Shown here: piece by piece, positions 1 through 64,000 of the stretch
Layout of the letters: every line of letters begins with the position of its first letter
How positions within the stretch are numbered: the first letter of the stretch is position 1
Assembly (NCBI GenBank): GCA_017528085.1
Contig: JAFXPH010000007.1
Span: 11,285-75,284 of the forward strand
Length of the DNA: 64,000 nucleotides
Source: Clostridia bacterium
GTDB taxonomy: Bacteria > Bacillota > Clostridia > TANB77 > CAG-508
Reading direction: 5' to 3'
Translations under genes and position numbers: made by a program
Notes under the pieces: generated by a model
Told to the model about the DNA's origin: nothing
The model's input: only the letters and a program-made list of their open reading frames with translations
The model's database searches: none

Positions 1-1740
1 GGATGTACTTCATCAAATTCAGAACATATATTAGAAAACTTTAATAATTTAATTAAAGAGAAAAACATTGAAAATGTTAGAGTAGTAAAAACTGGCTGCT
101 TTGGATTATGCTCAAAAGGTCCAATTGTTATTATAAGACCAGATGATACTTTCTACTCACATGTTAAACCAGAAGATTGTGAAGAAATTATTAATACACA
201 CATTTTAGGTGGACAAAAGGTAGAAAGATTACTTTGTAAAGATGTTGATGGTTCAGTCGTTAATAAATTAGACGAATTACCATTTTATAAAAAACAAGTT
301 CGTATAGCTCTTAAAAACTGTGGTGTAATTAATCCAGAAGATATTGATGAATATATCGCATTTGATGGATTTAAAGCACTTCAAAAAGTATTAACAGAAA
401 TGAGCCAAGAACAAGTTATTGAAACTATTTTAAATTCAGGACTAAGAGGTAGAGGTGGAGCTGGATTCCCAACTGGAAAGAAATGGGATTTCGTAAGAAT
501 CGAAACTGATCCTGAAAAATATGTAGTATGTAATGCAGATGAGGGTGACCCGGGAGCATTTATGGATAGATCAATTCTAGAGGGCGATCCAAACTGTATA
601 CTAGAGGCAATGGCAATAGCAGCTTATGCTGTTGGAGCTCATCATGGATATATCTATGTTAGAGCTGAATACCCAATTGCTGTAAATAGATTAAGAATTG
701 CTATAGAGCAAGAAAGAGCTTATGGTCTTTTAGGTAAAGACATTTGCGGAACTGGATTTGATTTCGATATTGATATCAAACTTGGCGCCGGAGCTTTTGT
801 TTGTGGTGAAGAAACTGCACTTCTAGAATCTGCAGAAGGAAAACGTGGACAACCAAGAGTTAAACCACCATTCCCAGCACATGCAGGATTCATGCAACAC
901 CCAACATTAATCAACAATGTTGAGACATATGCAAATGTTACTAGAATTATTAATCAAGGTGCAGAATGGTATTCATCAATAGGAACAGAAAAATCAAAAG
1001 GAACTAAAGTATTTGCTTTAGGTGGAAATGTAAATAACGTAGGATTAGTTGAAGTACCAATGGGAACAACACTACGTGAAATAGTATTTGATATAGGTGG
1101 AGGAATTCCAAAGGGAAGAGAATTTAAAGCTGCCCAAACTGGTGGACCATCAGGTGGATGTATTCCTGCACAATATTTAGATGTATCAATAGATTATGAA
1201 TCACTTGCTGAAATCGGATCTATGATGGGATCTGGTGGACTTATAGTAATGGATGATTCAAAATGTATGGTTGCAATTGCTAAATTCTATATGGAATTCA
1301 TCGTAGATGAATCTTGTGGTAAATGTACACCATGTAGAATAGGAACAAAGAGAATGTTAGAAATGTTAACAAAGATTTGTGATGGTGAAGGCGAACCTGA
1401 AGATTTAGATAAACTTCAAAAATTAGCTCAAACTGTAGCAACTGCATCTGTATGTGGACTTGGTCAATCAGCACCAAATCCTGTACTAAGTACAATGAGA
1501 TATTTTAGAGACGAATATGAAGAGCATGTTAGAGATAAGAGTTGTAGAGCTGGAGAATGTAAAGCACTTTCTCAAGTAACTATAAATGAAGAATTATGTA
1601 GGGGATGTGACCTTTGTAAAAAAGTTTGTCCAGTTGGGGCAATTGAAGGTGACGTTGGACAAAAACATAGAATAGATCAATCAAAATGTATCAAATGTAA
1701 GACATGCGTTAATACTTGTCCATTCCATGCTATAAAATAA
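1..1740 (+). CDS. [FeFe]-hydrogenase NADH-binding flavoprotein subunit (NuoF/HydB/HndC-like), 5'-partial
   Basis: Frame 1 is open from nt 1 into the listed 400..1740 ORF. It has a thioredoxin-like 2Fe-2S region (GCFGLCSKGPIV), the NuoF-type site GRGGAGFPTGKKW, an ESCGKCTPCR cluster motif and two C-terminal CxxCxxCxxxCP ferredoxin motifs. Confidence 0.9.
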   Translation, partial: GCTSSNSEHILENFNNLIKEKNIENVRVVKTGCFGLCSKGPIVIIRPDDTFYSHVKPEDCEEIINTHILGGQKVERLLCKDVDGSVVNKLDELPFYKKQVRIALKNCGVINPEDIDEYIAFDGFKALQKVLTEMSQEQVIETILNSGLRGRGGAGFPTGKKWDFVRIETDPEKYVVCNADEGDPGAFMDRSILEGDPNCILEAMAIAAYAVGAHHGYIYVRAEYPIAVNRLRIAIEQERAYGLLGKDICGTGFDFDIDIKLGAGAFVCGEETALLESAEGKRGQPRVKPPFPAHAGFMQHPTLINNVETYANVTRIINQGAEWYSSIGTEKSKGTKVFALGGNVNNVGLVEVPMGTTLREIVFDIGGGIPKGREFKAAQTGGPSGGCIPAQYLDVSIDYESLAEIGSMMGSGGLIVMDDSKCMVAIAKFYMEFIVDESCGKCTPCRIGTKRMLEMLTKICDGEGEPEDLDKLQKLAQTVATASVCGLGQSAPNPVLSTMRYFRDEYEEHVRDKSCRAGECKALSQVTINEELCRGCDLCKKVCPVGAIEGDVGQKHRIDQSKCIKCKTCVNTCPFHAIK

Positions 1741-1761
1741 TATAAGAAGGAGGTAAGTGAT

Positions 1762-3501
1762 ATGATTCACTTGACTATAGATGGTGTTTCTATAGAGGTA
1801 GAAGAAGGAACAACAATTCTTGATGCTGCAAGACAAGCAAACATTGATATTCCAACACTTTGTTTCTTAAAAGGCGTAAATGAATTCGGTGATTGTAGAA
1901 TGTGTATAGTTGAAGTAGAAGGAATGAGAAAACCTGTAACTTCATGTATAACAAAAGTAGCTGAAGGAATGGTAGTTCATACACATACTAAAAGTATAAT
2001 GGATGCTAGAAGAACAGTCTTAGATTTGACACTTTCAAATCACTGCAAAGATTGTCTAACATGTATTAGAAATGGTAATTGTGAACTACAAGCACTAGCA
2101 CAAAAATATAATGTAAAAAATATTACATATGCTGGTGAGAAAAATACTCATGAAATTGATGACAAATCACCATCAATTGTAAGAGATTTTAATAAGTGTA
2201 TACTATGTAGAAGATGCGTTTCTACATGTAAAAATATTCAAGAAATTGGAGCAATTGAAACAACAGAAAGAGGTTTCGCATCTTGTGTATCAACTGCACA
2301 CAATGAAAGTTTAAATGATGTAGATTGTACATTCTGTGGACAATGTATTGAAGCTTGTCCATGTGGCGCTCTACATGAAAAAGATGATACAGATAGAGTT
2401 TGGGATGCAATTAATGATGAGACAAAATATGTTGTAGCTCAAACAGCTCCAGCAGTTAGAGTAGCTCTTGGAGAAGAATTTGGAAATCCAATTGGAACTA
2501 ATGTAACAGGAAAAATGACAACAGCATTAAGAAGATTAGGATTTGATAAAGTATTTGATACAAATACAGGTGCTGACTTTACAATTATGGAAGAAGCAAC
2601 TGAGTTTATAGAGAGATTCTCTAAAGGAGAAAATCTTCCAATGATTACGTCATGCTGTCCAGCATGGGTAAGATTTGCAGAAAAGAATTTCCCAAATCAA
2701 TTACAACATATATCAAGTTGTAAATCTCCACACCAAATGTTTGGTGCAATAATTAAATCATATTATGCTCAAAAGTTTAATATTGATCCAAAGAGTATAT
2801 TTGTAGTATCAGTAATGCCATGTGTTGCTAAAAAATATGAATGCACACGTGAAGAAATGGAAGTTGACGGACTTCGTGATGTAGATGCTGTTATTACAAC
2901 AAGAGAACTTGCAAGAATGATTAAACAACATGATATTGAATTTAATGAATTAGAAGAAACATCATTTGATGACCCAATGGGAGAAGCTACTGGTGCAGCA
3001 GCAATATTTGGGGTAACTGGTGGTGTTATGGAGGCAGCACTTCGTACAGCTGCAGACGTTTTAGAAGGAAAAAGTTTAGATAAATTAGACTATGAAGCAG
3101 TAAGAGGAAATGAAGCTATTAAAAAAGCAACTGTTAATATTGCAGGAAAAGATATTACAGTTTGTGTAGCACATGGACTAAAGAATGCTAGAATAGTTAT
3201 GAAACAAATTGAAGCAGGAGAAGTAGATTATCAATTTGTTGAAATTATGGCTTGTCCAGGCGGATGTATTAATGGTGGTGGACAACCAATTAAGAATAGT
3301 AAGACAAGATCAAGAGTAGATATTAAGAAATTAAGAACTGAATCTTTATACACAATTGATGAAAAATCAACTCTAAGAAAATCACATGAAAATCCAGTAT
3401 TAAAAGGAATTTATAGTGAATTCTTCGGAGATGCTTGTGGAGAGAAAGCTCATAAATATTTACATACACACTATTCTGCAAAGAAAAAATATGATTTCTA
3501 A
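1762..3501 (+). CDS. hydA: [FeFe]-hydrogenase catalytic subunit
   Basis: RBS aaggaggt lies upstream. N-terminal 2Fe-2S and 4Fe-4S ferredoxin motifs (CILCRRCVSTC, CTFCGQCIEACP) are followed by H-cluster signatures TSCCPAW, MPCVAKKYE and EIMACPGGCINGGGQP. Confidence 0.93.
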   Translation: MIHLTIDGVSIEVEEGTTILDAARQANIDIPTLCFLKGVNEFGDCRMCIVEVEGMRKPVTSCITKVAEGMVVHTHTKSIMDARRTVLDLTLSNHCKDCLTCIRNGNCELQALAQKYNVKNITYAGEKNTHEIDDKSPSIVRDFNKCILCRRCVSTCKNIQEIGAIETTERGFASCVSTAHNESLNDVDCTFCGQCIEACPCGALHEKDDTDRVWDAINDETKYVVAQTAPAVRVALGEEFGNPIGTNVTGKMTTALRRLGFDKVFDTNTGADFTIMEEATEFIERFSKGENLPMITSCCPAWVRFAEKNFPNQLQHISSCKSPHQMFGAIIKSYYAQKFNIDPKSIFVVSVMPCVAKKYECTREEMEVDGLRDVDAVITTRELARMIKQHDIEFNELEETSFDDPMGEATGAAAIFGVTGGVMEAALRTAADVLEGKSLDKLDYEAVRGNEAIKKATVNIAGKDITVCVAHGLKNARIVMKQIEAGEVDYQFVEIMACPGGCINGGGQPIKNSKTRSRVDIKKLRTESLYTIDEKSTLRKSHENPVLKGIYSEFFGDACGEKAHKYLHTHYSAKKKYDF

Positions 3502-3515
3502 AATGAAATAAAAAG

Positions 3516-3550
3516 GGTAGAGAAGCTTAGCTTTTCTACCTTTATTTTTT
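3516..3550 (+). terminator. Rho-independent terminator after hydA
   Basis: Hairpin ggtagagaag/cttttctacc (one mismatch) followed by tttatttttt. Confidence 0.6.
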
Positions 3551-3583
3551 GCAAAATAAAAAAGCATAGCTTTTGCTATGCTT

Positions 3584-3660
<77 letters not shown>

Positions 3661-3811
3661 ATTTCGTTCACATATACTATTATAGAGTCTTCACATTTTT
3701 TTGTCAATTAAAACTTGGATAAGTACCTTATTTTTATTGCAAAAAAACGATTTTATTGATAGTATATAAATAACGATTTTATGAATTTTTTTAGAGAAAA
3801 ATTGGAGAAAA

Positions 3812-4969
3812 ATGGTTAAAGAAGAAAACAATAGTAAACCTTCTCTAACACAAACTATAGTGATTTTTGTAGTTACAATGATGGCTATCTTTATGGTTGC
3901 AAGATACATTTCTGATAGTAGTTTTAAAGACTTAATAGATCAGAAAGTATTTCGAATTGGGGTAATAGAGGAGAGTTTAAAATCAATTGAAATAGATAAT
4001 AGTTCTAATGTTAATGTATATGCTTATGATAAATACATTGCAGTACTAAATAAGAATGTACTAAAACAGTATGACAAAGATGCTGAAGAAAAATATTCAT
4101 TAGATATTAAGATTTCTATGCCAATAGTAGCAACTAGTGGAAAGTACATGATAATGGCAGAAAAAGGTGGAGAAAAAGCTTACTTAATATCTGGTGAAAA
4201 CATCGTTTGGCAAAGGGACTTTGATGGAGATATTTCTAGAGTTGCAGTTAATGAAAAAGGATATACTTGTGTGATTTTAGAAAATACAACATATAAATCT
4301 ATTGGTGTTATAATAGATGACAAAGGAAATGAACTATTTAAGACATTTATAAATAGTGCATATTCATATGTGATAGATATTTCTGATAATAGCAAATATG
4401 TTGCAATGGGAGATGTTGTTTACAGTGGAGCAATAATAAAATCAACAGTTAGTATATATTCTGTTGAAAAAGCTCAAACAGATCCTAATAATGCAAAGAT
4501 ATATGAGTATGAAGCAGAACATGGAAGCTTAATATTAGACATTAATTATCAAGGTAATAATGCTATATGCTTATTTAATAACTATGTTCAAAAAGTTGGA
4601 ACAAGCTCAGATGAAAGACTTTATGATATGACAAATACAGACGTATTTATAGAAACTAATTTAAAATCTACATATGCTGTTATAAATAGGCATTCATCTG
4701 AACTATTTAGTTATGAATATCAAGTAGATTTTAGAAACTCAAAAGGAAAGAGTAGTAGAAACTATATCCTAGAAGAGGAAGTTCCAAGTAGAATTGTTGC
4801 AAATGGAAATAAGGTAGCAATGGTTGAAGGAAGTACTTTAGAGATAATAAAATCAAATGGAATGCTTGTAAAGAAATTTACTGGTGATACGACAATTAAT
4901 TCAGCTGTTTTAGGAGATAAGATTGCTGGAGTATTATATAAAAATAAAATATTTGTGATTGAATTATAG
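3812..4969 (+). CDS. Hypothetical N-terminally membrane-anchored protein
   Basis: Long ORF with one N-terminal TM helix (IVIFVVTMMAIFMVA). The remainder is beta-rich and repetitive-looking. I recognised no motif. Confidence 0.55.
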   Translation: MVKEENNSKPSLTQTIVIFVVTMMAIFMVARYISDSSFKDLIDQKVFRIGVIEESLKSIEIDNSSNVNVYAYDKYIAVLNKNVLKQYDKDAEEKYSLDIKISMPIVATSGKYMIMAEKGGEKAYLISGENIVWQRDFDGDISRVAVNEKGYTCVILENTTYKSIGVIIDDKGNELFKTFINSAYSYVIDISDNSKYVAMGDVVYSGAIIKSTVSIYSVEKAQTDPNNAKIYEYEAEHGSLILDINYQGNNAICLFNNYVQKVGTSSDERLYDMTNTDVFIETNLKSTYAVINRHSSELFSYEYQVDFRNSKGKSSRNYILEEEVPSRIVANGNKVAMVEGSTLEIIKSNGMLVKKFTGDTTINSAVLGDKIAGVLYKNKIFVIEL

Positions 4970-4980
4970 AGGAGGACTAT

Positions 4981-5685
4981 ATGGATACATTAGTAGCAGT
5001 CGACTGGATAAAGTATGCAGGATTATTAGTAGATCTTGTAGTACTTTCAATAATTATTTCAAATGCATTTTGGGGTTATAGAAGAGGCTTAGTAAATGTA
5101 ATTTGTAAATTAATTACATTTGTAGTTTCACTTTTAATAGTATTTGTATTATATAAACCAGTTGCACAATCAATAATGAACAATACTCAATTAGATGAGA
5201 AATTATCAATTGCACTTCAAAAGAATTTAACAGGAAAAACTTTAGAAAACGGTGAGTTATTAAAACCATCAGAATCAGCTGTATCTGAAGGTATGGTTGA
5301 ACTTATTAATTCTTTTGTAAGAGATGCTTTAAAAGAGTCATCAACTAATGCTGTAAAATATGTTGGTGATCATTTAGCAGTTCTTATGATTCAAGCAGGA
5401 ACGTTCTTGGGACTATTTATTATTTCAAGAACAGCACTTCTATTTGTAAGGTTTGCTGCAGAACTTATAGCTAACCTACCAATTATTAAGATGTTTAATA
5501 AATCAGGTGGTTTGATTTATGGTGTATTAAGAGGATTTGTAACAGTATATGTTATTTTAGCAATATTCTCTGTAGCATCACCAGTTATTTCAGATTTTGG
5601 AATAATTCAAGCTATTCATAAATCTCATTTAGCTGCTGCAATGTATGATAATAATGTAATTATAAACATAGTAACAAATCATTAA
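4981..5685 (+). CDS. CvpA-family membrane protein
   Basis: RBS gaggagg upstream; four or more TM segments with typical CvpA-like length and layout. The family assignment is pattern-level only. Confidence 0.6.
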   Translation: MDTLVAVDWIKYAGLLVDLVVLSIIISNAFWGYRRGLVNVICKLITFVVSLLIVFVLYKPVAQSIMNNTQLDEKLSIALQKNLTGKTLENGELLKPSESAVSEGMVELINSFVRDALKESSTNAVKYVGDHLAVLMIQAGTFLGLFIISRTALLFVRFAAELIANLPIIKMFNKSGGLIYGVLRGFVTVYVILAIFSVASPVISDFGIIQAIHKSHLAAAMYDNNVIINIVTNH

Positions 5686-5701
5686 TCTAAGAGGTGATTT
5701 T

Positions 5702-6679
5702 TTGGCAAGAAAGAAAAAGAAGAAATCTTTTGGAAAAAAGCTATTCTTAATCTTATGCATAGCTGTAATTATATATGGAAGTTATATAGGCATTAAGACT
5801 TCAGAAAATGGAGGAGGATTAGAAGGATTTATTGCTGCAGTATTTGGTGGAAGCACTAAAGATGCAAAAACAATAAATGTCCTTATAGTTGGTGTAAGTG
5901 AAGATTTATCAATAAAACTTACTGATACTATAATGATAGCAAGATATAATCCTAGTACTCAGAAAGCTGCACTTATTAGTATCTCTAGAGATACATTTGT
6001 AGGTAGCAGCACGGCATCTGCAAATGGCAATAGCAAATTAAATGCTGTGTATCAATCAAGTGGTATAGATGGCCTTAAGAAAAAGGTGACATCGCTTACA
6101 GGACTTGAGATTGATGAGTATGTTGTAGTAAACAACAATGCAGTTATAAAGATTGTAGATGCAATGGGTGGAGTAAAATTTGATGTTCCAATAGATATGG
6201 ACTATGATGATCCTACTCAAGACTTACATATACATTTAACTAAAGGACTTCAGAAGATAGATGGTGAAAAAGCAGAATGGCTTTTAAGATTTAGACATAA
6301 TAATGATGGAACAAGTTATCCATCTTCATATGGTGATAATGATTATGGTAGAATGAGAACTCAAAGAGAGTTTTTAAAAGAAATGGCAAAACAATTACTT
6401 AGTGCTAAAAACATATTAAGAGCTGGTAAAATAATAAATGCAGCTTTAGATAATACTGATACAAGCATTACAAAATCATTTATTGGTTCTTATTTAGGAA
6501 AAGCATTAAGTTTTAGCACAGATAATATCATGACTATACAACTTGAGGGATCAGGTCAAATGTATAATAAAGTTTGGTTTAGTGTTTACAATAAAGAAAG
6601 AAACAAAGTCCTTTTAAAAGAGGCCGAAGACTATTTAAATACTAAGATAGAACCAGATGTCTCAAATGAAGCAAAATAA
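5702..6679 (+). CDS. LCP (LytR-CpsA-Psr) family cell-envelope phosphotransferase
   Basis: N-terminal TM followed by the LCP core pattern NVLIVGVSED...TDTIMIARYNP...ISISRDT...NAVY. It starts at TTG with RBS agaggtg. Confidence 0.85.
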   Translation: MARKKKKKSFGKKLFLILCIAVIIYGSYIGIKTSENGGGLEGFIAAVFGGSTKDAKTINVLIVGVSEDLSIKLTDTIMIARYNPSTQKAALISISRDTFVGSSTASANGNSKLNAVYQSSGIDGLKKKVTSLTGLEIDEYVVVNNNAVIKIVDAMGGVKFDVPIDMDYDDPTQDLHIHLTKGLQKIDGEKAEWLLRFRHNNDGTSYPSSYGDNDYGRMRTQREFLKEMAKQLLSAKNILRAGKIINAALDNTDTSITKSFIGSYLGKALSFSTDNIMTIQLEGSGQMYNKVWFSVYNKERNKVLLKEAEDYLNTKIEPDVSNEAK

Positions 6680-6680
6680 A

Positions 6681-6719
6681 ATAAAGGCATTACTTTTTAA
6701 GTAATGCCTTATTTTTATT
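6681..6719. terminator. Bidirectional terminator between convergent genes
   Basis: Hairpin aaggcattactt/aagtaatgcctt flanked by A-run and T-run. Confidence 0.65.
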
Positions 6720-8021
6720 TTAATATAAATTTCTATTTTGTTTTGATTGAGCTACTCTTTTTCTTGATCTTCTTCTATTTCTTCTAATACGTCTTAATCT
6801 TAATGATCTTAATACCCAAAGAAGAAGTAGTATTCCGAAAAAGATTAAATATCCTGTTATTTTAAATCTAGCAACATCATGAGATGCAAGAAGTTTAGAA
6901 GAATAATCTACACCATCTATTGTATAAGTAATTGTTCCGATTTCTTGATTTTTCTCAATTGGAGCTTCTAAGTTTTGATCAATAATAATTTTTGGCTTAA
7001 TATCAGAAATATTAGTTTCTTTATTATTGACTGCAATTATTGCATCTTTAATAACTACATCTAAACTCTTAGTTTTCTTAGTTGCTTTATCAATTTCTAT
7101 TGTCTTTACTGTATCTCCAGCTTCGATTACTTTTGTTTTATCAAAGTTTTCAAAACCATAGTTAAACAAATCGATAGTATCAATATATCTTTCTGATAGT
7201 CCATTGTCTTTGATTTCTCCATCTAGTACAACAGAGATTAGATTTAAGTTATCTCTTGTTGCAGAAGAAACTACACAATAACCTGCTTGAGATGTATGGC
7301 CAGTTTTAATGCCCAATGCATCTTTGTAATAATAGTTATCTGGTCTATCATTATTGTTTACAATTATTAATTCATTTGTTGATTGAAAAATTCTATCCTC
7401 ACTTGGATATTTGTTTGTTTTAGGTAATGTATAACTTGTAGTAGATACAAGTTGTTTAAACGTATCTGCATGTTCAAAAGTTAAAGCATAATCAGCCATT
7501 TTATATAAATCATAAGCTGTAGTATAGTGGTTTTCGTTATGAATACCATTTGGATTTACAAAATGAGTATTCTTACAACCAATTTCTTTAGCTTTTTGAT
7601 TCATTAAATTTGAAAATTCTTCAACTGACCCTGATACATGTTCTGCAAGAACAACAGCAGCATCGTTTGCTGATTTTACCATAAGTGCGTATAGTAAATC
7701 TAAAACAGGTAGCTCTTCACCGATTTGAAGGTTACAAGTAACGTACCCATTTGGAACACTATCTAAAGCATTCTTTGATACTGTTGCTGTCTCATTTAAG
7801 TTAACATTTTCTAAAACACAAATACATGTAAGAATTTTAGTACAAGAAGCAGGAAACTTTACAAGCGATGCATTCTTTTCATATAGAACACGACCAGTTG
7901 ACTGCTCAACTAAAATTCCAGCACCGGCATCTATACTAAATTCTTTAGCATAAGTCGGAACATTTACAAGTAGAAGTAATATTATAGTGAGAATAATCGT
8001 AAGCCTTTTACGTAAATTCAT
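6720..8021 (-). CDS. D-alanyl-D-alanine carboxypeptidase (PBP5/DacB-like) with C-terminal TM anchor and basic tail
   Basis: Signal peptide plus the serine-PBP triad SCTK (SxxK), SAND (SxN) and KTGHT (KTG). Confidence 0.88.
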   Translation of the reverse strand: MNLRKRLTIILTIILLLLVNVPTYAKEFSIDAGAGILVEQSTGRVLYEKNASLVKFPASCTKILTCICVLENVNLNETATVSKNALDSVPNGYVTCNLQIGEELPVLDLLYALMVKSANDAAVVLAEHVSGSVEEFSNLMNQKAKEIGCKNTHFVNPNGIHNENHYTTAYDLYKMADYALTFEHADTFKQLVSTTSYTLPKTNKYPSEDRIFQSTNELIIVNNNDRPDNYYYKDALGIKTGHTSQAGYCVVSSATRDNLNLISVVLDGEIKDNGLSERYIDTIDLFNYGFENFDKTKVIEAGDTVKTIEIDKATKKTKSLDVVIKDAIIAVNNKETNISDIKPKIIIDQNLEAPIEKNQEIGTITYTIDGVDYSSKLLASHDVARFKITGYLIFFGILLLLWVLRSLRLRRIRRNRRRSRKRVAQSKQNRNLY

Positions 8022-8103
8022 AAATATACTCCTAAATTATGTTTTTTTAATAATATACCAAATCAGACTTTTTTTCAATAACATAGTTAGTTTTTTAAAG
8101 CGC

Positions 8104-8139
8104 AAAAAAAGTACTTACCTTAAAGGTAAGTACTTAATA
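8104..8139 (-). terminator. Terminator of hup
   Basis: Hairpin agtacttacctt/aaggtaagtact followed by a T-run on the minus strand. Confidence 0.7.
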
Positions 8140-8156
8140 CTCTAAATAATTTGAAA

Positions 8157-8432
8157 TTATTTATTAACAGCATCTTTTAAAGCTTTACCAGCTTTGAATA
8201 CTGGTGATTTAGAAGCTGGTATTTTAATTTCTTTACCAGTTTGTGGGTTTCTTCCTTTTCTAGGTGCTCTTTTTCTAACTTCAAAAGAACCAAATCCAAC
8301 TAATTGAACTTTTTCACCTTTCTTTAATGCTCCTTCGATAGATGCTACTAGAGCATTTAAAGAAGCTTCAGCTGCTTTTTTTGTTACATTAGTTTTGCTA
8401 GCTAATGCTTCAACTAATTCTGCTTTATTCAT
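8157..8432 (-). CDS. hup: DNA-binding protein HU
   Basis: 91 aa beginning [11 protein letters not shown], then [28 protein letters not shown], the canonical HU/IHF fold signature. Confidence 0.95.
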
Positions 8433-8659
8433 AATAATTCCTCCTAAAATATTTTTTTATTTTCCATCTTTTGTTTTACAAGTACAATTTACCATTAAAA
8501 ATGCTTAAAGTCAATGATTTTATTGTATTTTTAACATATTTGTATTCATTTTGAAACAAATCTCAAGCTTTTGAAAGTTTTTATCAAAAAAATGTAGATA
8601 TTTCTTGCAAAATTAAGTGTTTTTTAATATGATATTTACATACAAAGGAAAGAGAGAAA

Positions 8660-8908
8660 ATGAGTAAAAGAGTAAAAAGATCAACAACACCAATGGACAA
8701 AGTAGTAATTATTCTTTCGATAATTGCAGTTGTACTAATTGTTGTTTTAATTAAGATGAATAGATATTATAATGAACTACTTAAAGAGTATAATGATCTT
8801 CAAGATTCATCAGTTATTAATGAAAATGATATATATGATGAAAATGGCATGTATAATAGGCTTTTGGAGAATACTGTAAGTGAAAAAATAGTAGAAAATA
8901 AAATATAA
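8660..8908 (+). CDS. Small hypothetical single-TM protein
   Basis: RBS aaggaaagagag, one TM (VVIILSIIAVVLIVVLI), and a terminator hairpin aggactaag/cttagtcct downstream. Confidence 0.45.
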   Translation: MSKRVKRSTTPMDKVVIILSIIAVVLIVVLIKMNRYYNELLKEYNDLQDSSVINENDIYDENGMYNRLLENTVSEKIVENKI

Positions 8909-8976
8909 AATGTATTAAGAAGGACTAAGATAAAACTTAGTCCTTTTATAACGCTCTAAAATTTGAGATTTAGCGC

Positions 8977-8985
8977 AATATATGG
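8977..8985 (+). promoter_or_regulatory. Extended -10 element (TGgTATAAT) upstream of the GC-rich gene
   Basis: The sequence atatggtataatta lies about 70 nt upstream of the 9054 start, in AT-rich DNA. Confidence 0.4.
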
Positions 8986-9016
8986 TATAATTATAGTTGA
9001 TTCCAAACGGAATTGG

Positions 9017-9029
9017 TTGTAACTAGCGC
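9017..9029. repeat. Left arm of a 13-bp perfect inverted repeat flanking the GC-rich gene
   Basis: ttgtaactagcgc is the exact reverse complement of 10183..10195. Confidence 0.85.
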
Positions 9030-9053
9030 AGGTGTATACTGAAGGAGGAAAAC

Positions 9054-10139
9054 ATGAAAAGACATGGCTTGAGGAACATCCTGGCAATTCTGTTTGTGCT
9101 TGTCATGATCATGACGAGTATGAGTGTCACAGCGTTTGCTGCTGATGAAAGCAACCAGGTAGGAAACATCAACGTTCGGATCAACGGCAACAAAAGCACG
9201 GCCCATTATCCTGATGTGTTCATTGACAACTCTCATGTACATGCTGTCAGCTTCGACTGGAGTATGAGTGAGAAGGATTACAAGAACGCGGCGGACAATG
9301 ACGTACTTAAGCTTACGATCGAGCTGAGACCTGCCTCTGGATACTACTTTGGCAACAAAACGTATGCCACGTGCGAGGATGATTATACTGCTTTTTCCTT
9401 CGACATTGATTCGAGAACTGAAGCTGAGCTCCGGGTTGAGATCAAAGTCAGTAAGGTAAGAAACGGCAGCAATAATTCCTCTCCTAGTGGTGGAGGCATT
9501 CCCTTGGTGAGAAATCTGGATCGTGTCAAAATCAATTCTTATGGGAACACGTATATTGCGTGGGATGCTGTTTCTCATGCCGATGAATATTACATTAAGG
9601 TGTATTCGGCTGTGGACGGCGCATTTCTCTATGAGGACTGGACGACAAACACGAAGTACAGAATTTCCACAATTCGGGACAACATCAGCACTACTTACCG
9701 TGACGCGAAAGTGTATATGGAGATAGTAGCGACAACTGATGATGATTACTTTCTTAATAGTGGTATCACGAAAACAGATAACTTCTGGGTGGTAAAAGAT
9801 GACCATCATGGTTATTACCAGTATTACGAGGGTAATGGTTGGATCGACAAGGGAAATGGCAACTGGATGTTTATGGAAAACTGGAAGATAGTACATGGCT
9901 GGATGAAAATCGAAGGCTCTTGGTACTACTTCAACTCTGATGGCTATATGCAGAAGGGTTGGTTGTACGACGGCGACGACTGGTATTACTTTGCTGATAA
10001 CGGTAAAATGTGCCATTCGGAGTGGGTCAAGATTGGAAACTACTATTACTACTTCTACGAAGACGGAGCAATGGCAGCTGATACGTGGATTGGCTCTTTC
10101 CATGTTAACAAAGATGGAGCCTGGGACAGAAGCAGATAA
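9054..10139 (+). CDS. Secreted protein with C-terminal cell-wall-binding (CW_binding_1/choline-binding-type) repeats
   Basis: RBS gaaggagg and signal peptide (...SVTAFA/ADES). The C-terminus carries repeats such as GWMKIEGSWYYFNSDGYMQKGW, LYDGDDWYYFADNGKM and KIGNYYYYFYEDGAM. Codon usage is clearly richer in G/C than the neighbouring genes. Confidence 0.8.
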   Translation: MKRHGLRNILAILFVLVMIMTSMSVTAFAADESNQVGNINVRINGNKSTAHYPDVFIDNSHVHAVSFDWSMSEKDYKNAADNDVLKLTIELRPASGYYFGNKTYATCEDDYTAFSFDIDSRTEAELRVEIKVSKVRNGSNNSSPSGGGIPLVRNLDRVKINSYGNTYIAWDAVSHADEYYIKVYSAVDGAFLYEDWTTNTKYRISTIRDNISTTYRDAKVYMEIVATTDDDYFLNSGITKTDNFWVVKDDHHGYYQYYEGNGWIDKGNGNWMFMENWKIVHGWMKIEGSWYYFNSDGYMQKGWLYDGDDWYYFADNGKMCHSEWVKIGNYYYYFYEDGAMAADTWIGSFHVNKDGAWDRSR

Positions 10140-10182
10140 TACTTTTGTCACTTTAAAACTGAATAGAGTTTATTTTGAAGAA

Positions 10183-10195
10183 GCGCTAGTTACAA
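10183..10195. repeat. Right arm of the 13-bp perfect inverted repeat
   Basis: gcgctagttacaa is the reverse complement of 9017..9029. Confidence 0.85.
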
Positions 10196-10234
10196 AGCAG
10201 GGAGAGATTCATTTTTCTCCCTGCTTCTTTTTTT
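10196..10234 (+). terminator. Rho-independent terminator
   Basis: 10-bp stem agcagggaga/tctccctgct followed by a T-run. Confidence 0.75.
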
Positions 10235-10306
10235 AAAAACTTATATTATTATTAATGTTTATATGATATAATTTGCTTGGAAAACATAAGAAAAGAGGAA
10301 ATACAA

Positions 10307-11734
10307 ATGAATAAAACACTAATGACTGATTTTTATGAAATTGCAATGGCGCAAACATATTTTGATCAAGGGAAAAAAGATGAAATAGTATATTTTGATA
10401 TATTCTTTAGAAAAAACCCATTTAATGGGGGTTACACAATAAGTGGAGGACTTGACGAAATAATAGATTTTGTTAATAACTTCCATTTTGATGAAGAAGA
10501 TATCAATTATTTAAGAAGTATATATAGTTTTAAAGAAGAATTTTTAGATTACTTAAAAAATTTAAAATTCACAGGTTCAATTTATGCTGTACCAGATGGA
10601 ACAGTTGTGTTTCCACATGAACCAGTCATTACAATAAAAGCTAAAACGATTGAAGCACAAATTTTAGAGACTGCACTTTTAGCATCTTTTAATCATGCTT
10701 CTTTAGTAACTACTATAACAAAAAGAATTACAACAGAAGCTGGAAAAGCTGCTGTAATGGAATTTGGAGCAAGAAGAGCAAGAGGAATAGATTCAGCTAT
10801 AGAAGCTAGTAAATATTCTTATATAGGTGGATGCGTTGGAACAAGTAATGTTCTAGCCGCAAAAAAATATAATATACCTGCACTTGGAACAATGGCTCAT
10901 TCTTTAGTTACAGAAGCAGATGATGAGTATCAAGCATTCTTAAATTTTGCAAAATCAAATCCTGATAATTGTGTTTTTTTAGTAGATACTTATGACACAC
11001 TAAGAATAGGTATTCCAAATGCCATTAGAGTAGCTAAAGACTATTTAGTTCCTAATGGATATAAATTCAAAGGTATAAGAATTGACAGTGGAGATTTAGC
11101 TTATCTATCTAAAGAAGCTAGAAAGATGCTTGATGAAGCAGGATTTAAAGATACTGCAATTTGTTTATCTAATGGATTAGATGAATATACAATAAGAGAT
11201 TTAGTATCTCAAGGAGCATACTTTAATTCTCTTGGTGTAGGAGATAATATTGCTGCATCAAAAGAAAGAGTGGGCGGCGTATATAAACTAGTTGCAGTTG
11301 AAAAAGATGGAGAGATTATTCCAAAAATAAAAGTAAGTAATGATTCAGAAAAAACAATTAATCCAGGATATAAGAAATTATATAGATTTTATGACAAAGA
11401 AACAGGATATGCTTTAGGAGATGTTATAACTACTTACGATGAAGTTATTGATGAAAATGAACCATACATGTTAATAAATCCAGTTGACACATGGAAAAAA
11501 ACAGAACTAAGAAATTTTACAGTAAAAGAACTACATGTGCCAATATTTATTGACGGTGAACAAGTTTATAATATTCCTTCTTTAGATGAAAGAAAGGATT
11601 ATTGTAATAAACAAATGGGTACAATGTATCCAGAAATAAAGAGGATTATAAATCCTCATGTATACTATGTTGATCTATCTGAAAAACTACTAAAACTAAA
11701 GAAAGATTTAATTCATATGTATACAGGAAAATAG
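10307..11734 (+). CDS. pncB: Nicotinate phosphoribosyltransferase
   Basis: I chose the ATG at 10307 (RBS aaagaggaa) over the listed TTG at 10277. The N-terminus LMTDFYEIAMAQTYF and the motifs FGARRARG and GTMAHS are typical of NaPRTase. Confidence 0.9.
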   Translation: MNKTLMTDFYEIAMAQTYFDQGKKDEIVYFDIFFRKNPFNGGYTISGGLDEIIDFVNNFHFDEEDINYLRSIYSFKEEFLDYLKNLKFTGSIYAVPDGTVVFPHEPVITIKAKTIEAQILETALLASFNHASLVTTITKRITTEAGKAAVMEFGARRARGIDSAIEASKYSYIGGCVGTSNVLAAKKYNIPALGTMAHSLVTEADDEYQAFLNFAKSNPDNCVFLVDTYDTLRIGIPNAIRVAKDYLVPNGYKFKGIRIDSGDLAYLSKEARKMLDEAGFKDTAICLSNGLDEYTIRDLVSQGAYFNSLGVGDNIAASKERVGGVYKLVAVEKDGEIIPKIKVSNDSEKTINPGYKKLYRFYDKETGYALGDVITTYDEVIDENEPYMLINPVDTWKKTELRNFTVKELHVPIFIDGEQVYNIPSLDERKDYCNKQMGTMYPEIKRIINPHVYYVDLSEKLLKLKKDLIHMYTGK

Positions 11735-11743
11735 GAGATTTTT

Positions 11744-13057
11744 ATGAGATTTGATGCAAAAAGAGAAGCAGAAAATGTAATTAATTTTGTAAAAGATTAT
11801 TACAAAAAGAATCACCTAAAAGGTGCCGTTATAGGAATTAGTGGCGGAAAAGACAGTGCAGTAGTAGCTGCTATCATGGTTAAAGCCATAGGAAAAGAAA
11901 ATGTCGTTGGTGTCACACTTCCTTGTCACTCAAAAGAAGAAGATAGAAAAGATGCTATTTTAGTTGCAAAACATTATGGAATTGAACTTGTAAATATTGA
12001 TCTTACAAATTCATATGATGCATTTAAAGATGAAATTGAAAAACTTGACATGAAGATTGCTGAAAAAGATTTAGTAAACAGTGATATTAATATCAAACCT
12101 CGTTTGAGAATGAGTGCAGAATACTATTTAGCTGCAATGTATTCATCTTTAAAAGGTGGAACATACTTAGTTATAGGTACATCAAATAAGAGTGAATTAT
12201 ATGTAGGATACTTTACGAAAGGTGGAGATCAAGTTCATGATATTGAAGTTTTGTCAGACTTTACAGTATCAGAAGTAATAAAAATAGGAGAGTATTTAAA
12301 AGTACCAAAGAAAGTACTTTATAAAGCTCCAAGTGATGGTCTTTCTGGTAAAACAGATGAAGATAAACTAGGCGTTACATATGATGATATTGAAAAATAC
12401 ATCTATGCGCAAGAAATGAAAGACTCTGTAAAAGAGAAAATTAGAAAATTACATGATGCTAATAAGCATAAATTTAATATGCCAGCATATAAGAGAAAAA
12501 GAGTTGGTGTATTTGTAGGAACTTTTGATCCTGTTCATAAGGGTCATACACATGTGATTAAATATATATTAGAACACAATATCGTTGATAAAGTAATTGT
12601 TATACCAACAGGTAGTTATTGGAATAAAGCACCAAAAGCTACTACAAAGCAAAGAATAGATATGCTTAAATTTATTGCAAACGATAAAATTGAAATATCT
12701 ACAAAGCTTAATGATATAGAATATACTTATCAAATTATGGAAGAACTTGAAAAAGAGTATCCAATGGATTATTTATATCTAATTATTGGTGCTGATAATA
12801 TCATAAAATTTGATGAGTGGAAAAATGTTAATAAATTATTAGAATATAACATCATTGTTGTAAATAGAGATAATATTAATATCAAGAAATATGTCAATAA
12901 ATTCAATAAAAAAGACAACTTCTTTGTAATTGATAATTTTGATTATGTACCAATTTCATCCACAGAAATAAGACAAAATGTGGATTCTAAAGAAGCTAAA
13001 AAATATCTTGATGAAAGAGTATTAAAGTATATTAAAAATAATAATTTATATAAATAA
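11744..13057 (+). CDS. nadE/nadD: Fusion protein: NH3-dependent NAD+ synthetase (N-terminal) plus nicotinate-nucleotide adenylyltransferase (C-terminal)
   Basis: The N-half has the PP-loop ISGGKDS and GTSNKSELYVGYFTKGGD (NadE). The C-half has GTFDPVHKGH (the HxGH nucleotidyltransferase motif) and ISSTEIR (NadD). It is one uninterrupted ORF. Confidence 0.85.
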   Translation: MRFDAKREAENVINFVKDYYKKNHLKGAVIGISGGKDSAVVAAIMVKAIGKENVVGVTLPCHSKEEDRKDAILVAKHYGIELVNIDLTNSYDAFKDEIEKLDMKIAEKDLVNSDINIKPRLRMSAEYYLAAMYSSLKGGTYLVIGTSNKSELYVGYFTKGGDQVHDIEVLSDFTVSEVIKIGEYLKVPKKVLYKAPSDGLSGKTDEDKLGVTYDDIEKYIYAQEMKDSVKEKIRKLHDANKHKFNMPAYKRKRVGVFVGTFDPVHKGHTHVIKYILEHNIVDKVIVIPTGSYWNKAPKATTKQRIDMLKFIANDKIEISTKLNDIEYTYQIMEELEKEYPMDYLYLIIGADNIIKFDEWKNVNKLLEYNIIVVNRDNINIKKYVNKFNKKDNFFVIDNFDYVPISSTEIRQNVDSKEAKKYLDERVLKYIKNNNLYK

Positions 13058-13068
13058 GGAGTGATAAT

Positions 13069-13572
13069 ATGAGAAAACTTATTTTTTGCATAGCAGTTAT
13101 AGCAGTAGTTGCTATAGTTGGTTATGGCATTTATACTAACAAAATTAGTAAAGATGATCTAATTAATGCTGCAAAATATACAGCAAATGAACTATCAAAT
13201 GAACAAGTTATTGGTGGTGTAAAAAATACAATTAAAGATAGTCTAAGTAATTTAGTACCAGAAAATACAGTAAAGGAAACTAAAAAATATGAACTAAAAG
13301 ATACATTTGGTAGTGGAGAAAAAACTAAGGAAGTAGAAGCAGAAGAGATGGTAATTGGTGAAGGATATGCCGGTGCATCTAACAATGCGTACTACATTAA
13401 AGATGGAAAACTATACCATATGACACTTGACAACTTTAATGAAGAATTATTAGCAGAAAATGTTGAGAATTTAGTTTCTGAAGGCGGAGAAATCACAGTT
13501 GTTAAAAAAGACGGATTTAAACTTGTAAAAGAACATCCAGTTATAACATATATAGATAAAGAAGGAGAGTAA
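13069..13572 (+). CDS. Hypothetical membrane-anchored protein
   Basis: RBS aaggag and one N-terminal TM; no recognised motif. Confidence 0.5.
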   Translation: MRKLIFCIAVIAVVAIVGYGIYTNKISKDDLINAAKYTANELSNEQVIGGVKNTIKDSLSNLVPENTVKETKKYELKDTFGSGEKTKEVEAEEMVIGEGYAGASNNAYYIKDGKLYHMTLDNFNEELLAENVENLVSEGGEITVVKKDGFKLVKEHPVITYIDKEGE

Positions 13573-13573
13573 T

Positions 13574-13987
13574 ATGGAAGAAAAACAAAATGAAGTAAAA
13601 GAAAGAAGAATTCAGGCCTCTGAAGCAGGAGAATTTATGATTGGAATTTTACTTTTAGCTGCCGGTTTATTTATGCTAGCAAATAAAGTAAGAGTATCAA
13701 CAGGATGGTATGGACTTTCATTTGGAGGATTTAATGTTTCATCTGGTGTAGTTACTATACCATTAATACTTGGCGTAATATGGCACACAATTACTCCAAA
13801 AAGATTTGCACCAAAACTATTAATAGTTTTGGGAACATTATTTATTGTTGTTTCTATAATAATGAGTGTAAGACTTACAATGATATCAGCAACACTTTTT
13901 GAATACATTGTAATGTTCTTCCTTATGGCAATAGGAACAGGTTTAATAATCAAAACAGTATTTACTAATCCTAAAGAGGAAAAATAA
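13574..13987 (+). CDS. Hypothetical polytopic membrane protein
   Basis: Begins 1 nt after the upstream stop and has about four hydrophobic helices. The antisense ORF 13612..13953 is its mirror artefact. Confidence 0.5.
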   Translation: MEEKQNEVKERRIQASEAGEFMIGILLLAAGLFMLANKVRVSTGWYGLSFGGFNVSSGVVTIPLILGVIWHTITPKRFAPKLLIVLGTLFIVVSIIMSVRLTMISATLFEYIVMFFLMAIGTGLIIKTVFTNPKEEK

Positions 13988-14034
13988 AAAGATGGCTAAA
14001 AAGCCATCTTTTTTATTTACATTATTGGTCCTTT

Positions 14035-15918
14035 TTATTTTCGATTTTTCTTGTTTCTTAAGTAAAGGATTGTAGCATATTCATGTTTACAAAGTGTAGT
14101 GCATGGACATGTACAGTCCATTTTTTGAACTACATTATCATTGTCAACTTTTATATGAACTTCATATTCTAAATCAAAGTTTGATCCTTGAACATAAGCA
14201 GTATACAAATTTTTTGATTTTATACAAGATAAAACCATGTCTGAAATAAAGTAATCATTTCCTCTATATTTGATTTCTGATGTAAATAAATCATCAAGTT
14301 TTGAATCAAATAAAGAAATATTAATTAAGTTTTCTGTATCTTCTTCATTTACAAATATTTCTGGTTCTTTGTAATTTGATAAGTCCTCATTTATTTTTAA
14401 GAAAGCATTTAATTGCTCTTTATAAGATTTAATCATTTCTTTCTTTTGAAGCTCTTTTACAGCAGCTTTAATCTCTTTTGGAAGACTTGTAAACATTATT
14501 CCTTTTATTTTCATCCAATTAAATATTGCTTTAATAGCAGCATTTCTTGGATACATTAGTTTTGATTTTAAACCTGCAATAATAATCTTGTTTCCGACTA
14601 GTGGATACTCATAAAGCAATTGAATATTGCTTAGTAAGTTTTGATAATATGGATTTTTGGAATTCATAATTGGTTCAGGGTCTGAATAATTATCTTCAAA
14701 GAATTCATCAGGTATTTCTTCTAGTAGTTTTATAGCTTTATCTTTATAATCTTCTGATTCAAGAAGAGTTTCTAAGTAATAATGTTTACTAAATGGATCT
14801 TTTTTATACCATCTATAAATATCATCATATAGATCTTTAAAACCAATCTCTTCAATTACATATAAAGCTTTTCTAGCTATTTCTTCATCACTACTTGCAA
14901 TACCTTTTTCAACAACAGATTTTACTTTTGGAGTATTTAATAAATCTATTATTCTTTGCTTGATTTTTTCACCATCTTTAATATGTTCTTGATCTTCATC
15001 AATGAACTTGATAAGCATTATTGGAACATCGTAGTATTCGATGTTATTTATTCTCTTTTCAAATTGATTAATATAATTATTTGCGATTTCTAGATAGTTA
15101 TTTAATCCAGATAATGTTTTAAGTGGACTAGATGTATCTAAAAGACCAGACATAATGATATTTACACCATTAAATTCTTCATCAGAAAGTTCTTCTCTTG
15201 CTAAAACATCTTCTAAATCAATTAGTTTTGCAACAACATATGCTGTGTAGAATATTCCAACAGAGTTTTGGCAACCATTACAGATAAGCCATTCTCTAAT
15301 ATTCTCATTTTCTGGTTTTAGAGAAAGAAGTAGATGGATTTTACCCCAACCATTTACTTTCTTAATTAGCATATATCTAATATCATTTGAATTTTCGATA
15401 CTATCTAAAACAAAGTTTGCATATAATGTAAATTCATCACAAAGTGCAAATATTTGAACAAGTCTTAAAAGGTCTTGGTCATCTGAAATGTTAACAAGAC
15501 TAAGAAGTGATAGGCCAAGCTTAACAAGCTCAACATTTGTTGTTTCGCAAGTGATTTTTATTATGAATAATAGCATAAGATTGATTTGAAGCTTTCCTTG
15601 ATCTTCTCTTATGATATTAAGAATTTCATCAATATTTGGGAACAATTTTACATCATTTTCTCGAATGTACTTGTCTAGTTTTTCAGCAATAATATCAATA
15701 TCGTTTTGAGTCTTGATATCATAAATCATATCAATTATCTCATTAATTACTTCTTCATCTGGAGCAATTTGAGTATGAAAATACATGATTCCATCTTCGG
15801 CACCATCAGCAAAAAGAAGTGATGAATGATTTGATTTATACTTGTTTAGAGAAAAATCATAATCTAAAGTTCCGTTTTTTCTAATGTTTCTTTCGATATA
15901 ATTTAGTATATTTTCCAT
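14035..15918 (-). CDS. Large helical-repeat protein with C-terminal SWIM-type zinc finger
   Basis: The C-terminus CTCPCTTLCKHEYA fits the SWIM pattern CxCx(n)CxH. The rest is all-helical and repeat-like. Confidence 0.65.
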   Translation of the reverse strand: MENILNYIERNIRKNGTLDYDFSLNKYKSNHSSLLFADGAEDGIMYFHTQIAPDEEVINEIIDMIYDIKTQNDIDIIAEKLDKYIRENDVKLFPNIDEILNIIREDQGKLQINLMLLFIIKITCETTNVELVKLGLSLLSLVNISDDQDLLRLVQIFALCDEFTLYANFVLDSIENSNDIRYMLIKKVNGWGKIHLLLSLKPENENIREWLICNGCQNSVGIFYTAYVVAKLIDLEDVLAREELSDEEFNGVNIIMSGLLDTSSPLKTLSGLNNYLEIANNYINQFEKRINNIEYYDVPIMLIKFIDEDQEHIKDGEKIKQRIIDLLNTPKVKSVVEKGIASSDEEIARKALYVIEEIGFKDLYDDIYRWYKKDPFSKHYYLETLLESEDYKDKAIKLLEEIPDEFFEDNYSDPEPIMNSKNPYYQNLLSNIQLLYEYPLVGNKIIIAGLKSKLMYPRNAAIKAIFNWMKIKGIMFTSLPKEIKAAVKELQKKEMIKSYKEQLNAFLKINEDLSNYKEPEIFVNEEDTENLINISLFDSKLDDLFTSEIKYRGNDYFISDMVLSCIKSKNLYTAYVQGSNFDLEYEVHIKVDNDNVVQKMDCTCPCTTLCKHEYATILYLRNKKNRK

Positions 15919-16066
15919 AGTACCCCTTAAAATTTTTGTTTTTTCTACAAAACATTATATCAATAATAAAAATTTTTTAAAGACAAACTTAAAATAAAAT
16001 TGATTTATAATATTATTGTTAAATAAAAAAATCTGTGATAAAGTAGTTTTCAAAGAAGGTGAGAAA

Positions 16067-16519
16067 ATGTTTGGATTTTTAAAGAAAAATAAAGAAAAAG
16101 AAAATCCTGTTTTAAAAGAAGATGATGATCTTTTAGTAAAAGGAAAATCAAGATATGTTTGTACTTTAAATAAGTATTTAGCTCAAGAGTGTGAACTTCA
16201 TTTTAAAAAAGATGAATTGGTTTGTAGATTTGAAGATAATGATAAATTAGTTATTAAGTATGAACAGATGGCTGACTGTGGTAAGATAGCCAATACTCAA
16301 GCTGATATGAAAAGAGCTATAGATAGTAAAATACTATCTCAAAATGTAATGAGCTCACAAGGATTCTTAGCAGGGGGATTTTATACATTAACAAATGATG
16401 CAAAAGTATTTTTATATATTAAGTTTAAAGATGAGCTAAATGTAAATATAGTCCACACATTTTTAGTTGAATTTAATGATGGAGTAGAAAAGGCATTAAA
16501 AATAATGAATAGAAGATAG
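16067..16519 (+). CDS. Hypothetical protein
   Basis: I preferred the ATG at 16067 (RBS gaaggtgag) to the listed TTG at 16016. No motif recognised. Confidence 0.45.
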   Translation: MFGFLKKNKEKENPVLKEDDDLLVKGKSRYVCTLNKYLAQECELHFKKDELVCRFEDNDKLVIKYEQMADCGKIANTQADMKRAIDSKILSQNVMSSQGFLAGGFYTLTNDAKVFLYIKFKDELNVNIVHTFLVEFNDGVEKALKIMNRR

Positions 16520-16528
16520 GAGAATAAT

Positions 16529-17287
16529 ATGAAATTAGTATCATGGAACGTAGCTGGATTTAGAGCATGTCTAAAAAAAGGCTTTGAAGACTTTTTTAGT
16601 AGCAATAATGCAGATGTATATTGTCTTCAAGAAGTTAAAGCAGAAAAAGAAGAGATTCCATTTAATCCAGAAGGATATCATTTTTACTTAAATACAGCAG
16701 ATAAAAAAGGATATTCTGGAACAGCAATTTATTCAAAAAAAGAGCCTATAAGTGTTACTTATGGAATGGGAATAGATGAGCATGATCATGAAGGTAGAAT
16801 AATAACTGTTGAATATGAAGATTTTTATCTAGTAAATGAATATGTTCCAAATGTTAAAAGAGATTTATCTAGATTAGACTATAGAATGGTTTGGGAAGAA
16901 GATTTTAAAAAATATCTTAAAAAACTAGAAGAAAAGAAACCAGTAATTGTTTGCGGTGATTTTAATGTAGCTCATGAAGAGATAGATATTAAAAATGCAA
17001 AGGCAAATAGAGGAAATGCTGGATTTACAGATGAAGAACGAGATAAATTCACAAAACTTTTAGAAAGTGGATTTGTAGATACTTTTAGATATTATAATCC
17101 AGACAAAAAAGACATGTATTCTTGGTGGAGTTATATGGGAAAAGCAAGAGAAAAGAATGTAGGATGGAGAATTGATTATTTTATTACTTCAAAATCAATA
17201 ATAGATAAAGTTAAAAATCCAGAGATATACATGGATGTATTTGGAAGTGATCATTGTCCAATCGGAATAGATATTGATTTAAAATAA
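16529..17287 (+). CDS. xth: Exodeoxyribonuclease III
   Basis: MKLVSWNVAGFRA, LQEVK, GDFNVAHEEIDI and SDHCPI are the canonical EEP/ExoIII motifs. Confidence 0.92.
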   Translation: MKLVSWNVAGFRACLKKGFEDFFSSNNADVYCLQEVKAEKEEIPFNPEGYHFYLNTADKKGYSGTAIYSKKEPISVTYGMGIDEHDHEGRIITVEYEDFYLVNEYVPNVKRDLSRLDYRMVWEEDFKKYLKKLEEKKPVIVCGDFNVAHEEIDIKNAKANRGNAGFTDEERDKFTKLLESGFVDTFRYYNPDKKDMYSWWSYMGKAREKNVGWRIDYFITSKSIIDKVKNPEIYMDVFGSDHCPIGIDIDLK

Positions 17288-17415
17288 AAAAGAGCGCCTA
17301 ACTGATGTTAGGCGCTTTGTTGTATTTATGAGGAAAAACAACAATTTTACTCCTTTTAGTAATATTTGACGGTAGATAATATTACTATCTAGAGTAAACT
17401 TAAAAACTTTTTTGG

Positions 17416-17454
17416 ATAAATAAACAACTAATAACCCAACAGTTGTTTATTTAT
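17416..17454. promoter_or_regulatory. 14-bp perfect palindrome overlapping the predicted -35 of the TetR gene (candidate operator)
   Basis: ataaataaacaact-(11 nt)-agttgtttatttat. The right arm contains TTGTTT, which sits 17 nt upstream of TATAAT (17466..17471). Confidence 0.4.
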
Positions 17455-17530
17455 TAAAAATATATTATAATACTTTAAACGAAAATTCAACAAACAAACA
17501 ACATCAAAGTGTTGGGTTAATGGAGGTTTT

Positions 17531-18097
17531 ATGAATACTTTTAATAATAAAAGAAAAAGAGATTCTATTGAAAAAATAAAAAATGCTCTTTTAAATTTAC
17601 TTAGAACTAATGAAATAGAAGATATTACAGTTACTATGATATGCCAAGAAGCAAAAATCAATAGGTCAACATTCTATGCAAATTACGAAAATATGCAAGA
17701 ACTTATAAAAGATTTAGGAAGTTATGTACAAGAAACTGTAAAAGAATTATATCAATTTGATAAAGAAGACCAAGCGCATGGATTAATTAATGTTGGTAAA
17801 TTGCTAAAATATATTTATAAAAATCCAAAAATTTATAGTACTTTTTATAAATTAGGCTATGACAAGCTATGTTGTGTTACAAAAGAAGATTTAAAAAATG
17901 AAATAGTATTAAAACTATATGAAGGAAAATATATAGAATACCATGTACTTTTCTTTACAGCAGGTTTTAATGCTGTAATTAAAAGATGGATGGATACTGG
18001 ATTAAAAGAAACACCTGAAGAAATTGAAAAAATAATTTTATCAGAATATAAAGATCAATTTGAAAAATTATTTAAAACAGGCGAAGAAAAATCTTAA
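17531..18097 (+). CDS. TetR/AcrR-family transcriptional regulator
   Basis: N-terminal HTH pattern ITVTMICQEAKINRSTFYANY; about 190 aa and helical. Confidence 0.8.
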   Translation: MNTFNNKRKRDSIEKIKNALLNLLRTNEIEDITVTMICQEAKINRSTFYANYENMQELIKDLGSYVQETVKELYQFDKEDQAHGLINVGKLLKYIYKNPKIYSTFYKLGYDKLCCVTKEDLKNEIVLKLYEGKYIEYHVLFFTAGFNAVIKRWMDTGLKETPEEIEKIILSEYKDQFEKLFKTGEEKS

Positions 18098-18147
18098 AAT
18101 TGTGGTATAATGTAGTCGTATTTTGAATTATTAATGGAGGAAGTAAA

Positions 18148-18945
18148 ATGAAAAAGATTAAAACTATCGGAATAATAATTCTAGTAATAATTATTCTTAT
18201 GGCAATTTCTAGTATATTTGTTACAGTTCCAACAGGATTTGTTGGAGTTAAAACTAGATTTGGAAAAGCTCAAGAAGGACATGTTGAAGAAGGACTTAAT
18301 ATTCAATTACCATTTATTGAAAGAATTGTTAGAATTGATTGTAGAACAAAGAAAATTGAATCTACATCAGAAGCTTCAACTAAAGACCTACAAACAGTAT
18401 CAACAAGTATAGCTGTCAACTATAATGTTAACAAAGATACAGCAACTAAACTATATAGAGAAGTTGGTGTAGAGTATGAAAACATTATTATAGCACCAGC
18501 AATTCTAGAAGCAATAAAATCAGCAATGGCTCAATATACAGCAGAAGAATTAATCACAAAAAGAAGCGATGTTTCAAATGAAATTCAAGAATCTTTAATT
18601 GAAAAAATTGAAGATAAAGGATTTACAGTATCAGAGTTTAATATTACAAATATTGATTTCTCTCCTGAATATGATCAAGCAATTGAAGCTAAAGCTGTAA
18701 AACAACAAGAAGTTGTTGCAGCTAGAGCAGAACTTGAAAAACAACAAATTCAAAACGAAAAAGAAATATCAATAGCAGAGAAAAATGCTAAGGTAATGGA
18801 ATTACAAAATTCTCAAATTACAGATAATACTTTAAGACTTAAAAAATTAGAAGTTATGCAAGATTTCATTGAAAAGTGGAATGGAATTCTTCCTGATACA
18901 ATGCTAAGTGAAAGTGCAGATACATTCTTTGATATAACAGATTAA
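18148..18945 (+). CDS. SPFH/band-7 (prohibitin-like) membrane protein
   Basis: N-terminal TM followed by an SPFH core (VPTGFVGVKTRFGK...) and a C-terminal coiled coil. Confidence 0.85.
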   Translation: MKKIKTIGIIILVIIILMAISSIFVTVPTGFVGVKTRFGKAQEGHVEEGLNIQLPFIERIVRIDCRTKKIESTSEASTKDLQTVSTSIAVNYNVNKDTATKLYREVGVEYENIIIAPAILEAIKSAMAQYTAEELITKRSDVSNEIQESLIEKIEDKGFTVSEFNITNIDFSPEYDQAIEAKAVKQQEVVAARAELEKQQIQNEKEISIAEKNAKVMELQNSQITDNTLRLKKLEVMQDFIEKWNGILPDTMLSESADTFFDITD

Positions 18946-19049
18946 AAAAAGAGCTCTAAAAGAGCTCTTTTCTTTATGCTTTTTTATTGAAAATGAATTA
19001 GTTTAAGGTTATAATAACAAACATATTAAATATTTATAGGAGGTTTTTT

Positions 19050-19469
19050 ATGGACAAATACAAAACTATAAGACCCATTGTACTCGGAATTATTGAAAGG
19101 GACGGCAAAATTCTTGTAGATAATGGCTATGATTCCGTTAAAGACCAGCATTTTTATAGATGTTTAGGAGGAGGGATAGAGTTTTTAGAAAAAAGTGACG
19201 AAGCTTTAAAAAGAGAATTCAAAGAAGAACTTGATGTAGATATCGAAGTAGGAAAATTCTTAGGAATCTCTGAAAACATTTTTAACTACGAAGGAAAAGA
19301 TGCTCATGAGCTTGTACTTTTCTATAGTGCAAAACTAAAAGATGAAGACTATAAAGATAGTTACGTAAAACTTGATGATGATAAACAAAGAATCACTTGG
19401 GAAGATAAGAAAGACTTTATAGAGAAAAAGAAAATAATCTATCCAGAAATAGTAATTGATTATTTATAA
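19050..19469 (+). CDS. NUDIX hydrolase
   Basis: Nudix box GGGIEFLEKSDEALKREFKEELD (GX5EX7REUXEEXGU-like). Confidence 0.8.
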   Translation: MDKYKTIRPIVLGIIERDGKILVDNGYDSVKDQHFYRCLGGGIEFLEKSDEALKREFKEELDVDIEVGKFLGISENIFNYEGKDAHELVLFYSAKLKDEDYKDSYVKLDDDKQRITWEDKKDFIEKKKIIYPEIVIDYL

Positions 19470-19505
19470 AATAGTTAAGGGTTTCATTTAATGAAACCCT
19501 TTTGT

Positions 19506-19534
19506 TTTACAAAAAAATCAAAATGTGCTATAAT
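19506..19534 (+). promoter_or_regulatory. Sigma-A-type promoter TTTACA-17-TATAAT with TG extension
   Basis: tttaca (19506..19511), a 17-nt spacer ending in tgc, then tataat (19529..19534). Confidence 0.5.
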
Positions 19535-19597
19535 AATAAGGCTTTTTAAGCACTTATACGTATGATGCATATTGCATAGAATGTAGAGGAGGAATGT

Positions 19598-19774
19598 ATG
19601 AGTTTAAAACACGCAATTTACATGTCTAAGATGCGGGCGTTAGAAGCAGCTAAAGTAGCCACCAAGAATCTTGATAAGAAACTTGATGAGATGGCCGAAA
19701 AAAACGCTGCAAAAAAAGACCAGAAGAAGACAATTGCACCAAGAGGAATGAGATGTCATAGATTGCCACAGTAA
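19598..19774 (+). CDS. Unlisted 58-aa lysine-rich ORF (below the ORF-track cutoff)
   Basis: My own translation is MSLKHAIYMSKMRALEAAKVATKNLDKKLDEMAEKNAAKKDQKKTIAPRGMRCHRLPQ. RBS agaggagg lies 6 nt upstream, the promoter above precedes it, and two hairpins (the second with a T-run, 19813..19850) follow it. Confidence 0.4.
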   Translation: MSLKHAIYMSKMRALEAAKVATKNLDKKLDEMAEKNAAKKDQKKTIAPRGMRCHRLPQ

Positions 19775-19895
19775 TCATATGATCCTCAAACGTTAAGCGG
19801 TTAACGCTTAAAAAAGGAACCCAGCGAGGTTCCTTTTATTTTTTTATTTATAAAAATTAAAAAAAATAGCCGATTTTTTAAAAACCGGCTTAGTT

Positions 19896-19971
19896 TGGTT
19901 GCGGAGGTAAGACTCGAACTTACGACCTCTGGGTTATGAGCCCAACGAGCTGCCAACTGCTCTACTCCGCG
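19896..19971 (-). tRNA. Initiator tRNA-fMet (anticodon CAT)
   Basis: The reverse complement is CGCGGAG...CTCCGCAACCA, with a C1:A72 mismatch, three G:C pairs closing the anticodon stem (GGG-CTCATAA-CCC) and T-loop TTCGAGT; 76 nt. Confidence 0.88.
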
Positions 19972-20093
19972 GTATTTCTTAGTACATGAGTTATTATAGT
20001 ACACAGAAGCCAAGATGTCAAGGATTTTATTAAATTTATTAGTTAAAAGGCTTCAAAATTAGCTCTAAAACGATGCACATAAACTCCGAAAAT

Positions 20094-20122
20094 TTGCAAT
20101 TATGTTAATAATATGGTATAAT
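20094..20122 (+). promoter_or_regulatory. Strong promoter TTGCAA-17-TATAAT with TG extension, driving pilin paralog 1
   Basis: ttgcaa (20094..20099), a 17-nt spacer, then tggtataat. Confidence 0.6.
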
Positions 20123-20552
20123 TAGTTAAGTGTAAGTAAAGGAGGATTCTTTATTATGTTAAAAAAATCAATTAAAGTGGCTATCGTATTAGCTATGGTT
20201 ATAATGATGGTATCTGTGCTTACAGGAGACACAATTGCTATGACAATAAGTGGAGCTAAAGATACAAAATTTTCAGGCGCACAAGATACATCAGGTGCAG
20301 CTAGTTCTTTAAATACATTAATTGGTGCAGCAATCACAATCGTACAAGTTGTTGGTTCTGGTGTTGCAGTAGTTATGCTTATTGTTCTAGCTATTAAATA
20401 TATTTCAGCAGCTCCTAGCGACAAAGCTGAAATTAAGAAACATGCCGTAGTATACGTAGTTGGTGCTATCGTATTATTCGCTGCTTCTGGTATTTTAGGA
20501 ATTGTAAAACAATTCTCAAATTCAGTTAAAGCTTCAAATGAATAATGATAGA
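20117..20552 (+). repeat. Direct repeat copy 1 (promoter -10, RBS and pilin gene)
   Basis: Aligns with 20737..21172 at a 620-bp offset. The 3' ~260 nt are nearly identical; the signal-peptide part has diverged. Confidence 0.85.
20156..20545 (+). CDS. VirB2/TrbC/Maff2-like two-helix pilin candidate, paralog 1
   Basis: RBS aaaggagg and a signal peptide, then two hydrophobic helices joined by the loop IKYISAAPSDKAEIKKH. The gene has its own promoter and terminator. Confidence 0.65.
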   Translation: MLKKSIKVAIVLAMVIMMVSVLTGDTIAMTISGAKDTKFSGAQDTSGAASSLNTLIGAAITIVQVVGSGVAVVMLIVLAIKYISAAPSDKAEIKKHAVVYVVGAIVLFAASGILGIVKQFSNSVKASNE

Positions 20553-20586
20553 CAAAAGTATGTAAATTTGTTAATTAATAAAAGGA

Positions 20587-20622
20587 AAGCTATTCTTTTG
20601 TTGAATAGCTTTTCTTTTTTTA
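20587..20622 (+). terminator. Terminator after pilin 1
   Basis: aaagctattc/gaatagcttt hairpin plus T-run. Confidence 0.7.
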
Positions 20623-20736
20623 TATTTTTGTAAAGTAAATATAATAAAAAAAATATTTACAAAAAAAATATAATGTGTTATTATCAAATTATGAATAATA
20701 AGCTTAATGGTCGTATACTTTATAATATAAAATTAG

Positions 20737-21172
20737 TATAATGAGTTAAGTGTAAGTAAAGGAGGATTCTTTATTATGTTAAAAAGATCAATTAGAATAG
20801 CTATCGTGTTAGCTCTAGCTGTTGTTATGATTTCAGTATTAGCTGGAAACACATTTGCTATGACAAGAAGTGGAGCTACAGATACAAAATTCTCAAACGC
20901 ATCAGATACATCAGGTGCAGCTAGTTCTTTAAATACATTAATTGGTGCAGCAATCACAATCGTACAAGTTGTTGGTTCTGGTGTTGCAGTAGTTATGCTT
21001 ATCGTATTAGCTATTAAATATATTTCAGCAGCTCCTAGCGATAAAGCTGAAATTAAGAAACACGCTGTAGTATACGTAGTTGGTGCTATCGTATTATTCG
21101 CTGCTTCTGGTATTTTAGGAATTGTAAAACAATTCTCAAATTCAGTTAAAGCTTCAAATGAATAATGATAAT
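20737..21172 (+). repeat. Direct repeat copy 2
   Basis: See 20117..20552. Confidence 0.85.
20776..21165 (+). CDS. Pilin candidate, paralog 2
   Basis: The C-terminal 87 aa (DTSGAASSLNT...VKASNE) are identical to paralog 1. The signal peptide differs. Confidence 0.65.
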   Translation: MLKRSIRIAIVLALAVVMISVLAGNTFAMTRSGATDTKFSNASDTSGAASSLNTLIGAAITIVQVVGSGVAVVMLIVLAIKYISAAPSDKAEIKKHAVVYVVGAIVLFAASGILGIVKQFSNSVKASNE

Positions 21173-21188
21173 GAATCAAAAAATATAA

Positions 21189-21220
21189 AAAGTTGGAAAT
21201 TTATTTCCAACTTTTTTTCT
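21189..21220 (+). terminator. Terminator after pilin 2
   Basis: agttggaaat/atttccaact hairpin plus T-run. Confidence 0.7.
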
Positions 21221-21301
21221 TTTTCTATTTATTTTTTGATTTTTGTGATAAAATGTTTGTAATTGATAATAGAAATACATTTGTATAAAAGCCTCAAATC
21301 G

Positions 21302-21330
21302 TTGACTTTTAGGTAAAAATATGAGATAAT
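21302..21330 (+). promoter_or_regulatory. Promoter TTGACT-17-GATAAT with TG extension, upstream of pilin paralogs 3-7
   Basis: ttgact (21302..21307), a 17-nt spacer, then tgagataat. Confidence 0.55.
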
Positions 21331-21374
21331 TATAATAAGGAGAGGTTTAGGTTTTTGCAAAGGAGGAAATCATT

Positions 21375-21746
21375 ATGAGTAAAAAAATTATTAAAGCAAT
21401 GTTAGTATTACTACTTTTATTATTCTGTAGCACTTTTATATATACATGTTCTGCTGCTAATTTTAGTATTACAGGTACAGTTACAAAAATTGAAGGTAAA
21501 CCCAATAATAATTTAAATTCTAAAGCAACAAATATTATGGGTGCTGCTGTTGGAATTGTTAAAGTAGTTGCTGCTGGTATTGCTGTTATTATGCTATTAG
21601 TTTTAGCAATGAAATATATGTTAGCTGCTCCTAGTGATAGAGCAGAGATCAAAAAACACGCAGTTGTTTATGTTGCTGGTGCATTTATAATGTTTGGTGT
21701 AGCAGGAATATTACAAGCAATTCAAACTTTCTCAAGCAATTTATAG
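21375..21746 (+). CDS. Pilin candidate, paralog 3
   Basis: Signal peptide (...TCSA/AN) and the loop MKYMLAAPSDRAEIKKH between two hydrophobic helices. Confidence 0.62.
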   Translation: MSKKIIKAMLVLLLLLFCSTFIYTCSAANFSITGTVTKIEGKPNNNLNSKATNIMGAAVGIVKVVAAGIAVIMLLVLAMKYMLAAPSDRAEIKKHAVVYVAGAFIMFGVAGILQAIQTFSSNL

Positions 21747-21829
21747 GCTAAGAATAACTTGTGTTTTAAGAATTTAGTTATTAATTTTTAAATAATATAT
21801 TACTACAAAAGAAATGGAGGATTAGTATT

Positions 21830-22201
21830 ATGAGAAGAATTATTAAAAATGTTAGTATAGTGCTATTATTGTTAGTTATTTTAAGTTCAATAATAACAGT
21901 TACTTATGCAGCAACACAAATGAGTATTCCAATTGATGGAGTTATTTCTGCAGGAAGTGGTGCAAAAGGTGCTTCTTCTGTTAAAACTGTAATGGGTGGT
22001 GCAGTCGTTATTGCTCAAGTAATTGCAGCTGGTGTTGCAGTTATTATGCTATTGGTTTTAGCAATGAAATATATGTCAGCAGCTCCTGGTGAAAAAGCTG
22101 AGATCAAAAAACATGCTGTTATATATGTAGTTGGTGCTATTATTATGTTTGCTGTAACAGGTATTCTAGAAATTATTAAACAATTTGCATCAAATATATA
22201 A
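21830..22201 (+). CDS. Pilin candidate, paralog 4
   Basis: Signal peptide (...VTYA/AT) and the loop MKYMSAAPGEKAEIKKH. Confidence 0.62.
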   Translation: MRRIIKNVSIVLLLLVILSSIITVTYAATQMSIPIDGVISAGSGAKGASSVKTVMGGAVVIAQVIAAGVAVIMLLVLAMKYMSAAPGEKAEIKKHAVIYVVGAIIMFAVTGILEIIKQFASNI

Positions 22202-22253
22202 CAAAGAACTATTCAGTTAGTTTGATTAAATATGTTGATGAAGGGATACACTT

Positions 22254-22634
22254 ATGAATAAAAAAACTTTTAAAATATTCGTAAAAATATTTTGTGTTTT
22301 AGCATTGATAGTTTTAATTTCTGGTAATCATCTATTTGTATTTGGTGCAGACAATTTCAAACCTAGCAGTTTTGATGGAAAAACAAATACTAAGATGGAA
22401 ACAGGAATTGTTACTGGATTTGGTGCTGCATTAGGAGTTATTAGAGTTGTCGGTACAGGTATAGCTATGATTGGATTGCTAATAATTGCTATTAGATATA
22501 TGGTTGCTTCACCTGGACAAAGAGCCGATTACAAGAAAAACTTAATTGGATTCACAATTGGAGCATTTATTCTAATTGCTGCATCACAAATTTTAGGTAT
22601 TATTTCTGATTTATCTAATGATGTTATGAAATAA
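22254..22634 (+). CDS. Pilin candidate, paralog 5
   Basis: Signal peptide and the loop IRYMVASPGQRADYKKN. Confidence 0.6.
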   Translation: MNKKTFKIFVKIFCVLALIVLISGNHLFVFGADNFKPSSFDGKTNTKMETGIVTGFGAALGVIRVVGTGIAMIGLLIIAIRYMVASPGQRADYKKNLIGFTIGAFILIAASQILGIISDLSNDVMK

Positions 22635-22672
22635 TAAAACTTAGAATAATACAAAATAGTATGGAGAATAGT

Positions 22673-23093
22673 ATGAAAAAAGGATTAACAATTAATAAAA
22701 TAATAATTGCTATTATAATTGTTCTAATTATGTCTTTTGCTATACAAGGAAATGTATATGCTGCTAACGTACCTGGAGCTGGTGGCGGTGGCGGTGGCCG
22801 GAGGAGGACCATTAAGTAAGTTTAATGGGACAATCAAAGGCGCTAGTGGCGCAAAATCAGGAATAGAGACATTATTGGGAACTGTTTTAACAGGCGTTAG
22901 ACTTGTTGGAGCTGGTTTAGCAATTTGTATTTTATCTTATGTAGGAATTAAATATATGCTTGCTTCAGCTGGTGAGAGAGCTGAACTAAAAAATTACATG
23001 TTAAGATATGTAATAGGTGCTGTTATATTAATTTCAGGGACATTTATTGTTACTGAATTGATCAAACTAGCTCAAAGTATAACAGGTACTTAA
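22673..23093 (+). pseudogene. Pilin candidate, paralog 6, split by a +1 frameshift in a GGT/GGC glycine tract
   Basis: The signal peptide MKKGLTINKIIIAIIIVLIMSFAIQGNVYA/AN...GGGGGG is in one frame (22673..22819, stop TAA). The mature two-helix domain (loop IKYMLASAGERAELKNY) is in the frame of the listed ORF 22737..23093. Deleting one c in ggtggccgg would restore a single ORF. Confidence 0.6.
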
Positions 23094-23131
23094 TTTAAGA
23101 GTAAAAATCAATTTGAAAGTGAAGGAAAGCT

Positions 23132-23521
23132 ATGAAAAGTTTTATTAAAAAAACAAGTATAGTTCTAGCATTATTACTTGTTGTTATAATTGTCTTTAAT
23201 AATAGCGTTTATGCTGCTAAAACTGTATCTAGCCTAATAGGCAGTGCTACATGGAACAAAGTAAAACAAGGTGACCAAGGTACTAATGGTATTACAGATG
23301 CTTTAAATACTATATTGGGTATAGTTCAGATAGCTGGTACAGGTATTGCTCTTATTAGTATTACTTTGACTGGTATCAGATATATGCTAGCATCTGTTGA
23401 AGATAAAGCGCAAACAAAAAAATATTTAGTAGGTGCTTTGATAGGATCTTTACTTCTATTTGGTGGAATAGGAATTATGAAGATTATTCAAAACGTTACT
23501 ACTACTGCATTTAAGAACTAA
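23132..23521 (+). CDS. Pilin candidate, paralog 7
   Basis: Signal peptide (...SVYA/AK) and the loop IRYMLASVEDKAQTKKY. Confidence 0.6.
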   Translation: MKSFIKKTSIVLALLLVVIIVFNNSVYAAKTVSSLIGSATWNKVKQGDQGTNGITDALNTILGIVQIAGTGIALISITLTGIRYMLASVEDKAQTKKYLVGALIGSLLLFGGIGIMKIIQNVTTTAFKN

Positions 23522-23609
23522 CAAAAATAATTAAAAAAATAGAAAAAGAAAGTAGGCAATTTTGTCTACTTTTTTTGCATTTTTTTACATTACAATTGTG
23601 TTAAAAATA

Positions 23610-23638
23610 TTGAAAAGAATAAATTTTATACATATAAT
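23610..23638 (+). promoter_or_regulatory. Near-consensus promoter TTGAAA-17-TATAAT for the machinery operon
   Basis: ttgaaa (23610..23615), a 17-nt spacer, tataat (23633..23638). A weak hairpin plus T-run follows pilin 7 at about 23550..23580. Confidence 0.6.
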
Positions 23639-23681
23639 TATGTAAGAGAATCTATAATTAGGTGGAAAGGCGGAAAAATCC

Positions 23682-24056
23682 ATGAAAACAAAGATTTTTA
23701 AGTTATTAATAGTAGTGATTATTTTAGGTATTGCTTTTAGTGTGCCAGCACGTGCTGCAACACTAACTTCTATGGCAGGAAAGGCAAAAACTTTCTTGAG
23801 TAAAGGCGCAGGAGCAGATATTAATACTTCAAAATTAGAAACTGAATTTGCAGACTTAGGTGCAATTTTAACAACGATAGGCGCTGGTATATTACTAATT
23901 GCTACAGCATATATGGGTATTAGATATTTTATGGCAAATCCTGAAGAGCAAGCCAGACTAAAAACTCAATTGGTTGGACTTGCAGTTTCTGCGGTTGTAG
24001 TATTCGGTGCAGTTTCTATTTGGAGACTAACAGTTGGAATATTTAAAGATATGTAG
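23682..24056 (+). CDS. Pilin candidate, paralog 8 (first gene of the machinery operon)
   Basis: Signal peptide (...PARA/AT) and the loop IRYFMANPEEQARLKTQ between two hydrophobic helices. Confidence 0.58.
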   Translation: MKTKIFKLLIVVIILGIAFSVPARAATLTSMAGKAKTFLSKGAGADINTSKLETEFADLGAILTTIGAGILLIATAYMGIRYFMANPEEQARLKTQLVGLAVSAVVVFGAVSIWRLTVGIFKDM

Positions 24057-24064
24057 GGGGAAAT

Positions 24065-24400
24065 ATGGGAACTTATTATATACCAAGAAACTATAAGGGT
24101 GAGTCAAGAATTTTATATATATTTACAGTCAAATCTCTAATTACTACAGCAGTTGGAGCAATGATAGGATCAATATTCTTATTGATATTTATGTCACTTA
24201 ACATGAAGCCAGTAGGAATTGGATTTATGGCTGTATTTGCTTTGTTTGGATGGGGATTTGGTGCTATCAAAATCCCAACTATAAATGGTCTTCCTGTTAC
24301 AAAGAAAATCGGTGGAGAACCAATAAGTGAGATTATAACAAGGCTTATAAAGTTTAAGAAAATAAGAAAGATGTATACATATATTAAGGAGGATAAGTAG
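24065..24400 (+). CDS. PrgI-family / VirB3-like small membrane protein
   Basis: 111 aa. The N-terminus YYIPRNYKGESRILYIFTVKSL is followed by two TM helices, the layout of Gram-positive PrgI-family proteins that precede VirB4. There is an 8-nt gap to the upstream gene. Confidence 0.6.
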   Translation: MGTYYIPRNYKGESRILYIFTVKSLITTAVGAMIGSIFLLIFMSLNMKPVGIGFMAVFALFGWGFGAIKIPTINGLPVTKKIGGEPISEIITRLIKFKKIRKMYTYIKEDK

Positions 24401-24402
24401 GC

Positions 24403-25683
24403 ATGAGTCCAGCAGAGAAAGCTCAATTATTAGATATGGGAGCCATAGCATTGGTGTTCGTAGTAATTTTACTAGGACTTTATTTCTTTTATTTAAACAG
24501 CAAGAAACCACAAAAGAAACAAAGAAATGAAGGAAAAGATTCAGTATCAGAAGACCAAGATCAAGGCGAGAAGAAAAAAGTTGAAGAATATGGAAGATTC
24601 CAAGGTGTATTAACAAGAGAATCAATTAAAGAATTTATGGAATTTGATGAAATTGTTGATAACATGATTGTTAGAAAGAACAGAGATCAATATATCATGG
24701 TTTTACAATGTAATGGTGTAAACTATGACTTAATGAGTGAACAAGAAAAGATATCTGTTGAGCAAGGTTTCGTGCAATTCTTAAATACATTAAGATTTCC
24801 AATTCAACTTTATATCCAAAGTAGAACTTTAAACTTAGTTGATATTATTGCTGAGTATAAAGCAAGGATAGATGAGTTTAATGAAGAAGTTCATAAGTTG
24901 GACGCAAAAATTCAAGATGCAATCAACAAAGGTAATAGAGCACTACAAGAAAAATTAGAATTTGAAAGAAGAAGAAAACTTAACGTTCTTGAATATGGAT
25001 ACAGTATTACAGACTATGTTGAAAAATTAGGATCTAATAAAAATATCCTACAACAAAAGACATATGTTGTTGTTTCATATTATGCTAGTGAAATTGGTGT
25101 AGGAACAGATAAATATTCTAAAGAAGAATTATATAATATGTGTTTCTCTGAGCTATATACAAGATGTCAAAATATTTCAAGTGCACTTAATACTTCACAA
25201 GTAACATGTAGTATCTTAGATTCAGAACAATTAGCAGAACTTCTTTATATTGCATACAACAGAGATGAGTCAGAGGTATTACAACTATCTAAGATGGTTA
25301 ATGCTCAATACGATTCATTATATAGCTCAGGAAAAGATGTACTAGATAAGAAGAAGGAAAAATTAGATAGAGAGATCAGTATTGACGCAATAGATGTTGC
25401 AACAGCAAGTTTATTAAAAGCAGATAAATTAAGACAACTTGAAATACTAGATCAACAAATGGAAAAGAATAAGAGAGTTGAAGAGAAGGCTCTTGAGCTA
25501 TTAGATACATATTCTAATCAGTTAGATGGTAGGGTATATGACATAGCTAAAAGCGAAGTAAAGAAGACTATAAAGAAAAGACAAGATGAAGAAGCAGCAA
25601 AAAATGGAACTGCACCAGCGGGAGACGCTAAAGCAGAAACAACTAAGAGAATCATTAGAAAAAAATCTGATTCAGAAGAATAA
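24403..25683 (+). CDS. Membrane-anchored protein with a VirB4-N-terminal-domain-like segment and no NTPase motifs
   Basis: One TM (IALVFVVILLGLYFFYL), a charged linker, then LQCNGVNYDLMSEQEKISVEQGFVQFLNTLRFPIQLY, which recalls the CagE/TrbE/VirB4 N-domain pattern G-x-D/N-x-x-L-x-S/T-x-x-E...L. No Walker A or B; C-terminal coiled coil. Confidence 0.4.
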   Translation: MSPAEKAQLLDMGAIALVFVVILLGLYFFYLNSKKPQKKQRNEGKDSVSEDQDQGEKKKVEEYGRFQGVLTRESIKEFMEFDEIVDNMIVRKNRDQYIMVLQCNGVNYDLMSEQEKISVEQGFVQFLNTLRFPIQLYIQSRTLNLVDIIAEYKARIDEFNEEVHKLDAKIQDAINKGNRALQEKLEFERRRKLNVLEYGYSITDYVEKLGSNKNILQQKTYVVVSYYASEIGVGTDKYSKEELYNMCFSELYTRCQNISSALNTSQVTCSILDSEQLAELLYIAYNRDESEVLQLSKMVNAQYDSLYSSGKDVLDKKKEKLDREISIDAIDVATASLLKADKLRQLEILDQQMEKNKRVEEKALELLDTYSNQLDGRVYDIAKSEVKKTIKKRQDEEAAKNGTAPAGDAKAETTKRIIRKKSDSEE

Positions 25684-25698
25684 TACGGAGGACAAGAG

Positions 25699-27696
25699 AT
25701 GTTTGGTAAAAAAGAAGAAGTTACAAGCGAACTTGAAGTAAAAGAGCCGGAAGTAAGTGGATTAAAGAAAAATGAAAGTTCATTTAAAGATTTAATTGCT
25801 CCTGGTGGAATCGATTGTAGTTACACAAACCACATTGAAATTTCATCAATGAGAACTAGATATGCAAGAAGCATGATAGTAGCAAATCTTCCAAGAATGT
25901 GTACTTTCCCAGAATTCTTAAGAGGACTATATACATTTGGAGATATAAACGTTTCGGTATTCATTAATCCAGTAAGTGAATCATCATCACAAACGGATTT
26001 AAATAGAACTATCAATGAAATCGAATCAGAAAGAATTGTAGCTATAGACAGAGGTGATATCAACCGTGAAAGAATCCTAGCACAAAAGAGAGAAGAAGCT
26101 GAGGAACTTCGTGATGGTATCGCAGCTGGTTTCAATAAATTATATGATTCTACAATAGTTGGAACATTATTTGCATACAGTATGGATGAACTTGATAAAT
26201 ATACTGAGTTACTTACAAACGAAATGGCAAAAGGCCTAATTGATATTAAACCAGCTTGGGCAATCCAAGAAGCAGCATTTAGAACTAACATGCCATTCTG
26301 TGATAATAAATTAAATAAAGCTCATACATTTGATAGAAATGCGATGTCAACAGTATTCCCATTCTTCGTATCAGATGTTGGACATGAGCAAGGTATTCCA
26401 CTAGGATTTAATAAACAAACTGGACTACCAATTCTATACGATAACTTCAGTTCTAAACTAACAAATTATAACATGGTTATATTTGGTAAGTCTGGTGCTG
26501 GTAAATCTGTTACAATCAAAACTATTACAGCAAGATCTGCAGTTTTGATGGGAATTGAATCATTAGCACTTGATGCTGAAGGTGAGTACGGTGTAGTTGC
26601 TGAATCACTTGGTGGTGTTAACGTAGTATTAAGCCCTAACTCAAAAACAGTTATCAATGTTTTCGATATAGAGCCAGAAAATGTTAAAGATGAAATTACA
26701 GGAAAAGAAAGAACTGTTCTTTCAGTAGAGAATAAAGTTGAAGACGTTACACAAGGTTTGTTAACAATGGCTAGAGGTTCTACAAGATCTCAAGAAGTTA
26801 ACGAGCTTACAAAACAAATTATTTCAGAATCAGTTGCAGAAGAATATGCTGCACTTGGTATTACTGATAACGTTGAAAGTTTATATGTAAGAAATGAAAC
26901 TCAAAAAATAAACTTTAATCAACAAGGTTACTTAGGAAGAACAAAGAAAGAGATGCCAACAATTGGATCTTGGTATGCAAGAATTTGTAGAAAGGCTGAA
27001 GAAAATGAGAACCCTGACTACAGATTCCACTTCAGTTACCTAGTAAAGGTTATGAAACAATATGTTAGAAAGTATCAAGGACAAATGGCATACTTCGATG
27101 GACAATCAACATTTGAATTGTTAGAAGGAGTTCCTTTCATTAACATAGATATTTCTCAATTAGAGGAAAGATTTGCTAGACCTTTGGCACAACAAATCAT
27201 GCTTTCATGGGTTTGGGAAAAATATGTTAAGAAAAATTCAGAAGATAAAACAAAAGCTTCTAAGAAAAGAGTTTTAGTTGATGAGGCATGGATGCTTTTA
27301 CCATACCCAGAAGCTGTAGACTTCTTAAATACAATGGCAAGACGTGCCAGAAAAAGAAATGTTTCTCTAGCAGTTATTTCACAAAAATTCCAAGACTTCT
27401 ATGAGAAACAAGAAGTACAAGCAGTTTTAACATCATCTGAAACAAAATTATTCTTAGCACAAGATAAATCAGAGATTGAATACTTAAGAGAAGTATTTAA
27501 ACTTAGTGAAGGTGAGGCAGGATTCTTAATCACATGTAGTAGAGGTGAAGGATTACTTAAAGTTGGTGGAGATTCAGCAATTTTAGCAATTCAACCTACT
27601 AAGAAAGAGTTTGAATTCGTTGAAACTAACCTTACAAAACAAATTGAGATGGAAAGACAAAGACGTGAGGCAGCAGAAAAACAAAATCAAGGATAG
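25699..27696 (+). CDS. VirB4-family T4SS ATPase
   Basis: Gram-positive VirB4-type N-terminus (DLIAPGGID...RYARSMIVANLPR), Walker A GKSGAGKS, Walker B VLVDEAWML, then RKRNVSLAVISQ. No TM segments. Confidence 0.85.
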   Translation: MFGKKEEVTSELEVKEPEVSGLKKNESSFKDLIAPGGIDCSYTNHIEISSMRTRYARSMIVANLPRMCTFPEFLRGLYTFGDINVSVFINPVSESSSQTDLNRTINEIESERIVAIDRGDINRERILAQKREEAEELRDGIAAGFNKLYDSTIVGTLFAYSMDELDKYTELLTNEMAKGLIDIKPAWAIQEAAFRTNMPFCDNKLNKAHTFDRNAMSTVFPFFVSDVGHEQGIPLGFNKQTGLPILYDNFSSKLTNYNMVIFGKSGAGKSVTIKTITARSAVLMGIESLALDAEGEYGVVAESLGGVNVVLSPNSKTVINVFDIEPENVKDEITGKERTVLSVENKVEDVTQGLLTMARGSTRSQEVNELTKQIISESVAEEYAALGITDNVESLYVRNETQKINFNQQGYLGRTKKEMPTIGSWYARICRKAEENENPDYRFHFSYLVKVMKQYVRKYQGQMAYFDGQSTFELLEGVPFINIDISQLEERFARPLAQQIMLSWVWEKYVKKNSEDKTKASKKRVLVDEAWMLLPYPEAVDFLNTMARRARKRNVSLAVISQKFQDFYEKQEVQAVLTSSETKLFLAQDKSEIEYLREVFKLSEGEAGFLITCSRGEGLLKVGGDSAILAIQPTKKEFEFVETNLTKQIEMERQRREAAEKQNQG

Positions 27697-27707
27697 GAAT
27701 TTCTATT

Positions 27708-28958
27708 ATGTTTAAAAAATTCATTACAAAATTATTTATTTGTATTTTGTTATTTAATTTTATATTTTTAAACTCAGCTTATGTTCCACCTTCTTTTGCA
27801 AGAGAAGATAGCGAACCAACAAAAGAACAAAGAACTTATGCAGAAAATAAAGTTGAAGGCGTTGAAGGAAACACTATTTTTGCTAGTGCAGTTGGTGGCG
27901 AAGGAGATAATAACTCCTATGGTGGAGTTGTTACAACAGTTTTAGCATCAATCTTAGGAATAGTAACATTGTTATTTGATTTAATAGTATTCCAGGTTGA
28001 TATTGCAGCTGGTGTATTAAGTAATACGACAGAAGATATAGCTTCTGAAGGTGGAGGAAGCAGTGAAAAACTAAATTTTTTCTTAACAATAGAGAGAATA
28101 GTTTTCAATAGAATTCCAATCTTTAATGCAAATTATTTTGATACTGAAGATGAATATAAAGTTGGAGAAATAACATTAACATCTTCAAAGTTGGTTAATG
28201 CGATTAAAGAAAATGTTGCAACAGTATATGGATTTACAAGAATTTTAGCAATAGCAGTTGCACTTCTAATGTTAATTTATATTGGTATTAGAATGGCAAT
28301 GTCTACAATTTCAGCAGATCAAGCAAAATATAAGAAAATGTTTATATCATGGGTTGAAAGTATTGTTGTATTATTCTTACTAACATACATAATGGTAGCT
28401 ATTATTACATTTGGTGAGATACTTACTGGAATATTCTCAGATTTAAATAATCAAGTTTCAAAAATGGTTGATGAAACTGGAGCAGAGGTTACTTACAAAG
28501 TTGAAGAAGAGTTAAGACTAGATGTAATAAGAGTTGGATTAAAATCACTAGGTGTAACATTGGTTGCATATTCAATTATTTATTTGGCTTTATTATTCAT
28601 GATATTAAAATTTGGATGGCTATATTTAAAGAGATTCTTCTCAATAGGATTCTTGATTGTTATAGCTCCGCTTATTACAATTACATACTCAATGGATAAA
28701 GCAGGTGATGGTAAAGCACAAGCATTCTCAACATGGACAAGAGAATTCTTAGTTAATGTATTAATACAACCATTACATGCACTAATATATTTAGTATTTA
28801 TAGCATCATGTGCACAAATTGCAAGAGTTGCACCATTCTTATTCTTATTCTTCTTACTAAGTTTAGGAAAAGCAGAACAAATGGTTATGCAAGTATTCGA
28901 CTTAAAGAAGGGATTTGAACTTGGTGGACTAGATAAATTCTTTGGTGGAAAGAAGTAG
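27708..28958 (+). CDS. VirB6/TrbL-like polytopic membrane protein, paralog 1 (core only, no tail)
   Basis: Shares with the three larger paralogs the ecto-motif IVFNRIPIFNANYF, the hairpin GIRMAMSTISADQAKYKKM and the core motif APLITITYSMDKAGDGKAQAFSTWTREF..LIQPLHALIY. Confidence 0.6.
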   Translation: MFKKFITKLFICILLFNFIFLNSAYVPPSFAREDSEPTKEQRTYAENKVEGVEGNTIFASAVGGEGDNNSYGGVVTTVLASILGIVTLLFDLIVFQVDIAAGVLSNTTEDIASEGGGSSEKLNFFLTIERIVFNRIPIFNANYFDTEDEYKVGEITLTSSKLVNAIKENVATVYGFTRILAIAVALLMLIYIGIRMAMSTISADQAKYKKMFISWVESIVVLFLLTYIMVAIITFGEILTGIFSDLNNQVSKMVDETGAEVTYKVEEELRLDVIRVGLKSLGVTLVAYSIIYLALLFMILKFGWLYLKRFFSIGFLIVIAPLITITYSMDKAGDGKAQAFSTWTREFLVNVLIQPLHALIYLVFIASCAQIARVAPFLFLFFLLSLGKAEQMVMQVFDLKKGFELGGLDKFFGGKK

Positions 28959-28959
28959 T

Positions 28960-30213
28960 ATGAAAAAAAACAAAGATAATTCAATTGTTTTAAAAATATT
29001 TGTATTAGTAGCACTTATAGTTTTGATTTTAGTAATAATATTTTTAGGACATGAAAGAAATAGAATATTAAATGAAGAAAATGAAAATATGATTGCAGAG
29101 GAAACTGCTCCAAAAAAAGATTCTGATGAAGAAAAATCATCATATTTATGGATTTTGGAAAAGTATAATGTTAAGTATATAAGAACATTTTACAATAAAA
29201 TATATGTAGAATTTCCAAAGAATCTATATGAAACAGATGGCTCAAGTAATAAATCATATTTTTATGGAATAATTAGAGAAATGGCTGATTATTTTGATCA
29301 GTATTTCTACCTAATAGATGAAAAAAATAATATTGAAATTAGAGTAGTATTAAATAATGATGGTACTTTTAGAGTATTTATAAATGGTATAGAAAACTAT
29401 TATGATAGTTCATCAGGAAAAGATTATGCTGAAATAGAAAATCTTGAAATTGGTGAAAAGAGTAATATGGTACTTCATAGTGATATGTTTTTTACAATGA
29501 CTAGAGAAAAATTCTCTTATAAATCAGTAATAGAAGACTTAGGACCTAAAGATGCTATACCAAGTGAAGATGCAACAGATGAACAATCTATGGAAATAAA
29601 GAAAGCAATTGAACAAGGATATGAATCTTATCAAGGTGGGAAAGCATTAGTAAAACCATTTGGTAGATATAACTATTTTGCTGCAAATTTAGTATTAAAG
29701 AAAGGATCTAACGCACCAAGCTTTTTAAATGTAGAAGATCCATATGATTTAAGACAAGTTGCAGAAAAATATACTGATTACATGGATGGAAGCCCTGAAA
29801 GAGGATTTTTACTATTTAGAACAAATAGAAATTATATCTTCTTCTATAGAGATGAAATATCAATTTATCCATACTATTACTCATTAAACGATACATTTGA
29901 AGAAGCAGTAGAAGGATATACTATGAAAGGTATGGACTTTAGAAATTTTGCATCTTTAATATCAGTAGATTGTAAGACAAGTACAGAATTTGATTTAGAT
30001 TATGAAAATAAAACATTTCATGCAGTATATCCATGCTGCGGATTTGAAATTGATGTTGATGATAATGTAGGAAGATGTAATATAACTATTTACAAAAACT
30101 ACTATGTATCAAATAAAATAAAAGAACTTGCGAAAGCAGGAAAAGTTACAGTAAATTCTAACGTTGATTTACTACAAAAAACAGAAGAAGAAAGACGAGC
30201 TTCAAATAGATAA
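28960..30213 (+). CDS. N-terminally membrane-anchored ectodomain protein (paralog A)
   Basis: The ATG at 28960 lies 1 nt after the upstream stop. It has one TM. The segment NIEIRVVLNNDGTFRVFINGIENYY matches DITVEVKCVNRRISKIIINGLEDYF in the next gene. Confidence 0.5.
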   Translation: MKKNKDNSIVLKIFVLVALIVLILVIIFLGHERNRILNEENENMIAEETAPKKDSDEEKSSYLWILEKYNVKYIRTFYNKIYVEFPKNLYETDGSSNKSYFYGIIREMADYFDQYFYLIDEKNNIEIRVVLNNDGTFRVFINGIENYYDSSSGKDYAEIENLEIGEKSNMVLHSDMFFTMTREKFSYKSVIEDLGPKDAIPSEDATDEQSMEIKKAIEQGYESYQGGKALVKPFGRYNYFAANLVLKKGSNAPSFLNVEDPYDLRQVAEKYTDYMDGSPERGFLLFRTNRNYIFFYRDEISIYPYYYSLNDTFEEAVEGYTMKGMDFRNFASLISVDCKTSTEFDLDYENKTFHAVYPCCGFEIDVDDNVGRCNITIYKNYYVSNKIKELAKAGKVTVNSNVDLLQKTEEERRASNR

Positions 30214-30242
30214 CTATAAAGATTTTGAAGAAAGGATTGCTC

Positions 30243-31766
30243 ATGTCATTAGAACAACTAAAGACTAACAAAATATTTTGGATTACTTCAATAGTAGCTT
30301 TAATCTTAGCCATAATAATAATAAAAATAGCTATGAGTTCAATAACTCCAAAACCTGTTGATGAAGATGGAACAAATCTTTCAGTTCAATCAAGAAGATT
30401 TAAAACAATGAAAGAGTTACTAGAGTACTATGGTTGTACATATATATCTGAAAATATAGCTATGACATTAGAAGGTGAAAAAGAGTTATATTTAAAATTT
30501 AATGTAGATTTATATGCAAATGGCAAGAGCAATGAAGAATTCTTCATGTCACTAATACAGGATGTAGCAAACTTCTATGGCTATTATTCATTTAATATGT
30601 ATGATGCAGATAGAGACATTACTGTTGAAGTTAAATGTGTTAATAGAAGAATTAGTAAGATAATAATAAATGGACTAGAGGATTATTTTAGAAACAGAGA
30701 TGCTATGTTAGCTGAAGGAAAATATGTAGAGTATCCAACAACAACAATGGCTGTAAATTCACAATTATTACAAAGATTGATTGATAACAATTGGTCTAGT
30801 GATGCAGTAGGATTTGGATCTAAAGAGTCTATTTATAACAAATACGATGTATATTATGATGAGGGCATTAAGGTAAGAATTGAAAATGGAAAGGTATATA
30901 ATATAGTCTTTACAGAAAAATACGGTGGAGAGGTTGTTGATGGTATAGTACCAGGAACAGGTATGTCTACTGTAAGAGCAACTATTGGTACACCAGCATT
31001 TGAAGATGGACCAGTAGGTGTAATAGGATACAAGACAAAGAAATATTATGTGTTCTTTTCAGAGAATGAGATATCTGTTTATAGAGTATACGACGCAAGT
31101 ATGGTAGATTTTATAGCTCTATATAGAGATTTTAAAAATGATAATATTGACTTACTAGAATTAATGAACAAACTTACAGAAAAGTGGCCTGATTATGATG
31201 TATATGATTATACTTCTAATTCAGTATTTATATCTTATCCGCTTCAAGGTTTAGATATAAAGATTAATTATGATAATCAAAGAGGAATATTATTCTATAA
31301 TAATTTTAATTATTCAAGGGACACTGTAATGTCTATGGTAGATGCTGATGAAGACTTAGTATCAAAATTAGGTATTGATGGTGTATTTGAAGGAGAAAAA
31401 AGAAGAATTAATACTCTTAAAGATTTGAATAAAAAAGCTGATGAATTTGAAAAAAATTTAGCTATAACAAGCAATTTATATAAATTATACATAGAGAAAG
31501 ACTATGCTGATGTAGGCATAAAAGCATATTTTATTTCTAAAGATGGCTCATTACCAAACAGAGAATTGAATGATACAATTTCTACATTTACTTGGATTAA
31601 TGATACATATTTTGTTTATTCAAAATATGGAAGAGGAATCTACTTATATGATGTATCAAATGGTAGAACTCAAGCTTTAGTTGAAGGTAAACAAGCATTT
31701 GAAATTAAATCATTTGAAAACAAGATACTAAAATATGATGATGATGAAGTCAATTTAGAATTCTAG
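30243..31766 (+). CDS. N-terminally membrane-anchored ectodomain protein (paralog B)
   Basis: I chose the ATG at 30243 (RBS gaaagga) over the listed TTG at 30225. It has one TM and shares its N-domain with 28960..30213. Confidence 0.5.
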   Translation: MSLEQLKTNKIFWITSIVALILAIIIIKIAMSSITPKPVDEDGTNLSVQSRRFKTMKELLEYYGCTYISENIAMTLEGEKELYLKFNVDLYANGKSNEEFFMSLIQDVANFYGYYSFNMYDADRDITVEVKCVNRRISKIIINGLEDYFRNRDAMLAEGKYVEYPTTTMAVNSQLLQRLIDNNWSSDAVGFGSKESIYNKYDVYYDEGIKVRIENGKVYNIVFTEKYGGEVVDGIVPGTGMSTVRATIGTPAFEDGPVGVIGYKTKKYYVFFSENEISVYRVYDASMVDFIALYRDFKNDNIDLLELMNKLTEKWPDYDVYDYTSNSVFISYPLQGLDIKINYDNQRGILFYNNFNYSRDTVMSMVDADEDLVSKLGIDGVFEGEKRRINTLKDLNKKADEFEKNLAITSNLYKLYIEKDYADVGIKAYFISKDGSLPNRELNDTISTFTWINDTYFVYSKYGRGIYLYDVSNGRTQALVEGKQAFEIKSFENKILKYDDDEVNLEF

Positions 31767-31778
31767 AAAGGTATTAAT

Positions 31779-34700
31779 ATGAAGAGATCTACATTAAAGA
31801 AATTAAAAAGAGTAATTGTGATTTCAATTATTCTCATAGGTTTAATTTATTTAATAGCAGGACCAATTTCATCTGCAGCAGAGCTTCCTAAAAAAGGAGA
31901 GTTTTATTATGCAGGTACATCAAAAGGTTCATATGTTGCAACTGAAAACATATTTAAGTGGCTATTTAATATATTAGCAGAAATAATTCAGTTTATATTC
32001 CAATTAATATTATTCATAATAAGAATGATATTCGTAGGTTGGGCTGCATTAATATCTGAGGCTTTGACAGGAACATTTACAGCAATTACTGGTGTTAAGT
32101 ATGATCCATCTGATGTTGATCAATCTAACATCAATGTTATCAATGTTCAAGATAATATAACAGTTGAAGCTATTGTATTTAACAAAATCCCAATATTTGA
32201 TGTTGATTTCTTTAATTTTGATGAAATGGATCCTGTAACATATACAGATGCTGACAGAAAAGATGCAGGAAAAGCAATTAAAACACCTACAGGTAAAGAC
32301 TTATCAGATATGAGATGTTCAACATGTCAACGTGTTGAATCTATTGGACCACACACTTTTAAACAAGATAAAGAAAAGGGAATATGTGTTTGTAAGGTCG
32401 AAGAGTGTACTTGTAAAGCTTGCGAAACAAGAAGAAACTTGATGGAACCACATGATGAATTTAACCCGATGCAATTGATAAAGACAAACGTAGCTGAATG
32501 GTACTATACAATTAGGTTAATGGCTTTGGTTGGAATGCTTTTAGCATTAGGAGCAATTGGTATTAAAATGGCAATTTCAACTGTGGCATCAGATAAAGCA
32601 CAATATCAGCAAATGCTATCATCATGGGTAGTAGGAATTATATTATTATTTGGTATTCATTACTACATGATTTTAATGATAAATATAAACAATATTTTGA
32701 TTGATACAGTTGTTAATTATTCATCAGAGACATCAAAAGATATTGCTGAAGCAACTGTAAGTGATTTTGGAGTTTCAGCTTCACAATCAGACATGGAAAT
32801 TAATTTATATGAACAAGCAAGAACAAGAGCATACGATCCAAACTTATTAAATGGATTAACAGGTACAATACTTTATTGTACATTAGTATATTTCTCAGTA
32901 AGATTTGCTATTGTATACTTCAAGAGGTATTTTACTATAATGATTTTAGTACTTATGGCTCCTGGTGTTGCACTTACATATGCAATACAAAAAGCATTTT
33001 CAGGTAGAAGTCATACATTATCATTATGGTTACAAGAGTTCTGCGTAAATATTATTATTCAATCAGTTCACGCATTAATTTATGCAGCCTTCTTATCAAC
33101 TGCACTTAGAATTGCGTTTGATTCATTACCAGGAAGTATTTTTGCATTTATTATATTAAACTTTATGCTTAAGGCACTACCAATATTCAGAAAGATATTC
33201 AAAATGAGTAGTGATGGCGGACTATTAGATGATGCTATGAAAGCAGGTAGCCCTGAAAGATTAAAAGCAATGAAAGATTCAGCTGTTGGTGCAGCGTTAG
33301 CAGCTAAACCGTTAGCAAAATCATTTGCTAAATTACCAGGAACAAAAGCTGTAGTAGGATTAGTGAAATCTCCTGTAACAATTGGTGTTGAAGCTCATAG
33401 ACAATCACAGATGAAAAAGTTTGCAAAAGAGCATAATGAAAAAGTAGATCAAGCTAAATTAGATTTAAAAGATATATTTGCTCAAAACACAAAGACTTAT
33501 GGTGAAGGAACAGATGAAGAATTAGCAGAAAGAGCAAATAATGGAAGCTCTGAAGAAATAAGACAACAAGCGTATAAACAATTAAAAGAAAGAAGAGATG
33601 CTATTTCAATGAGAGCAATACAAGGGCTTCCATTAAGTAGTATTAAAACAGATACAAAAGAAGAAGAGACAAATGAAACAGAAGAGACAAATGAAACAGA
33701 GACTAATAAACAAGATCAACTAAATGCTAACTATTCTGCAGTTGGTATGGCAGGAGCTTCAGAAGCTCAAATATTAGAAGCTGCAAGACAAGACTTCTTA
33801 AATAGACATAGCGAAAATGCTCCTAAGGTTAAGCCAGAAAGTATTGTATCTGTAAGTGCTAAGAACTTTGCTAGAAATTTAGGTATGATGGCTGATTTTA
33901 GAAATAAATATGACATTATTTATGATAAAGATATGCATGCTCATTTCAAGAAGAGACATATACCAAAGACACAATATAATAAAAATACTGGAAGATATGA
34001 AGAGACAAGTGCTCATAAACAAATGAGAGAATTATACTCATTAAGGACTGCCTTAGGTGCTTCACCAGAAGAAATGAAAGCACTAAAAACATTCTTGAAA
34101 GATACAACAATTGGTTCATTATCATTCTTTACATGTATAGCTGGTATGGGTACAGTGGTTGCACATCCAAAGATTGGACTTGCCCTATTAGCTACAGGTA
34201 GCCAATATGTTAAATTGTATTCCCAAAATAAGACAATTAGAGGGGTTAATAAAAAGAGAAAAAATAAGGCTTATGCATTTTATGATTATTCTCCTGGAGC
34301 AACATTGGCAATGGGAAAAATAGGTTCTGTTGAAGCATCAATTGTAAGAAGAGAATTTGAGACTTTTATTCAAAAAAATGAAACTAAATCTTTAAGAGAT
34401 GTTGATTTAAAATATAATCTTGGAGCAGTTAGTTCTTCAATGTATGCTGCAGAAGGACAAGAAGGTGGAGAATATGCAACTCAATATTTAAATAGAAAAT
34501 TAAGTGAATTATCTCCAGAAGAACAAATGAATTTATTCCTTAAAACGGACTTTGCAAAGACATTGGAAGCTAGTGATATAGAAGCTGCAAAAGAAGGAGC
34601 TCAAAGAGATTTCTCTGAGGTTCTTGAAAAAGATTACCATGGAAAAATAGAAGAATTCTTTAAAGCTATGAATCAGGCAGAAAAACCAGATGAAATGCCA

Positions 34701-36329
34701 GCTACACTTAAATTTGCAGACAAACATTTTGGAACAATGGCTAAAGGATTAGATGCTATTTTTGAAGCAGAGGCAAAAACAGCAAAACAAGCACAAGATG
34801 CTTTTGTTGAAGATGCTCTACTTATTGCTACAATGCAAACAGCTAGTGAATTCAGAAAGCGAATAGAGGAAATCAAAGAAGACGAACAGAAAAAATATGA
34901 TGAACATGAGAGAAAACTTCTATTTGAACCAGATGAAGAAAATGGTTTAGATCAAAAAGAGGCAGAGGCAAGAGAAAGAGCAATAAAAGGATTCTTTGGT
35001 ATTTCAGTTGCTGTAGGTGATGAAGAAATAGTAATGGATGATCCTGTTATAGATGAAAGAAAGATAGTTAGACAAGCGGTATTATCTACAGTGGGATCAA
35101 AAGATGATATAGCAAGATTAGTAAAAAATTCAGGTAATATCGGTGACGTTAAAGGTAAAGCAGTAAGTGAAATAAAGAATAGATTAAAAGATATGGGCTT
35201 AACAGAAGATAGCCCAGAAGCTAAGAGATTATATCAAGAATTAAATAGTAGAGTTGAACAAGAGATTAAGACTGTTATTGAACAAGCTCAAGCTTCAGGA
35301 ATTGGTAAAAAACCAACAGAAGCACCTGAAAAAGGAAAAGCTGTTGAACCTTTATTATCAGAAGTTCCTGAACAATTTAATGACGAACAATTTATCAAAG
35401 ATTTTAAAGATCCTGAAAAAGCAGATTCAAGACCAAAGGTTAAGATTACTGAATTTGAGAAAAAACAATTAAAAGATTCTTTAACAAAGACCATAAAAGA
35501 TGAAATTCAAGCTGATAGTAAAAAGACTTTTGGGGAAGCTATTACTCAAGAGGATGTAAAAGCAAAGATATTAGAACAATATGTTAAGAAAACAAGAGGA
35601 GAAAATGTTAAGGTTGAGAGTTTAACTGAATCACAAAAAGCTTTTGCAGAAGCTCAAGTTGATCAATTCTTAGCTGATGTTACTGAAAAATCTAAAGATA
35701 CTACTAGACAACAAGGAGTACCTGAACCAAAAGCGGAACAAACAGTAACTCCTAACGCAGGAATTGGAAATCCAGATGCTGGACCTGAACCAGTTCAAGC
35801 AAAACGTTCTCCAGTACAAGTTACTTTAAAAACAAGGGTAGATAGAAAACCTGAAGATGTTAAAAAGAGAATGGAAGATATTTCAGAAGGATTAACTAAG
35901 GCAGCTATGGCTAAACCAGAAGATAAACAAAAAGTTGAACAATCAATAATCGATATCTTTAAACAAGGAGAGGAAACTGAAGATCCTGCATTAATAAGAA
36001 ATCAAACTCAAGCAGCGTTAGATGCGATGATTTTAAACGCTCAATTACAAAAGTTAAATTTAGCAACAGCAAGATTTGAAACATCAAGAAATTTGGAACC
36101 AATATCTGTAAAAGGTGACGCAATGAAATCAAAAGAGAAAAAAGAAGCAAGAAAAGCTATGTCATTCTTAGAAGAAATTAGTAAAGAAGAAAACAAAGAA
36201 CTAAGAGATAGGGTTCCAAAGGAAGAGATTAAGAAAAAAGAAGAATTATATGACGAAGCTAGACTTGGTTATACAGCAAATATAGTAGGTATGATAGAGG
36301 CCTCTTTAGGCAAAAAAGAGAAGAAATAG
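31779..36329 (+). CDS. Giant VirB6/TrbL-like protein, paralog 2 (1516 aa; ~480-aa membrane core plus ~1000-aa charged tail)
   Basis: Motifs IVFNKIPIFDVDFFNF, GIKMAISTVASDKAQYQQM and MAPGVALTYAIQKAF...WLQEF..IIQSVHALIY. A Cys-rich insert spans aa 180-215. The tail is K/E/A/Q-rich with no TM. Confidence 0.6.
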   Translation: MKRSTLKKLKRVIVISIILIGLIYLIAGPISSAAELPKKGEFYYAGTSKGSYVATENIFKWLFNILAEIIQFIFQLILFIIRMIFVGWAALISEALTGTFTAITGVKYDPSDVDQSNINVINVQDNITVEAIVFNKIPIFDVDFFNFDEMDPVTYTDADRKDAGKAIKTPTGKDLSDMRCSTCQRVESIGPHTFKQDKEKGICVCKVEECTCKACETRRNLMEPHDEFNPMQLIKTNVAEWYYTIRLMALVGMLLALGAIGIKMAISTVASDKAQYQQMLSSWVVGIILLFGIHYYMILMININNILIDTVVNYSSETSKDIAEATVSDFGVSASQSDMEINLYEQARTRAYDPNLLNGLTGTILYCTLVYFSVRFAIVYFKRYFTIMILVLMAPGVALTYAIQKAFSGRSHTLSLWLQEFCVNIIIQSVHALIYAAFLSTALRIAFDSLPGSIFAFIILNFMLKALPIFRKIFKMSSDGGLLDDAMKAGSPERLKAMKDSAVGAALAAKPLAKSFAKLPGTKAVVGLVKSPVTIGVEAHRQSQMKKFAKEHNEKVDQAKLDLKDIFAQNTKTYGEGTDEELAERANNGSSEEIRQQAYKQLKERRDAISMRAIQGLPLSSIKTDTKEEETNETEETNETETNKQDQLNANYSAVGMAGASEAQILEAARQDFLNRHSENAPKVKPESIVSVSAKNFARNLGMMADFRNKYDIIYDKDMHAHFKKRHIPKTQYNKNTGRYEETSAHKQMRELYSLRTALGASPEEMKALKTFLKDTTIGSLSFFTCIAGMGTVVAHPKIGLALLATGSQYVKLYSQNKTIRGVNKKRKNKAYAFYDYSPGATLAMGKIGSVEASIVRREFETFIQKNETKSLRDVDLKYNLGAVSSSMYAAEGQEGGEYATQYLNRKLSELSPEEQMNLFLKTDFAKTLEASDIEAAKEGAQRDFSEVLEKDYHGKIEEFFKAMNQAEKPDEMPATLKFADKHFGTMAKGLDAIFEAEAKTAKQAQDAFVEDALLIATMQTASEFRKRIEEIKEDEQKKYDEHERKLLFEPDEENGLDQKEAEARERAIKGFFGISVAVGDEEIVMDDPVIDERKIVRQAVLSTVGSKDDIARLVKNSGNIGDVKGKAVSEIKNRLKDMGLTEDSPEAKRLYQELNSRVEQEIKTVIEQAQASGIGKKPTEAPEKGKAVEPLLSEVPEQFNDEQFIKDFKDPEKADSRPKVKITEFEKKQLKDSLTKTIKDEIQADSKKTFGEAITQEDVKAKILEQYVKKTRGENVKVESLTESQKAFAEAQVDQFLADVTEKSKDTTRQQGVPEPKAEQTVTPNAGIGNPDAGPEPVQAKRSPVQVTLKTRVDRKPEDVKKRMEDISEGLTKAAMAKPEDKQKVEQSIIDIFKQGEETEDPALIRNQTQAALDAMILNAQLQKLNLATARFETSRNLEPISVKGDAMKSKEKKEARKAMSFLEEISKEENKELRDRVPKEEIKKKEELYDEARLGYTANIVGMIEASLGKKEKK

Positions 36330-36342
36330 AAAGGAATTGGAC

Positions 36343-39000
36343 ATGAGACTAAAAAAGAAAAAGATACTTGTTAGTATTTTAATAGTTATTTTATTATTAA
36401 GTACAATTTTTAGTGTTCGATCTATAGGTGCTACATTAGGAGAAGCCTTAACGGATATTCTTGGAACATTCGTAGGTATTCTAACATGGCCTGTAAGAAT
36501 CATTGCACTTGGAATTGCATACTTAATGGATAGAATTACAAGTTCAATTGCATATTTAGATGGAGGAACAAGTACACCTGGTAAGTTCTTTACACCATAT
36601 GAAATCTTATTTAATAAGATACGTATTACAGATATAGATTTCTTTAATTTTCAAGGACTTTCAGAAGATTGTGCAACATACAAAATTAGAGAAGCTGTAG
36701 CTCAATGGTACTATTTTACTAGAATGATAGCTATAGCAGCTTCATTAGTAGTATTAGCTTATGTTGGTGTTAGAATGTCTCTTTCTACAATGGCACAAGA
36801 TAAAGCTAAATACAAAAAAATGTTGGTAGATTGGGCATCAAGTGTTGCTTTAATATTCCTACTTCATTACATTATTATATTTATTTTAGCAGTAAATACA
36901 GCTTTGGTTAATGCAATAGGAGGAACTGCAGGTGCAAAAGGTGATGAAATATCTGATCAAATAGGTGGAATTGCAAATGCATCTTTAGGTATTTCTGTTT
37001 ATGCCATAGGCGCTACTATAGTATTTACATTATTAGTAAAACAAACATTAGGTTTGCTACTTGCTTATATCAATCGTATGATTAAGTTAGCTTTCCTATT
37101 AATAATTGCCCCATTAATTACAATTACTTATTCAATAGATAAGATGGGTGATAATAAAGCACAAGCATTAAATGCATGGTTAAAAGAGTTTGTATATACA
37201 ATTCTTTTACAACCATTTCACTGTATTATATACATGTCTTTAATAGATATAGCTTATAGTTTATTGGCAGAATCATCTGTTGAGGATGAAGGTTCTTTAG
37301 CTGCATGTATATTGGCATATTTATTCATAAAATTCTTAACAGAAGCAGAAAAATTAGTTAGAAAGATATTCGGATTTAAAGATACAGATACAGGTACTAC
37401 TTTAGGTAGTGGTATGGCTGCTGCCGGTGCTACATTAGCGCTTTCTAAAAACATAGGTAGTACAGTTGGTAAAGGTGTTAGATTTGCAAAAGGAGCTTTA
37501 CCAGGAGCTATGGCAGCTGCAGGTAAAGCAGCAGATAAAGCTTCAAATGCTCTTGGAGCAGCTGCAACTAATGTTAGAGCAGCTAGTAGAGCAATAGGAA
37601 AGAAAGACCTTGTCGATGAAAAATTAGGTATTAATTCTGGTGAAAAGGCTTCAGGTAATGTATTCAGTAGAATGAAACAACAAAAAGAAGCATTGAATGC
37701 AGCAAGACAAGCATATAAAAACGCTGATGCAACAGGCAAAGAAAGAATTAAGTATACAAGAAAAACAGCTAGAGAAGGTGAGAAGACAGATAAAGCTTAT
37801 AATGCAGGTAAGGTACTTACTGCAAAGCAAATGGCTGAAAATAGAAAGACTAGAGCTGCAGATATGAGAAGCGAAAAATTCCAAGAAACTGCACAAAAAG
37901 AAGCTGAAAAAACAGTTAAGCAAAAACAAGAGAGAAAAGAAAATAGTAGAGTTAGAAAAAGCTTTAGAAAAGCAAGAGGAGTTGTTCGAAAGGTTAATGG
38001 TGTTGCTTCTAAGATAGTAAACAACGAGTTGACAAGAACAGCATTAAAAGGTGGTGTAGCTACTTTTGTTGGTTCTTGGAGTTCTGATAAATCAATGGCT
38101 GCAGCTATAACAGCAGGTGTTGCTGGATGGAAAGTAACAGATGAAGCACTTAAATATACAGGTGGACAAGTTAAGAGTGATCTTAATGAGAAATATGCTG
38201 CTGCAGGAATTACAAGTGCAGAAAAAGCTATGGAGTTGTACGATGAAAATGATGAACACTCATATGCTGAACGAGTTAAAGATGGAAAGGCAGATTTAAG
38301 AGAACAAGGAAAAGCTGATAGAGAAGCAAATGAAAATAGCTTAAGTGAAAGTGAAGTTAATAGAGTTTTAGGAGAGATGTCTAGACAATTAGCTACTAAT
38401 GCTAGTGCATCATTACAATCAATATTAGATAAAGCATTAGGCGATAGCCAAAATAAAATGTCACAAGCTTTTGAACAAAAATTAAAAGAACTATATAATA
38501 ATCAAAAGAATGCTAATGCAGTATCATCTATGAGTAATGCATTCCAATTAGGATTCTCTGAAAGAATGGTATTTGGTACAGCTGATAGAGAGAGTACACA
38601 TATATCTTCTGCATTTACTCCTAAGGATCCAGATGCTGTTGATGATAAATACAAATTTGAATCTGGTGCTGAACCAGATTCAGCAGACACAGGAGGACCT
38701 GATATACCAAGCCCTGAAGAAATGCAAGAAGAAATTAATAATAGAGTAAACGATATGATGAGAGACATTAATGAACAACCTACACAAGTACAAGAAGTAG
38801 TTGAAAAAAGAATTACTGAAATCAAGAGATCATTTGATACTTCAAAACCAGATCATTCAATACAAGAATTAGATGCAATAATAAATAAATTAGCGGGAAA
38901 CAATAGCCCAGAGGCTGAGGCTATAAGACAAAAGGCTACAGCTGCTAAAGCAGATTTAGAAAAGCAAGTTAGGGAAAACTCAGGAGGAGAAAACAAATAA
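36343..39000 (+). CDS. VirB6/TrbL-like protein, paralog 3 (core plus ~500-aa tail)
   Basis: I preferred the ATG at 36343 (RBS aaagga) to the listed TTG at 36337. Motifs ILFNKIRITDIDFFNF, GVRMSLSTMAQDKAKYKKM and APLITITYSIDKMGDNKAQALNAWLKEF..LLQPFHCIIY. Confidence 0.6.
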   Translation: MRLKKKKILVSILIVILLLSTIFSVRSIGATLGEALTDILGTFVGILTWPVRIIALGIAYLMDRITSSIAYLDGGTSTPGKFFTPYEILFNKIRITDIDFFNFQGLSEDCATYKIREAVAQWYYFTRMIAIAASLVVLAYVGVRMSLSTMAQDKAKYKKMLVDWASSVALIFLLHYIIIFILAVNTALVNAIGGTAGAKGDEISDQIGGIANASLGISVYAIGATIVFTLLVKQTLGLLLAYINRMIKLAFLLIIAPLITITYSIDKMGDNKAQALNAWLKEFVYTILLQPFHCIIYMSLIDIAYSLLAESSVEDEGSLAACILAYLFIKFLTEAEKLVRKIFGFKDTDTGTTLGSGMAAAGATLALSKNIGSTVGKGVRFAKGALPGAMAAAGKAADKASNALGAAATNVRAASRAIGKKDLVDEKLGINSGEKASGNVFSRMKQQKEALNAARQAYKNADATGKERIKYTRKTAREGEKTDKAYNAGKVLTAKQMAENRKTRAADMRSEKFQETAQKEAEKTVKQKQERKENSRVRKSFRKARGVVRKVNGVASKIVNNELTRTALKGGVATFVGSWSSDKSMAAAITAGVAGWKVTDEALKYTGGQVKSDLNEKYAAAGITSAEKAMELYDENDEHSYAERVKDGKADLREQGKADREANENSLSESEVNRVLGEMSRQLATNASASLQSILDKALGDSQNKMSQAFEQKLKELYNNQKNANAVSSMSNAFQLGFSERMVFGTADRESTHISSAFTPKDPDAVDDKYKFESGAEPDSADTGGPDIPSPEEMQEEINNRVNDMMRDINEQPTQVQEVVEKRITEIKRSFDTSKPDHSIQELDAIINKLAGNNSPEAEAIRQKATAAKADLEKQVRENSGGENK

Positions 39001-39012
39001 AAAGCTTAAAGA

Positions 39013-41625
39013 ATGACTAGAAAGGGAAAAAGTATGCTAAAAGTTTCTAAAAAACTAATTGCAAGTTTATTTGTAATTATAGTAGTTTTTAATTTCATAG
39101 GATCAACATACCTTAACTATTCATATGCTGCTGCTGAAGATGTAGACTTAGAAGATGTTGTAACGGTTATAACTAACGTTATGGGAGGAATAGTATCAAT
39201 AGCTATGTGGCCTTTAAGACTTAAGGTTACAATGGTTGCTATTGTTATTAATGTTATAGAAGCTACTGTTGCTACTATGGATAATACCGGTGGAACAACG
39301 AAATTCTTTATTACTCCATATGATATTTTCTTTAATAAAATTCCACTATTAGACATTGATATTTTTGATACATCAGGAACGGGAGTTTTAAGTGAGATAA
39401 GAGGAAAAGTTGCCGAGTGGTACTATGCAATGAGATTAGTAAGTGTTGCAGCTTTAGTCGCTGTATTAGGTTACATTGGTATTCAAATGGCTATTTCTAC
39501 TATGGCAGATGATAAAGCAAAATATAAGAGAATGCTAGTAGACTGGGTAGCCAGTGTAGCAATATTATTCTTATTACACTATATTATGATTTTTATCATA
39601 ATGGTTAATAGTGCGCTGGTTAATGCAATAGACTCATTTGTTACAAGCTCAACAATGGCTGGTTATGATGACCAAACAATACAAGATGCTTTCTCAAGTA
39701 TGGCAATGAAAGCACTTGTAGGCATTGGTATGGATTCATTGACAGCAACAATAGTATTTGCGTTATTGGTGTTCCAAACAGCAGGATTTATAGTTTCATA
39801 CTTAAACCGTATGATTAAAGCTTGTTTCTTGGTAATAATTGCACCATTAATAACAATTACTTATTCAATAGATAAGATTAAAGATCAAAAATCACAAGCA
39901 TTGGATGGATGGCTTAAAGAGTATGCATACACAATACTTATTCAACCATTCCATTGTATAATATATGCTACTTTTATATCTATAACATATAAATTGATAG
40001 GAGATCCATCTGAGTTATTACCATTTGATGATATTAAAAAGATAGTAAGCCCAGATTACAACCAATTAGTAGCAGGTTTATTTGCAATATTTGCATGTAC
40101 ATTTATATATACTGCTGAGAAACTAGTTAGAAAAATATTTAACATTAGTGACGATGCAAGTAAAACATCTATGGCTGCCGGTGTTGCAGTTTCAGTTGCT
40201 GCGGTTGCAAATGCTAAAAAACTTGGAGCTAAAACAAAGGCTGGTTTAAATATGGCTTCTGAAGCAACTAAGAAATTTGGAGAACATGCAAAAGCTTTAG
40301 GACAAAAGGTAGATAATTTATCACAAAAAGATAACGCACTTGGCTCAGCTATAAGAGGAGCAAAAGGTGCAGCAGGAAAGGTATCAAATAGTAAGTTAGG
40401 ACAAGGTGTTAAAAAAGCTTCAGGTGCAGTAAAAAAAGGTGTTGGACGAGTTAAAGCATCAGATAAGTATAAGAAATTCGCATCTGGAATGGATAGATTA
40501 ACTGCAGGAGTTAATAATGTATTAAAAGCTCCTAAAAGTTTAAATGATAAATTGGCAGGTATAGCATCAAATGAAAAAAATTCAAAAACTAAAAGATTTT
40601 TTGCTAATATAGGATCAAGAGCTTTAGCAAAAGCAAGATCATCAGGTAGAACAGGAAATGTAGCTAAGTGGTTGACTACTTCAGCTATGTTAGCAGCAGG
40701 CAAAGGACCTTTAGAAGCATATGGTGCTGCTTCTGGAATAGGCGAAGGTGTAGACTCACTTATGTCATATACAACAGGTGAAATTTCAAAAGGTGCTGCT
40801 GACTTGAAAGGAGCTTTTGAAGGATTACCAGATAATGAAACTGTTTCAAATTTAAAGAGTACACTAAGTTCATTAGAAAGTTTAAAAGAAACAGCTGATA
40901 AAACAAGTGCTGAAGCTGCGAACTTACAAAATAATGCTGATAATATTCAAAAACAAATGGATAAAGTAGAGAGACAAATGAATACGGCTGGAAATCCAAC
41001 TCAAAGAGCAGATTTACAAAATCAGTATAGTAGTTTATCTAAAAAGAGAGATGGATATTTAGAAGAGTTAGATAAAAAGAAAAAAGATCTGCAAGCTGCT
41101 CAACAGAATTTGGCAAATGCATTAGGTAAAGATAAATATAATGAAGATGATTATAATAAAAAACATAAAGAACTAGAAGAAAATATTGTTCAAGAACAAG
41201 CAAGCCAATATGCTGATTACTTTGACCAAATACAAAGTGAAGGAAAAGCAGGAAGATTTGCTAATGGAGTAAGTCAGATAGAAAAATCAAGGGAAAGAAG
41301 AGTTCTTGAATTATCAGTAAAAAATGAGTTAAAAGAATTAGATGCTGATGATCAATCTAGAGATGTAATTAATCAAATTTATAGTATGGCATCTGCTGGA
41401 ATGAGTACAAGTGATATCACTTCAGCTATTCAAGGTCAAATTCAATCAATAGTAGCAGCAAGATCAGGAAAAGTAGATTTTTCTCGTTTGATATCAGCTG
41501 TTCAAGAATTAGGAAAATTCGAAGAGCAAGCAAACTTGTATAACTCAATAAGTTCTGCTAGTTCAGTTAACTTGTCAAATTATAGGCTTGCAGAAGCAGT
41601 AGCTAGAAGACAAATGGAATCATAA
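39013..41625 (+). CDS. VirB6/TrbL-like protein, paralog 4 (core plus ~500-aa tail)
   Basis: The alternative start at ATG 39034 is possible. Motifs IFFNKIPLLDIDIF, GIQMAISTMADDKAKYKRM and APLITITYSIDKIKDQKSQALDGWLKEY..LIQPFHCIIY. Confidence 0.6.
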   Translation: MTRKGKSMLKVSKKLIASLFVIIVVFNFIGSTYLNYSYAAAEDVDLEDVVTVITNVMGGIVSIAMWPLRLKVTMVAIVINVIEATVATMDNTGGTTKFFITPYDIFFNKIPLLDIDIFDTSGTGVLSEIRGKVAEWYYAMRLVSVAALVAVLGYIGIQMAISTMADDKAKYKRMLVDWVASVAILFLLHYIMIFIIMVNSALVNAIDSFVTSSTMAGYDDQTIQDAFSSMAMKALVGIGMDSLTATIVFALLVFQTAGFIVSYLNRMIKACFLVIIAPLITITYSIDKIKDQKSQALDGWLKEYAYTILIQPFHCIIYATFISITYKLIGDPSELLPFDDIKKIVSPDYNQLVAGLFAIFACTFIYTAEKLVRKIFNISDDASKTSMAAGVAVSVAAVANAKKLGAKTKAGLNMASEATKKFGEHAKALGQKVDNLSQKDNALGSAIRGAKGAAGKVSNSKLGQGVKKASGAVKKGVGRVKASDKYKKFASGMDRLTAGVNNVLKAPKSLNDKLAGIASNEKNSKTKRFFANIGSRALAKARSSGRTGNVAKWLTTSAMLAAGKGPLEAYGAASGIGEGVDSLMSYTTGEISKGAADLKGAFEGLPDNETVSNLKSTLSSLESLKETADKTSAEAANLQNNADNIQKQMDKVERQMNTAGNPTQRADLQNQYSSLSKKRDGYLEELDKKKKDLQAAQQNLANALGKDKYNEDDYNKKHKELEENIVQEQASQYADYFDQIQSEGKAGRFANGVSQIEKSRERRVLELSVKNELKELDADDQSRDVINQIYSMASAGMSTSDITSAIQGQIQSIVAARSGKVDFSRLISAVQELGKFEEQANLYNSISSASSVNLSNYRLAEAVARRQMES

Positions 41626-41671
41626 AACAGAAGAAAAATAATATTTAAATATAAATATAAGGAGAAATTGT

Positions 41672-42187
41672 ATGTCTAGGAACCAAAAATTAATATTGGT
41701 GGTTTCATTAGCAGTTATAGTTCTTGTATTTATTATCAATGGAGTAATTGATAATAGAAACAGAAGACAATTTGATACTGATGAAACTATGTCAGAAGAA
41801 GAGGCTGCTAATCTATTAGCCAAAAAAAATGAAGCTATTGAAGTAAATGTAGCAAAGGGAAAAAATGAAAGAGAAAGAATAGAATACTATGCTCAAAAAT
41901 TCTTTAAAAGTATAGCTACTAAAGATTATGAAGACGCTTATAATGTTTTAAATGGAGCATATAAAGAAAGATATTTCCCAACATTACAAAGCTTTATTGA
42001 CTATTGTGAAGTGTATTTCCCAGGAACTTTGGGAGTTAAATATACTAATATAGAAAGAAATGGAACAACATATGTAATATGGGTTACTATTTCTAATTCA
42101 ACAGGATATTCAAAATCAACAATTGAAAAACAAGTTGTAGTAAAAGAAAATGGTCTAAATGATTATGAAATATCATTTAGTAAATAG
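41672..42187 (+). CDS. Small membrane-anchored ectodomain protein (possible VirB8/TcpC-type NTF2-like module)
   Basis: RBS aaggag and one TM. The segment ERIEYYAQKFFKSIATKDYEDAYNVL resembles the opening helix of NTF2-like lipoprotein domains. The functional call is inference only. Confidence 0.35.
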   Translation: MSRNQKLILVVSLAVIVLVFIINGVIDNRNRRQFDTDETMSEEEAANLLAKKNEAIEVNVAKGKNERERIEYYAQKFFKSIATKDYEDAYNVLNGAYKERYFPTLQSFIDYCEVYFPGTLGVKYTNIERNGTTYVIWVTISNSTGYSKSTIEKQVVVKENGLNDYEISFSK

Positions 42188-42206
42188 AATTGGAAAGGAG
42201 TAACAT

Positions 42207-43172
42207 ATGAATTTTACCGATTTAAGATTAAAAATCCAAAGATTTTTTAGAAGAACTAGGTATATATTTCTAGTAGCAATTATTGGTTTAGCTATATTAG
42301 TAACTTTAAATACAATAGTAAAATATAGACCACAACAAGTGGTTCCGGAGACTAATTTAGATACAAGAGCATCAGTAATGGATCCTAATGTTAAAACACC
42401 GACTCAAGTATCATCTTCAATTGAAGAATTGATATCAATTTATATGGGATATTGTAATAAGAACGACTTTTCTTCAGCATTTGATATGCTATCAGAAAAG
42501 TGCCAACAATATATGTTTCACAATGATATAAACGAATATTTACAATATATGTACACTATTATGCCAACACCAAAAGAATATACAATTCAAAATTATTCAG
42601 ATTTAACAGTTAATGGTAAGACATACTATGTATATCAATTAAAATATTTTGATAACTTAATTGAAACAGGATTAACAAATACAACATATGCATATACAAC
42701 TGAAAAAATCACTTTTGTAAGAGAAGGTGAAGGAAGTTTACAAATGAATGTTGGAAACTTTGTAGATTTTGAAGATATAAAGAGACTTACAGAAGGTGAA
42801 TATTTAAAAATAGATGTTTTAACATCTTTAGTTCAATATAGTACAATTACTTATGAAGTTAAATTTACAAATAGAACTGACAATTATATAGTTATTTCTG
42901 ATAGTAATGAAGATGAAGAGATAACAATTACTTTAAATGAAGAAACAAGACATCCAGTTGAAAGACCAGATATTATATTAGAGCCACATGAATCAAAAAC
43001 TGTAAGTATACAATTTACAAAATTCTTTGATGACTCTGATCCTGTAACTGCTATTTCATTCCCAAATATTAGAGTAATGACTAAGTATTCAGGAAATGAA
43101 GCTGGTGAAGAAGTAATAAGAGAAGAGATAAATAATGCAGAAGCAAAATTAGGTATGTCAGTTGGATTATAA
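42207..43172 (+). CDS. Membrane-anchored ectodomain protein (possible VirB8/TcpC-type)
   Basis: RBS aaaggag and one TM. The opening helix IEELISIYMGYCNKNDFSSAFDML is similar to that of the previous gene; the rest is beta-rich. Confidence 0.35.
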   Translation: MNFTDLRLKIQRFFRRTRYIFLVAIIGLAILVTLNTIVKYRPQQVVPETNLDTRASVMDPNVKTPTQVSSSIEELISIYMGYCNKNDFSSAFDMLSEKCQQYMFHNDINEYLQYMYTIMPTPKEYTIQNYSDLTVNGKTYYVYQLKYFDNLIETGLTNTTYAYTTEKITFVREGEGSLQMNVGNFVDFEDIKRLTEGEYLKIDVLTSLVQYSTITYEVKFTNRTDNYIVISDSNEDEEITITLNEETRHPVERPDIILEPHESKTVSIQFTKFFDDSDPVTAISFPNIRVMTKYSGNEAGEEVIREEINNAEAKLGMSVGL

Positions 43173-43190
43173 TAATTAAAAAAATATAGA

Positions 43191-43230
43191 AAAGACTTGA
43201 ATTTCGAATTTAAGTCTTTTTTTGTTTTTT
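43191..43230 (+). terminator. Terminator ending the machinery operon
   Basis: aaagacttgaatt/aatttaagtcttt hairpin (one G:U pair) followed by a long T-run. Confidence 0.7.
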
Positions 43231-43294
43231 GATAGACTTTATATTAAAAATGATATAAAATATATTTGTAAAAATGGATGAAAGGAGTGAAATT

Positions 43295-44764
43295 ATGTTA
43301 AAAGATAGTTTTGATAAAAAAGTAAATGATAATAAATCACTCCCAGAAATTTTTGCAGATTTAAAGAAATCTCAGAAAGAGGTTTCTGAAGGTACAAAGG
43401 AAATACCAAAAGTACCTAACACAAGTAATATAAAGAAAAAACATTATAAGATAGAAGAGTATGTCAATAGGTTTAAGGATAGAGATTATAAGTTTATGAA
43501 AAAGATAAATATTCATAGATTTAAGTCTTTAGATCATGTTACATACATACTAAAAACTAATAAAAAAGTAAGAGTAATTAGTTCTTCTGTAATAGGTGCT
43601 ATCTTAATATTTGTTATGATGCTTTCTTATACAAATTATATATATGCCACAGATTTTTCTATTCAAGAAGATAAGAAGCAAGTAGTAGGAAGTTTTGAAG
43701 CAAACGAAAATACATTTGATATTGAAAGAATTATAGAAACAAATTCTAGTATTAAAAGAGAGAAGAAAATAGTTAAAGAAACATGGGATATCCAATATGA
43801 AACTCAAGTCGAACCAACACTAATGTATCCAGATGGAGAAGAAGTAATAATTCAAGAGGGAAGTTATGGAAAAGAGAATGTTACTTTAATTAAAACTTTT
43901 GAAAATGGTGAAGAACTTGATTATAAAATACTAGAAAGAGATAGAGTAGTATCTCCAGTAGATAAAGTCGTACAACGTGGTACAAATAAATTCTTAGCTA
44001 AGAATAATATTCATTTTGGAGATATAGTTTATTTAAGTGCTATAACAGATCTTAAAGATAAATGGACAGATTCATCAAATACTATAATGACAGTTGGTGC
44101 TTATACACAAATGCAACTTTTAGATGCAAATGAAGAATGGTGCAAAGTTAGCATTGAAGGTATAGAAGGATATATGAGAACTGATAATGTTGTTACTGAA
44201 TATTCTTCACCAGGAATTATAGAAAAGACAAGAGTAACTAAAATACTATCAGAAGTAAATTTTGAAATGCCACTGAATGAACCTAGTGGATTGACAGCAG
44301 GTGACTTTAGAAAGGTACTTTCTGGTAATATTAATGATAGAAATAAGATATTTGAAAATAATGCTGAAGCATTTTATATAGCTGAGCAATTATATCATGT
44401 AAATGGTTTATATTTAGCTGCGATAGGAATACATGAAAGCGCTTGGGGAACATCAAAGATTTCTTTAGATAAGAAAAACCTATTTGGCTATGGAGCAAGT
44501 GATGGTTCACCATATGACTCAGCATTCGACTTTGAATCATATCAAGAAGGTATAGAAACATTAGCTAAATCAATGGCTAAATACTATCTAAATGATGCAG
44601 GTGTTGATGTACAAGGAGAATTATCTACAGGAAAGTACTATAATGGTAATACTTTATCTGCAGTTAATATTAGGTATGCATCTGATCCTGAATGGGCTAA
44701 TAAAGTATACAGCAAGATGTCAAGTTTGTACTCAAGATTAAAATTAGGAGTGTTTGATGATTAA
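43295..44764 (+). CDS. Cell-wall hydrolase with TM anchor, G5 domain, SH3-like domain and N-acetylglucosaminidase domain
   Basis: I chose the ATG at 43295 (RBS aaaggagtg). It has one TM, a G5-like segment ending VVQRGTNK, an SH3b-like segment (EEWCKVSIEGIEGYMRTDNV) and a glucosaminidase core (LYLAAIGIHESAWGTSKISLDKKNLFGYGA). Confidence 0.8.
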   Translation: MLKDSFDKKVNDNKSLPEIFADLKKSQKEVSEGTKEIPKVPNTSNIKKKHYKIEEYVNRFKDRDYKFMKKINIHRFKSLDHVTYILKTNKKVRVISSSVIGAILIFVMMLSYTNYIYATDFSIQEDKKQVVGSFEANENTFDIERIIETNSSIKREKKIVKETWDIQYETQVEPTLMYPDGEEVIIQEGSYGKENVTLIKTFENGEELDYKILERDRVVSPVDKVVQRGTNKFLAKNNIHFGDIVYLSAITDLKDKWTDSSNTIMTVGAYTQMQLLDANEEWCKVSIEGIEGYMRTDNVVTEYSSPGIIEKTRVTKILSEVNFEMPLNEPSGLTAGDFRKVLSGNINDRNKIFENNAEAFYIAEQLYHVNGLYLAAIGIHESAWGTSKISLDKKNLFGYGASDGSPYDSAFDFESYQEGIETLAKSMAKYYLNDAGVDVQGELSTGKYYNGNTLSAVNIRYASDPEWANKVYSKMSSLYSRLKLGVFDD

Positions 44765-45584
44765 AAATAAGAAACGCTTAATATTAATATTGTTAGTTGT
44801 ATTAGTTGTAACTTTTATAGTAATTTATTTTTCGTTTATGAAAGTAAGAAGAAGTAATAATATTTTCGCAATAGAATCTGAAAAAATCTATGAAGAAAAT
44901 AAAGATAATTTATTCTCATTAGATGAAATAATACTATTTTCTAATGCAGAATTTGAAGATTTATCTCCAGAACAAAATTTGCAAGATATATCAATTCATC
45001 AATATAACGATATTGCAATAAAAATAAAAGCAAATAATGAAAATGGAATAAATGAATCTAATACTATAAACGAATTATATATTGACAATATTAAAATTGA
45101 ATCTAATAAAGAAGGTATTGGAGAAAAGAAATTTAACTATAAAAGATATTTGGATTTTGCAAAGTATAGAGATATAGAAAACAATCAAGATAGAATTGAT
45201 TTTAAAATTCTTCATTCAAATGAAGAGCAAGTAGAAGATGAATATGATAATCCAACATTCTTTACAGATTGTAGTAATCCAATTACTTTAAGTTTAATAT
45301 ATAAAAATGTATTAGAACATTGTACAGCAACTAACGCTGGAAGCTTAGCATATGATGGATCTATTTTAAAAAATGCTAATGTAAATGTAGAAAATTTAGA
45401 AGCAAAAGTATCTTTTGATATACATTTAAAGAATAATTTAAATGAAGAGTTTATTTGTAAGGTGTCATTTTATATCAATTTAGATGGATATGGAAATTCG
45501 CTTTATAATGGTAAAGTAAATACTAAAATAGATGCTTCAGGATACAAATTTTTAAAAATAACAAATAACATGAAATGGGAATAA
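44754..45584 (+). CDS. Hypothetical single-TM protein
   Basis: Overlaps the hydrolase stop (start at TTG 44754 or ATG 44757). It has an N-terminal TM and no recognised motif. Confidence 0.5.
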   Translation: MMIKNKKRLILILLVVLVVTFIVIYFSFMKVRRSNNIFAIESEKIYEENKDNLFSLDEIILFSNAEFEDLSPEQNLQDISIHQYNDIAIKIKANNENGINESNTINELYIDNIKIESNKEGIGEKKFNYKRYLDFAKYRDIENNQDRIDFKILHSNEEQVEDEYDNPTFFTDCSNPITLSLIYKNVLEHCTATNAGSLAYDGSILKNANVNVENLEAKVSFDIHLKNNLNEEFICKVSFYINLDGYGNSLYNGKVNTKIDASGYKFLKITNNMKWE

Positions 45585-45587
45585 TAA

Positions 45588-53324: not shown

Positions 53325-55538
53325 ATGGCAAGTAAAAGAGCACAAAAAAAAGAAACTAAAAGAGAACAAAAAGGTGCATCAAAAGATACAAGCACAAAAC
53401 CTAAGAAACCTAGAAAACCCTCATATCAAGTTCAATTTGATCAAATAAGAGCTGCTTTGAAAAGTGGAGAGATTACATCTTTAGAAGAATTTAATGAAAG
53501 ATTAGATAAAATAGTACCATCTAAAGGATCACTTAAATTTGATGATAAGAAAAAAGAATTAGAAGAATACGCGAAACAGGTTTTAGGAATAAAAGAAGAA
53601 GAACAGGAAGCAGCACAAACTGAAGCTGCTCCAGAAGTTTCAACAGAATCAACTGAAGTAGTTCCAGATGTTTCAGAAGGACAAGCTGAAGCAGTTCCAG
53701 AAGAAACAGTAAAAAATGAGGCACCTGTAGAAGAAACAGCCGAAGAAACACTCGTAGAAGAGACTACAGAAAATCCAACACAAAACGCACCAGAAGAAGT
53801 TGTTGAAGAGAGCGCAGGTGAGCCTTCACCTGAGAAAGAAGAACCTAAACTAGATAAGTATGAAAGAAAAGTAAAAAATGCTGAAGAAGCTGCTAGAAAA
53901 GCAGAAGCAGACCTTAAAGCTGCACGAACAACGCTAAGCGATCTTGAAAGTGAAAGAAGCATTGAAGAAAGCAATATTAAAAGAATTAAGGAACAATTAG
54001 AAAAAGGTACTAGTGAAGGAAAAATAACACCGGAACAATTATTAGCACAAGCCAGAAAATACGACGAGATACGAAAAAAAGTAGAAGCTCAAATAAGAGT
54101 AGTAGGTAAATATGCAGAAATATTATCAAAAGCACAAAGATTAAGTTCAAGTATGGCTGCTTTTAGGGATACATATTCAACGATTAAAACTCAAAATGAA
54201 GCATTAAAAACTGAAACTGATGAAAAGAAAGATAATTTAACTGAAAGAGAAGGAAGAAAAGAATCAAGCTTTTTCCAAAAATTAAGACTTTCATCAAGTA
54301 GAAGTAAAATTGGTAGAATGACTTTAAAGGGAGCCTTAAAGAAAGATCTTACAGTCGCTCCACTTGTAAAAATATCATATGTTTATAGAAAATTAGGCTT
54401 AGATAAAAAAGCTAGCGAAATAGAAGCGAAAGCTGGAGAAAAAGCTGGAAAAATCAATGCAGCAGTAAGCAAAAAAATTGAAGAAGAATATGCCAAAAGA
54501 GGTGCTGTTGAAGATAAGGTAGATGTAATTAATTCTGTAGCAAGAAAGATAATGGATGACAGAAAAGATGTATTTACATCAAAGACTAGCACTTTGAAAG
54601 AGTGGAAAGAAAAATCTGTAAACGGAACTAGTCCTTTTAAAAAAGCTATTGCAGCAGTAGCAGCAGGTAGGGAGACAGCAGCACAACGTAGAGCATTAAG
54701 AAAAGTAAGTAGAGCAGTAGGAAGAGCAAAAAGAAACTTAGAAAGAAAAATTGCTAAGGGTGAAATGGAGAAACTTACTCCTGAACAATTAGAAGAAAAA
54801 TTAGCACACTATACAGAACAGGCTATAGACACTCATAGGATAAAATCTGATAACGGTTCCAAAGTATATAAATTTGTAGATGAGGGAAATCAAATAAGAG
54901 AAGTTCTAGAAGAAAGAAGAAAAACTGCTCGAGAAGATGCAAAAAAAGCTTTTGATGCTAAACAGCAAGAAATAGATGATCTTAATAAAAACGATGAAGA
55001 AAAAACAGAAGGTGCTTTGTTTGGAACAAAAAGAGCAATTCATAGTGCTCAAAAGGGTAGACAAAGAAGGCTAAACAATTTGCGTTCAAGATATGAAGGT
55101 AAAGGATTTATTAGGAGAACAGCAGCCAATATGGCGGCATTTTTGAGATTAGAAGGTAAAGCCCAAGAACATCTAGGAAAAGAAATTGATATTAAAAAAG
55201 AATATGTAAATGATAAAATGGGTAAAGTTGTACCTGGATCAAGGCTAGGACAAATAGCTTCAAAAGCAGGAGAAGATGCATTGAATGCACCACAAATAGT
55301 TAGTAAAGCTACAGCTGATTTTACAAGAGCAAAAGCTCAAGAAGCAAAAGACTTTGTTGAAAAGGTAAGAATGGATAGTGCTACTAAAGCATTTGATGCT
55401 TCTTACCAAAAAGGATTGGCACTTCACGAACAAGTTGAACAAGCACTTGGCAAAACTACACACGAAGAAGCACAGCATGTAGTTGAAAGTCAAGAACATA
55501 ATCAAAATACAAACGAAGGTGAAGAAATAGGCGGATAA
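53325..55538 (+). CDS. Large hypothetical protein with basic N-terminus, acidic E/A/P/T-rich low-complexity region and long coiled coils
   Basis: RBS taggaggc and a 737-aa ORF with no TM, signal peptide or enzymatic motif recognised. Confidence 0.5.
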   Translation: MASKRAQKKETKREQKGASKDTSTKPKKPRKPSYQVQFDQIRAALKSGEITSLEEFNERLDKIVPSKGSLKFDDKKKELEEYAKQVLGIKEEEQEAAQTEAAPEVSTESTEVVPDVSEGQAEAVPEETVKNEAPVEETAEETLVEETTENPTQNAPEEVVEESAGEPSPEKEEPKLDKYERKVKNAEEAARKAEADLKAARTTLSDLESERSIEESNIKRIKEQLEKGTSEGKITPEQLLAQARKYDEIRKKVEAQIRVVGKYAEILSKAQRLSSSMAAFRDTYSTIKTQNEALKTETDEKKDNLTEREGRKESSFFQKLRLSSSRSKIGRMTLKGALKKDLTVAPLVKISYVYRKLGLDKKASEIEAKAGEKAGKINAAVSKKIEEEYAKRGAVEDKVDVINSVARKIMDDRKDVFTSKTSTLKEWKEKSVNGTSPFKKAIAAVAAGRETAAQRRALRKVSRAVGRAKRNLERKIAKGEMEKLTPEQLEEKLAHYTEQAIDTHRIKSDNGSKVYKFVDEGNQIREVLEERRKTAREDAKKAFDAKQQEIDDLNKNDEEKTEGALFGTKRAIHSAQKGRQRRLNNLRSRYEGKGFIRRTAANMAAFLRLEGKAQEHLGKEIDIKKEYVNDKMGKVVPGSRLGQIASKAGEDALNAPQIVSKATADFTRAKAQEAKDFVEKVRMDSATKAFDASYQKGLALHEQVEQALGKTTHEEAQHVVESQEHNQNTNEGEEIGG

Positions 55539-55600
55539 TATAAAAAGACAATTTCTAAGATGAAATTGTTTTTTTTTTATTTCCATTGTATAATTAACAT

Positions 55601-56833
55601 ATGAAAGAAGAAAAATTAGTTGATGAATATTATAAGAAAAATGTTATTACAGTATTAAATTCGTATTCAAATAAGACAACGTATTTGTTTTATAGCATCG
55701 TGTATAAGAAAATAATAGAAAGATATGGAAAAGAGTTTGAAGATAAGGATTTAGTAAATAAATTAGTTAGAAATGGAAAAATATATACAGCTAGTATTAT
55801 ATCAAGTGGTGGGTTATTTGATGATAGAAATGGTAATATTCTAATTAATCAATATTTAAATAGACTAACTACATTTGTTTTTCACGAAATAGTTCATAAA
55901 ATTAGTTGGATTAAAAGTAATAAGAAGGGTAATAGATTAAATAGCGTTTCTAATGAAGGTGGAACTAATATAATAACTAATGAATCGTTAAAGACATTTG
56001 ATGGAAAGATGCTTTATTTTGGTAAATACCTTGCAAGACATCCAAATATAATTAATGACACATATTTATCATATGAATTATTTTTAAGTCAGTTAAATCA
56101 AATAATAGGAAACGATGCTTTACCAAAATCTATATTAAATGGAAATAATAGCTTTGACAAAAAATGTGAAAAATTCTTTGGTGAAGATAGATATAAACAA
56201 ATGATATCTACTATAATAGATATACATACAAAAAATAAAAAATATTGGATAGATTATAAAAATAAAAATCCAAAATTAAAAGAATCTGAAAAAGAATTAG
56301 GAAAACTAGTTGAGGATACTCAAAATCAAATATTATCTTATTCTTTTGATAAACTATCAGAAAAGGTAGAGAATAAGAAAGAGGCAGAATTATATTTATC
56401 TAAACTTTCAGATTTTTCTAGTTATCGTATAAGACTTTTAAATGGGAAGAAAACAGAAGATTCTTTTTTTGTAGAATACTTTAATAAAAAGAAAAAAGAG
56501 TTGGAAGAGAAAGTAGGAACATCTTTAGAAACAACTCACGACGATACAACTTGGGATAGTAAATATAAATTTGTCAACTTAAGTGTTGTTGAAGTACCTG
56601 AATCAGAAAAACGTGAAATTAGAGAAAAAGGATTTAGAGAACACAAATGGATTAAATTAAGAAGAATTCAATCATTATTTGGAATTGGTGATACTAGAGT
56701 AATAACTATAGATGGTCCATTATACAAGACTAGAACAGATTTTGAAAGAGTTCAAGGAGAGCTAATAAAAGAACTACAAGATAAATATAAAGCTAGAATT
56801 GAATCATCTAAAAAAGAAAAAGAAGATAGATAA
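55601..56833 (+). CDS. Hypothetical protein with a HExxH motif (possible zinc metallopeptidase)
   Basis: FVFHEIVHKISW is the only candidate catalytic motif. Terminators lie both upstream and downstream of the gene. Confidence 0.4.
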   Translation: MKEEKLVDEYYKKNVITVLNSYSNKTTYLFYSIVYKKIIERYGKEFEDKDLVNKLVRNGKIYTASIISSGGLFDDRNGNILINQYLNRLTTFVFHEIVHKISWIKSNKKGNRLNSVSNEGGTNIITNESLKTFDGKMLYFGKYLARHPNIINDTYLSYELFLSQLNQIIGNDALPKSILNGNNSFDKKCEKFFGEDRYKQMISTIIDIHTKNKKYWIDYKNKNPKLKESEKELGKLVEDTQNQILSYSFDKLSEKVENKKEAELYLSKLSDFSSYRIRLLNGKKTEDSFFVEYFNKKKKELEEKVGTSLETTHDDTTWDSKYKFVNLSVVEVPESEKREIREKGFREHKWIKLRRIQSLFGIGDTRVITIDGPLYKTRTDFERVQGELIKELQDKYKARIESSKKEKEDR

Positions 56834-56929
56834 AAATCTAAATACAAATTGTATTTAGATTTTTTATTTGCTTGATATTTACATAATTTGACAACTCGTA
56901 GTATAATATAATAAAGTTTTTATTAGTAG

Positions 56930-58492
56930 TTGGAGGAAGAGTTGAAAGAAAAGAATAGTCATATATTTAGAAAAATATTAAAACTATTTTCAAGTAGATT
57001 GTTTTTTACTGCAATAGGAATTATTTTGCAGATATTCTTAATCTATAAATTCACAAACAGTACTAAAGTAATATCTACAACTTTCTATTGGTCTAACTTA
57101 TTACTTGGAATCATAGAAACAGTAATAATTGTTAATAGTAAATCAAATAATGGTTATAAGATATCATGGATTATTCTAGTATTAGTCATGCCAGTATTTG
57201 GTGGTTTCTTCTATTTCTTATTTGCTGGTAATAGAGCAAGTAAGAAAGAAAAGAAGAAGATGATCAATATTAATATGCATCTAAATGAGTATGTAAAACA
57301 AGATAAGCAAATTATGAATAAGCTTAAAGAAGAAAACTATGATGCATATAGGCAAGCTAGATACATTCTAGATATATCTCAGGACCCAATATTCCAAAAT
57401 TCTTATTGTTCATATTATAAAAGTGGAGAAGCATTCTTTGAGGATTTAATAAAAGAATTAAAAAAAGCAGAGAAGTTTATTTTCCTTGAATATTTTATAA
57501 TTAAACCAGGTAAGATGTGGGATACTATTCTTAGTATATTAGAAGAAAAAGCAAGAGAAGGTGTAGATGTTAGAATAGTTTATGATGACTTTGGATGTAT
57601 CTCATCATTTGGATGGAACTATCCAAAGAAACTTGCAGAAAAGAATATTAAATGTATTGTATTTAATAGATTCGTTCCATTTATATCAGTCAGAATGAAC
57701 AACAGGGACCATAGAAAAATTACAGTTATTGATGGTAAGGTTGGATATACAGGTGGTATTAATATTGCTGATGAGTATATCAATGAGATTGAAAGATTTG
57801 GACACTGGAAAGATACAGCTATTAAACTAGAAGGTGATGCTGTATGGAACCTTACAAGCTTATTCTTATCAATTTGGGACTACCTAAATGATACTGTAGA
57901 ATATGATTATAGAAAATATAAATCAACAGCTAAAATAAAAAATAATTCATATGTATCTGCATATGGAACTATGCCAATTATTAATGAAACAATTGGTGAA
58001 AATATATACTTAAATTTAATTAATAGAGCTCACAAATATATTTACATTACAACACCTTACTTAGTTATTGATGATGAGCTTACAACAGCATTATGCAATG
58101 CTTCAAAATCTGGTATAGATGTTAAGATAATAACACCAGCTATACCAGATAAGAAATTAGTTAATTTATTAACAAAATCATATTATCCAGTACTTATGGA
58201 TGCTGGTATTAAGATATACGAATACACACCAGGTTTCATTCATGCAAAGACTATTTGCGTTGATGATAAATTTGCATCTATAGGAACAACAAATTTTGAT
58301 TATAGAAGTTTATATTTAAACTATGAGTGCGGTACATGGATATACAATGATAATGTTATTTATGATATTAGAAATGATTTTATAAGCACTGTAAAATTAT
58401 CAGAAGAAGTTAATAAGCAAACACTAAGGAAGATTTCAAGAGTTAAGAAATTATTTACATCAGTACTTAGATTTTTAGCACCTCTTGCATAG
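56930..58492 (+). CDS. cls: Cardiolipin synthase
   Basis: N-terminal TMs and two PLD HKD motifs (HRKITVIDG...GGINI and HAKTICVDD...GTTNFD). Confidence 0.9.
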   Translation: MEEELKEKNSHIFRKILKLFSSRLFFTAIGIILQIFLIYKFTNSTKVISTTFYWSNLLLGIIETVIIVNSKSNNGYKISWIILVLVMPVFGGFFYFLFAGNRASKKEKKKMININMHLNEYVKQDKQIMNKLKEENYDAYRQARYILDISQDPIFQNSYCSYYKSGEAFFEDLIKELKKAEKFIFLEYFIIKPGKMWDTILSILEEKAREGVDVRIVYDDFGCISSFGWNYPKKLAEKNIKCIVFNRFVPFISVRMNNRDHRKITVIDGKVGYTGGINIADEYINEIERFGHWKDTAIKLEGDAVWNLTSLFLSIWDYLNDTVEYDYRKYKSTAKIKNNSYVSAYGTMPIINETIGENIYLNLINRAHKYIYITTPYLVIDDELTTALCNASKSGIDVKIITPAIPDKKLVNLLTKSYYPVLMDAGIKIYEYTPGFIHAKTICVDDKFASIGTTNFDYRSLYLNYECGTWIYNDNVIYDIRNDFISTVKLSEEVNKQTLRKISRVKKLFTSVLRFLAPLA

Positions 58493-58586
58493 ATCAAAAA
58501 AATAATGTAGAATAAAAATGTTTTTAAGGTACATAATCGATATAATTATTGATTCTGTTAATATTTAAGGAGTAAGGTATTAAAAA

Positions 58587-58889
58587 ATGCTTATTGAAAG
58601 AGATATTAAAGAATTAGCAGATAAAAAAGAGTATGTAAAAGTGTTTAATTATTTTCATGATGAGTATACAGAGATGTTAAAGAATTTTTTAGAAAGACAC
58701 GAAGTAGAATTAAACGAAGATGATTGTTTAATAGACTACATAGTAAAAACAAGATTCTTTATGCCTCAATATACTGATTATACTAGAAGAATTACACAGA
58801 CTATGTATAATGAAAACATGCCTGAAGATGAAAGATATGCAGTACTGATGAATAGTTATAAAGAAATTAAAGATATTTTTTCAAAATAG
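58587..58889 (+). CDS. Hypothetical 100-aa protein
   Basis: ORF with RBS aaggag; no motif recognised. Confidence 0.4.
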   Translation: MLIERDIKELADKKEYVKVFNYFHDEYTEMLKNFLERHEVELNEDDCLIDYIVKTRFFMPQYTDYTRRITQTMYNENMPEDERYAVLMNSYKEIKDIFSK

Positions 58890-58900
58890 ATTGGAGAAAA

Positions 58901-59788
58901 ATGGATCAAGTTAAAAAATATTTGGCACATAGTGGCATGGTAAATATCGTTGTCGCTGAAACTACAGAACTAGTAGAAAATGTAAGAAAGCTTCACGATT
59001 TAACACCAACAACTACAGCTTTACTTGGAAGATTAGTAACAGTAGTTGGAATGATGGGCCTTACTGAAATAAAACAACCAGATGATGTAATAACAGTTCA
59101 AATGAATGGAAACGGACCTGTAGGAAATTGCATAAGTGTAGTTAGATTAGATGATACAGTTTCTAAAGTAAAAGCTTGTATAGGAAATCCACATGTAGAA
59201 CTTCCACTTAAAGAAAATGGAAAAATAGATGTGGGTGGAGCTTTAGGAAATGATGGTTTCTTAAATATAATTAAGAAAAACAGCGTATCTTATGAAAACT
59301 ACTCAGGACTAGTACCACTAGTTTCTGGAGAAATAGCAGAAGACTTTACAGAGTATTTTGCGAAATCAATGCAAAAACCAACAGCTATAAGTCTTGGAGT
59401 ATTAGTAAATAAAGATGGCGTTAAAAAGGCAGGAGGATTTTTACTAAACCTAATGCCAGATGCAACAGATGAGGTAATCACAAAAATAGAAAATGCAATT
59501 ACAAGTAGTCCATCAATTACTCAAATGTTAGAAGATGGATTAAATGTTCAAGAAATAGCTGAAAAAATCACTGGTGATGATAACTTAATGGTTCTAAATA
59601 AAGAATTATCAATTAAATATGAATGTGATTGCAATAAAGAAAAGTTCTATTCAGGAATCAGTTCATTAGGAAAAGAAGAAATAAAGAAAATTATAGAAGA
59701 AGACGAAAAAGCACATGTTAAATGCCAATTCTGCAATAAAGAATATGAATTTTCTAAAGAAGAATTATTAAAATTAATAGAAAAATAA
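58901..59788 (+). CDS. hslO: Redox-regulated chaperone Hsp33
   Basis: Hsp33 length and layout with the C-terminal zinc centre CDCNKEKF...CQFCNKEYEF. Confidence 0.9.
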   Translation: MDQVKKYLAHSGMVNIVVAETTELVENVRKLHDLTPTTTALLGRLVTVVGMMGLTEIKQPDDVITVQMNGNGPVGNCISVVRLDDTVSKVKACIGNPHVELPLKENGKIDVGGALGNDGFLNIIKKNSVSYENYSGLVPLVSGEIAEDFTEYFAKSMQKPTAISLGVLVNKDGVKKAGGFLLNLMPDATDEVITKIENAITSSPSITQMLEDGLNVQEIAEKITGDDNLMVLNKELSIKYECDCNKEKFYSGISSLGKEEIKKIIEEDEKAHVKCQFCNKEYEFSKEELLKLIEK

Positions 59789-59817
59789 AAGTCATGAGAA
59801 AATCTCATGACTTTTTT

Positions 59818-61377
59818 TTATATTGCAATAAAAAGCGCAAGTGAAAGTACTATGAATAGTGTCAGAACAATTGAATTAATCATATCAAGTACTTTGTTTT
59901 TTTCTCCAACTTTTCCAATTACTAATGCAAATGTAAGAAGTGTTGGAACTATGTATCTAAAATTCATAGTAAATGTAAAAGGAAAATCAAAGCAGAACTT
60001 TACATATGACAATACTTCAAGTGCAAATAAAAGTAAGAAGAAGTAAAGCCAGATGCTATTTGCTTTGTCCCTTTTAACTATTAAATAAACAAGATTTACC
60101 AGAAATAATATGCTAATTACAATAGAAATTTTAAATAGAAAATCTAAATACATTTCTACCGTTTCTGAATCTTCATAATCAATATATTCATCTACAACAA
60201 ATGATTTGAGTGTTGTAAAGAATATATTGTATTCAGCATGTTCTCTAGTCATGTTAACATTCTTGTCTTCAAAAGTTGCAGGTCCTATTGTAAAGAATCT
60301 TTCAAATGTAGAATACTTAGAGATATTAGCTTCGTTGTCAAGCTCTACAGATTGGACATATGTTGGTGGAATATGGAATTTAACCATATTTCTTATTGGG
60401 AACCATAGTCCAATAGGAAGAGCAATAATTGCAAAAATTATATAATTTATGATCAATTTCTTAATCATATCTTTGTTTTTAATTAATTTGTATAGGAATA
60501 CTACTGCAATAGGGATTGACACTAATGCAGCACTTATCTTAGTCATAATCGCAAGTGAAATAGTAAGTGCAACTAATATTAAGTCTTTTAATTTTTCTGA
60601 ATCATACCATTTTATTGTATAGTAAATAGCCATGGTTGAAAGACATACAGAAAGCATATCATTATTTAAACTACCTGACATAAAAACTATAGCAGGTGAA
60701 AATGCTATAAAGAACAATAAAAATGGAGCTGATTCTTTTATATCTAATTTCTTTAATATTTTATAAACATAGATATCAAATATTAATGCATAAATCATAG
60801 AAGCAAGTTGTACGACTTCTAAAGAAAGTCCATAATCATTTGTAAATGGATAAGTTATATTTACTATTCCAGCTGATATTAGATGAAATAGTGGTGGATT
60901 ATAAAAACACCAATATGCTTGAGGATCCATATCAGGAAGCTTTCCTTCAAAAACAATATAGCCAATGTATCCTAAATGCCCGCCATTTAAATATTGTATA
61001 AAATCTCTACCATCATGTTGTCTAACATTAAAAGGAGTATATAGATTGTAACCAAGGTATATGACAAATATCGTAAAGAAAAGTAGTACTTTTGTAAATG
61101 CCTTATCTGTTTCTTTATAGCTCATAAGAACTATTAGAGAGATAAAGTTAAAAATTGTATATATTGACATACCAGCTATAATGATTCCAAATTTTCCTTG
61201 AAGAATAAAAACTGCTGAAGTTGATACAATAAATAACACAAATAATATAAAGTATGGTTTGATATTTATTTTTTCTTTTTTATCTTTAAATAATAGTAAT
61301 GAGCATCCAAAAACTAAAGTAGCAAGTAAATTTATTATTATTGCATATGACTCATTTAAAACAACATTTGATTCCAT
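59818..61377 (-). CDS. Polytopic membrane glycosyltransferase (GT39/ArnT/PMT-like)
   Basis: I chose the ATG at 61377 (RBS aaaggag on the minus strand) over the listed GTG at 61398. It has about 12 TM helices and an early loop with RQHDGRDF, resembling family-39 and family-83 enzymes. The family call is pattern-level. Confidence 0.6.
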   Translation of the reverse strand: MESNVVLNESYAIIINLLATLVFGCSLLLFKDKKEKINIKPYFILFVLFIVSTSAVFILQGKFGIIIAGMSIYTIFNFISLIVLMSYKETDKAFTKVLLFFTIFVIYLGYNLYTPFNVRQHDGRDFIQYLNGGHLGYIGYIVFEGKLPDMDPQAYWCFYNPPLFHLISAGIVNITYPFTNDYGLSLEVVQLASMIYALIFDIYVYKILKKLDIKESAPFLLFFIAFSPAIVFMSGSLNNDMLSVCLSTMAIYYTIKWYDSEKLKDLILVALTISLAIMTKISAALVSIPIAVVFLYKLIKNKDMIKKLIINYIIFAIIALPIGLWFPIRNMVKFHIPPTYVQSVELDNEANISKYSTFERFFTIGPATFEDKNVNMTREHAEYNIFFTTLKSFVVDEYIDYEDSETVEMYLDFLFKISIVISILFLVNLVYLIVKRDKANSIWLYFFLLLFALEVLSYVKFCFDFPFTFTMNFRYIVPTLLTFALVIGKVGEKNKVLDMINSIVLTLFIVLSLALFIAI

Positions 61378-61518
61378 TTTATCTCCTTTAAAATACACAA
61401 TTATTATATTAGAAAAAAATTATAACTACAATAAAAATGTTTTAAAATAAAAATATTATATGATATAATATTTATGTGAATTTTTTACTTAAAGATAAGG
61501 TTTAGTTTAGAGGTACGA

Positions 61519-62727
61519 ATGAGTAAATTTGAAAGCGTTAAAATGGATGAACTAAATAGTAAGTGGAAAAATGCTATTAAACGACAAGACAAAATGTATG
61601 CTCCACTATATGGTCAAGTTGCTATGAGAAGTGAGTTTGCTAGAGACTACACAAGAATCATCAATTCAGATGCATATAAAAGATTAAAACATAAAACTCA
61701 AGTTTTCTTTGCACCTCAAAATGATCATATATGTACAAGAATTGAGCATGTTAATCTTGTAGAATCAATTAGCTACACAATAGCAAATTACTTAGGACTA
61801 AATACAGAACTTACAAAAGCTATAGCAACAGCTCATGATATAGGACATTCTCCATTTGGACATCAAGGAGAAAGAATTTTATCAGGATTATCTGAAAGAG
61901 AATTTGGAGAGAAGTTCTGGCATGAAAGAAATGGACTTAGATTTGTTGACAAAATAGAATTATTAAATGATTACGATGGAAGAAAAAGAAATCTAAATCT
62001 AACTTATGCTGTACGTGATGGTATTATTTCTCACTGTGGTGAGGTAGATGATAATGGCCTAAAGCCAAGAGATGAATATATAGATTTAGAGAAAGACTAT
62101 TTATATCCTAACCAATATAGCCCATATACATGGGAGGGATGCGTAGTAAAACTTGCAGATAAAATTTCATATATAGGACGTGATATTGAAGATGGAAAGA
62201 AGATGAAATTATTATCTGATAGAGATATTGACAAAATAGATAAAATGACTCAGCATGTTAAGATAAACAATACAAATATTATCAATTATTTGGTAGTTGA
62301 CGTATGTGAAAATAGTTCTATAGAAAACGGATTATGCTTCTCAACTGAGGCATTTGATACAATGACTAGCATTAAAAAATTTAACTATGAAAAAATCTAT
62401 AGAAATGAAAAGATAAATCCAACAGTTAGATATTTTAATGTACTTATGTCTGAGATTTTCTATACATTAAAGAAAGAATGGAATGGAAAGAGTACAATAT
62501 TTAACTTAAAGAGAATGAAAAGATATTATCCAACTCTTTCATATGAATTTGTTAATTGGCTTTCAGATTATATTGACACAGATGATAAAGATAAAGATAA
62601 ATATGCAAATAAAAATATTTATAATTTAGAAAATTTGGAAGATTATTGTAGAGCTATTATTGATTATATGTCAGGAATGACAGACAATTATATTGTTAGT
62701 GTTTATAATGAAATTGTAGCTTTTTAA
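61519..62727 (+). CDS. dGTPase-like HD-domain phosphohydrolase
   Basis: The N-terminus RSEFARDYTRIINSDAYKRLKHKTQVF and the motifs HVNLV...AHDIGHSPFGH are typical of the dGTP triphosphohydrolase family. Confidence 0.85.
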   Translation: MSKFESVKMDELNSKWKNAIKRQDKMYAPLYGQVAMRSEFARDYTRIINSDAYKRLKHKTQVFFAPQNDHICTRIEHVNLVESISYTIANYLGLNTELTKAIATAHDIGHSPFGHQGERILSGLSEREFGEKFWHERNGLRFVDKIELLNDYDGRKRNLNLTYAVRDGIISHCGEVDDNGLKPRDEYIDLEKDYLYPNQYSPYTWEGCVVKLADKISYIGRDIEDGKKMKLLSDRDIDKIDKMTQHVKINNTNIINYLVVDVCENSSIENGLCFSTEAFDTMTSIKKFNYEKIYRNEKINPTVRYFNVLMSEIFYTLKKEWNGKSTIFNLKRMKRYYPTLSYEFVNWLSDYIDTDDKDKDKYANKNIYNLENLEDYCRAIIDYMSGMTDNYIVSVYNEIVAF

Positions 62728-62740
62728 AGGAGATGTTTAA

Positions 62741-62986
62741 ATGGTATACGAATATACACCTCAAGGTGTTTGTTCAAGAAAATTTATAATTGAAGTTGAA
62801 GATGGCATTGTAAAAAATGTTGAAATAATAGGTGGATGTGAAGGAAATACACAAGGTGTTTGTAATCTTGCAAAAGATATGCCTGTAAAAGAAGTAATTA
62901 AAAGACTAAAAGGGATAGACTGTAAAGGAAGAGGAACTTCATGTCCAGATCAATTAGCTAAAGCACTAGAAGAGATAGATAAGTAG
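62741..62986 (+). CDS. TSCPD-domain small protein (TIGR03905-like)
   Basis: GGCEGNTQGV...GIDCKGRGTSCPDQLAKAL. Confidence 0.75.
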   Translation: MVYEYTPQGVCSRKFIIEVEDGIVKNVEIIGGCEGNTQGVCNLAKDMPVKEVIKRLKGIDCKGRGTSCPDQLAKALEEIDK

Positions 62987-62996
62987 GGGGAAATCA

Positions 62997-63638
62997 ATGG
63001 AAAACGTAAAAGTATTTTGTCATAGTTCAATCAAATTAAGTTATGAAGATGTATCTATTTATATAGATCCATATAAAATACCAGAGGAGTATCATGATGC
63101 TGATATTATTTTAATAACACATACACATTATGATCATTTTTCTGAAGAGGATATAGAGAAAGTAAGAAATGAAAATACTATTATAGTTGCTACTCTTGAT
63201 GCTAGAGATAAAATAAAAGAAATGGGATTTGCAGATCATAAAGTATTATTAGTAGAACCAAACAAGAAATATAAAGTAAATGAAGTTAGTTTTTCAACAA
63301 TACCAGCTTATAATGTGAATAAGGCATTTCATAAAAAAGAATATGGTTGGGTTGGATATGTAGTTACATTAGATGGAGTTAACTATTATATCGCTGGTGA
63401 TACTGATATAAATGATGAAAATAGAGCAGTTGATTGTGATATAGCTTTCTTACCAGTAGGTGGAACTTACACAATGAATGCAACTGAAGCTGCATCTTTA
63501 GCTAATGAAATAAAACCAAAAACAGTAATTCCAATTCACTATGGATTAGTAGTTGGATCTAAAGAAGATGTAGAAGAGTTTAGAAATATTTTAAATCCAA
63601 GTATAAAATGTATCGACATTATAGGCGGAGAAGAGTAA
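62997..63638 (+). CDS. MBL-fold metallo-hydrolase
   Basis: The HTHYDH (HxHxDH) motif and downstream GDT/H residues. Confidence 0.8.
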   Translation: MENVKVFCHSSIKLSYEDVSIYIDPYKIPEEYHDADIILITHTHYDHFSEEDIEKVRNENTIIVATLDARDKIKEMGFADHKVLLVEPNKKYKVNEVSFSTIPAYNVNKAFHKKEYGWVGYVVTLDGVNYYIAGDTDINDENRAVDCDIAFLPVGGTYTMNATEAASLANEIKPKTVIPIHYGLVVGSKEDVEEFRNILNPSIKCIDIIGGEE

Positions 63639-63680
63639 AAATAAACCACAGATTATTAATAATCTGTGGAATTTTTTTGC

Positions 63681-64000: not shown

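Follow-up and report, generated by a model that had tools for sequence, protein, structure and literature searches.

Eight tandem VirB2-family pilin genes beside a predicted relaxase-less type IV secretion system in gut Clostridia

The pilin array and the downstream machine genes

The DNA analyzed here, a 64 kb stretch that we call the window, belongs to a Clostridia MAG from an uncultured gut bacterium of the monoderm type. The LCP enzyme, PBP5 and choline-binding repeats encoded in the window, together with related records titled Clostridia or Candidatus Scatovivens (GTDB TANB77/CAG-508), uphold the monoderm host proposed in an earlier note on this DNA. Flanked by chromosomal housekeeping genes, eight paralogous open reading frames (ORFs) lie in tandem on the forward (+) strand at 20156-24056, exactly where that note had placed them and directly 5' of genes for a type IV secretion system (T4SS); all genes described below are on this strand. 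Pairwise identity among the eight pilins, c1 to c8, is 19-53%, with the exception of c1 and c2, which are 88% identical at the amino acid level. Promoter and terminator scans detected promoter-like sites 5' of c1, c2, c3 and c8, and terminator-like hairpins 3' of c1, c2 and c7.

The first gene, c1 (20156-20545, 129 aa; PF18895 at 35.5 bits, cut-off 26.6, with an AlphaFold2 hairpin model), is monocistronic, and the promoter-like site before it (20093-20122, +) has 10 of 12 consensus matches and an extended TG, and a terminator-like hairpin follows at 20580-20618. For c2 (20776-21165, 129 aa), the promoter-like site at 20656-20684 is the duplicated equivalent of the c1 site, and the terminator-like hairpin is at 21187-21216. 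Judged by sequence, c2 is a recent duplicate of c1, and the duplicated unit includes the region from ~50 nt 5' of the start codon. Across the hairpin codons (47-129) the two genes have no nonsynonymous and six synonymous differences (hairpin dN = 0), and the variable segment has six nonsynonymous differences and one synonymous. One strain contig, L004, carries a single gene of the c1/c2 type.

A promoter-like site at 21302-21330 precedes the c3-c7 block, which contains c3 (21375-21746, 123 aa; PF18895 27.1 bits), c4 (21830-22201, 123 aa; 30.3 bits), c5 (22254-22634, 126 aa; 28.3 bits, and TrbC at E 0.064), the frameshifted c6 and, at its end, c7 (23132-23521, 129 aa). The PF18895 score of c7, 23.6 bits, is under the 26.6 cut-off; against an HMM of the eight copies, c7 itself among them, it scores 135 bits. 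The block ends in a terminator-like hairpin at 23545-23576, and in close relatives the penultimate pilin gene of the array is of the c7 type. The last gene, c8 (23682-24056, 124 aa; 31.5 bits), our candidate core pilin, has its own promoter-like site at 23610-23638, and the terminator scan found none between c8 and the machine genes.

In c6 (22661-23093), the signal peptide is encoded by one ORF (22661-22819) and the hairpin by another in the +1 frame (22737-23093, 118 aa; 34.7 bits for PF18895 and 24.9 bits for TrbC). The gene is split by a 43-nt GC-rich insertion at ~22766-22808 that encodes a poly-Gly run. The sister strain L009 has an intact ortholog with no such insertion, and removal of one C from c6 restores a 143-aa pilin. 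The identical frameshift recurs in six metagenome contigs that are independent of one another, which rules out an assembly error. With c6 disrupted, not all eight pilins can work as encoded.

The machine genes follow c8 directly. A VirB3-like small membrane protein (24065-24400) matches the PrgI family weakly (PF12666, E 0.01), and its homologs hold the same position, at 40-78% identity, across all related loci. It is followed by a TrsD/TraC-like protein (24403-25683, 426 aa; precomputed PF26593 TraC-like match) that is a homolog of the VirB4 N-terminal region: it covers positions 102-338 of NF045975 (VirB4_plasma) and the next gene covers 340-889, so that the two jointly span the full-length Mycoplasma VirB4 profile. 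That next gene encodes a VirB4-type ATPase (25699-27696, 665 aa; NF045971, VirB4-like CD1110 family, 5.3e-61; TIGR00929, VirB4_CagE, 7e-21) with P-loop_TraG, DUF87 and AAA_10 domains and intact Walker A (GKSGAGKS) and B (VLVDEAW) motifs.

A polytopic membrane protein of 416 aa (27708-28958) gave an AlphaFold2 model with pLDDT 79.5, for which the top five Foldseek PDB matches were R388 TrwI/VirB6 (E 0.05-0.3), suggestive of a VirB6-like structure. A pilin-like hairpin is embedded in its N-domain, which the pilin profile matches in hhalign with 90% probability (E 1.6e-6, 78 columns). Two paralogous bitopic proteins of 423 and 513 aa (28942-31766), each with an N-terminal transmembrane helix and a large extracytoplasmic domain, matched no Pfam or NCBIfam family; the 513-aa type occurs in many related loci. 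Three further VirB6-like paralogs of 1516, 887 and 870 aa (31779-41625) have long charged C-terminal extensions, N-domains 29-34% identical to the 416-aa protein with common motifs (FNKIP..D.DFF and APLITITYS.DK), and weak NCBIfam matches to Mycoplasma ICE conjugal transfer membrane proteins. Two small bitopic proteins of 171 and 321 aa (41672-43172) have no significant family match; judged only by their size and topology, they are candidates for a VirB8-like role. Last comes a membrane-anchored peptidoglycan hydrolase with G5 and glucosaminidase domains (43274-44764; PF01832 2.4e-13, PF07501 1.2e-12), the predicted functional counterpart of VirB1.

Pilin family, fold and variability

The T4SS_pilin family, PF18895, matches all eight copies, seven of them above the gathering score, with per-copy Pfam E-values of 1e-8 to 5e-5. 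Since the array is also conserved across dozens of species, it lies far beyond chance. For TrbC, all eight copies stay below the gathering score of 27.9, the highest being 24.9. When an 85-member family alignment was examined, PF18895 matched 85 of 85 members and PF04956 (TrbC/VirB2) 49 of 85, with a best E of 3e-14; DUF2976 was matched by 16 members and CagC by one. JGI gives one relative the name 'VirB2 component (pilin)'. The VirB2/TrbC assignment of the earlier note thus gains profile-level support from PF18895 and PF04956, as well as from the adjacent VirB3-like, TrsD-like, VirB4 and VirB6-like genes. Its 'Maff2-like' label is not borne out: Maff2 matched none of the eight copies at E≤1 and none of the 85 family members.

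Signal-peptide cleavage was judged by heuristics alone, which agree for all copies: the n-region charge is +3 or +4, the h-region spans 13-22 residues, and A-x-A-like sites fall at residues 25-31. In the AlphaFold2 model of c1, a helix (residues 2-23) and a disordered stretch (24-47) precede two hairpin helices (48-84 and 87-127), with pLDDT >90. The layout previously read from the sequence, a signal peptide, then a variable segment and a helical hairpin, agrees with both. A signal peptide had been described for each ORF of about 118-129 aa, which does not apply to the 118-aa ORF of c6, whose signal peptide is in the other frame. Likewise, the proposed loop motif is exact in six of eight copies, but c5 has two mismatches and c8 three. 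Foldseek searches of the PDB with the pilin model found no significant VirB2, TraA or CedA1 pilin (best E 2.7), returning generic helical hairpins only, such as ATP synthase subunit c, and a profile search of PDB sequences gave nothing relevant.

In two orthologous pilin groups (n=56 and n=42 sequences), the mature N-terminal segment and the C-terminal tail have a column entropy of 2.3-3.0 bits, compared with 0.4-1.5 bits for the hairpin. The N-terminal variation had been noticed earlier; the variable C-terminal tail had not. Comparison of the window with L009 localizes strain-level divergence to the array. VirB4 is identical at 665 of 665 residues (97.9% at the nucleotide level), and nucleotide identity is 97.9% for PrgI and 96.4% for the NUDIX gene, versus 72-81% for c3-c7. 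The pooled dN/dS is 0.48 for the variable segment, 0.21 for the hairpin and 0.01 for VirB4. This trough of identity over the array lends support to the idea, raised before, that the copies are antigenic or receptor-specificity variants. Because the pooled variable-segment dN/dS is below 1, recombination or relaxed constraint, not positive selection, could also underlie it.

Predicted function and alternatives

We consider it fairly probable that the eight-gene array supplies VirB2-family (T4SS_pilin) subunits to a chromosomal, relaxase-less, Gram-positive (MPF_FATA-like) T4SS of gut Clostridia. After Sec-dependent insertion, signal peptidase I would trim each precursor to a hairpin of ~95-115 aa whose N and C termini lie on the outer side of the membrane and whose K/R-rich loop lies on the inner side. 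VirB4 would act together with the TrsD-like and VirB3-like proteins to pull subunits out of the membrane. On a VirB6-like base these would polymerise, forming a pilus or tube through the peptidoglycan, which the G5-glucosaminidase would open locally. The predicted core subunit is c8, because it appears to be co-transcribed with the machine and is found in nearly every relative: in essentially every related locus, single-pilin loci included, the last pilin gene, next to PrgI, is of the c8 type and no other. The c1/c2 genes, each with its own promoter and terminator, and the c3-c7 operon would supply alternative or accessory subunits, and the exposed N- and C-terminal tails of c1-c7 may diversify the filament surface for target specificity or for escape from phages or host IgA.

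It is also conceivable, but in our view unlikely, that these VirB2 homologs act only within the envelope, as a membrane- or wall-spanning channel or stalk with no extracellular pilus, the paralogs being sub-functionalised inside the machine. Gram-negative VirB2 is required for substrate transfer even without a pilus (PMC12857230), the homologous hairpin in the VirB6-like proteins shows that the module serves as a membrane-embedded building block, and we identified no adhesin or VirB5-like tip protein. However, the fastest-evolving parts of the pilins are the termini predicted to lie outside the membrane, and the array is a hotspot of strain-level divergence while the remaining machine is nearly invariant. 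Such a pattern is expected of a surface structure that meets phages, antibodies and partner cells, not of a buried channel, and the monocistronic c1 and c2 resemble highly expressed major structural subunits.

A smaller probability attaches to the cluster being the mating-pair-formation module of an ICE, active or decaying, whose relaxase, coupling protein (T4CP) and integrase are outside the window or lost; the pilins would then form a conjugative pilus for DNA transfer. VirB4 is a signature of conjugative T4SSs, and its closest annotated relatives, at 38-39% identity, sit on large Clostridium plasmids near a T4CP; one of these plasmids has a 1001-aa TraM-recognition/TrwB-type T4CP and integrases nearby. 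The cluster is flanked by tRNA genes, and in Patescibacteria T4CP genes are often far from virB4 (PMC12102498). Against this, no scanned ORF of the 64 kb window belongs to a relaxase, T4CP or integrase family, and no replication function was found there. The window holds no att-like repeat of the 3' end of the flanking tRNA-Cys, the 3' end of the tRNA-Met faces away from the cluster, the GC content of the locus matches its flanks, and a tblastn search of 72,556 plasmids with the pilins gave no match.

The distribution of the locus also argues against a mobile element. Intact, syntenic copies occur in at least 80 species-level genomes of gut Clostridia, a number of them under the title Candidatus Scatovivens, with different housekeeping flanks in different species. 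Genome contig matches included 480 VirB4 relatives, and the best 80 of the 480 are 71-88% identical, nearly all titled Clostridia. In all relatives' loci compared, the order pilins-PrgI-TrsD-VirB4-VirB6 is maintained, with 0-8 pilin genes per locus, at least two in 53 of 60 complete loci and six to eight in close relatives. The close-strain dN/dS of VirB4 points to a vertically retained host function and not to a decaying element. Given that the locus is vertically conserved and that no relaxase, coupling protein or integrase was found in the 64 kb window, the T4SS is probably not a conjugation apparatus; a role in contact-dependent exchange or uptake, like those proposed for Patescibacteria and for archaeal Ced, is more likely.

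A last reading, in which the array encodes small membrane proteins of an unrelated kind (holins, bacteriocin immunity proteins or leader-peptide bacteriocins), is effectively refuted: the two-helix hairpin is a generic fold, as the Foldseek results illustrate, but the Pfam matches are specific to T4SS_pilin and TrbC with no holin or immunity family matched, the place directly 5' of PrgI-TrsD-VirB4-VirB6 does not vary across at least 80 species, and the array has no neighbouring module for a lysin, a bacteriocin or a dedicated ABC exporter.

Relation to known systems

Gram-positive T4SSs have been published as lacking VirB2 homologs (PMC4027160; PMC12857230), in agreement with the earlier note. 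The canonical conjugative ones (pCF10 Prg/Pcf, pIP501 Tra, pGO1 Trs and CTn2; MPF_FATA) resemble the system predicted here in their PrgI-type VirB3, TrsD-type protein, VirB4, whose best NCBIfam model here is the C. difficile CD1110 family, polytopic VirB6-like protein and membrane-anchored peptidoglycan hydrolase. They differ in having a T4CP, a relaxase and surface adhesins, whereas the present locus has pilins and no T4CP or relaxase. Mycoplasma ICEs, also of monoderms, have the same gene order in Mbov_0395 (pilin-like), Mbov_0396 (TM protein) and Mbov_0397 (VirB4), as named by NCBIfam. Weak matches to their models come from c8 (NF045849, Mycoplasma ICE pilin-like protein, E 0.004), the VirB6-like proteins, and the TrsD-like protein with VirB4 (1.2e-52), all far under curated cut-offs; those elements are mobile, with a single pilin-like gene.

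Archaeal Ced/Ted DNA-import systems (PMC9905601) combine a VirB2-like pilus with the VirB4-like ATPase and VirB6-like membrane protein that build it, components here predicted from genes. They work in cells that lack an outer membrane and have no relaxase or T4CP, and neither of these two was found in the 64 kb window. VirB4 matches the NCBIfam CedB and CedD models weakly (E ~1e-6, far under the family cut-offs). Unlike the present locus, Ced/Ted has no pilin array, and no gene here indicates DNA import.

The rvh system of Rickettsiales has several tandem extended VirB6 paralogs, a parallel to the four here. As cited in PMC12102498, Rickettsiales and Bartonella (for example Anaplasma phagocytophilum and Bartonella Trw) have a conserved T4SS accompanied by tandemly amplified, diversified VirB2 genes, a pattern read there as variation of antigens or receptors. 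Theirs, however, are diderm MPF_T effector translocators with outer-membrane core complexes and a T4CP, and the sequence relationship is limited to the VirB2 superfamily.

The closest known system is the relaxase-less T4SS of Patescibacteria, the one published exception to the lack of VirB2 in monoderm T4SSs and absent from the earlier note, with arrays of 2-11 VirB2-like pilins (PMC12102498) in, for example, Ca. Southlakia epibionticum ML1 and Ca. Nanosynbacter lyticus TM7x. That system and the present one both have divergent tandem pilins recognized by PF18895/PF04956, eight in the present case, adjoining core PrgI/VirB3, TrsD (the VirB4 N-terminal homolog), VirB4 and VirB6 genes, and both are chromosomal in a monoderm host with no relaxase nearby. 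The differences are that the host here is a member of Bacillota/Clostridia with wall-teichoic-type envelope genes, versus an ultrasmall CPR epibiont; that one pilin pair is 88% identical, versus a reported CPR-array maximum of 54%; and that the locus has a VirB1-like hydrolase and four VirB6-like paralogs, of which three carry very long C-terminal tails. The locus thus places a relaxase-less T4SS with a VirB2 array, of the kind described in Patescibacteria, in the Bacillota, with a pilus predicted from its genes.

Eight tandem pilin genes and their family

An ORF listing gave eight same-strand ORFs of 118–129 aa at 20156–24056 (plus strand), confirming the tandem array that an earlier note had read from the sequence; we number these genes c1 to c8 in gene order. 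In a MAFFT alignment, each N-terminus is basic and continues into a hydrophobic stretch with an A-x-A-like site at its end, followed by a hydrophilic variable segment of 16–35 residues and two long hydrophobic helices connected by a loop with the consensus KY[IM]xAAPxDKAEIKKH. The loop motif proposed in the earlier note is exact in six copies and only approximate in c5 and c8. Pairwise identity among the copies is 19–53%, with the exception of c1 and c2, which are 88% identical. A heuristic analysis of n-, h- and c-regions found A-x-A-like sites at residues 25–31, and by these heuristics the pilin N-termini are consistent with Sec/SPI cleavage there. The expectation of a signal peptide in every copy fits this analysis, except that the signal peptide of c6 is out of frame.

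The c6 gene is not intact, as its signal peptide (22661–22819) and hairpin (22737–23093) lie in different frames; deletion of one C restores a 143-aa pilin. It carries a GC-rich, poly-Gly-coding insertion of 43 nt at ~22766–22808, (GGTGGC)3 C GGAGGAGGA, and the c6 ortholog in L009 (6429–6848), a contig from a sister strain, is intact and lacks this insertion. The frameshift is real, because six independent metagenome contigs all carry it in identical form, one of them with nearby SNPs. Despite its fixation in these six contigs the hairpin ORF is still undegraded, and c6 is either a recent pseudogene or expressed by frameshifting.

An AlphaFold2 model of c1, generated with the family alignment, has a signal helix (residues 2–23), a disordered linker (24–47) and a hairpin of helices 48–84 and 87–127 with a two-residue turn and a pLDDT above 90. 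Each mature pilin has two hydrophobic segments, and the inter-helix loop is basic. In VirB2, the hairpin sits in the membrane with both termini outside and a basic loop inside. A Foldseek search of the PDB with the c1 model returned no significant match, only generic helical hairpins; since a two-helix hairpin holds too little 3Di information, this speaks neither for nor against VirB2 kinship. A sequence-profile search of the PDB with an 85-member family alignment had only designed transmembrane proteins among its matches, at E>0.01.

The T4SS_pilin family PF18895 has a gathering score of 26.6 bits (whole protein), which is exceeded by c1 and c2 (35.5 bits each), c3 (27.1), c4 (30.3), c5 (28.3), the hairpin ORF of c6 (34.7) and c8 (31.5); c7, at 23.6 bits, is the one copy below it. 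All 85 members of the alignment match PF18895 at E≤0.01. For PF04956 (TrbC/VirB2), the gathering score of 27.9 bits (whole protein) was reached by none of the eight copies, the best being c6 (24.9 bits, E 2.3e-5), followed by c5 (E 0.064), with no match in the remaining copies. The same model matches 49/85 relatives at E≤0.01, the best at 3e-14. Since these relatives match and the eight copies are sub-threshold, the profile comparisons support kinship of the pilins with the TrbC/VirB2 superfamily and do not support strict PF04956 membership of c1–c8. DUF2976 matches 16 members of the alignment and CagC one. The label 'Maff2-like', also used in the earlier note, was rejected: none of the eight copies matches PF12750 at E≤1, and Maff2 is absent from the families of the 85 relatives.

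The family is large. Among 5.8 billion proteins searched by profile, 180 relatives were found, with PF18895 in most and PF04956 in many; JGI names one of them 'VirB2 component (pilin)'. Of the NCBI-sourced homologs that are cluster members, almost none has a name. When 1.84 billion cluster representatives were searched exhaustively by HMM, 6752 relatives came up at E≤1e-3 (4382 at E≤1e-10). Four relatives from the exhaustive search, P0247 (450 aa), P0248, P0249 and P0349 (1147 aa), contain 3–11 pilin-hairpin stretches per polypeptide; they must be genuine fusions or else gene calls that read through, as could happen under an alternative genetic code.

Machine genes, genomic setting and distribution

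The pilin genes lie directly 5' of genes for PrgI-like, TrsD-like, VirB4 and VirB6-like proteins, both in the window and in some 80 related loci. The PrgI-like protein after the array is a VirB3 candidate. Next are a 426-aa TraC/TrsD-like protein (24403–25683), which matches positions 102–338 of the Mycoplasma ICE VirB4 model, and a 665-aa VirB4 ATPase with intact Walker motifs (25699–27696), which matches positions 340–889 of that model. VirB4 thereby appears to be split in two genes, in line with the pair of TrsD and VirB4 that has been described in pGO1 and Patescibacteria. The best NCBIfam models for the window VirB4 are those of the Firmicutes CD1110 family and the Mycoplasma ICE VirB4.

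Four plus-strand paralogs with a common N-terminal polytopic domain follow at 27708–28958, 31779–36329, 36337–39000 and 39013–41625. The first has 416 aa, and the others (1516, 887 and 870 aa) combine its N-domain with charged, low-complexity C-terminal tails of 450–1000 aa. By hhalign, part of this N-domain is a hairpin with homology to the pilins (probability 90%, E 1.6e-6). The 416-aa protein was modelled by AlphaFold2 at a pLDDT of 79.5, and the top five Foldseek matches of this model in the PDB are all R388 TrwI/VirB6, weak at E 0.05–0.3 and a target-normalised TM of at most 0.52. From these weak fold matches, we regard the 416-aa protein and its three paralogs as putatively VirB6-like. 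The family of the 416-aa protein has 779 relatives, all without names and without a Pfam domain. Between the first and second paralogs lie two adjacent bitopic proteins of 423 and 513 aa (28942–30213 and 30225–31766, plus strand), themselves mutual paralogs, in which an N-terminal TM helix precedes a Y/F-rich domain common to both. They matched no family, and the 513-aa type is kept in many related loci. Two small bitopic proteins and a G5-glucosaminidase are also found in the machine cluster. Consensus scans placed promoter-like sites before c1, c2, c3 and c8 and terminator-like hairpins after c1, c2 and c7; the transcription units predicted from these scans alone are c1, c2, c3–c7, and c8 with the machine genes.

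The whole plus-strand T4SS cluster is bracketed by minus-strand genes for tRNA-Met (19896–19971) on one side and tRNA-Cys (46327–46401) and tRNA-Gly (46420–46495) on the other, and a scan for riboswitches and other RNA elements found tRNAs only. Searches of the scanned ORFs of the 64 kb window against Pfam and NCBIfam detected no relaxase, T4CP, integrase or replication gene, and neither a tRNA-derived direct (att-like) repeat nor a compositional anomaly was found in the window. A reading of the locus as an ICE was rejected for want of an integrase, relaxase, T4CP and att repeat in these 64 kb. The flanks are chromosomal housekeeping genes, among them FeFe hydrogenase, LCP, PBP5, choline-binding repeats, NadE, cardiolipin synthase and Hsp33, and these genes indicate a host that is a monoderm anaerobe with a cell wall. 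The NadE domain belongs to a 437-aa ORF (11744–13057) that joins NAD synthase to a cytidylyltransferase-like (NadD-type) domain, an apparent fusion of NAD-pathway enzymes. A 627-aa ORF upstream on the minus strand (14035–15918) matches no family and has a SWIM-like CxCx(n)CxH motif at its end (…DCTCPCTTLCKHEYA…); as a conserved partner this ORF was rejected, having been found only in contigs of the same strain.

Loci of the window type were found in ruminant-gut metagenomes. In L004, a strain contig, just one gene is of the c1/c2-type, which leaves seven pilin copies (6539–9819), and the sister lineage has eight, all intact. When the VirB4 alignment was scanned against one genome per GTDB species, 480 relatives were found. 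The best 80 of the 480 are 71–88% identical and nearly all titled uncultured Clostridia, several of them Candidatus Scatovivens, and one of these 80 sits on a 1.8-Mb circular chromosome. In GTDB, Scatovivens is placed in family CAG-508 of order TANB77, an almost wholly uncultured group (PMC13106387). The order pilins-PrgI-TrsD-VirB4-VirB6 is kept in all the related loci compared (about 80), and the flanking genes vary by species and are always housekeeping. At least two pilins are present in 53/60 loci with a complete upstream region (range 0–8), the mean number being 6.7 where VirB4 identity is at least 83% and 3.1 otherwise. Within the arrays the c1/2-type comes first and the c8-type always last, with a c7-type penultimate in close relatives. 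In two more distant species, 4–5 shorter pilins lie ~9 kb downstream of VirB4 and not upstream of it (L083 19247–20794, L088 14605–16404).

The nearest annotated VirB4 relatives are on plasmids of C. beijerinckii and C. botulinum, at 38–39% identity and with a T4CP nearby. Plasmid ORFs of 136–138 aa at the pilin-equivalent position match PF18895 not at all or sub-threshold (E 0.0013), making each at best a marginal pilin, and tblastn with c1 and c6 restored to frame found no match in 72,556 plasmids. Clear pilins on plasmid-borne relatives were thus not found by these searches.

Divergence of the pilins and their machine

The earlier note had placed the variation in the N-terminal segment and described the hairpin as conserved. 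Both observations hold in ortholog sets of the c8-type (n=56) and the c1/2-type (n=42), but variation is not limited to the mature N-terminal segment, as the C-terminal tail is hypervariable too. In the hairpin, c1 and c2 differ by 6 synonymous changes and 0 nonsynonymous ones; in the variable segment they differ by 6 nonsynonymous changes and 1 synonymous.

Aligned with L009, the window region 16000–32000 shows an identity trough over the pilin array between flanks of 94–98% nt. VirB4 is the same at 665/665 aa (97.9% nt), the PrgI-like gene is at 97.9% nt and the flanking NUDIX gene at 96.4% nt. The figures for the pilins are 90–91% nt for c1/c2, 72–81% nt and 66–75% aa for c3–c7 (the protein figure excludes c6), and 89% nt for c8. 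The 416-aa VirB6-like protein and the two larger bitopic proteins are at ~90%, compared with 96–98% for VirB4, TrsD and PrgI, and since they fall below these, extracytoplasmic parts of the machine seem to evolve faster. Pooled dN/dS between the window and L009 is 0.48 for the variable segment, 0.21 for the hairpin and 0.01 for VirB4. An invariant VirB4 beside hypervariable pilins is a clear population-genetic signature, and it suggests that diversifying pressure in the gut acts on the surface of the filament.

Simple divergence in place is the less favoured account of the pilin differences. Pilin dS is often several-fold above VirB4 dS in the same comparison, an excess which suggests that alleles have been replaced or have recombined, or that they are old and balanced. 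For the idea of phase variation or an invertible promoter, the sole notable inverted repeat is an AT-rich pair of 31 nt, 87% complementary, that brackets c3–c7 (21216–21246 / 23521–23551). No recombinase was found near it, and it may be a chance match in AT-rich spacers.

Proposed assembly, function and comparison with known systems

The data above show the family membership and fold of the pilins, their linkage to the machine, their conservation across species and their hypervariability; beyond this, we infer the following route of assembly. The pilins would be exported by Sec and cleaved by signal peptidase, leaving a hairpin in the membrane whose two termini face outward and whose basic loop faces inward. 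VirB4, together with the TrsD-like and VirB3-like proteins as partners, would dislocate the subunits from the membrane, and these would polymerise, with the VirB6-like proteins as their platform, into a pilus or a tube through the wall, for which the glucosaminidase would open the peptidoglycan. In such a filament c8 could be the core subunit, with c1/c2 and c3–c7 supplying alternative or accessory subunits and so bringing variation to the exposed surface. Conjugation is unlikely as the function, because the locus is without a relaxase and T4CP and appears vertically inherited. Our best guess, by analogy with what has been proposed for Patescibacteria and Ced, is that the system would serve contact-dependent exchange or uptake.

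We offer only tentatively, as a possibility that leans towards the doubtful, that a relaxase-less T4SS of the Patescibacteria type is a core chromosomal organelle in a whole order of gut Clostridia with small genomes (TANB77/CAG-508-like), almost all of it uncultured, and that this organelle builds a VirB2 pilus of variable surface across the thick Gram-positive wall. T4SS pili would in that case not be confined to diderms, archaea and CPR, and the CPR system and its pilins would probably be shared with, or acquired from, Bacillota. These Clostridia might then need pilus contact with other cells, for DNA or nutrient uptake or for effector delivery, and such dependence could explain their resistance to cultivation.

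VirB2 homologs have been described as absent from monoderms (Guglielmini et al., 2014; PMC4027160), and a FEMS review of December 2025 describes Gram-positive T4SSs as lacking VirB2 and VirB5, with Patescibacteria excepted as unique among monoderms in their potential for a conjugative-type pilus (PMC12857230). The earlier note's statement that monoderm T4SSs are generally described as lacking VirB2-type pili agrees with both papers, Patescibacteria being the published exception. There, a survey reported 441 arrays of 2–11 VirB2-like pilins beside PrgI, TrsD, VirB4 and VirB6, mostly without a relaxase (PMC12102498). Full-text searches found no paper describing a VirB2-type pilin array in Bacillota. 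In gene content, the window locus matches the Patescibacteria-type set: a VirB2-like array with PrgI/VirB3, TrsD, VirB4 and VirB6, chromosomal, and with no relaxase in the window. As known from its genes, it is a Patescibacteria-like T4SS architecture in bona fide Clostridia. This architecture is conserved in hundreds of gut genomes, counted at species level. It contradicts the current generalisation on Gram-positive T4SSs and adds Bacillota to the hosts of T4SS pilin arrays. How a VirB2 filament gets across a thick wall can thereby be asked in a second lineage, one that is common in animal guts and has far larger cells than CPR. The Patescibacteria survey leaves open whether the pilins came with the MPF_FATA ancestor or were co-opted later (PMC12102498). 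The clostridial locus makes this question of origin testable, bearing directly on whether the T4SS that reached Patescibacteria already had VirB2-like pilins.

Follow-up and report, generated by a model that had tools for sequence, protein, structure and literature searches.

Gene content of the cluster

The window, that is, the whole 64 kb stretch of DNA analysed here, comes from an uncultured gut Clostridia bacterium and carries four plus-strand ORFs for proteins of 416, 1516, 887 and 870 aa, exactly where a sequence-only reading had placed them. They lie in a cluster arranged on one strand in the order eight pilins, a VirB3-like protein, a TrsD-like protein, VirB4, paralog 1, two bitopic proteins and paralogs 2-4. 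The features of the region are as follows.

20156-20545, 20776-21165, 21375-21746 and 21830-22201, +: VirB2-type pilin genes 1-4
22254-22634, 22737-23093, 23132-23521 and 23682-24056, +: VirB2-type pilin genes 5-8
24065-24400, +: small VirB3/PrgI-like membrane protein of 111 aa with a pair of adjacent hydrophobic helices
24403-25683, +: TrsD-like protein (N-terminal TM helix, plus a domain similar to the VirB4 N-terminus)
25699-27696, +: VirB4-type ATPase, C-terminal motor part
27708-28958, +: paralog 1, type-1 VirB6-like (416 aa, core alone without a tail)
28942-30213 and 30225-31766, +: bitopic proteins of 423 and 513 aa
31779-36329, +: paralog 2, giant type-2 VirB6-like (1516 aa; core approximately residues 1-477, then a hydrophilic tail of ~1040 aa)
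36337-39000, +: paralog 3, type-3 VirB6-like (887 aa; core approximately residues 1-348, then a tail)
39013-41625, +: paralog 4, later type-3 duplicate (870 aa; core approximately residues 1-379, then a tail)
41672-42187 and 42207-43172, +: distal bitopic proteins of 171 and 321 aa, one N-terminal TM helix each
43274-44764, +: cell-wall hydrolase (Pfam: G5 domain PF07501, E = 1e-12; N-acetylglucosaminidase PF01832, E = 2e-13)

From the VirB3-like gene through paralog 4, neighbouring genes overlap or are separated by gaps of at most 15 nt, and the four VirB6-like genes belong to a single operon-like cluster. The ATPase was identified by NCBIfam matches to the CD1110-family VirB4-like ATPase (E = 5e-61) and Mycoplasma VirB4 (E = 1e-52), and by Pfam matches to the TraG P-loop, DUF87 and AAA_10. 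The TrsD-like protein, which has a single TM helix and is kept in 70 of 80 related loci, matches positions 102-338 of the 894 in the NCBIfam VirB4_plasma profile (E = 3.7e-5); TrsD is remotely homologous to the VirB4 N-terminus (PMC12102498), and VirB4 is split here into a TrsD-like N-domain gene and an ATPase gene. The VirB3-like protein had no Pfam match and no significant hhalign match to PrgI, and its VirB3 role is therefore suggested by topology and by its place just ahead of the VirB4 genes; the gene is kept in 66/80 related loci at 66-73% identity.

The two bitopic genes inserted between paralogs 1 and 2, which had been described as unrelated, have indeed no relationship to the polytopic proteins but form a paralogous pair (E = 5e-8). 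Both products have a single N-terminal TM helix, a large domain outside the cytoplasm and no family match in Pfam or NCBIfam; the 513-aa gene has relatives in 48/80 loci and the 423-aa gene in 13/80, and a role as VirB8-like scaffolds is our guess. Relatives of the distal 171-aa and 321-aa proteins occur in 46/80 and 48/80 loci, respectively, and their families are related to each other by hhalign. The cell-wall hydrolase is a probable VirB1 analogue; at this end of the cluster, locus L025 carries a phage-tail lysozyme plus GDSL wall hydrolases downstream of the 171-aa and 321-aa bitopic genes, and L066 a C39-like peptidase between them.

A shared polytopic core with paralog-specific tails

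Pairwise BLASTP revealed a polytopic core of ~350-400 aa common to paralogs 1-4 (E = 1e-35 to 1e-104). Within this N-terminal core, paralogs 3 and 4 share 42-43% identity (E = 1e-102 to 1e-104), paralog 1 is 32-34% identical to paralogs 2, 3 and 4 (E = 1e-35 to 1e-48), and paralog 2 is 28-32% identical to paralogs 3 and 4 (E = 1e-36 to 1e-42). This similarity is far above chance level, and the four proteins are true paralogs with a common N-terminal architecture, as had been proposed. The motifs listed at that stage were all recovered by MAFFT alignment: the [IL][VFL]FN[KR]IP motif, present among the four paralogs in the versions RIVFNRIPIFNANYF, AIVFNKIPIFDVDFF, EILFNKIRITDIDFF and DIFFNKIPLLDIDIF; WYY in paralogs 2-4, replaced by VYG in paralog 1; and the APLITITYSxDK...W.KE[FY]...QP[FL]H..IY block in all four, including its diverged form in giant paralog 2 (APGVALTYAIQK...IQSVHALIY). 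The core features map as follows.

~28179-28457, +: pilin-like hairpin, paralog 1
28665-28790, +: APLITITYS...QPLH block, paralog 1
32310-32435, +: Cys-rich insert, paralog 2
~32454-32720, +: pilin-like hairpin, paralog 2
32958-33083, +: diverged APGVALTYA...QSVH block, paralog 2
~36661-36924, +: pilin-like hairpin, paralog 3
37108-37233, +: APLITITYS...QPFH block, paralog 3
~39379-39639, +: pilin-like hairpin, paralog 4
39841-39966, +: APLITITYS...QPFH block, paralog 4

The polytopic topology was borne out by hydropathy, which places an N-terminal signal/TM segment and then approximately 6-7 more hydrophobic helices in each core, and by the helix order in AlphaFold models, which agrees with it. 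Each core thus comprises a signal peptide, a small ectodomain ending in the FN[KR]IP motif, a pilin-homologous two-helix hairpin and four long hydrophobic helices, on which the APLITITYS and QPxH motifs sit; residues P321, T326, Y327, W343, E346, Q354 and H357, all past the hairpin, are invariant. Paralogs 2-4 each end in a long, hydrophilic C-terminal tail with a high content of Ala, Lys, Glu and Gly, and no similarity was detected between one tail and another. We infer that the tails are cytoplasmic, since Lys-rich tails following a K/R-rich membrane exit (KLVRKIF) would be favoured on that side by the positive-inside rule.

Homology between the conserved hairpin and the neighbouring pilins

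VirB2 pilins assemble on VirB6, which serves as a platform or channel in the membrane. The eight pilin genes of the cluster (20156-24056, +) were assigned by PF18895 (T4SS_pilin) and alignment: of the five scanned against Pfam, four reached the gathering score (E = 1e-8 to 5e-6) and one, 23132-23521, stayed under the cut-off (E = 5e-5, 23.6 vs 26.6 bits). The alignment of all eight shows a signal peptide and then a two-helix hairpin in each, with 19-88% pairwise identity. Terminator-like hairpins lie after pilin genes 1, 2 and 7 and a promoter-like site ahead of gene 8, and in 56 related loci the last pilin is kept as the gene immediately preceding the VirB3-like one.

Comparison of the core-family hairpin with the neighbouring pilin family by hhalign gave a probability of 97.4 (E = 1.1e-11, 83 columns), while controls with reversed profiles, other TM regions and PrgH gave E≥0.05. 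Furthermore, PF18895 matches 29/42 core-family members, among them residues 170-228 of paralog 1 (E = 0.0024). The conserved TM hairpin of the four paralogs is therefore homologous to the neighbouring pilins. Such a hairpin fits VirB6-type proteins, as the N-terminus of CedA/VirB6 is homologous to CedA1/VirB2 (PMC9905601).

Structural models and sub-threshold profile matches support a VirB6 reading

The proteins had been called VirB6/TrbL-like, a designation that held for gene context and fold but not at the level of the expected profiles: no match to TrbL/VirB6 (PF04610), PrgH or CD1112-type families was found in Pfam and NCBIfam at E≤1, and the core-family profile recovered no VirB6 by sequence among solved structures. 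By hhalign, the core family had no significant match to either PrgH (E = 0.15) or TrwI (E = 0.26), in a local test that was insensitive, because its positive control, PrgH against TrwI, also failed (E = 0.4). The sole sequence-level link toward VirB6 is to the Mycoplasma ICE membrane-protein families, also proposed for the search, with NF045848 matching 35/42 family members (best 8e-7) and NF045889 matching 26/42 (best 4e-7), all far under the curated cut-offs (13-21 vs 70-90 bits). These matches, which span profile positions 50-260 of 306, include residues 168-371 of paralog 1 (NF045889, Mbov_0396 family, E = 0.034), residues 236-400 of paralog 2 (NF045848, MMCAP2_0566 family, E = 9e-4) and paralog 3 (NF045848, E = 1.5e-4). 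The 8-TM Mycoplasma protein CDS16 is a "likely" VirB6-like component (PMC12857230), and we take the Mbov_0396 family to be CDS16, as its locus tag adjoins that of the VirB4 family (Mbov_0397).

Independent AF2 models were obtained for paralog 1 (pLDDT 78.8, pTM 0.73) and for residues 1-412 of paralog 4 (pLDDT 81.2, pTM 0.76), and a Foldseek search of 350,542 PDB chains ranked TrwI/VirB6 of R388 first for both. Paralog 4 superposes on TrwI/VirB6 over approximately 300 aligned columns, which take in its whole core and not the hairpin alone (8rt9_F: E = 0.026, probability 1.00, TM 0.54, rmsd 6.3 Å; 8rtd_L: TM 0.52; 7o3v_F: TM 0.53). For paralog 1, TrwI/VirB6 chains take four of the top five PDB places, all with weak scores (E = 0.39-1.0, TM 0.39-0.41). 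The E-values of neither model came down to 0.001, and all-helical membrane proteins can attain a TM of ~0.5 without homology. A VirB6 fold is supported by these models, and the VirB6 reading as a whole by gene context (the VirB3-like, TrsD-like and VirB4 genes come just before these polytopic proteins, which thus sit where a VirB6 component would), the models, the pilin-homologous hairpin and the sub-threshold Mycoplasma matches.

The same hairpin could mark the four proteins as giant pilin derivatives, namely minor or tip pilins, membrane-anchored adhesins or substrates with exported tails. Their sole highly significant homology is to pilins, and like pilins they carry signal peptides; the tails are long, fast-evolving and paralog-specific; and the cluster has no VirB5-like tip protein, which leaves the tip role vacant. 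The tails may also be likened to the C-terminal extensions of the Rickettsiales extended VirB6 proteins, reported to be surface-exposed or cleaved. However, four further long hydrophobic helices with invariant motifs follow the hairpin and match the Mycoplasma polytopic families, the superposition on TrwI/VirB6 takes in the entire core of paralog 4, the system would be left without any VirB6 component, and the membrane exit and Lys-rich composition favour a cytoplasmic side for the tails. We thus regard this explanation as unlikely.

Three paralog types are ancient and position-specific

Uncultured gut Clostridia, probably of the order TANB77, have syntenic clusters in at least 80 species-level genomes, with one locus per distinct genome. 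These clusters usually carry three VirB6-like orthogroups in fixed positions, that of paralog 1 always first, that of paralog 2 always second (900-2200 aa long) and that of paralog 3 third. The three types are ancient and position-specific, and a multi-copy array with three paralogs is the norm across a large uncultured clade rather than a peculiarity of this genome. Paralog 4, which is 42-46% identical to paralog 3 (E = 1e-104) and clusters with the fourth copy of L067 in the NJ tree, is a later duplicate of type 3. VirB4 is the most conserved gene of the cluster (78-87% identity to orthologues in related loci), compared with 32-45% for the VirB6-like proteins and 31-74% for the pilins; envelope parts evolve fast, and the motor is highly conserved.

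The cluster lacks transfer genes

The array had been assumed to belong to a conjugation module. In that case the cluster would be the mating-pair-formation module of an ICE and the four proteins redundant VirB6 copies from recent tandem amplification. Its VirB4 is nearest to CD1110/PrgJ, a family from Gram-positive conjugation systems, paralogs 3 and 4 resemble a tandem duplicate, and the cluster is flanked by tRNA-Met (19896-19971) and tRNA-Cys/Gly (46327-46495), tRNA genes being classical integration sites. Nevertheless, Pfam and NCBIfam scans found no relaxase, coupling protein (T4CP), integrase or excisionase in the window; these profile-library scans (Pfam or NCBIfam) covered the ORFs of the window plus ten from the flanks of L025 and L066. 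Single phmmer queries with T4CP, relaxase and MobT of pCF10 and Tn916 had no match within ~10-20 kb of the clusters in the 80 related loci, although a PrgJ query recovered VirB4 in 49 of these loci; the one integrase match was in L042. No repeat of ≥14 nt is common to both borders, the cluster resembles its flanks in GC content and strand bias, and the flanks of the window are housekeeping genes. A LytR gene adjoins a PBP5 gene upstream of the cluster both in the window and in the distant complete genome L025, and PBP5 lies downstream in L066. Together with the ancient, position-specific paralog types, these findings led us to reject the ICE module, which we hold to be very improbable.

A proposed pilus machine and its relation to known systems

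We therefore favour, as the probable explanation, a non-conjugative type IV secretion pilus machine that is fixed in the chromosome of its monoderm host and has the four proteins as diverged VirB6-type subunits. The VirB6-like subunits would oligomerise above the VirB3-like, TrsD-like and VirB4 motor, and their pilin-like hairpins may form a docking or template layer at which membrane-extracted pilins polymerise. The three ancient types could share a single heteromeric platform or give rise to alternative ones, and the extra type-3 copy of the window would presumably behave likewise; the differing tails would make differing cytoplasmic contacts. Because a coupling protein and relaxase are absent and fast-evolving envelope parts accompany a highly conserved motor, the output is likely a variable surface pilus contacting other cells. 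The machine is thus probably a cell-contact organelle, not a plasmid-transfer device; Ced- or Patescibacteria-like exchange of DNA or macromolecules is possible, and self-transfer of a mobile element is not likely.

The archaeal Ced/Ted systems are chromosomal and combine a VirB4-like ATPase and a VirB2-like pilin with a polytopic VirB6-like protein whose N-terminus is pilin-like, without a relaxase or T4CP (PMC9905601). Given this common setting and component set, the paralogs might form the import channel of a comparable DNA-import or exchange apparatus rather than serve an adhesion pilus, and the VirB4 of the window does match CedB and CedD weakly in NCBIfam (E = 2e-6). These matches, however, reflect generic P-loop similarity (27 bits vs a cut-off of 600-700); the cluster has no recombination, repair or ParA-like genes, unlike Ted loci; and the eight-gene variable pilin array and fast-evolving envelope suit recognition or adhesion better, as in Bartonella Trw (PMC2883598). 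Accordingly, we give a DNA-import role a low probability.

Among known systems, the Patescibacteria T4SS, Bartonella Trw and Rickettsiales rvh come closest to the pilus machine favoured here. The sequence-only reading was right that a multi-copy VirB6 array is unusual in a monoderm system, and the rvh precedent it named stands but is not the sole one: in Bartonella Trw, which has no coupling protein, trwL (VirB2) and trwJ-I-H (VirB5/6/7) are co-amplified, providing a second precedent for multiplied VirB6 (PMC2883598).

Organization of the cluster

In the window, which has a GC content of about 30% and carries nearly all of its genes on the + strand, a single co-directional cluster lies between tRNA-Met (19896-19971) and tRNA-Cys/Gly (46327-46495). 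It contains genes for four polytopic proteins (paralogs 1-4) together with components of a type IV secretion system (T4SS) and bitopic proteins, which have one N-terminal TM helix and an external domain.

Genes of the cluster, with coordinates, strand and basis of assignment
20156-24056, +, eight tandem pilin genes, VirB2-type (PF18895 T4SS_pilin; 19-88% mutual identity)
24065-24400, +, VirB3-like two-helix protein, 111 aa (position and topology)
24403-25683, +, TrsD-like protein, membrane-anchored (hit in the N-terminal portion of a VirB4 profile)
25699-27696, +, VirB4 ATPase (CD1110 family, E 5e-61)
27708-41625, +, paralog 1, two bitopic genes and paralogs 2-4 (sequence alignment), including:
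27708-28958, +, paralog 1, 416 aa
31779-36329, +, paralog 2 (giant), 1516 aa
36337-39000, +, paralog 3, 887 aa
39013-41625, +, paralog 4, 870 aa
41672-43172, +, two further bitopic proteins (one TM helix each)
43274-44764, +, wall hydrolase, G5 and glucosaminidase (Pfam)

From the VirB3-like gene through paralog 4, the genes overlap or are at most 15 nt apart. VirB4 is split over two genes, one encoding a TrsD-like N-domain protein and the other the ATPase, a split that is kept in ~70 related loci and mirrors the TrsD-plus-VirB4 layout described for pGO1-type and Patescibacteria systems. Five of the eight pilin genes were scanned against PF18895, and four of the five reached the gathering score (E 1e-8 to 5e-6). 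Pilins 1 and 2 are 88% identical, with identical C-terminal halves, and the remaining pilins share 19-54% identity. Because terminator-like hairpins are found 3′ of pilins 1, 2 and 7, several pilin genes look independently transcribed, and a promoter-like site is present 5′ of pilin 8. In related loci, only the last pilin gene (23682-24056) is kept immediately before the VirB3-like gene.

The four bitopic proteins (28942-31766 and 41672-43172) constitute two paralogous pairs, and those encoded between paralogs 1 and 2 are paralogous to each other (E 5e-8). No family assignment was obtained for any of the four; hhalign comparison with PrgL, bearing on a VirB8 assignment, was not significant, and neither were those of the VirB3 and VirB4-N assignments with PrgI and PrgJ. 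The VirB3, VirB8 and VirB4-N roles are based on position, topology and one NCBIfam hit, and the bitopic proteins are considered candidates for a VirB8-like scaffold role.

The remainder of the window encodes housekeeping functions (hydrogenase, NAD synthesis, LytR, PBP5, Hsp33, cardiolipin synthase, amylase and others). Four large ORFs (627, 288, 737 and 410 aa; 14035-15918, − strand, and 52283-56833, + strand) went unmatched in Pfam at E ≤1e-5; the first of them is among the few minus-strand genes and lies within a segment of reversed GC skew.

Four paralogs with a common core and divergent tails

The N-terminal 350-480 residues of all four paralogs could be aligned end to end, and pairwise BLASTP gave E-values of 1e-35 to 1e-104, with paralogs 3 and 4 forming the closest pair (42-46% identity) and every other pair sharing 28-34%. 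In each of these cores, hydropathy reveals about seven hydrophobic helices in addition to a signal/TM segment (~7-8 hydrophobic segments in total), and the helix order was reproduced in AlphaFold2 models. An FN[KR]IP motif, with R-I-T in paralog 3, closes the ectodomain; WYY occurs in paralogs 2-4; and an APLITITYSxDK...W.KE[FY]...QPxH..IY block is shared by all four, in diverged form in the giant paralog 2. The ORFs, paralogy and motifs described in the sequence-only reading thus all hold by coordinates, alignment and BLASTP.

After the core, paralogs 2, 3 and 4 continue into hydrophilic, Ala/Lys/Glu/Gly-rich tails of ~1040, ~540 and ~490 aa, respectively, and no tail is present in paralog 1. 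These three therefore have the hydrophobic core plus large hydrophilic C-terminal domain of extended VirB6 proteins, a subfamily that covers Rickettsiales RvhB6 and the MPF-FA ConG/TcpH/Orf15 type (700-900 aa). No similarity among the three tails could be detected. Two antisense ORFs of 161 and 215 aa (37254-37739 and 40056-40703, both − strand) lie within the Ala/Gly/Lys-rich tails of paralogs 3 and 4; translated, they are of low complexity and rich in Ala, Pro and Phe, and they were set aside as most likely composition artefacts.

A Cys-rich insert was also observed in the ectodomain of paralog 2 (residues 178-219, window 32310-32435: MRCSTCQRVESIGPHTFKQDKEKGICVCKVEECTCKACETRR, 7 Cys), between the FN[KR]IP motif and the pilin-like hairpin, a two-helix segment inside the core. 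A crude regex check of the 14 parsable type-2 orthologues did not detect it, and it may be a metal-binding or disulfide knot.

VirB6-type features of the core

The TrbL-type similarity proposed from the sequence alone was unsupported by curated profiles: no TrbL/VirB6-type match was found to the four paralogs in Pfam/NCBIfam at E ≤1, nor to 42 family members at E ≤0.1. None of the 120 homologues listed carries a precomputed Pfam domain, and relatives of PrgH and TrwI carry PF04610. The Pfam scan of the paralogs gave a weak T4SS_pilin match in paralog 1 only, and the NCBIfam scan gave weak matches to two Mycoplasma ICE membrane-protein families. Such weak matches are systematic across the 42 family members, in that PF18895 was matched by 29 of them (best E 3e-5), NF045848 (MMCAP2_0566 family conjugal transfer protein) by 35 (best E 8e-7) and NF045889 (Mbov_0396 family ICE transmembrane protein) by 26 (best E 4e-7), the last match covering the hairpin and the following helices (paralog 1 residues 168-371). 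Scores of 12-21 bits (E 1.5e-4 to 0.08) for the window proteins against NF045889/NF045848, for which the curated cut-offs are 70 and 90 bits, indicate a remote relationship rather than membership. In the Mycoplasma ICE, the 8-TM CDS16 adjoining VirB4 is regarded as a likely VirB6-like component (PMC12857230). The Mbov_0396 family is probably CDS16, since its locus tag adjoins that of the VirB4 (Mbov_0397) family.

Profile-profile comparison by hhalign of the 154-sequence core alignment yielded E 0.15 against the PrgH family and E 0.26 against the TrwI family, but these negatives are weak because the alignments were shallow and the positive control, PrgH versus TrwI, failed as well (E 0.4). A four-sequence alignment of the paralogs found nothing against the single PrgH sequence and no sequence similarity to Tn916 Orf15. 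When the family sequence profile was searched against all PDB chains, only the tails were matched, by low-complexity/coiled-coil regions, and the core had no match. Short motif coincidences, APL...D[EK] with PrgH and QPxH with 'WQPTH' of TrwI, were not significant.

Two AlphaFold2 models were built with family alignments, and each was compared with 350,542 PDB chains. For the paralog 1 model (pLDDT 78.8, pTM 0.73), ranks 1-4 were occupied, weakly, by TrwI/VirB6 chains of the R388 T4SS (E 0.39-1.0, TM 0.39-0.41). For the paralog 4 core model (pLDDT 81.2, pTM 0.76), TrwI took ranks 1-4 and 6, with five further TrwI chains besides 8rt9_F in the top 10. The match to 8rt9_F had E 0.026, probability 1.00, a target-normalised TM of 0.54 and an rmsd of 6.3 Å over 302 columns, with TM values of 0.52 for 8rtd_L and 0.53 for 7o3v_F; the fold is all-helical, and the E-values never reach 0.001 and are not formally significant. 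Two paralogs that are only ~32% identical each independently picked the same protein, TrwI, from the whole PDB, and the predicted core fold appears similar to that of the solved VirB6. In addition, the proteins have at least five hydrophobic helices and are encoded beside the VirB3-like and VirB4 genes in a T4SS operon, the order of which is kept in 80 related loci.

The hairpin spans residues 158-250 of paralog 1, and its loop, S-T-x-A-x-D-K-A-K-Y-K-K, can be set beside the loop A-A-P-S-D-K-A-E-I-K-K of the neighboring pilins. Comparison of the hairpin columns of the 154 cores with the mature part of a pilin alignment built from 265 collected sequences gave a probability of 97.4 and E 1.1e-11 over 83 columns (hhalign), while the controls, namely reversed profiles, the PrgH family and further hydrophobic segments of these proteins, all gave E ≥0.05. 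This indicates that the hairpin is homologous to the neighboring pilins; homology of the N-terminal region to the cognate VirB2 pilin is likewise seen in the PF18895 matches. The relationship has a precedent: Beltran et al. described it for archaeal CedA/CedA1 and, in weaker form, for A. tumefaciens VirB6/VirB2 (PMC9905601), which makes the hairpin an additional VirB6-type trait. Such clear homology to cognate pilins is unusually strong sequence support for a shared VirB6/VirB2 origin and for pilus templating by VirB6.

Search for conjugative-transfer genes

The sequence-only reading had placed these proteins in a conjugation module. For an integrative conjugative element (ICE), att-like repeats at the tRNA borders and genes for a type IV coupling protein (T4CP), relaxase and integrase were sought, and none was found. 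Pfam/NCBIfam scans revealed no relaxase, T4CP or integrase in the 64 kb window, and the two cluster borders share no common repeat of at least 14 nt. Phmmer searches with pCF10 and Tn916 T4CP, relaxase and MobT queries were negative in the window and the 80 related loci, apart from one integrase in a single locus (L042); phmmer does detect distant T4SS proteins, since the PrgJ query found VirB4 in 49 of the 80 loci. The same three functions were not found in the scanned flanks of the related loci L025 and L066, the transfer-gene search having covered cluster neighborhoods. Thus, the VirB6 core idea of the earlier reading stands, given TrwI as top structural match, the gene context and the pilin hairpin, whereas its conjugation/ICE framing is unsupported, since relaxase, T4CP and integrase were not found around the cluster.

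Distribution and divergence among gut Clostridia

A word-indexed search returned 779 matches, and among those listed all are 'hypothetical' and without Pfam domains. An exhaustive search, whose profile took in tail columns too (800 positions), returned 3,186 clusters at 50% identity with E ≤1e-30; among the representative matches listed only close relatives appeared, with no bridge to annotated families. Scanning one genome per species identified 209 encoding stretches. All 80 retrieved loci come from MAGs of uncultured gut Clostridia (human, chicken, rabbit, ruminant, mouse), including Clostridium sp. CAG:793 and Candidatus Scatovivens, which belongs to GTDB order TANB77, family CAG-508 (PMC13106387). 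The window, too, probably derives from this order.

The conserved gene order runs from the pilin array through the VirB3-like, TrsD-like and VirB4 genes, the short paralog and one or two bitopic genes to the giant paralog, the mid-size paralog, sometimes a further copy, and two distal bitopic genes. One, two, three, four and six polytopic copies were counted in 15, 15, 35, 13 and 2 loci, respectively, counts that are too low in some loci (contig ends) and too high in others (frameshifts, weak pilin matches). A neighbor-joining tree of 154 cores resolved three position-specific orthogroups, of ~400 aa at the first position, 900-2200 aa at the second and 550-950 aa at the third, with the single-copy forms as a separate clade. 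Paralog 4 of the window arose later, by duplication of a type 3 gene.

The identity of window proteins to their counterparts in related loci is 78-87% for VirB4, 32-45% for the VirB6-like proteins, 31-74% for the pilins and 27-44% for the bitopic proteins. Inside one operon (window versus loci L002-L044), VirB4 shows 86-87% identity with its closest orthologues, while the adjoining VirB6-like and bitopic proteins show 33-45% and 28-44%. A LytR_cpsA_psr gene beside a PBP5-type D-Ala-D-Ala carboxypeptidase gene lies ~12 kb upstream of the cluster in the window (5702-8021), and the same pair is upstream in L025 (754-3698; complete 1.8 Mb genome); in L066, the PBP5-type gene alone is found, downstream of the cluster (18981-20231). 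This proximity suggests a conserved chromosomal neighborhood. The wall-hydrolase slot holds unrelated enzymes in different genomes: the G5 and glucosaminidase protein in the window, a GDSL lipase and a phage-tail lysozyme in L025 (15421-19440), and a C39-like peptidase protein in L066 (13108-16200).

Proposed function

The four proteins are most likely VirB6-type platform/channel subunits of a T4SS pilus machine that is chromosomal and domesticated. R388 (PMC12624023, PMC12857230) and the PrgF/PrgH model (bioRxiv 10.64898/2025.12.18.695078) serve as analogies: VirB6-like subunits would form a ring above a motor of VirB3-like, TrsD-like and VirB4 proteins, and the pilin-like hairpin would provide the layer where VirB2-type pilins dock and polymerise. 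That three ancient paralog types hold a fixed order argues for a division of labor among them rather than redundancy. They could assemble into a heteromeric platform, or into alternative platforms matched to different pilins, and their non-homologous tails would make different cytoplasmic contacts.

As for the output, the lack of T4CP and relaxase, the variable array of eight pilin genes, and a fast-evolving envelope set against a nearly frozen motor point to a variable contact/adhesion pilus. The same pattern is known from Bartonella Trw, in which trwL, the pilin gene, reaches 5-8 copies and was amplified along with the VirB6 gene (in trwJ-I-H repeats), the coupling protein TrwB was lost, surface components diversify fast, and function moved from transfer to host-specific adhesion via variant pili (PMC2883598). 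A further parallel is the Patescibacteria T4SS, which is essential (PMC12102498, PMC12857230). DNA exchange of the Ced kind is a conceivable alternative: the archaeal Ced/Ted DNA-import systems are, as here, domesticated chromosomal T4SSs without relaxase or T4CP, and CedA/TedA are VirB6-like polytopic proteins that share homology in their N-terminal region with the cognate VirB2-like pilin. By their published description, however, these archaeal proteins occur in a single copy, have 6-7 TM helices and lack long tails, unlike the proteins here (PMC9905601).

Starting from the contact/adhesion pilus, a more far-reaching scenario, which we regard as rather improbable, is that a whole order of uncultured small-genome gut Clostridia, probably TANB77, vertically inherits a relaxase-less T4SS pilus machine, in which three paralogs would build heteromeric or switchable stalks and their hairpins would template different pilins of the array. 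If so, the machine would be the Gram-positive equivalent of the T4SS that is essential in Patescibacteria, and these bacteria would depend on touching partner or host cells through pili.

Should the host clade be TANB77, which has been linked to immunotherapy response via another pilus, the cluster would represent a second, highly variable surface organelle relevant to its interplay with the host or with other microbes. VirB2-type pili and domesticated T4SSs in monoderms have only just been recognized (the Patescibacteria T4SS, PrgF of pCF10), and the cluster extends this picture to a large clade of uncultured gut Clostridia. The family has no Pfam model, and a profile would improve T4SS detection in metagenomes.

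Comparison with known systems

TrwI/VirB6 of R388 (PF04610; PDB 8RT9, 7O3V, 8RTD), the top structural match of both modelled paralogs, is likewise polytopic and helical, and its gene accompanies those of VirB2, VirB3 and VirB4. One of its hydrophobic helices contains a conserved Q-P motif ('LLWQPTH' across the TrwI family, 'LIQPxH' here), and its C-terminal tail is Ala/Gly/basic-rich. In R388 (L083 6127-7152) this Ala/Gly/Arg-rich basic tail (…AGAAMRGGRALARGVKASPRAVGSAATGAANMAKTV…) resembles, in composition only and with no alignment statistics, the first ~100 post-core residues of paralogs 3 and 4 (37380-37700, 40150-40500). TrwI shows no significant sequence or profile similarity to the window proteins; it is a single-copy protein of 342 aa and operates in a diderm conjugation system alongside VirB5, VirB7-VirB11 and a coupling protein, whereas the window proteins carry an additional ectodomain at the N-terminus and, in three cases, tails of 500-1000 aa. 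Among curated families, only the Mycoplasma families NF045889 and NF045848 resemble the core consistently in sequence; they are encoded beside VirB4 and a 'pilin-like' family (NF045849). Unlike the window proteins, they are single-copy and ~300 aa long, and they come from wall-less bacteria, where they belong to a true ICE that includes a T4CP (CDS5).

A like component set is that of the Patescibacteria (CPR) T4SS, a monoderm system in which VirB4, TrsD, PrgI/VirB3 and VirB6 are combined with 2-11 divergent pilins of PF18895/VirB2 type encoded in tandem, usually without relaxase, and which is chromosomal and widespread in a lineage of uncultured small-genome bacteria (PMC12102498; PMC12857230). 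The set of VirB4, TrsD, PrgI/VirB3, VirB6 and PF18895 array with no relaxase (PMC12102498) is complete in the window. The host here is a member of the Clostridia; most Patescibacteria VirB6 homologues are caught by the MPF-T VirB6 profile while the window proteins are not; and multi-paralog VirB6 arrays have not been reported in Patescibacteria.

VirB6 multiplication itself has two precedents. Several TrwI paralogs per Bartonella chromosome were also seen in our database search, but Bartonella Trw is a diderm MPF-T system recently acquired from an R388-like plasmid, and its VirB6 copies arose recently as repeats together with VirB5 and VirB7, have normal size and are recognizable by PF04610, whereas the paralog types here are ancient, unequal in size and interrupted by bitopic genes. 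The Rickettsiales rvh system, the precedent named in the sequence-only reading, has 4-5 ancient, tandem, differentiated VirB6 paralogs (RvhB6a-e), most of which carry very large hydrophilic C-terminal extensions, and VirB2 is multiplied in Anaplasmataceae (PMC2653234, PMC7648143). Unlike the cluster here, rvh systems are alphaproteobacterial diderm effector-translocating systems with VirD4, and their paralogs are recognizable as TrbL/VirB6; lacking any evolutionary link to the monoderm family of the window, they resemble it by convergence.

A published TANB77 'conserved pilin' cluster was considered as this cluster and rejected, being a Tad/type IVc pilus at another locus outside the window (PMC11680825), and no paper describing the present cluster was found in the literature. 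What was already known is VirB6 multiplication in Rickettsiales (ancient, extended) and Bartonella (recent repeats), and relaxase-less pilin arrays with TrsD, VirB3, VirB4 and VirB6 in Patescibacteria. What is new is the combination in Clostridia, the three paralog types fixed across the clade, a family outside all curated profiles, and the clear VirB6/VirB2 homology; three ancient position-fixed VirB6 paralogs, four in this genome, are a feature unreported for monoderm systems.

Follow-up and report, generated by a model that had tools for sequence, protein, structure and literature searches.

The four large membrane proteins encoded in this region each hold a single helix-loop-helix, some 78 residues long and homologous, as judged from sequence profiles, to an entire mature pilin. 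On this evidence the hairpin is a diverged copy of the pilins encoded upstream; the likeness is ascribed to shared ancestry, one of the options raised in the first-pass annotation, and not to generic transmembrane-hairpin composition, because profile-profile E values, shuffled controls, natural decoys, register-specific identity and invariant residues common to both families argue for it.

The window, i.e. the whole 64-kb stretch of DNA that was analysed, contains a type IV secretion cluster of gut Clostridia, chromosomal and of the Gram-positive type. Eight VirB2/T4SS_pilin-type pilin genes, spanning 20156-24056 upstream of the large membrane proteins, come first; next are a gene resembling PrgI/VirB3 and a VirB4 divided over two genes, then the four polytopic membrane proteins and, last, a cell-wall hydrolase. 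The pilins and the neighbouring genes are as follows.

20156..20545, + strand: pilin paralog 1, 129 aa, signal peptide and two-helix T4SS_pilin domain (Pfam PF18895, E 1e-8; 35.5 bits, over the 26.6-bit cut-off)
20776..21165, + strand: pilin paralog 2, 129 aa (88% identity to paralog 1 in the alignment; pilin HMM E 1.5e-37)
21375..21746, + strand: pilin paralog 3, 123 aa (alignment, pilin HMM)
21830..22201, + strand: pilin paralog 4, 123 aa (alignment, pilin HMM)
22254..22634, + strand: pilin paralog 5, 126 aa (alignment, pilin HMM)
22737..23093, + strand: pilin paralog 6, 118 aa (alignment, pilin HMM; top window match of the hairpin HMM, E 4.3e-6)
23132..23521, + strand: pilin paralog 7, 129 aa, quoted in the first-pass annotation (PF18895 E 5.4e-5, 23.6 bits, under the cut-off; alignment, pilin HMM)
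23682..24056, + strand: pilin paralog 8, 124 aa (alignment, pilin HMM)
24065..24400, + strand: PrgI/VirB3-like small membrane protein, 111 aa, immediately 5' of VirB4 (Pfam PrgI E 0.01, under the cut-off)
24403..25683, + strand: N-terminal part of VirB4 as a gene of its own, 426 aa (NCBIfam VirB4_plasma E 3.7e-5, profile positions 102-338)
25699..27696, + strand: VirB4-like ATPase part, 665 aa (NCBIfam conju_CD1110 E 5.3e-61, 206.8 bits against a 325-bit cut-off; also Pfam TraG P-loop domain and AAA_10)
28942..30213, + strand: 423-aa protein with a single N-terminal transmembrane segment, no family match
30225..31766, + strand: 513-aa protein with a single N-terminal transmembrane segment, no family match
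43274..44764, + strand: cell-wall hydrolase (Pfam Glucosaminidase E 2.4e-13, G5 E 1.2e-12)

The hydrolase at the cluster end likely fills the VirB1 role. Neither a relaxase nor a coupling protein was found within the 64-kb window, and VirB5, VirB7, VirB9 and VirB10 are absent from the system here. Most of the 80 related loci repeat the layout of a pilin array followed by several large membrane proteins; the division of VirB4 into two genes is also kept in related loci. The AF2 model of pilin paralog 1 consists of helices 47-84 and 87-127, and a Foldseek search with the pilin model returned generic helical hairpins only. The large proteins and their hairpins are located as follows, with motif positions referring to the first residue and base.

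27708..28958, + strand: B6a, VirB6-like, minimal form, 416 aa (AF2 pLDDT 75.7, pTM 0.71); motif GIRMAMSTISADQAKYKKM at aa 193, nt 28284
28185..28427, + strand: B6a pilin-like hairpin, aa 160-240 (pilin HMM E 6e-7; hhalign)
31779..36329, + strand: B6b, VirB6-like, 1516 aa, long hydrophilic C-terminal extension (core aligns to B6a); motif GIKMAISTVASDKAQYQQM at aa 261, nt 32559
32469..32702, + strand: B6b pilin-like hairpin, aa 231-308 (hairpin HMM E 2.7e-29)
36337..39000, + strand: B6c, VirB6-like, extended form, 887 aa (core alignment; weak NCBIfam MMCAP2_0566 match, E 1.5e-4); motif GVRMSLSTMAQDKAKYKKM at aa 144, nt 36766
36667..36909, + strand: B6c pilin-like hairpin, aa 111-191 (hairpin HMM E 3.3e-32)
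39013..41625, + strand: B6d, VirB6-like, extended form, 870 aa (core alignment, NCBIfam search); motif GIQMAISTMADDKAKYKRM at aa 156, nt 39478
39391..39621, + strand: B6d pilin-like hairpin, aa 127-203 (hairpin HMM E 1.5e-31)

All four motifs were found exactly as first quoted, and the hydrophobic helices described on both sides of each were confirmed. In the B6a model the hairpin comprises helices 161-198 and 202-251, the lengths and boundaries of which agree with those of the pilin helices. The hairpins of B6b, B6c and B6d are unambiguously homologous to that of B6a (E 1e-29 to 1e-32). The large proteins begin with a signal peptide, followed by an acidic region, a hydrophobic helix of 35 residues and a domain rich in beta structure, all ahead of the hairpin; behind it lies a conserved, strongly hydrophobic multi-helix core. 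The B6a family comprises 4,272 representative clusters. Long hydrophilic extensions are present in three of the four window paralogs, with C-terminal tails of 500-1100 residues. In Rickettsiales and MPF-FA systems, extended VirB6 proteins likewise occur as several tandem paralogs, part of which have very long hydrophilic tails at the C-terminus; the paralogs here resemble them by description, the lineages being unrelated.

Profile-profile alignment (hhalign) related the eight window pilins to the four cores at E 1e-5. With 41 pilins and 49 family members the register was unchanged (probability 92.9%, E 3.6e-7), and the pilins matched the hairpin segment alone at a probability of 95.5% and E 1.4e-8. 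The real profile score of 40.9 compares with 13.0±2.7 (maximum 19.6) for column shuffles preserving the helix/loop/helix layout, none of the 80 reaching it (z ~10), and with 10.9 for the reversed profile. Mean hairpin-pilin identity reaches 20% in the true register and drops to 8-13% at shifts of 1-7 residues. Among the 4,018 ORFs of the window and the 80 related loci, which served as natural decoys, the hairpin HMM matched 293 of 369 pilins and no other ORF at E<=1e-3; the set includes PrgI-like hairpin proteins and the remaining helices of the same large proteins. The pilin HMM in turn matched 143 of 225 large proteins, its sole extra matches being four proteins with a pilin domain at the C-terminus, and on the hairpin of 146 independent 50%-identity representatives it gave 82 matches at domain E<=1e-3 and 130 at <=0.1. 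These comparisons support the earlier claim that one structural unit occurs both free (eight copies) and embedded (four copies).

Individual sequences give weaker signals. Of the four window paralogs only B6a reaches significance by itself with the pilin HMM, which falls on the correct segment, at non-significant E, in B6b (domain E 0.24, aa 253-303), B6c (0.026, aa 112-180) and B6d (0.043, aa 133-197). Pfam T4SS_pilin is the sole recurrent Pfam match among the 49 family members, 34 of which it hits (best E 6.3e-5), every one under the curated cut-off; the B6a hairpin scores E 0.0024 at aa 170-228. For pilin 7 and paralog 3 of the large proteins the Smith-Waterman score is marginal (53, where shuffles give 35.9±6.2 and up to 60); over the 21 aligned positions the nine identities first reported become ten on recount, with 16 positives. 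Both families carry a basic loop, G-I-[RK]-x ... [DE]-K-A-x-x-K-K, with matching conserved positions (F, I) in helix 2, and the invariant positions common to hairpin and pilin are A206/A91, K209/K94, F223/F108 and I228/I113.

The net charge of the loop is +2.9 in the hairpin, the acidic flanks of which carry -4.4 and -3.4, and +1.9 in the pilin. For both, an external N-terminus, a cytoplasmic loop and an external C-terminus are predicted, the positive-inside rule being the sole basis for this topology; a placement of the loops on opposite sides of the membrane, named at the outset as evidence against kinship, is thus not what is predicted. The hairpins are equidistant from all pilin subclasses, and the pilins encoded in the same genome resemble them no more than those of other genomes do (identity 0.201 within a locus, 0.199 between loci), and the duplication or fusion that yielded the hairpin is therefore, on sequence distances, ancient in this lineage.

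The label 'VirB6-like' is weakly established; it derives from the gene context, from the architecture and from top Foldseek matches to TrwI that are themselves weak. The large-protein genes come directly after VirB3/VirB4, and the cluster contains no other VirB6 candidate in its ORF list or in Pfam and NCBIfam searches. In the PDB the top five Foldseek matches of the B6a model are TrwI/VirB6 chains (E 0.16-0.51, none significant; target-normalised TM-score up to 0.53). Canonical VirB6/TrbL (PF04610) matched nothing in the window Pfam scan or among the 49 family members, and comparison of the large-protein and TrwI family profiles gave a probability of 0.2%.

The first-pass annotation considered such a relationship undescribed for type IV secretion systems, which is incorrect. 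Homology of the VirB6/CedA N-terminus to pilins was reported by Beltran et al. (2023, Nat Commun 14:666; PMC9905601), who aligned residues 56-119 of Agrobacterium tumefaciens VirB2 with residues 24-90 of VirB6 (HHsearch probability 66.6%, E 0.001) and proposed that, of pilin and VirB6-like protein, one evolved from the other. Since the kinship had already been briefly noted for other secretion systems, the present case is a new clear example and not a new principle. As here, the first transmembrane helix pair of the VirB6-like protein aligns with nearly all of the mature pilin from its own system in the archaeal Ced DNA-import apparatus (CedA/CedA1) and in A. tumefaciens (VirB6/VirB2). The present match is much stronger (probability 93-96%, E 1e-7 to 1e-8), the hairpin is internal, following a signal peptide and ~130 extracytoplasmic residues, three to four hairpin paralogs per locus lie beside arrays of six to eight pilins, and the proteins lack detectable sequence similarity to VirB6.

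TrwI/VirB6, the pentameric stalk base of R388 (PDB 7O3V, 8RT9; PMC9259494), is likewise polytopic, hydrophobic and encoded beside VirB3/VirB4, and its N-proximal transmembrane helices form the membrane anchor, VirB6 being anchored by two N-proximal helices only (PMC12857230); the system here differs in its Gram-positive lineage and in the absence of VirB5, VirB7, VirB9 and VirB10. A profile test of R388 TrwL against TrwI, with shallow alignments, detected no similarity (probability 1.4%), nor did a comparison of the single sequences of PrgF and PrgH of pCF10. In pCF10 and other Gram-positive conjugative plasmids a small two-helix pilin is encoded near a VirB6-like gene, together with a CD1110-family VirB4 and a PrgI-type VirB3, and in a model PrgF pilins form a pilus that rises from a pentamer of the VirB6-like PrgH (bioRxiv 10.64898/2025.12.18.695078). 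PrgF, however, has neither a signal peptide nor a Pfam pilin match, and the present cluster is chromosomal, relaxase- and coupling protein-free within the window, and arrayed in both pilin and VirB6-like paralogs. The relaxase-less systems of Patescibacteria (PMC12102498) are also chromosomal, MPF-FATA-related and usually without a nearby relaxase, and their arrays comprise 2-11 genes for PF18895/PF04956 pilins. The hosts here are instead gut Clostridia (Ca. Scatovivens and relatives), and the VirB6-like proteins miss the VirB6 profile that most patescibacterial ones are reported to match; a pilin-like hairpin is not discussed in that paper.

We consider it somewhat probable that the large proteins provide a platform in the VirB6 role, the pilin-homologous hairpins of which receive the free pilins. 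The hairpin is internal, whereas canonical VirB6 has N-proximal anchoring helices, a counterpoint to this model. It is less likely, though a serious alternative, that the hairpin has no pilin-specific role and was kept as a membrane anchor with a common insertion/export route, the reading given for CedA and CedA1 ('a common export pathway'; PMC9905601). The signal peptide at the start of both large proteins and pilins, their common out-in-out topology and the lack of same-genome co-variation fit such an anchor; the loop motif and helix-2 positions, however, are nearly invariant in both families over thousands of clusters, beyond the needs of a generic anchor, and co-evolving VirB2-VirB6 residues of R388 sit in exactly such a helix (PMC9259494). 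It is improbable that the large proteins serve as minor pilins of giant size or as adaptors at the base or tip, with the hairpin entering the filament and other domains displayed. In favour of this reading, they lack sequence membership in VirB6/TrbL, three of four bear long hydrophilic extensions, and the related loci L046 and L047 have C-terminal pilin domains fused to other sequence; against it, the hydrophobic multi-helix core downstream of the hairpin is a better fit to a membrane or stalk machine part than to a filament subunit, TrwI/VirB6 gives the best structural matches, and the cluster offers no alternative VirB6. Convergence or composition, for which a signal peptide, two hydrophobic helices and a short basic cytoplasmic loop would suffice, is very improbable and largely refuted by the layout-preserving shuffles, the decoys, the single sharp register and the shared invariant residues, in spite of transmembrane inflation of profile scores, marginal pairwise and sub-cut-off Pfam scores and the generic Foldseek matches.

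Under the platform model, the large proteins would act centrally, in analogy to the pentamers of TrwI and PrgH, and the hairpin would correspond to the N-proximal helix pair by which VirB6 is anchored in the membrane. A ring of hairpins may present a pilin-like surface within the membrane, a 'layer zero', on which free pilins would dock through pilin-pilin-type helix packing before being lifted into a growing five-start filament, and the basic loops of hairpin and pilin could be turned towards shared cytoplasmic partners or lipid head groups and together form the lining of a continuous lumen. A pilus-templating, nucleating or pilin-docking role for the hairpin is plausible, and it would agree with R388, in which all top VirB2-VirB6 co-evolving pairs lie in transmembrane helix alpha1 of VirB6, the proposed site of VirB2 recruitment (PMC9259494).

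A pilin-like helix-loop-helix of about 78 residues (the hairpin) lies within each of four large VirB6-like paralogs (B6a-B6d), encoded downstream of eight small pilins (pilins 1-8); in sequence comparisons this observation is confirmed and statistically robust. The genes belong to a T4SS cluster that occupies 20.1-44.8 kb of the window on one strand, in DNA of approximately 30% G+C.

Features of the T4SS cluster (positions in the window, all on the same strand).
20156-24056: eight small ORFs of 118-129 aa (pilins 1-8), each with a signal peptide and two hydrophobic helices
24065-24400: PrgI/VirB3-like membrane protein, 111 aa, after the pilin array
24403-25683: N-terminal part of VirB4, 426 aa, containing a transmembrane segment; profile match at positions 102-338
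25699-27696: ATPase part of VirB4, 665 aa; NCBIfam conju_CD1110 E = 5.3e-61; profile match at positions 340-889
27708-28958: B6a, polytopic membrane protein, 416 aa
28942-30213: protein with one transmembrane segment, 423 aa, no family match
30225-31766: protein with one transmembrane segment, 513 aa, no family match
31779-36329: B6b, polytopic membrane protein, 1516 aa
36337-39000: B6c, polytopic membrane protein, 887 aa
39013-41625: B6d, polytopic membrane protein, 870 aa
43274-44764: G5-glucosaminidase cell-wall hydrolase, last gene of the cluster

The ATPase part of VirB4 scores 206.8 bits against a conju_CD1110 cut-off of 325 bits, and the VirB3-like protein scores 16.8 bits against a PrgI cut-off of 27; both lie below threshold, and the two proteins are related to the MPF-FATA-type curated families (CD1110-type and PrgI-type) without being members by these thresholds. 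The two parts of VirB4 are separated by a TAA stop codon and 15 bases containing GGAGG. A two-gene split, with varying reading frames, is present in nine of 12 related loci checked (of the other three, two have a divided ATPase part and one has no clear N-terminal ORF), and because of this recurrence the split looks genuine rather than the product of a sequencing error. Proteins that have one transmembrane segment, at the N-terminus, are encoded at 28942-30213, 30225-31766, 41672-43172 and 44754-45584. The first two (423 and 513 aa) have no match in Pfam, NCBIfam or PHROGs, and those of 171, 321 and 276 aa at the latter two positions have none in Pfam; these proteins may be VirB8-like or channel components of the system. 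The flanking genes (400-19000 and 45500-63600) are housekeeping genes, including those for a hydrogenase, a LytR-family protein, a PBP5-type carboxypeptidase, NAD biosynthesis, MscS, an amylase and cardiolipin synthase, and no relaxase or coupling protein (VirD4/T4CP) was found among the window ORFs of at least 150 aa that were scanned; the cluster is therefore chromosomal. A mobile-element origin (ICE or plasmid) was rejected on the same absence and because the B6 family, to which the four large proteins belong, has no match in plasmid or phage collections. The cluster resembles the relaxase-less T4SSs of Patescibacteria, which carry arrays of PF18895 pilins (PMC12102498), its hosts being uncultured gut Clostridia (Ca. 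Scatovivens, CAG:571-type). The sole named relatives of the proteins encoded at 20156-41625 are weak NCBIfam/PHROGs matches to the Mycoplasma ICE families Mbov_0395 (pilin-like), Mbov_0396 (transmembrane protein) and MMCAP2_0566, with Mbov_0397 (VirB4) also among the weak NCBIfam matches; since these relatives are Mycoplasma ICE families, Mycoplasma ICEs may have the same arrangement of pilins beside a pilin-like platform protein.

Pilin 1 passes the Pfam T4SS_pilin cut-off (35.5 versus 26.6 bits), pilin 7 falls slightly under it (23.6 bits), and close homologues carry precomputed PF18895 annotations, many of them PF04956 as well. By the score of pilin 1 and the annotation of these homologues, the eight small proteins are identified as genuine VirB2-type pilins. 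Each comprises a signal peptide and two hydrophobic helices with a short charged loop between them; in the AlphaFold2 model a helix at 2-33 (the signal peptide) is followed by helices at 47-84 and 87-127. Foldseek searches with the pilin monomer model returned generic helical hairpins alone (ATP synthase c subunits, FadA) and were uninformative. Pilins 1 and 2 (20156-20545 and 20776-21165) share 88% overall identity and do not differ in the mature domain, a recent tandem duplication, and the rest of the array is divergent (23-51% identity). Opposite these two genes lie long antisense ORFs (20122-20424 and 20733-21179, minus strand), which are probably spurious. Among the 80 related genomic loci used for comparison, two (L046, 3011-4315 and 5538-6269; L047, 1365-2669 and 3892-4623) encode proteins of 434 and 243 aa that end in a strong pilin domain of 60-70 residues (pilin HMM E = 7e-12 and 7e-18). 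In these proteins a pilin follows a large N-terminal region, and the fusions may be minor or tip pilins.

The first-pass annotation quoted one hairpin motif from each large protein, and all four are found at the positions claimed; its 21-position alignment of pilin 7 with paralog 3, one of the large proteins, contains ten identities on recount instead of nine. Single-sequence evidence is insufficient by itself, as the Smith-Waterman comparison of this pair is marginal (z about 2.8) and the full-length version pairs the signal peptides instead of the hairpin. The profile-profile comparison (HHalign) that had been proposed for the hairpin segments gives E-values of 1e-5 to 1.4e-8. Pilin residues 48-120 align with B6a 162-235 when the eight pilins are compared with the four cores (E = 1e-5); the register is unchanged for 41 pilins against 49 family members (probability 92.9%, E = 3.6e-7), and the hairpin segment alone reaches a probability of 95.5% (E = 1.4e-8). 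The alignment spans pilin 47-122 and B6a 161-237, i.e. the whole mature pilin is placed on the first transmembrane helix pair.

Shuffled controls were generated by permuting columns of the pilin alignment separately in helix 1, in the loop and in helix 2, which preserves composition and topology. The real score of 40.9 stands against 13.0 ± 2.7 for the shuffles (maximum 19.6; 0 of 80 reach it; z about 10), and the reversed pilin profile scores 10.9. Shuffling the helices only gives 20.8 and the loop only 25.2, both reductions, and therefore helices and loop each contribute. With 4,018 ORFs of at least 50 aa from the window and the 80 related loci as natural decoys, an HMM built from just the hairpin detects, at E<=1e-3, 293 of the 369 pilin ORFs (best 3.8e-10) and zero other ORFs, while the pilin HMM detects 143 of 225 large proteins and four further proteins, all of which end in a pilin domain. 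Mean identity over the 78 aligned columns is 20% in register versus 8-13% when shifted. Of the four window paralogs, B6a alone is significantly matched by the pilin HMM (E = 6e-7); in B6b, B6c and B6d the HMM falls on the correct segment with domain E-values of 0.24, 0.026 and 0.043, and transitive homology is the ground for calling these hairpins pilin-like. In a set of 146 independent representatives of the family, the HMM matches 82 at a domain E<=1e-3 and 130 at <=0.1, covering both short and extended forms. No Pfam family matches the B6 family members examined; T4SS_pilin, the sole recurrent Pfam match among 49 members, finds 34 of them at E<=0.1 (best 6.3e-5), every one under the curated cut-off. 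B6a scores 18.4 bits against this family (E = 0.0024; cut-off 26.6 bits), and B6b, B6c and B6d have no T4SS_pilin match. The possibility that the large proteins contain a further pilin-like unit outside the hairpin was rejected, the C-terminal core yielding nothing, as was an N-terminal match (E = 1.2e-4), of which realignment leaves seven signal-peptide columns.

Corresponding residues of the B6a hairpin and pilin 1, kept in both families.
L189 and L75
G193 and A/G79
I194 and I80
R195 and K81
D/E204 and E/D89
K205 and K90
A206 and A91: conserved at 96% and 99%
K209 and K94: conserved at 93% and 100%
K210 and K95
F223 and F108
I228 and I113

In AlphaFold2 models the B6a helices (161-198 and 202-251; pLDDT 86-94 over the hairpin stretch) stand at positions aligned with the two mature pilin helices. 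The charges argue against the two loops lying on opposite sides of the membrane: counted over the alignments, the hairpin loop carries a net charge of +2.9, between a preceding region of -4.4 and a following region of -3.4, and the pilin loop carries +1.9. By the positive-inside rule, hairpin and pilin would both cross the membrane outside-in-outside and have a cytoplasmic basic loop. Upstream of the hairpin, B6a contains a conserved, strongly hydrophobic helix of 35 residues (aa 71-105, nt 27918-28022), flanked by two acidic, presumably extracytoplasmic regions. This helix may be membrane-crossing, re-entrant or buried in an oligomer, and the choice affects the topology model.

The label 'VirB6-like' rests on the position after VirB3/VirB4 (the B6a gene directly follows VirB4, an order likewise seen in most of the 80 related loci), a polytopic hydrophobic core, the proteins having five to seven hydrophobic helices, and the top Foldseek matches. 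For B6a, the top five matches in the PDB are TrwI/VirB6 chains of R388, at non-significant E-values of 0.16-0.51 and target-normalised TM-scores of at most 0.53. Sequence kinship with VirB6/TrbL was rejected: PF04610 (VirB6/TrbL) matches none of the window proteins or family members examined, HHalign of the B6 family against a 42-sequence TrwI family alignment gives a probability of 0.2%, and a PDB sequence search with the large proteins yields no VirB6/TrbL link. Because of the first two results, the large proteins are treated as occupying the VirB6 role and not as demonstrated VirB6 family members. Clustering at 50% identity gives the B6 family at least 4,272 clusters at E<=1e-3 (2,771 at E<=1e-30), and the family occurs in at least 261 species genomes of uncultured gut Clostridia, including Ca. 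Scatovivens and Clostridium sp. CAG:571, and on one complete 1.8-Mb chromosome. Most of the 80 related loci repeat the order of six to eight pilins followed by at least three B6-type proteins. Members of the B6 family come in short (about 400 aa) and extended (700-1200 aa or more) versions, and the long charged C-terminal tails of the latter are reminiscent of the 'extended VirB6' of Rickettsiales/MPF-FA.

The first-pass annotation regarded the relationship as undescribed in T4SSs, a view that does not hold. A. tumefaciens VirB2 56-119 has been aligned with VirB6 24-90 (probability 66.6%, E = 0.001; Supplementary Fig. 2d, PMC9905601), and Beltran et al. suggested a common export pathway and the evolution of one protein from the other (PMC9905601). 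There, as for pilin and B6a, the whole mature pilin corresponds to the first helix pair; in B6a, however, an extracytoplasmic domain stands before the hairpin. The T4SS reviews consulted do not repeat the homology statement, so it is known but little noticed. Single-sequence and profile tests of TrwL/TrwI (R388; shallow alignments) and PrgF/PrgH (pCF10) revealed no similarity, and VirB2/VirB6 family profiles from 59 metagenome loci (12 VirB2, approximately 80 VirB6) gave a probability of 1.4%, off the hairpin and at low power; as a gauge of that power, the pilin profile is not significant against the true pilin TrwL either. The B6/pilin pair is a new, unusually clear case of a known, under-appreciated relationship.

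Beyond the homology with pilins, shown by profile comparison, we infer a mechanism in which the hairpin would correspond to the membrane anchor of VirB6. The hairpins of an oligomeric platform would present a pilin-like surface where free pilins dock, the common [DE]-K-A-x-x-K-K loops would be turned towards shared partners in the cytoplasm (VirB4, VirB3) or towards lipid head groups, and the filament would thus be seeded by the hairpin ring. Templating of the pilus by the hairpin is plausible and would be analogous to the templating of the flagellar rod or injectisome needle by the FliPQR/SctRST export gate. In a bolder version, which we put forward only tentatively, the hairpins of a VirB6-like pentamer would be the zeroth pilus layer, set a five-start helical lattice and hand over pilins, and the three to four platform and six to eight pilin paralogs would let one relaxase-less T4SS build alternative or mixed filaments. 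Published work on VirB6 gives a functional setting: it is anchored in the membrane by two N-proximal helices only (PMC12857230), and in R388 all 50 top VirB2-VirB6 co-evolving pairs fall on its transmembrane helix alpha1, which has been proposed as the site of recruitment (PMC9259494). As an alternative to the inferred mechanism, the hairpin might have been kept as an anchor or insertion module and play no part specific to pilins, an explanation that is possible if rather doubtful. That the large proteins are giant pilins incorporated in the filament is improbable. Convergence is the least credible account and very improbable, as the profile E-values, shuffles, decoys, register peak and common invariant residues support the shared ancestry that had been offered as one option.

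Hairpin-pilin identity is 0.201 within a locus and 0.199 with other loci (35 of 72 loci positive), and recent gene conversion or same-genome co-evolution was rejected for want of a same-locus excess. One pilin subclass, or an 'initiator pilin', as the closest relative was likewise rejected, the subclasses being about equally distant (16-21% identity). Identity is 47% within hairpins versus 36.5% within pilins. The missing same-locus excess, the equidistant subclasses and the greater conservation of hairpins point to an ancient split. These results agree with a single ancient duplication or fusion that predates the diversification of the lineage and of its pilin paralogs, and disagree with ongoing gene conversion.

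The manner in which VirB6 recruits VirB2 pilins and assembles them has become a more pressing question now that pili are proposed for Gram-positive T4SSs; a 2025 preprint modelled PrgF pilins stacked on a PrgH pentamer (bioRxiv 10.64898/2025.12.18.695078). A pilin-derived hairpin in the platform protein would provide a simple structural rationale, pilins docking on a pilin-like surface. The homology is strong enough to point at individual residues for mutation, namely G193, R195, D204, K205, A206, K209, K210, F223 and I228 in B6a and the matching K81, D89, K90, A91, K94, K95, F108 and I113 in pilin 1. As shared VirB6/VirB2 ancestry is already in the literature, the value lies in confirmation and a better model family, not in discovery. 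A large uncharacterised protein family, whose examined members lack a Pfam match, is thereby brought to notice. It belongs to a chromosomal, apparently non-conjugative T4SS of uncultured gut Clostridia and, if the proposed templating is true, would be the best entry point for demonstrating the templating of T4SS pili by a pilin-derived part of VirB6.
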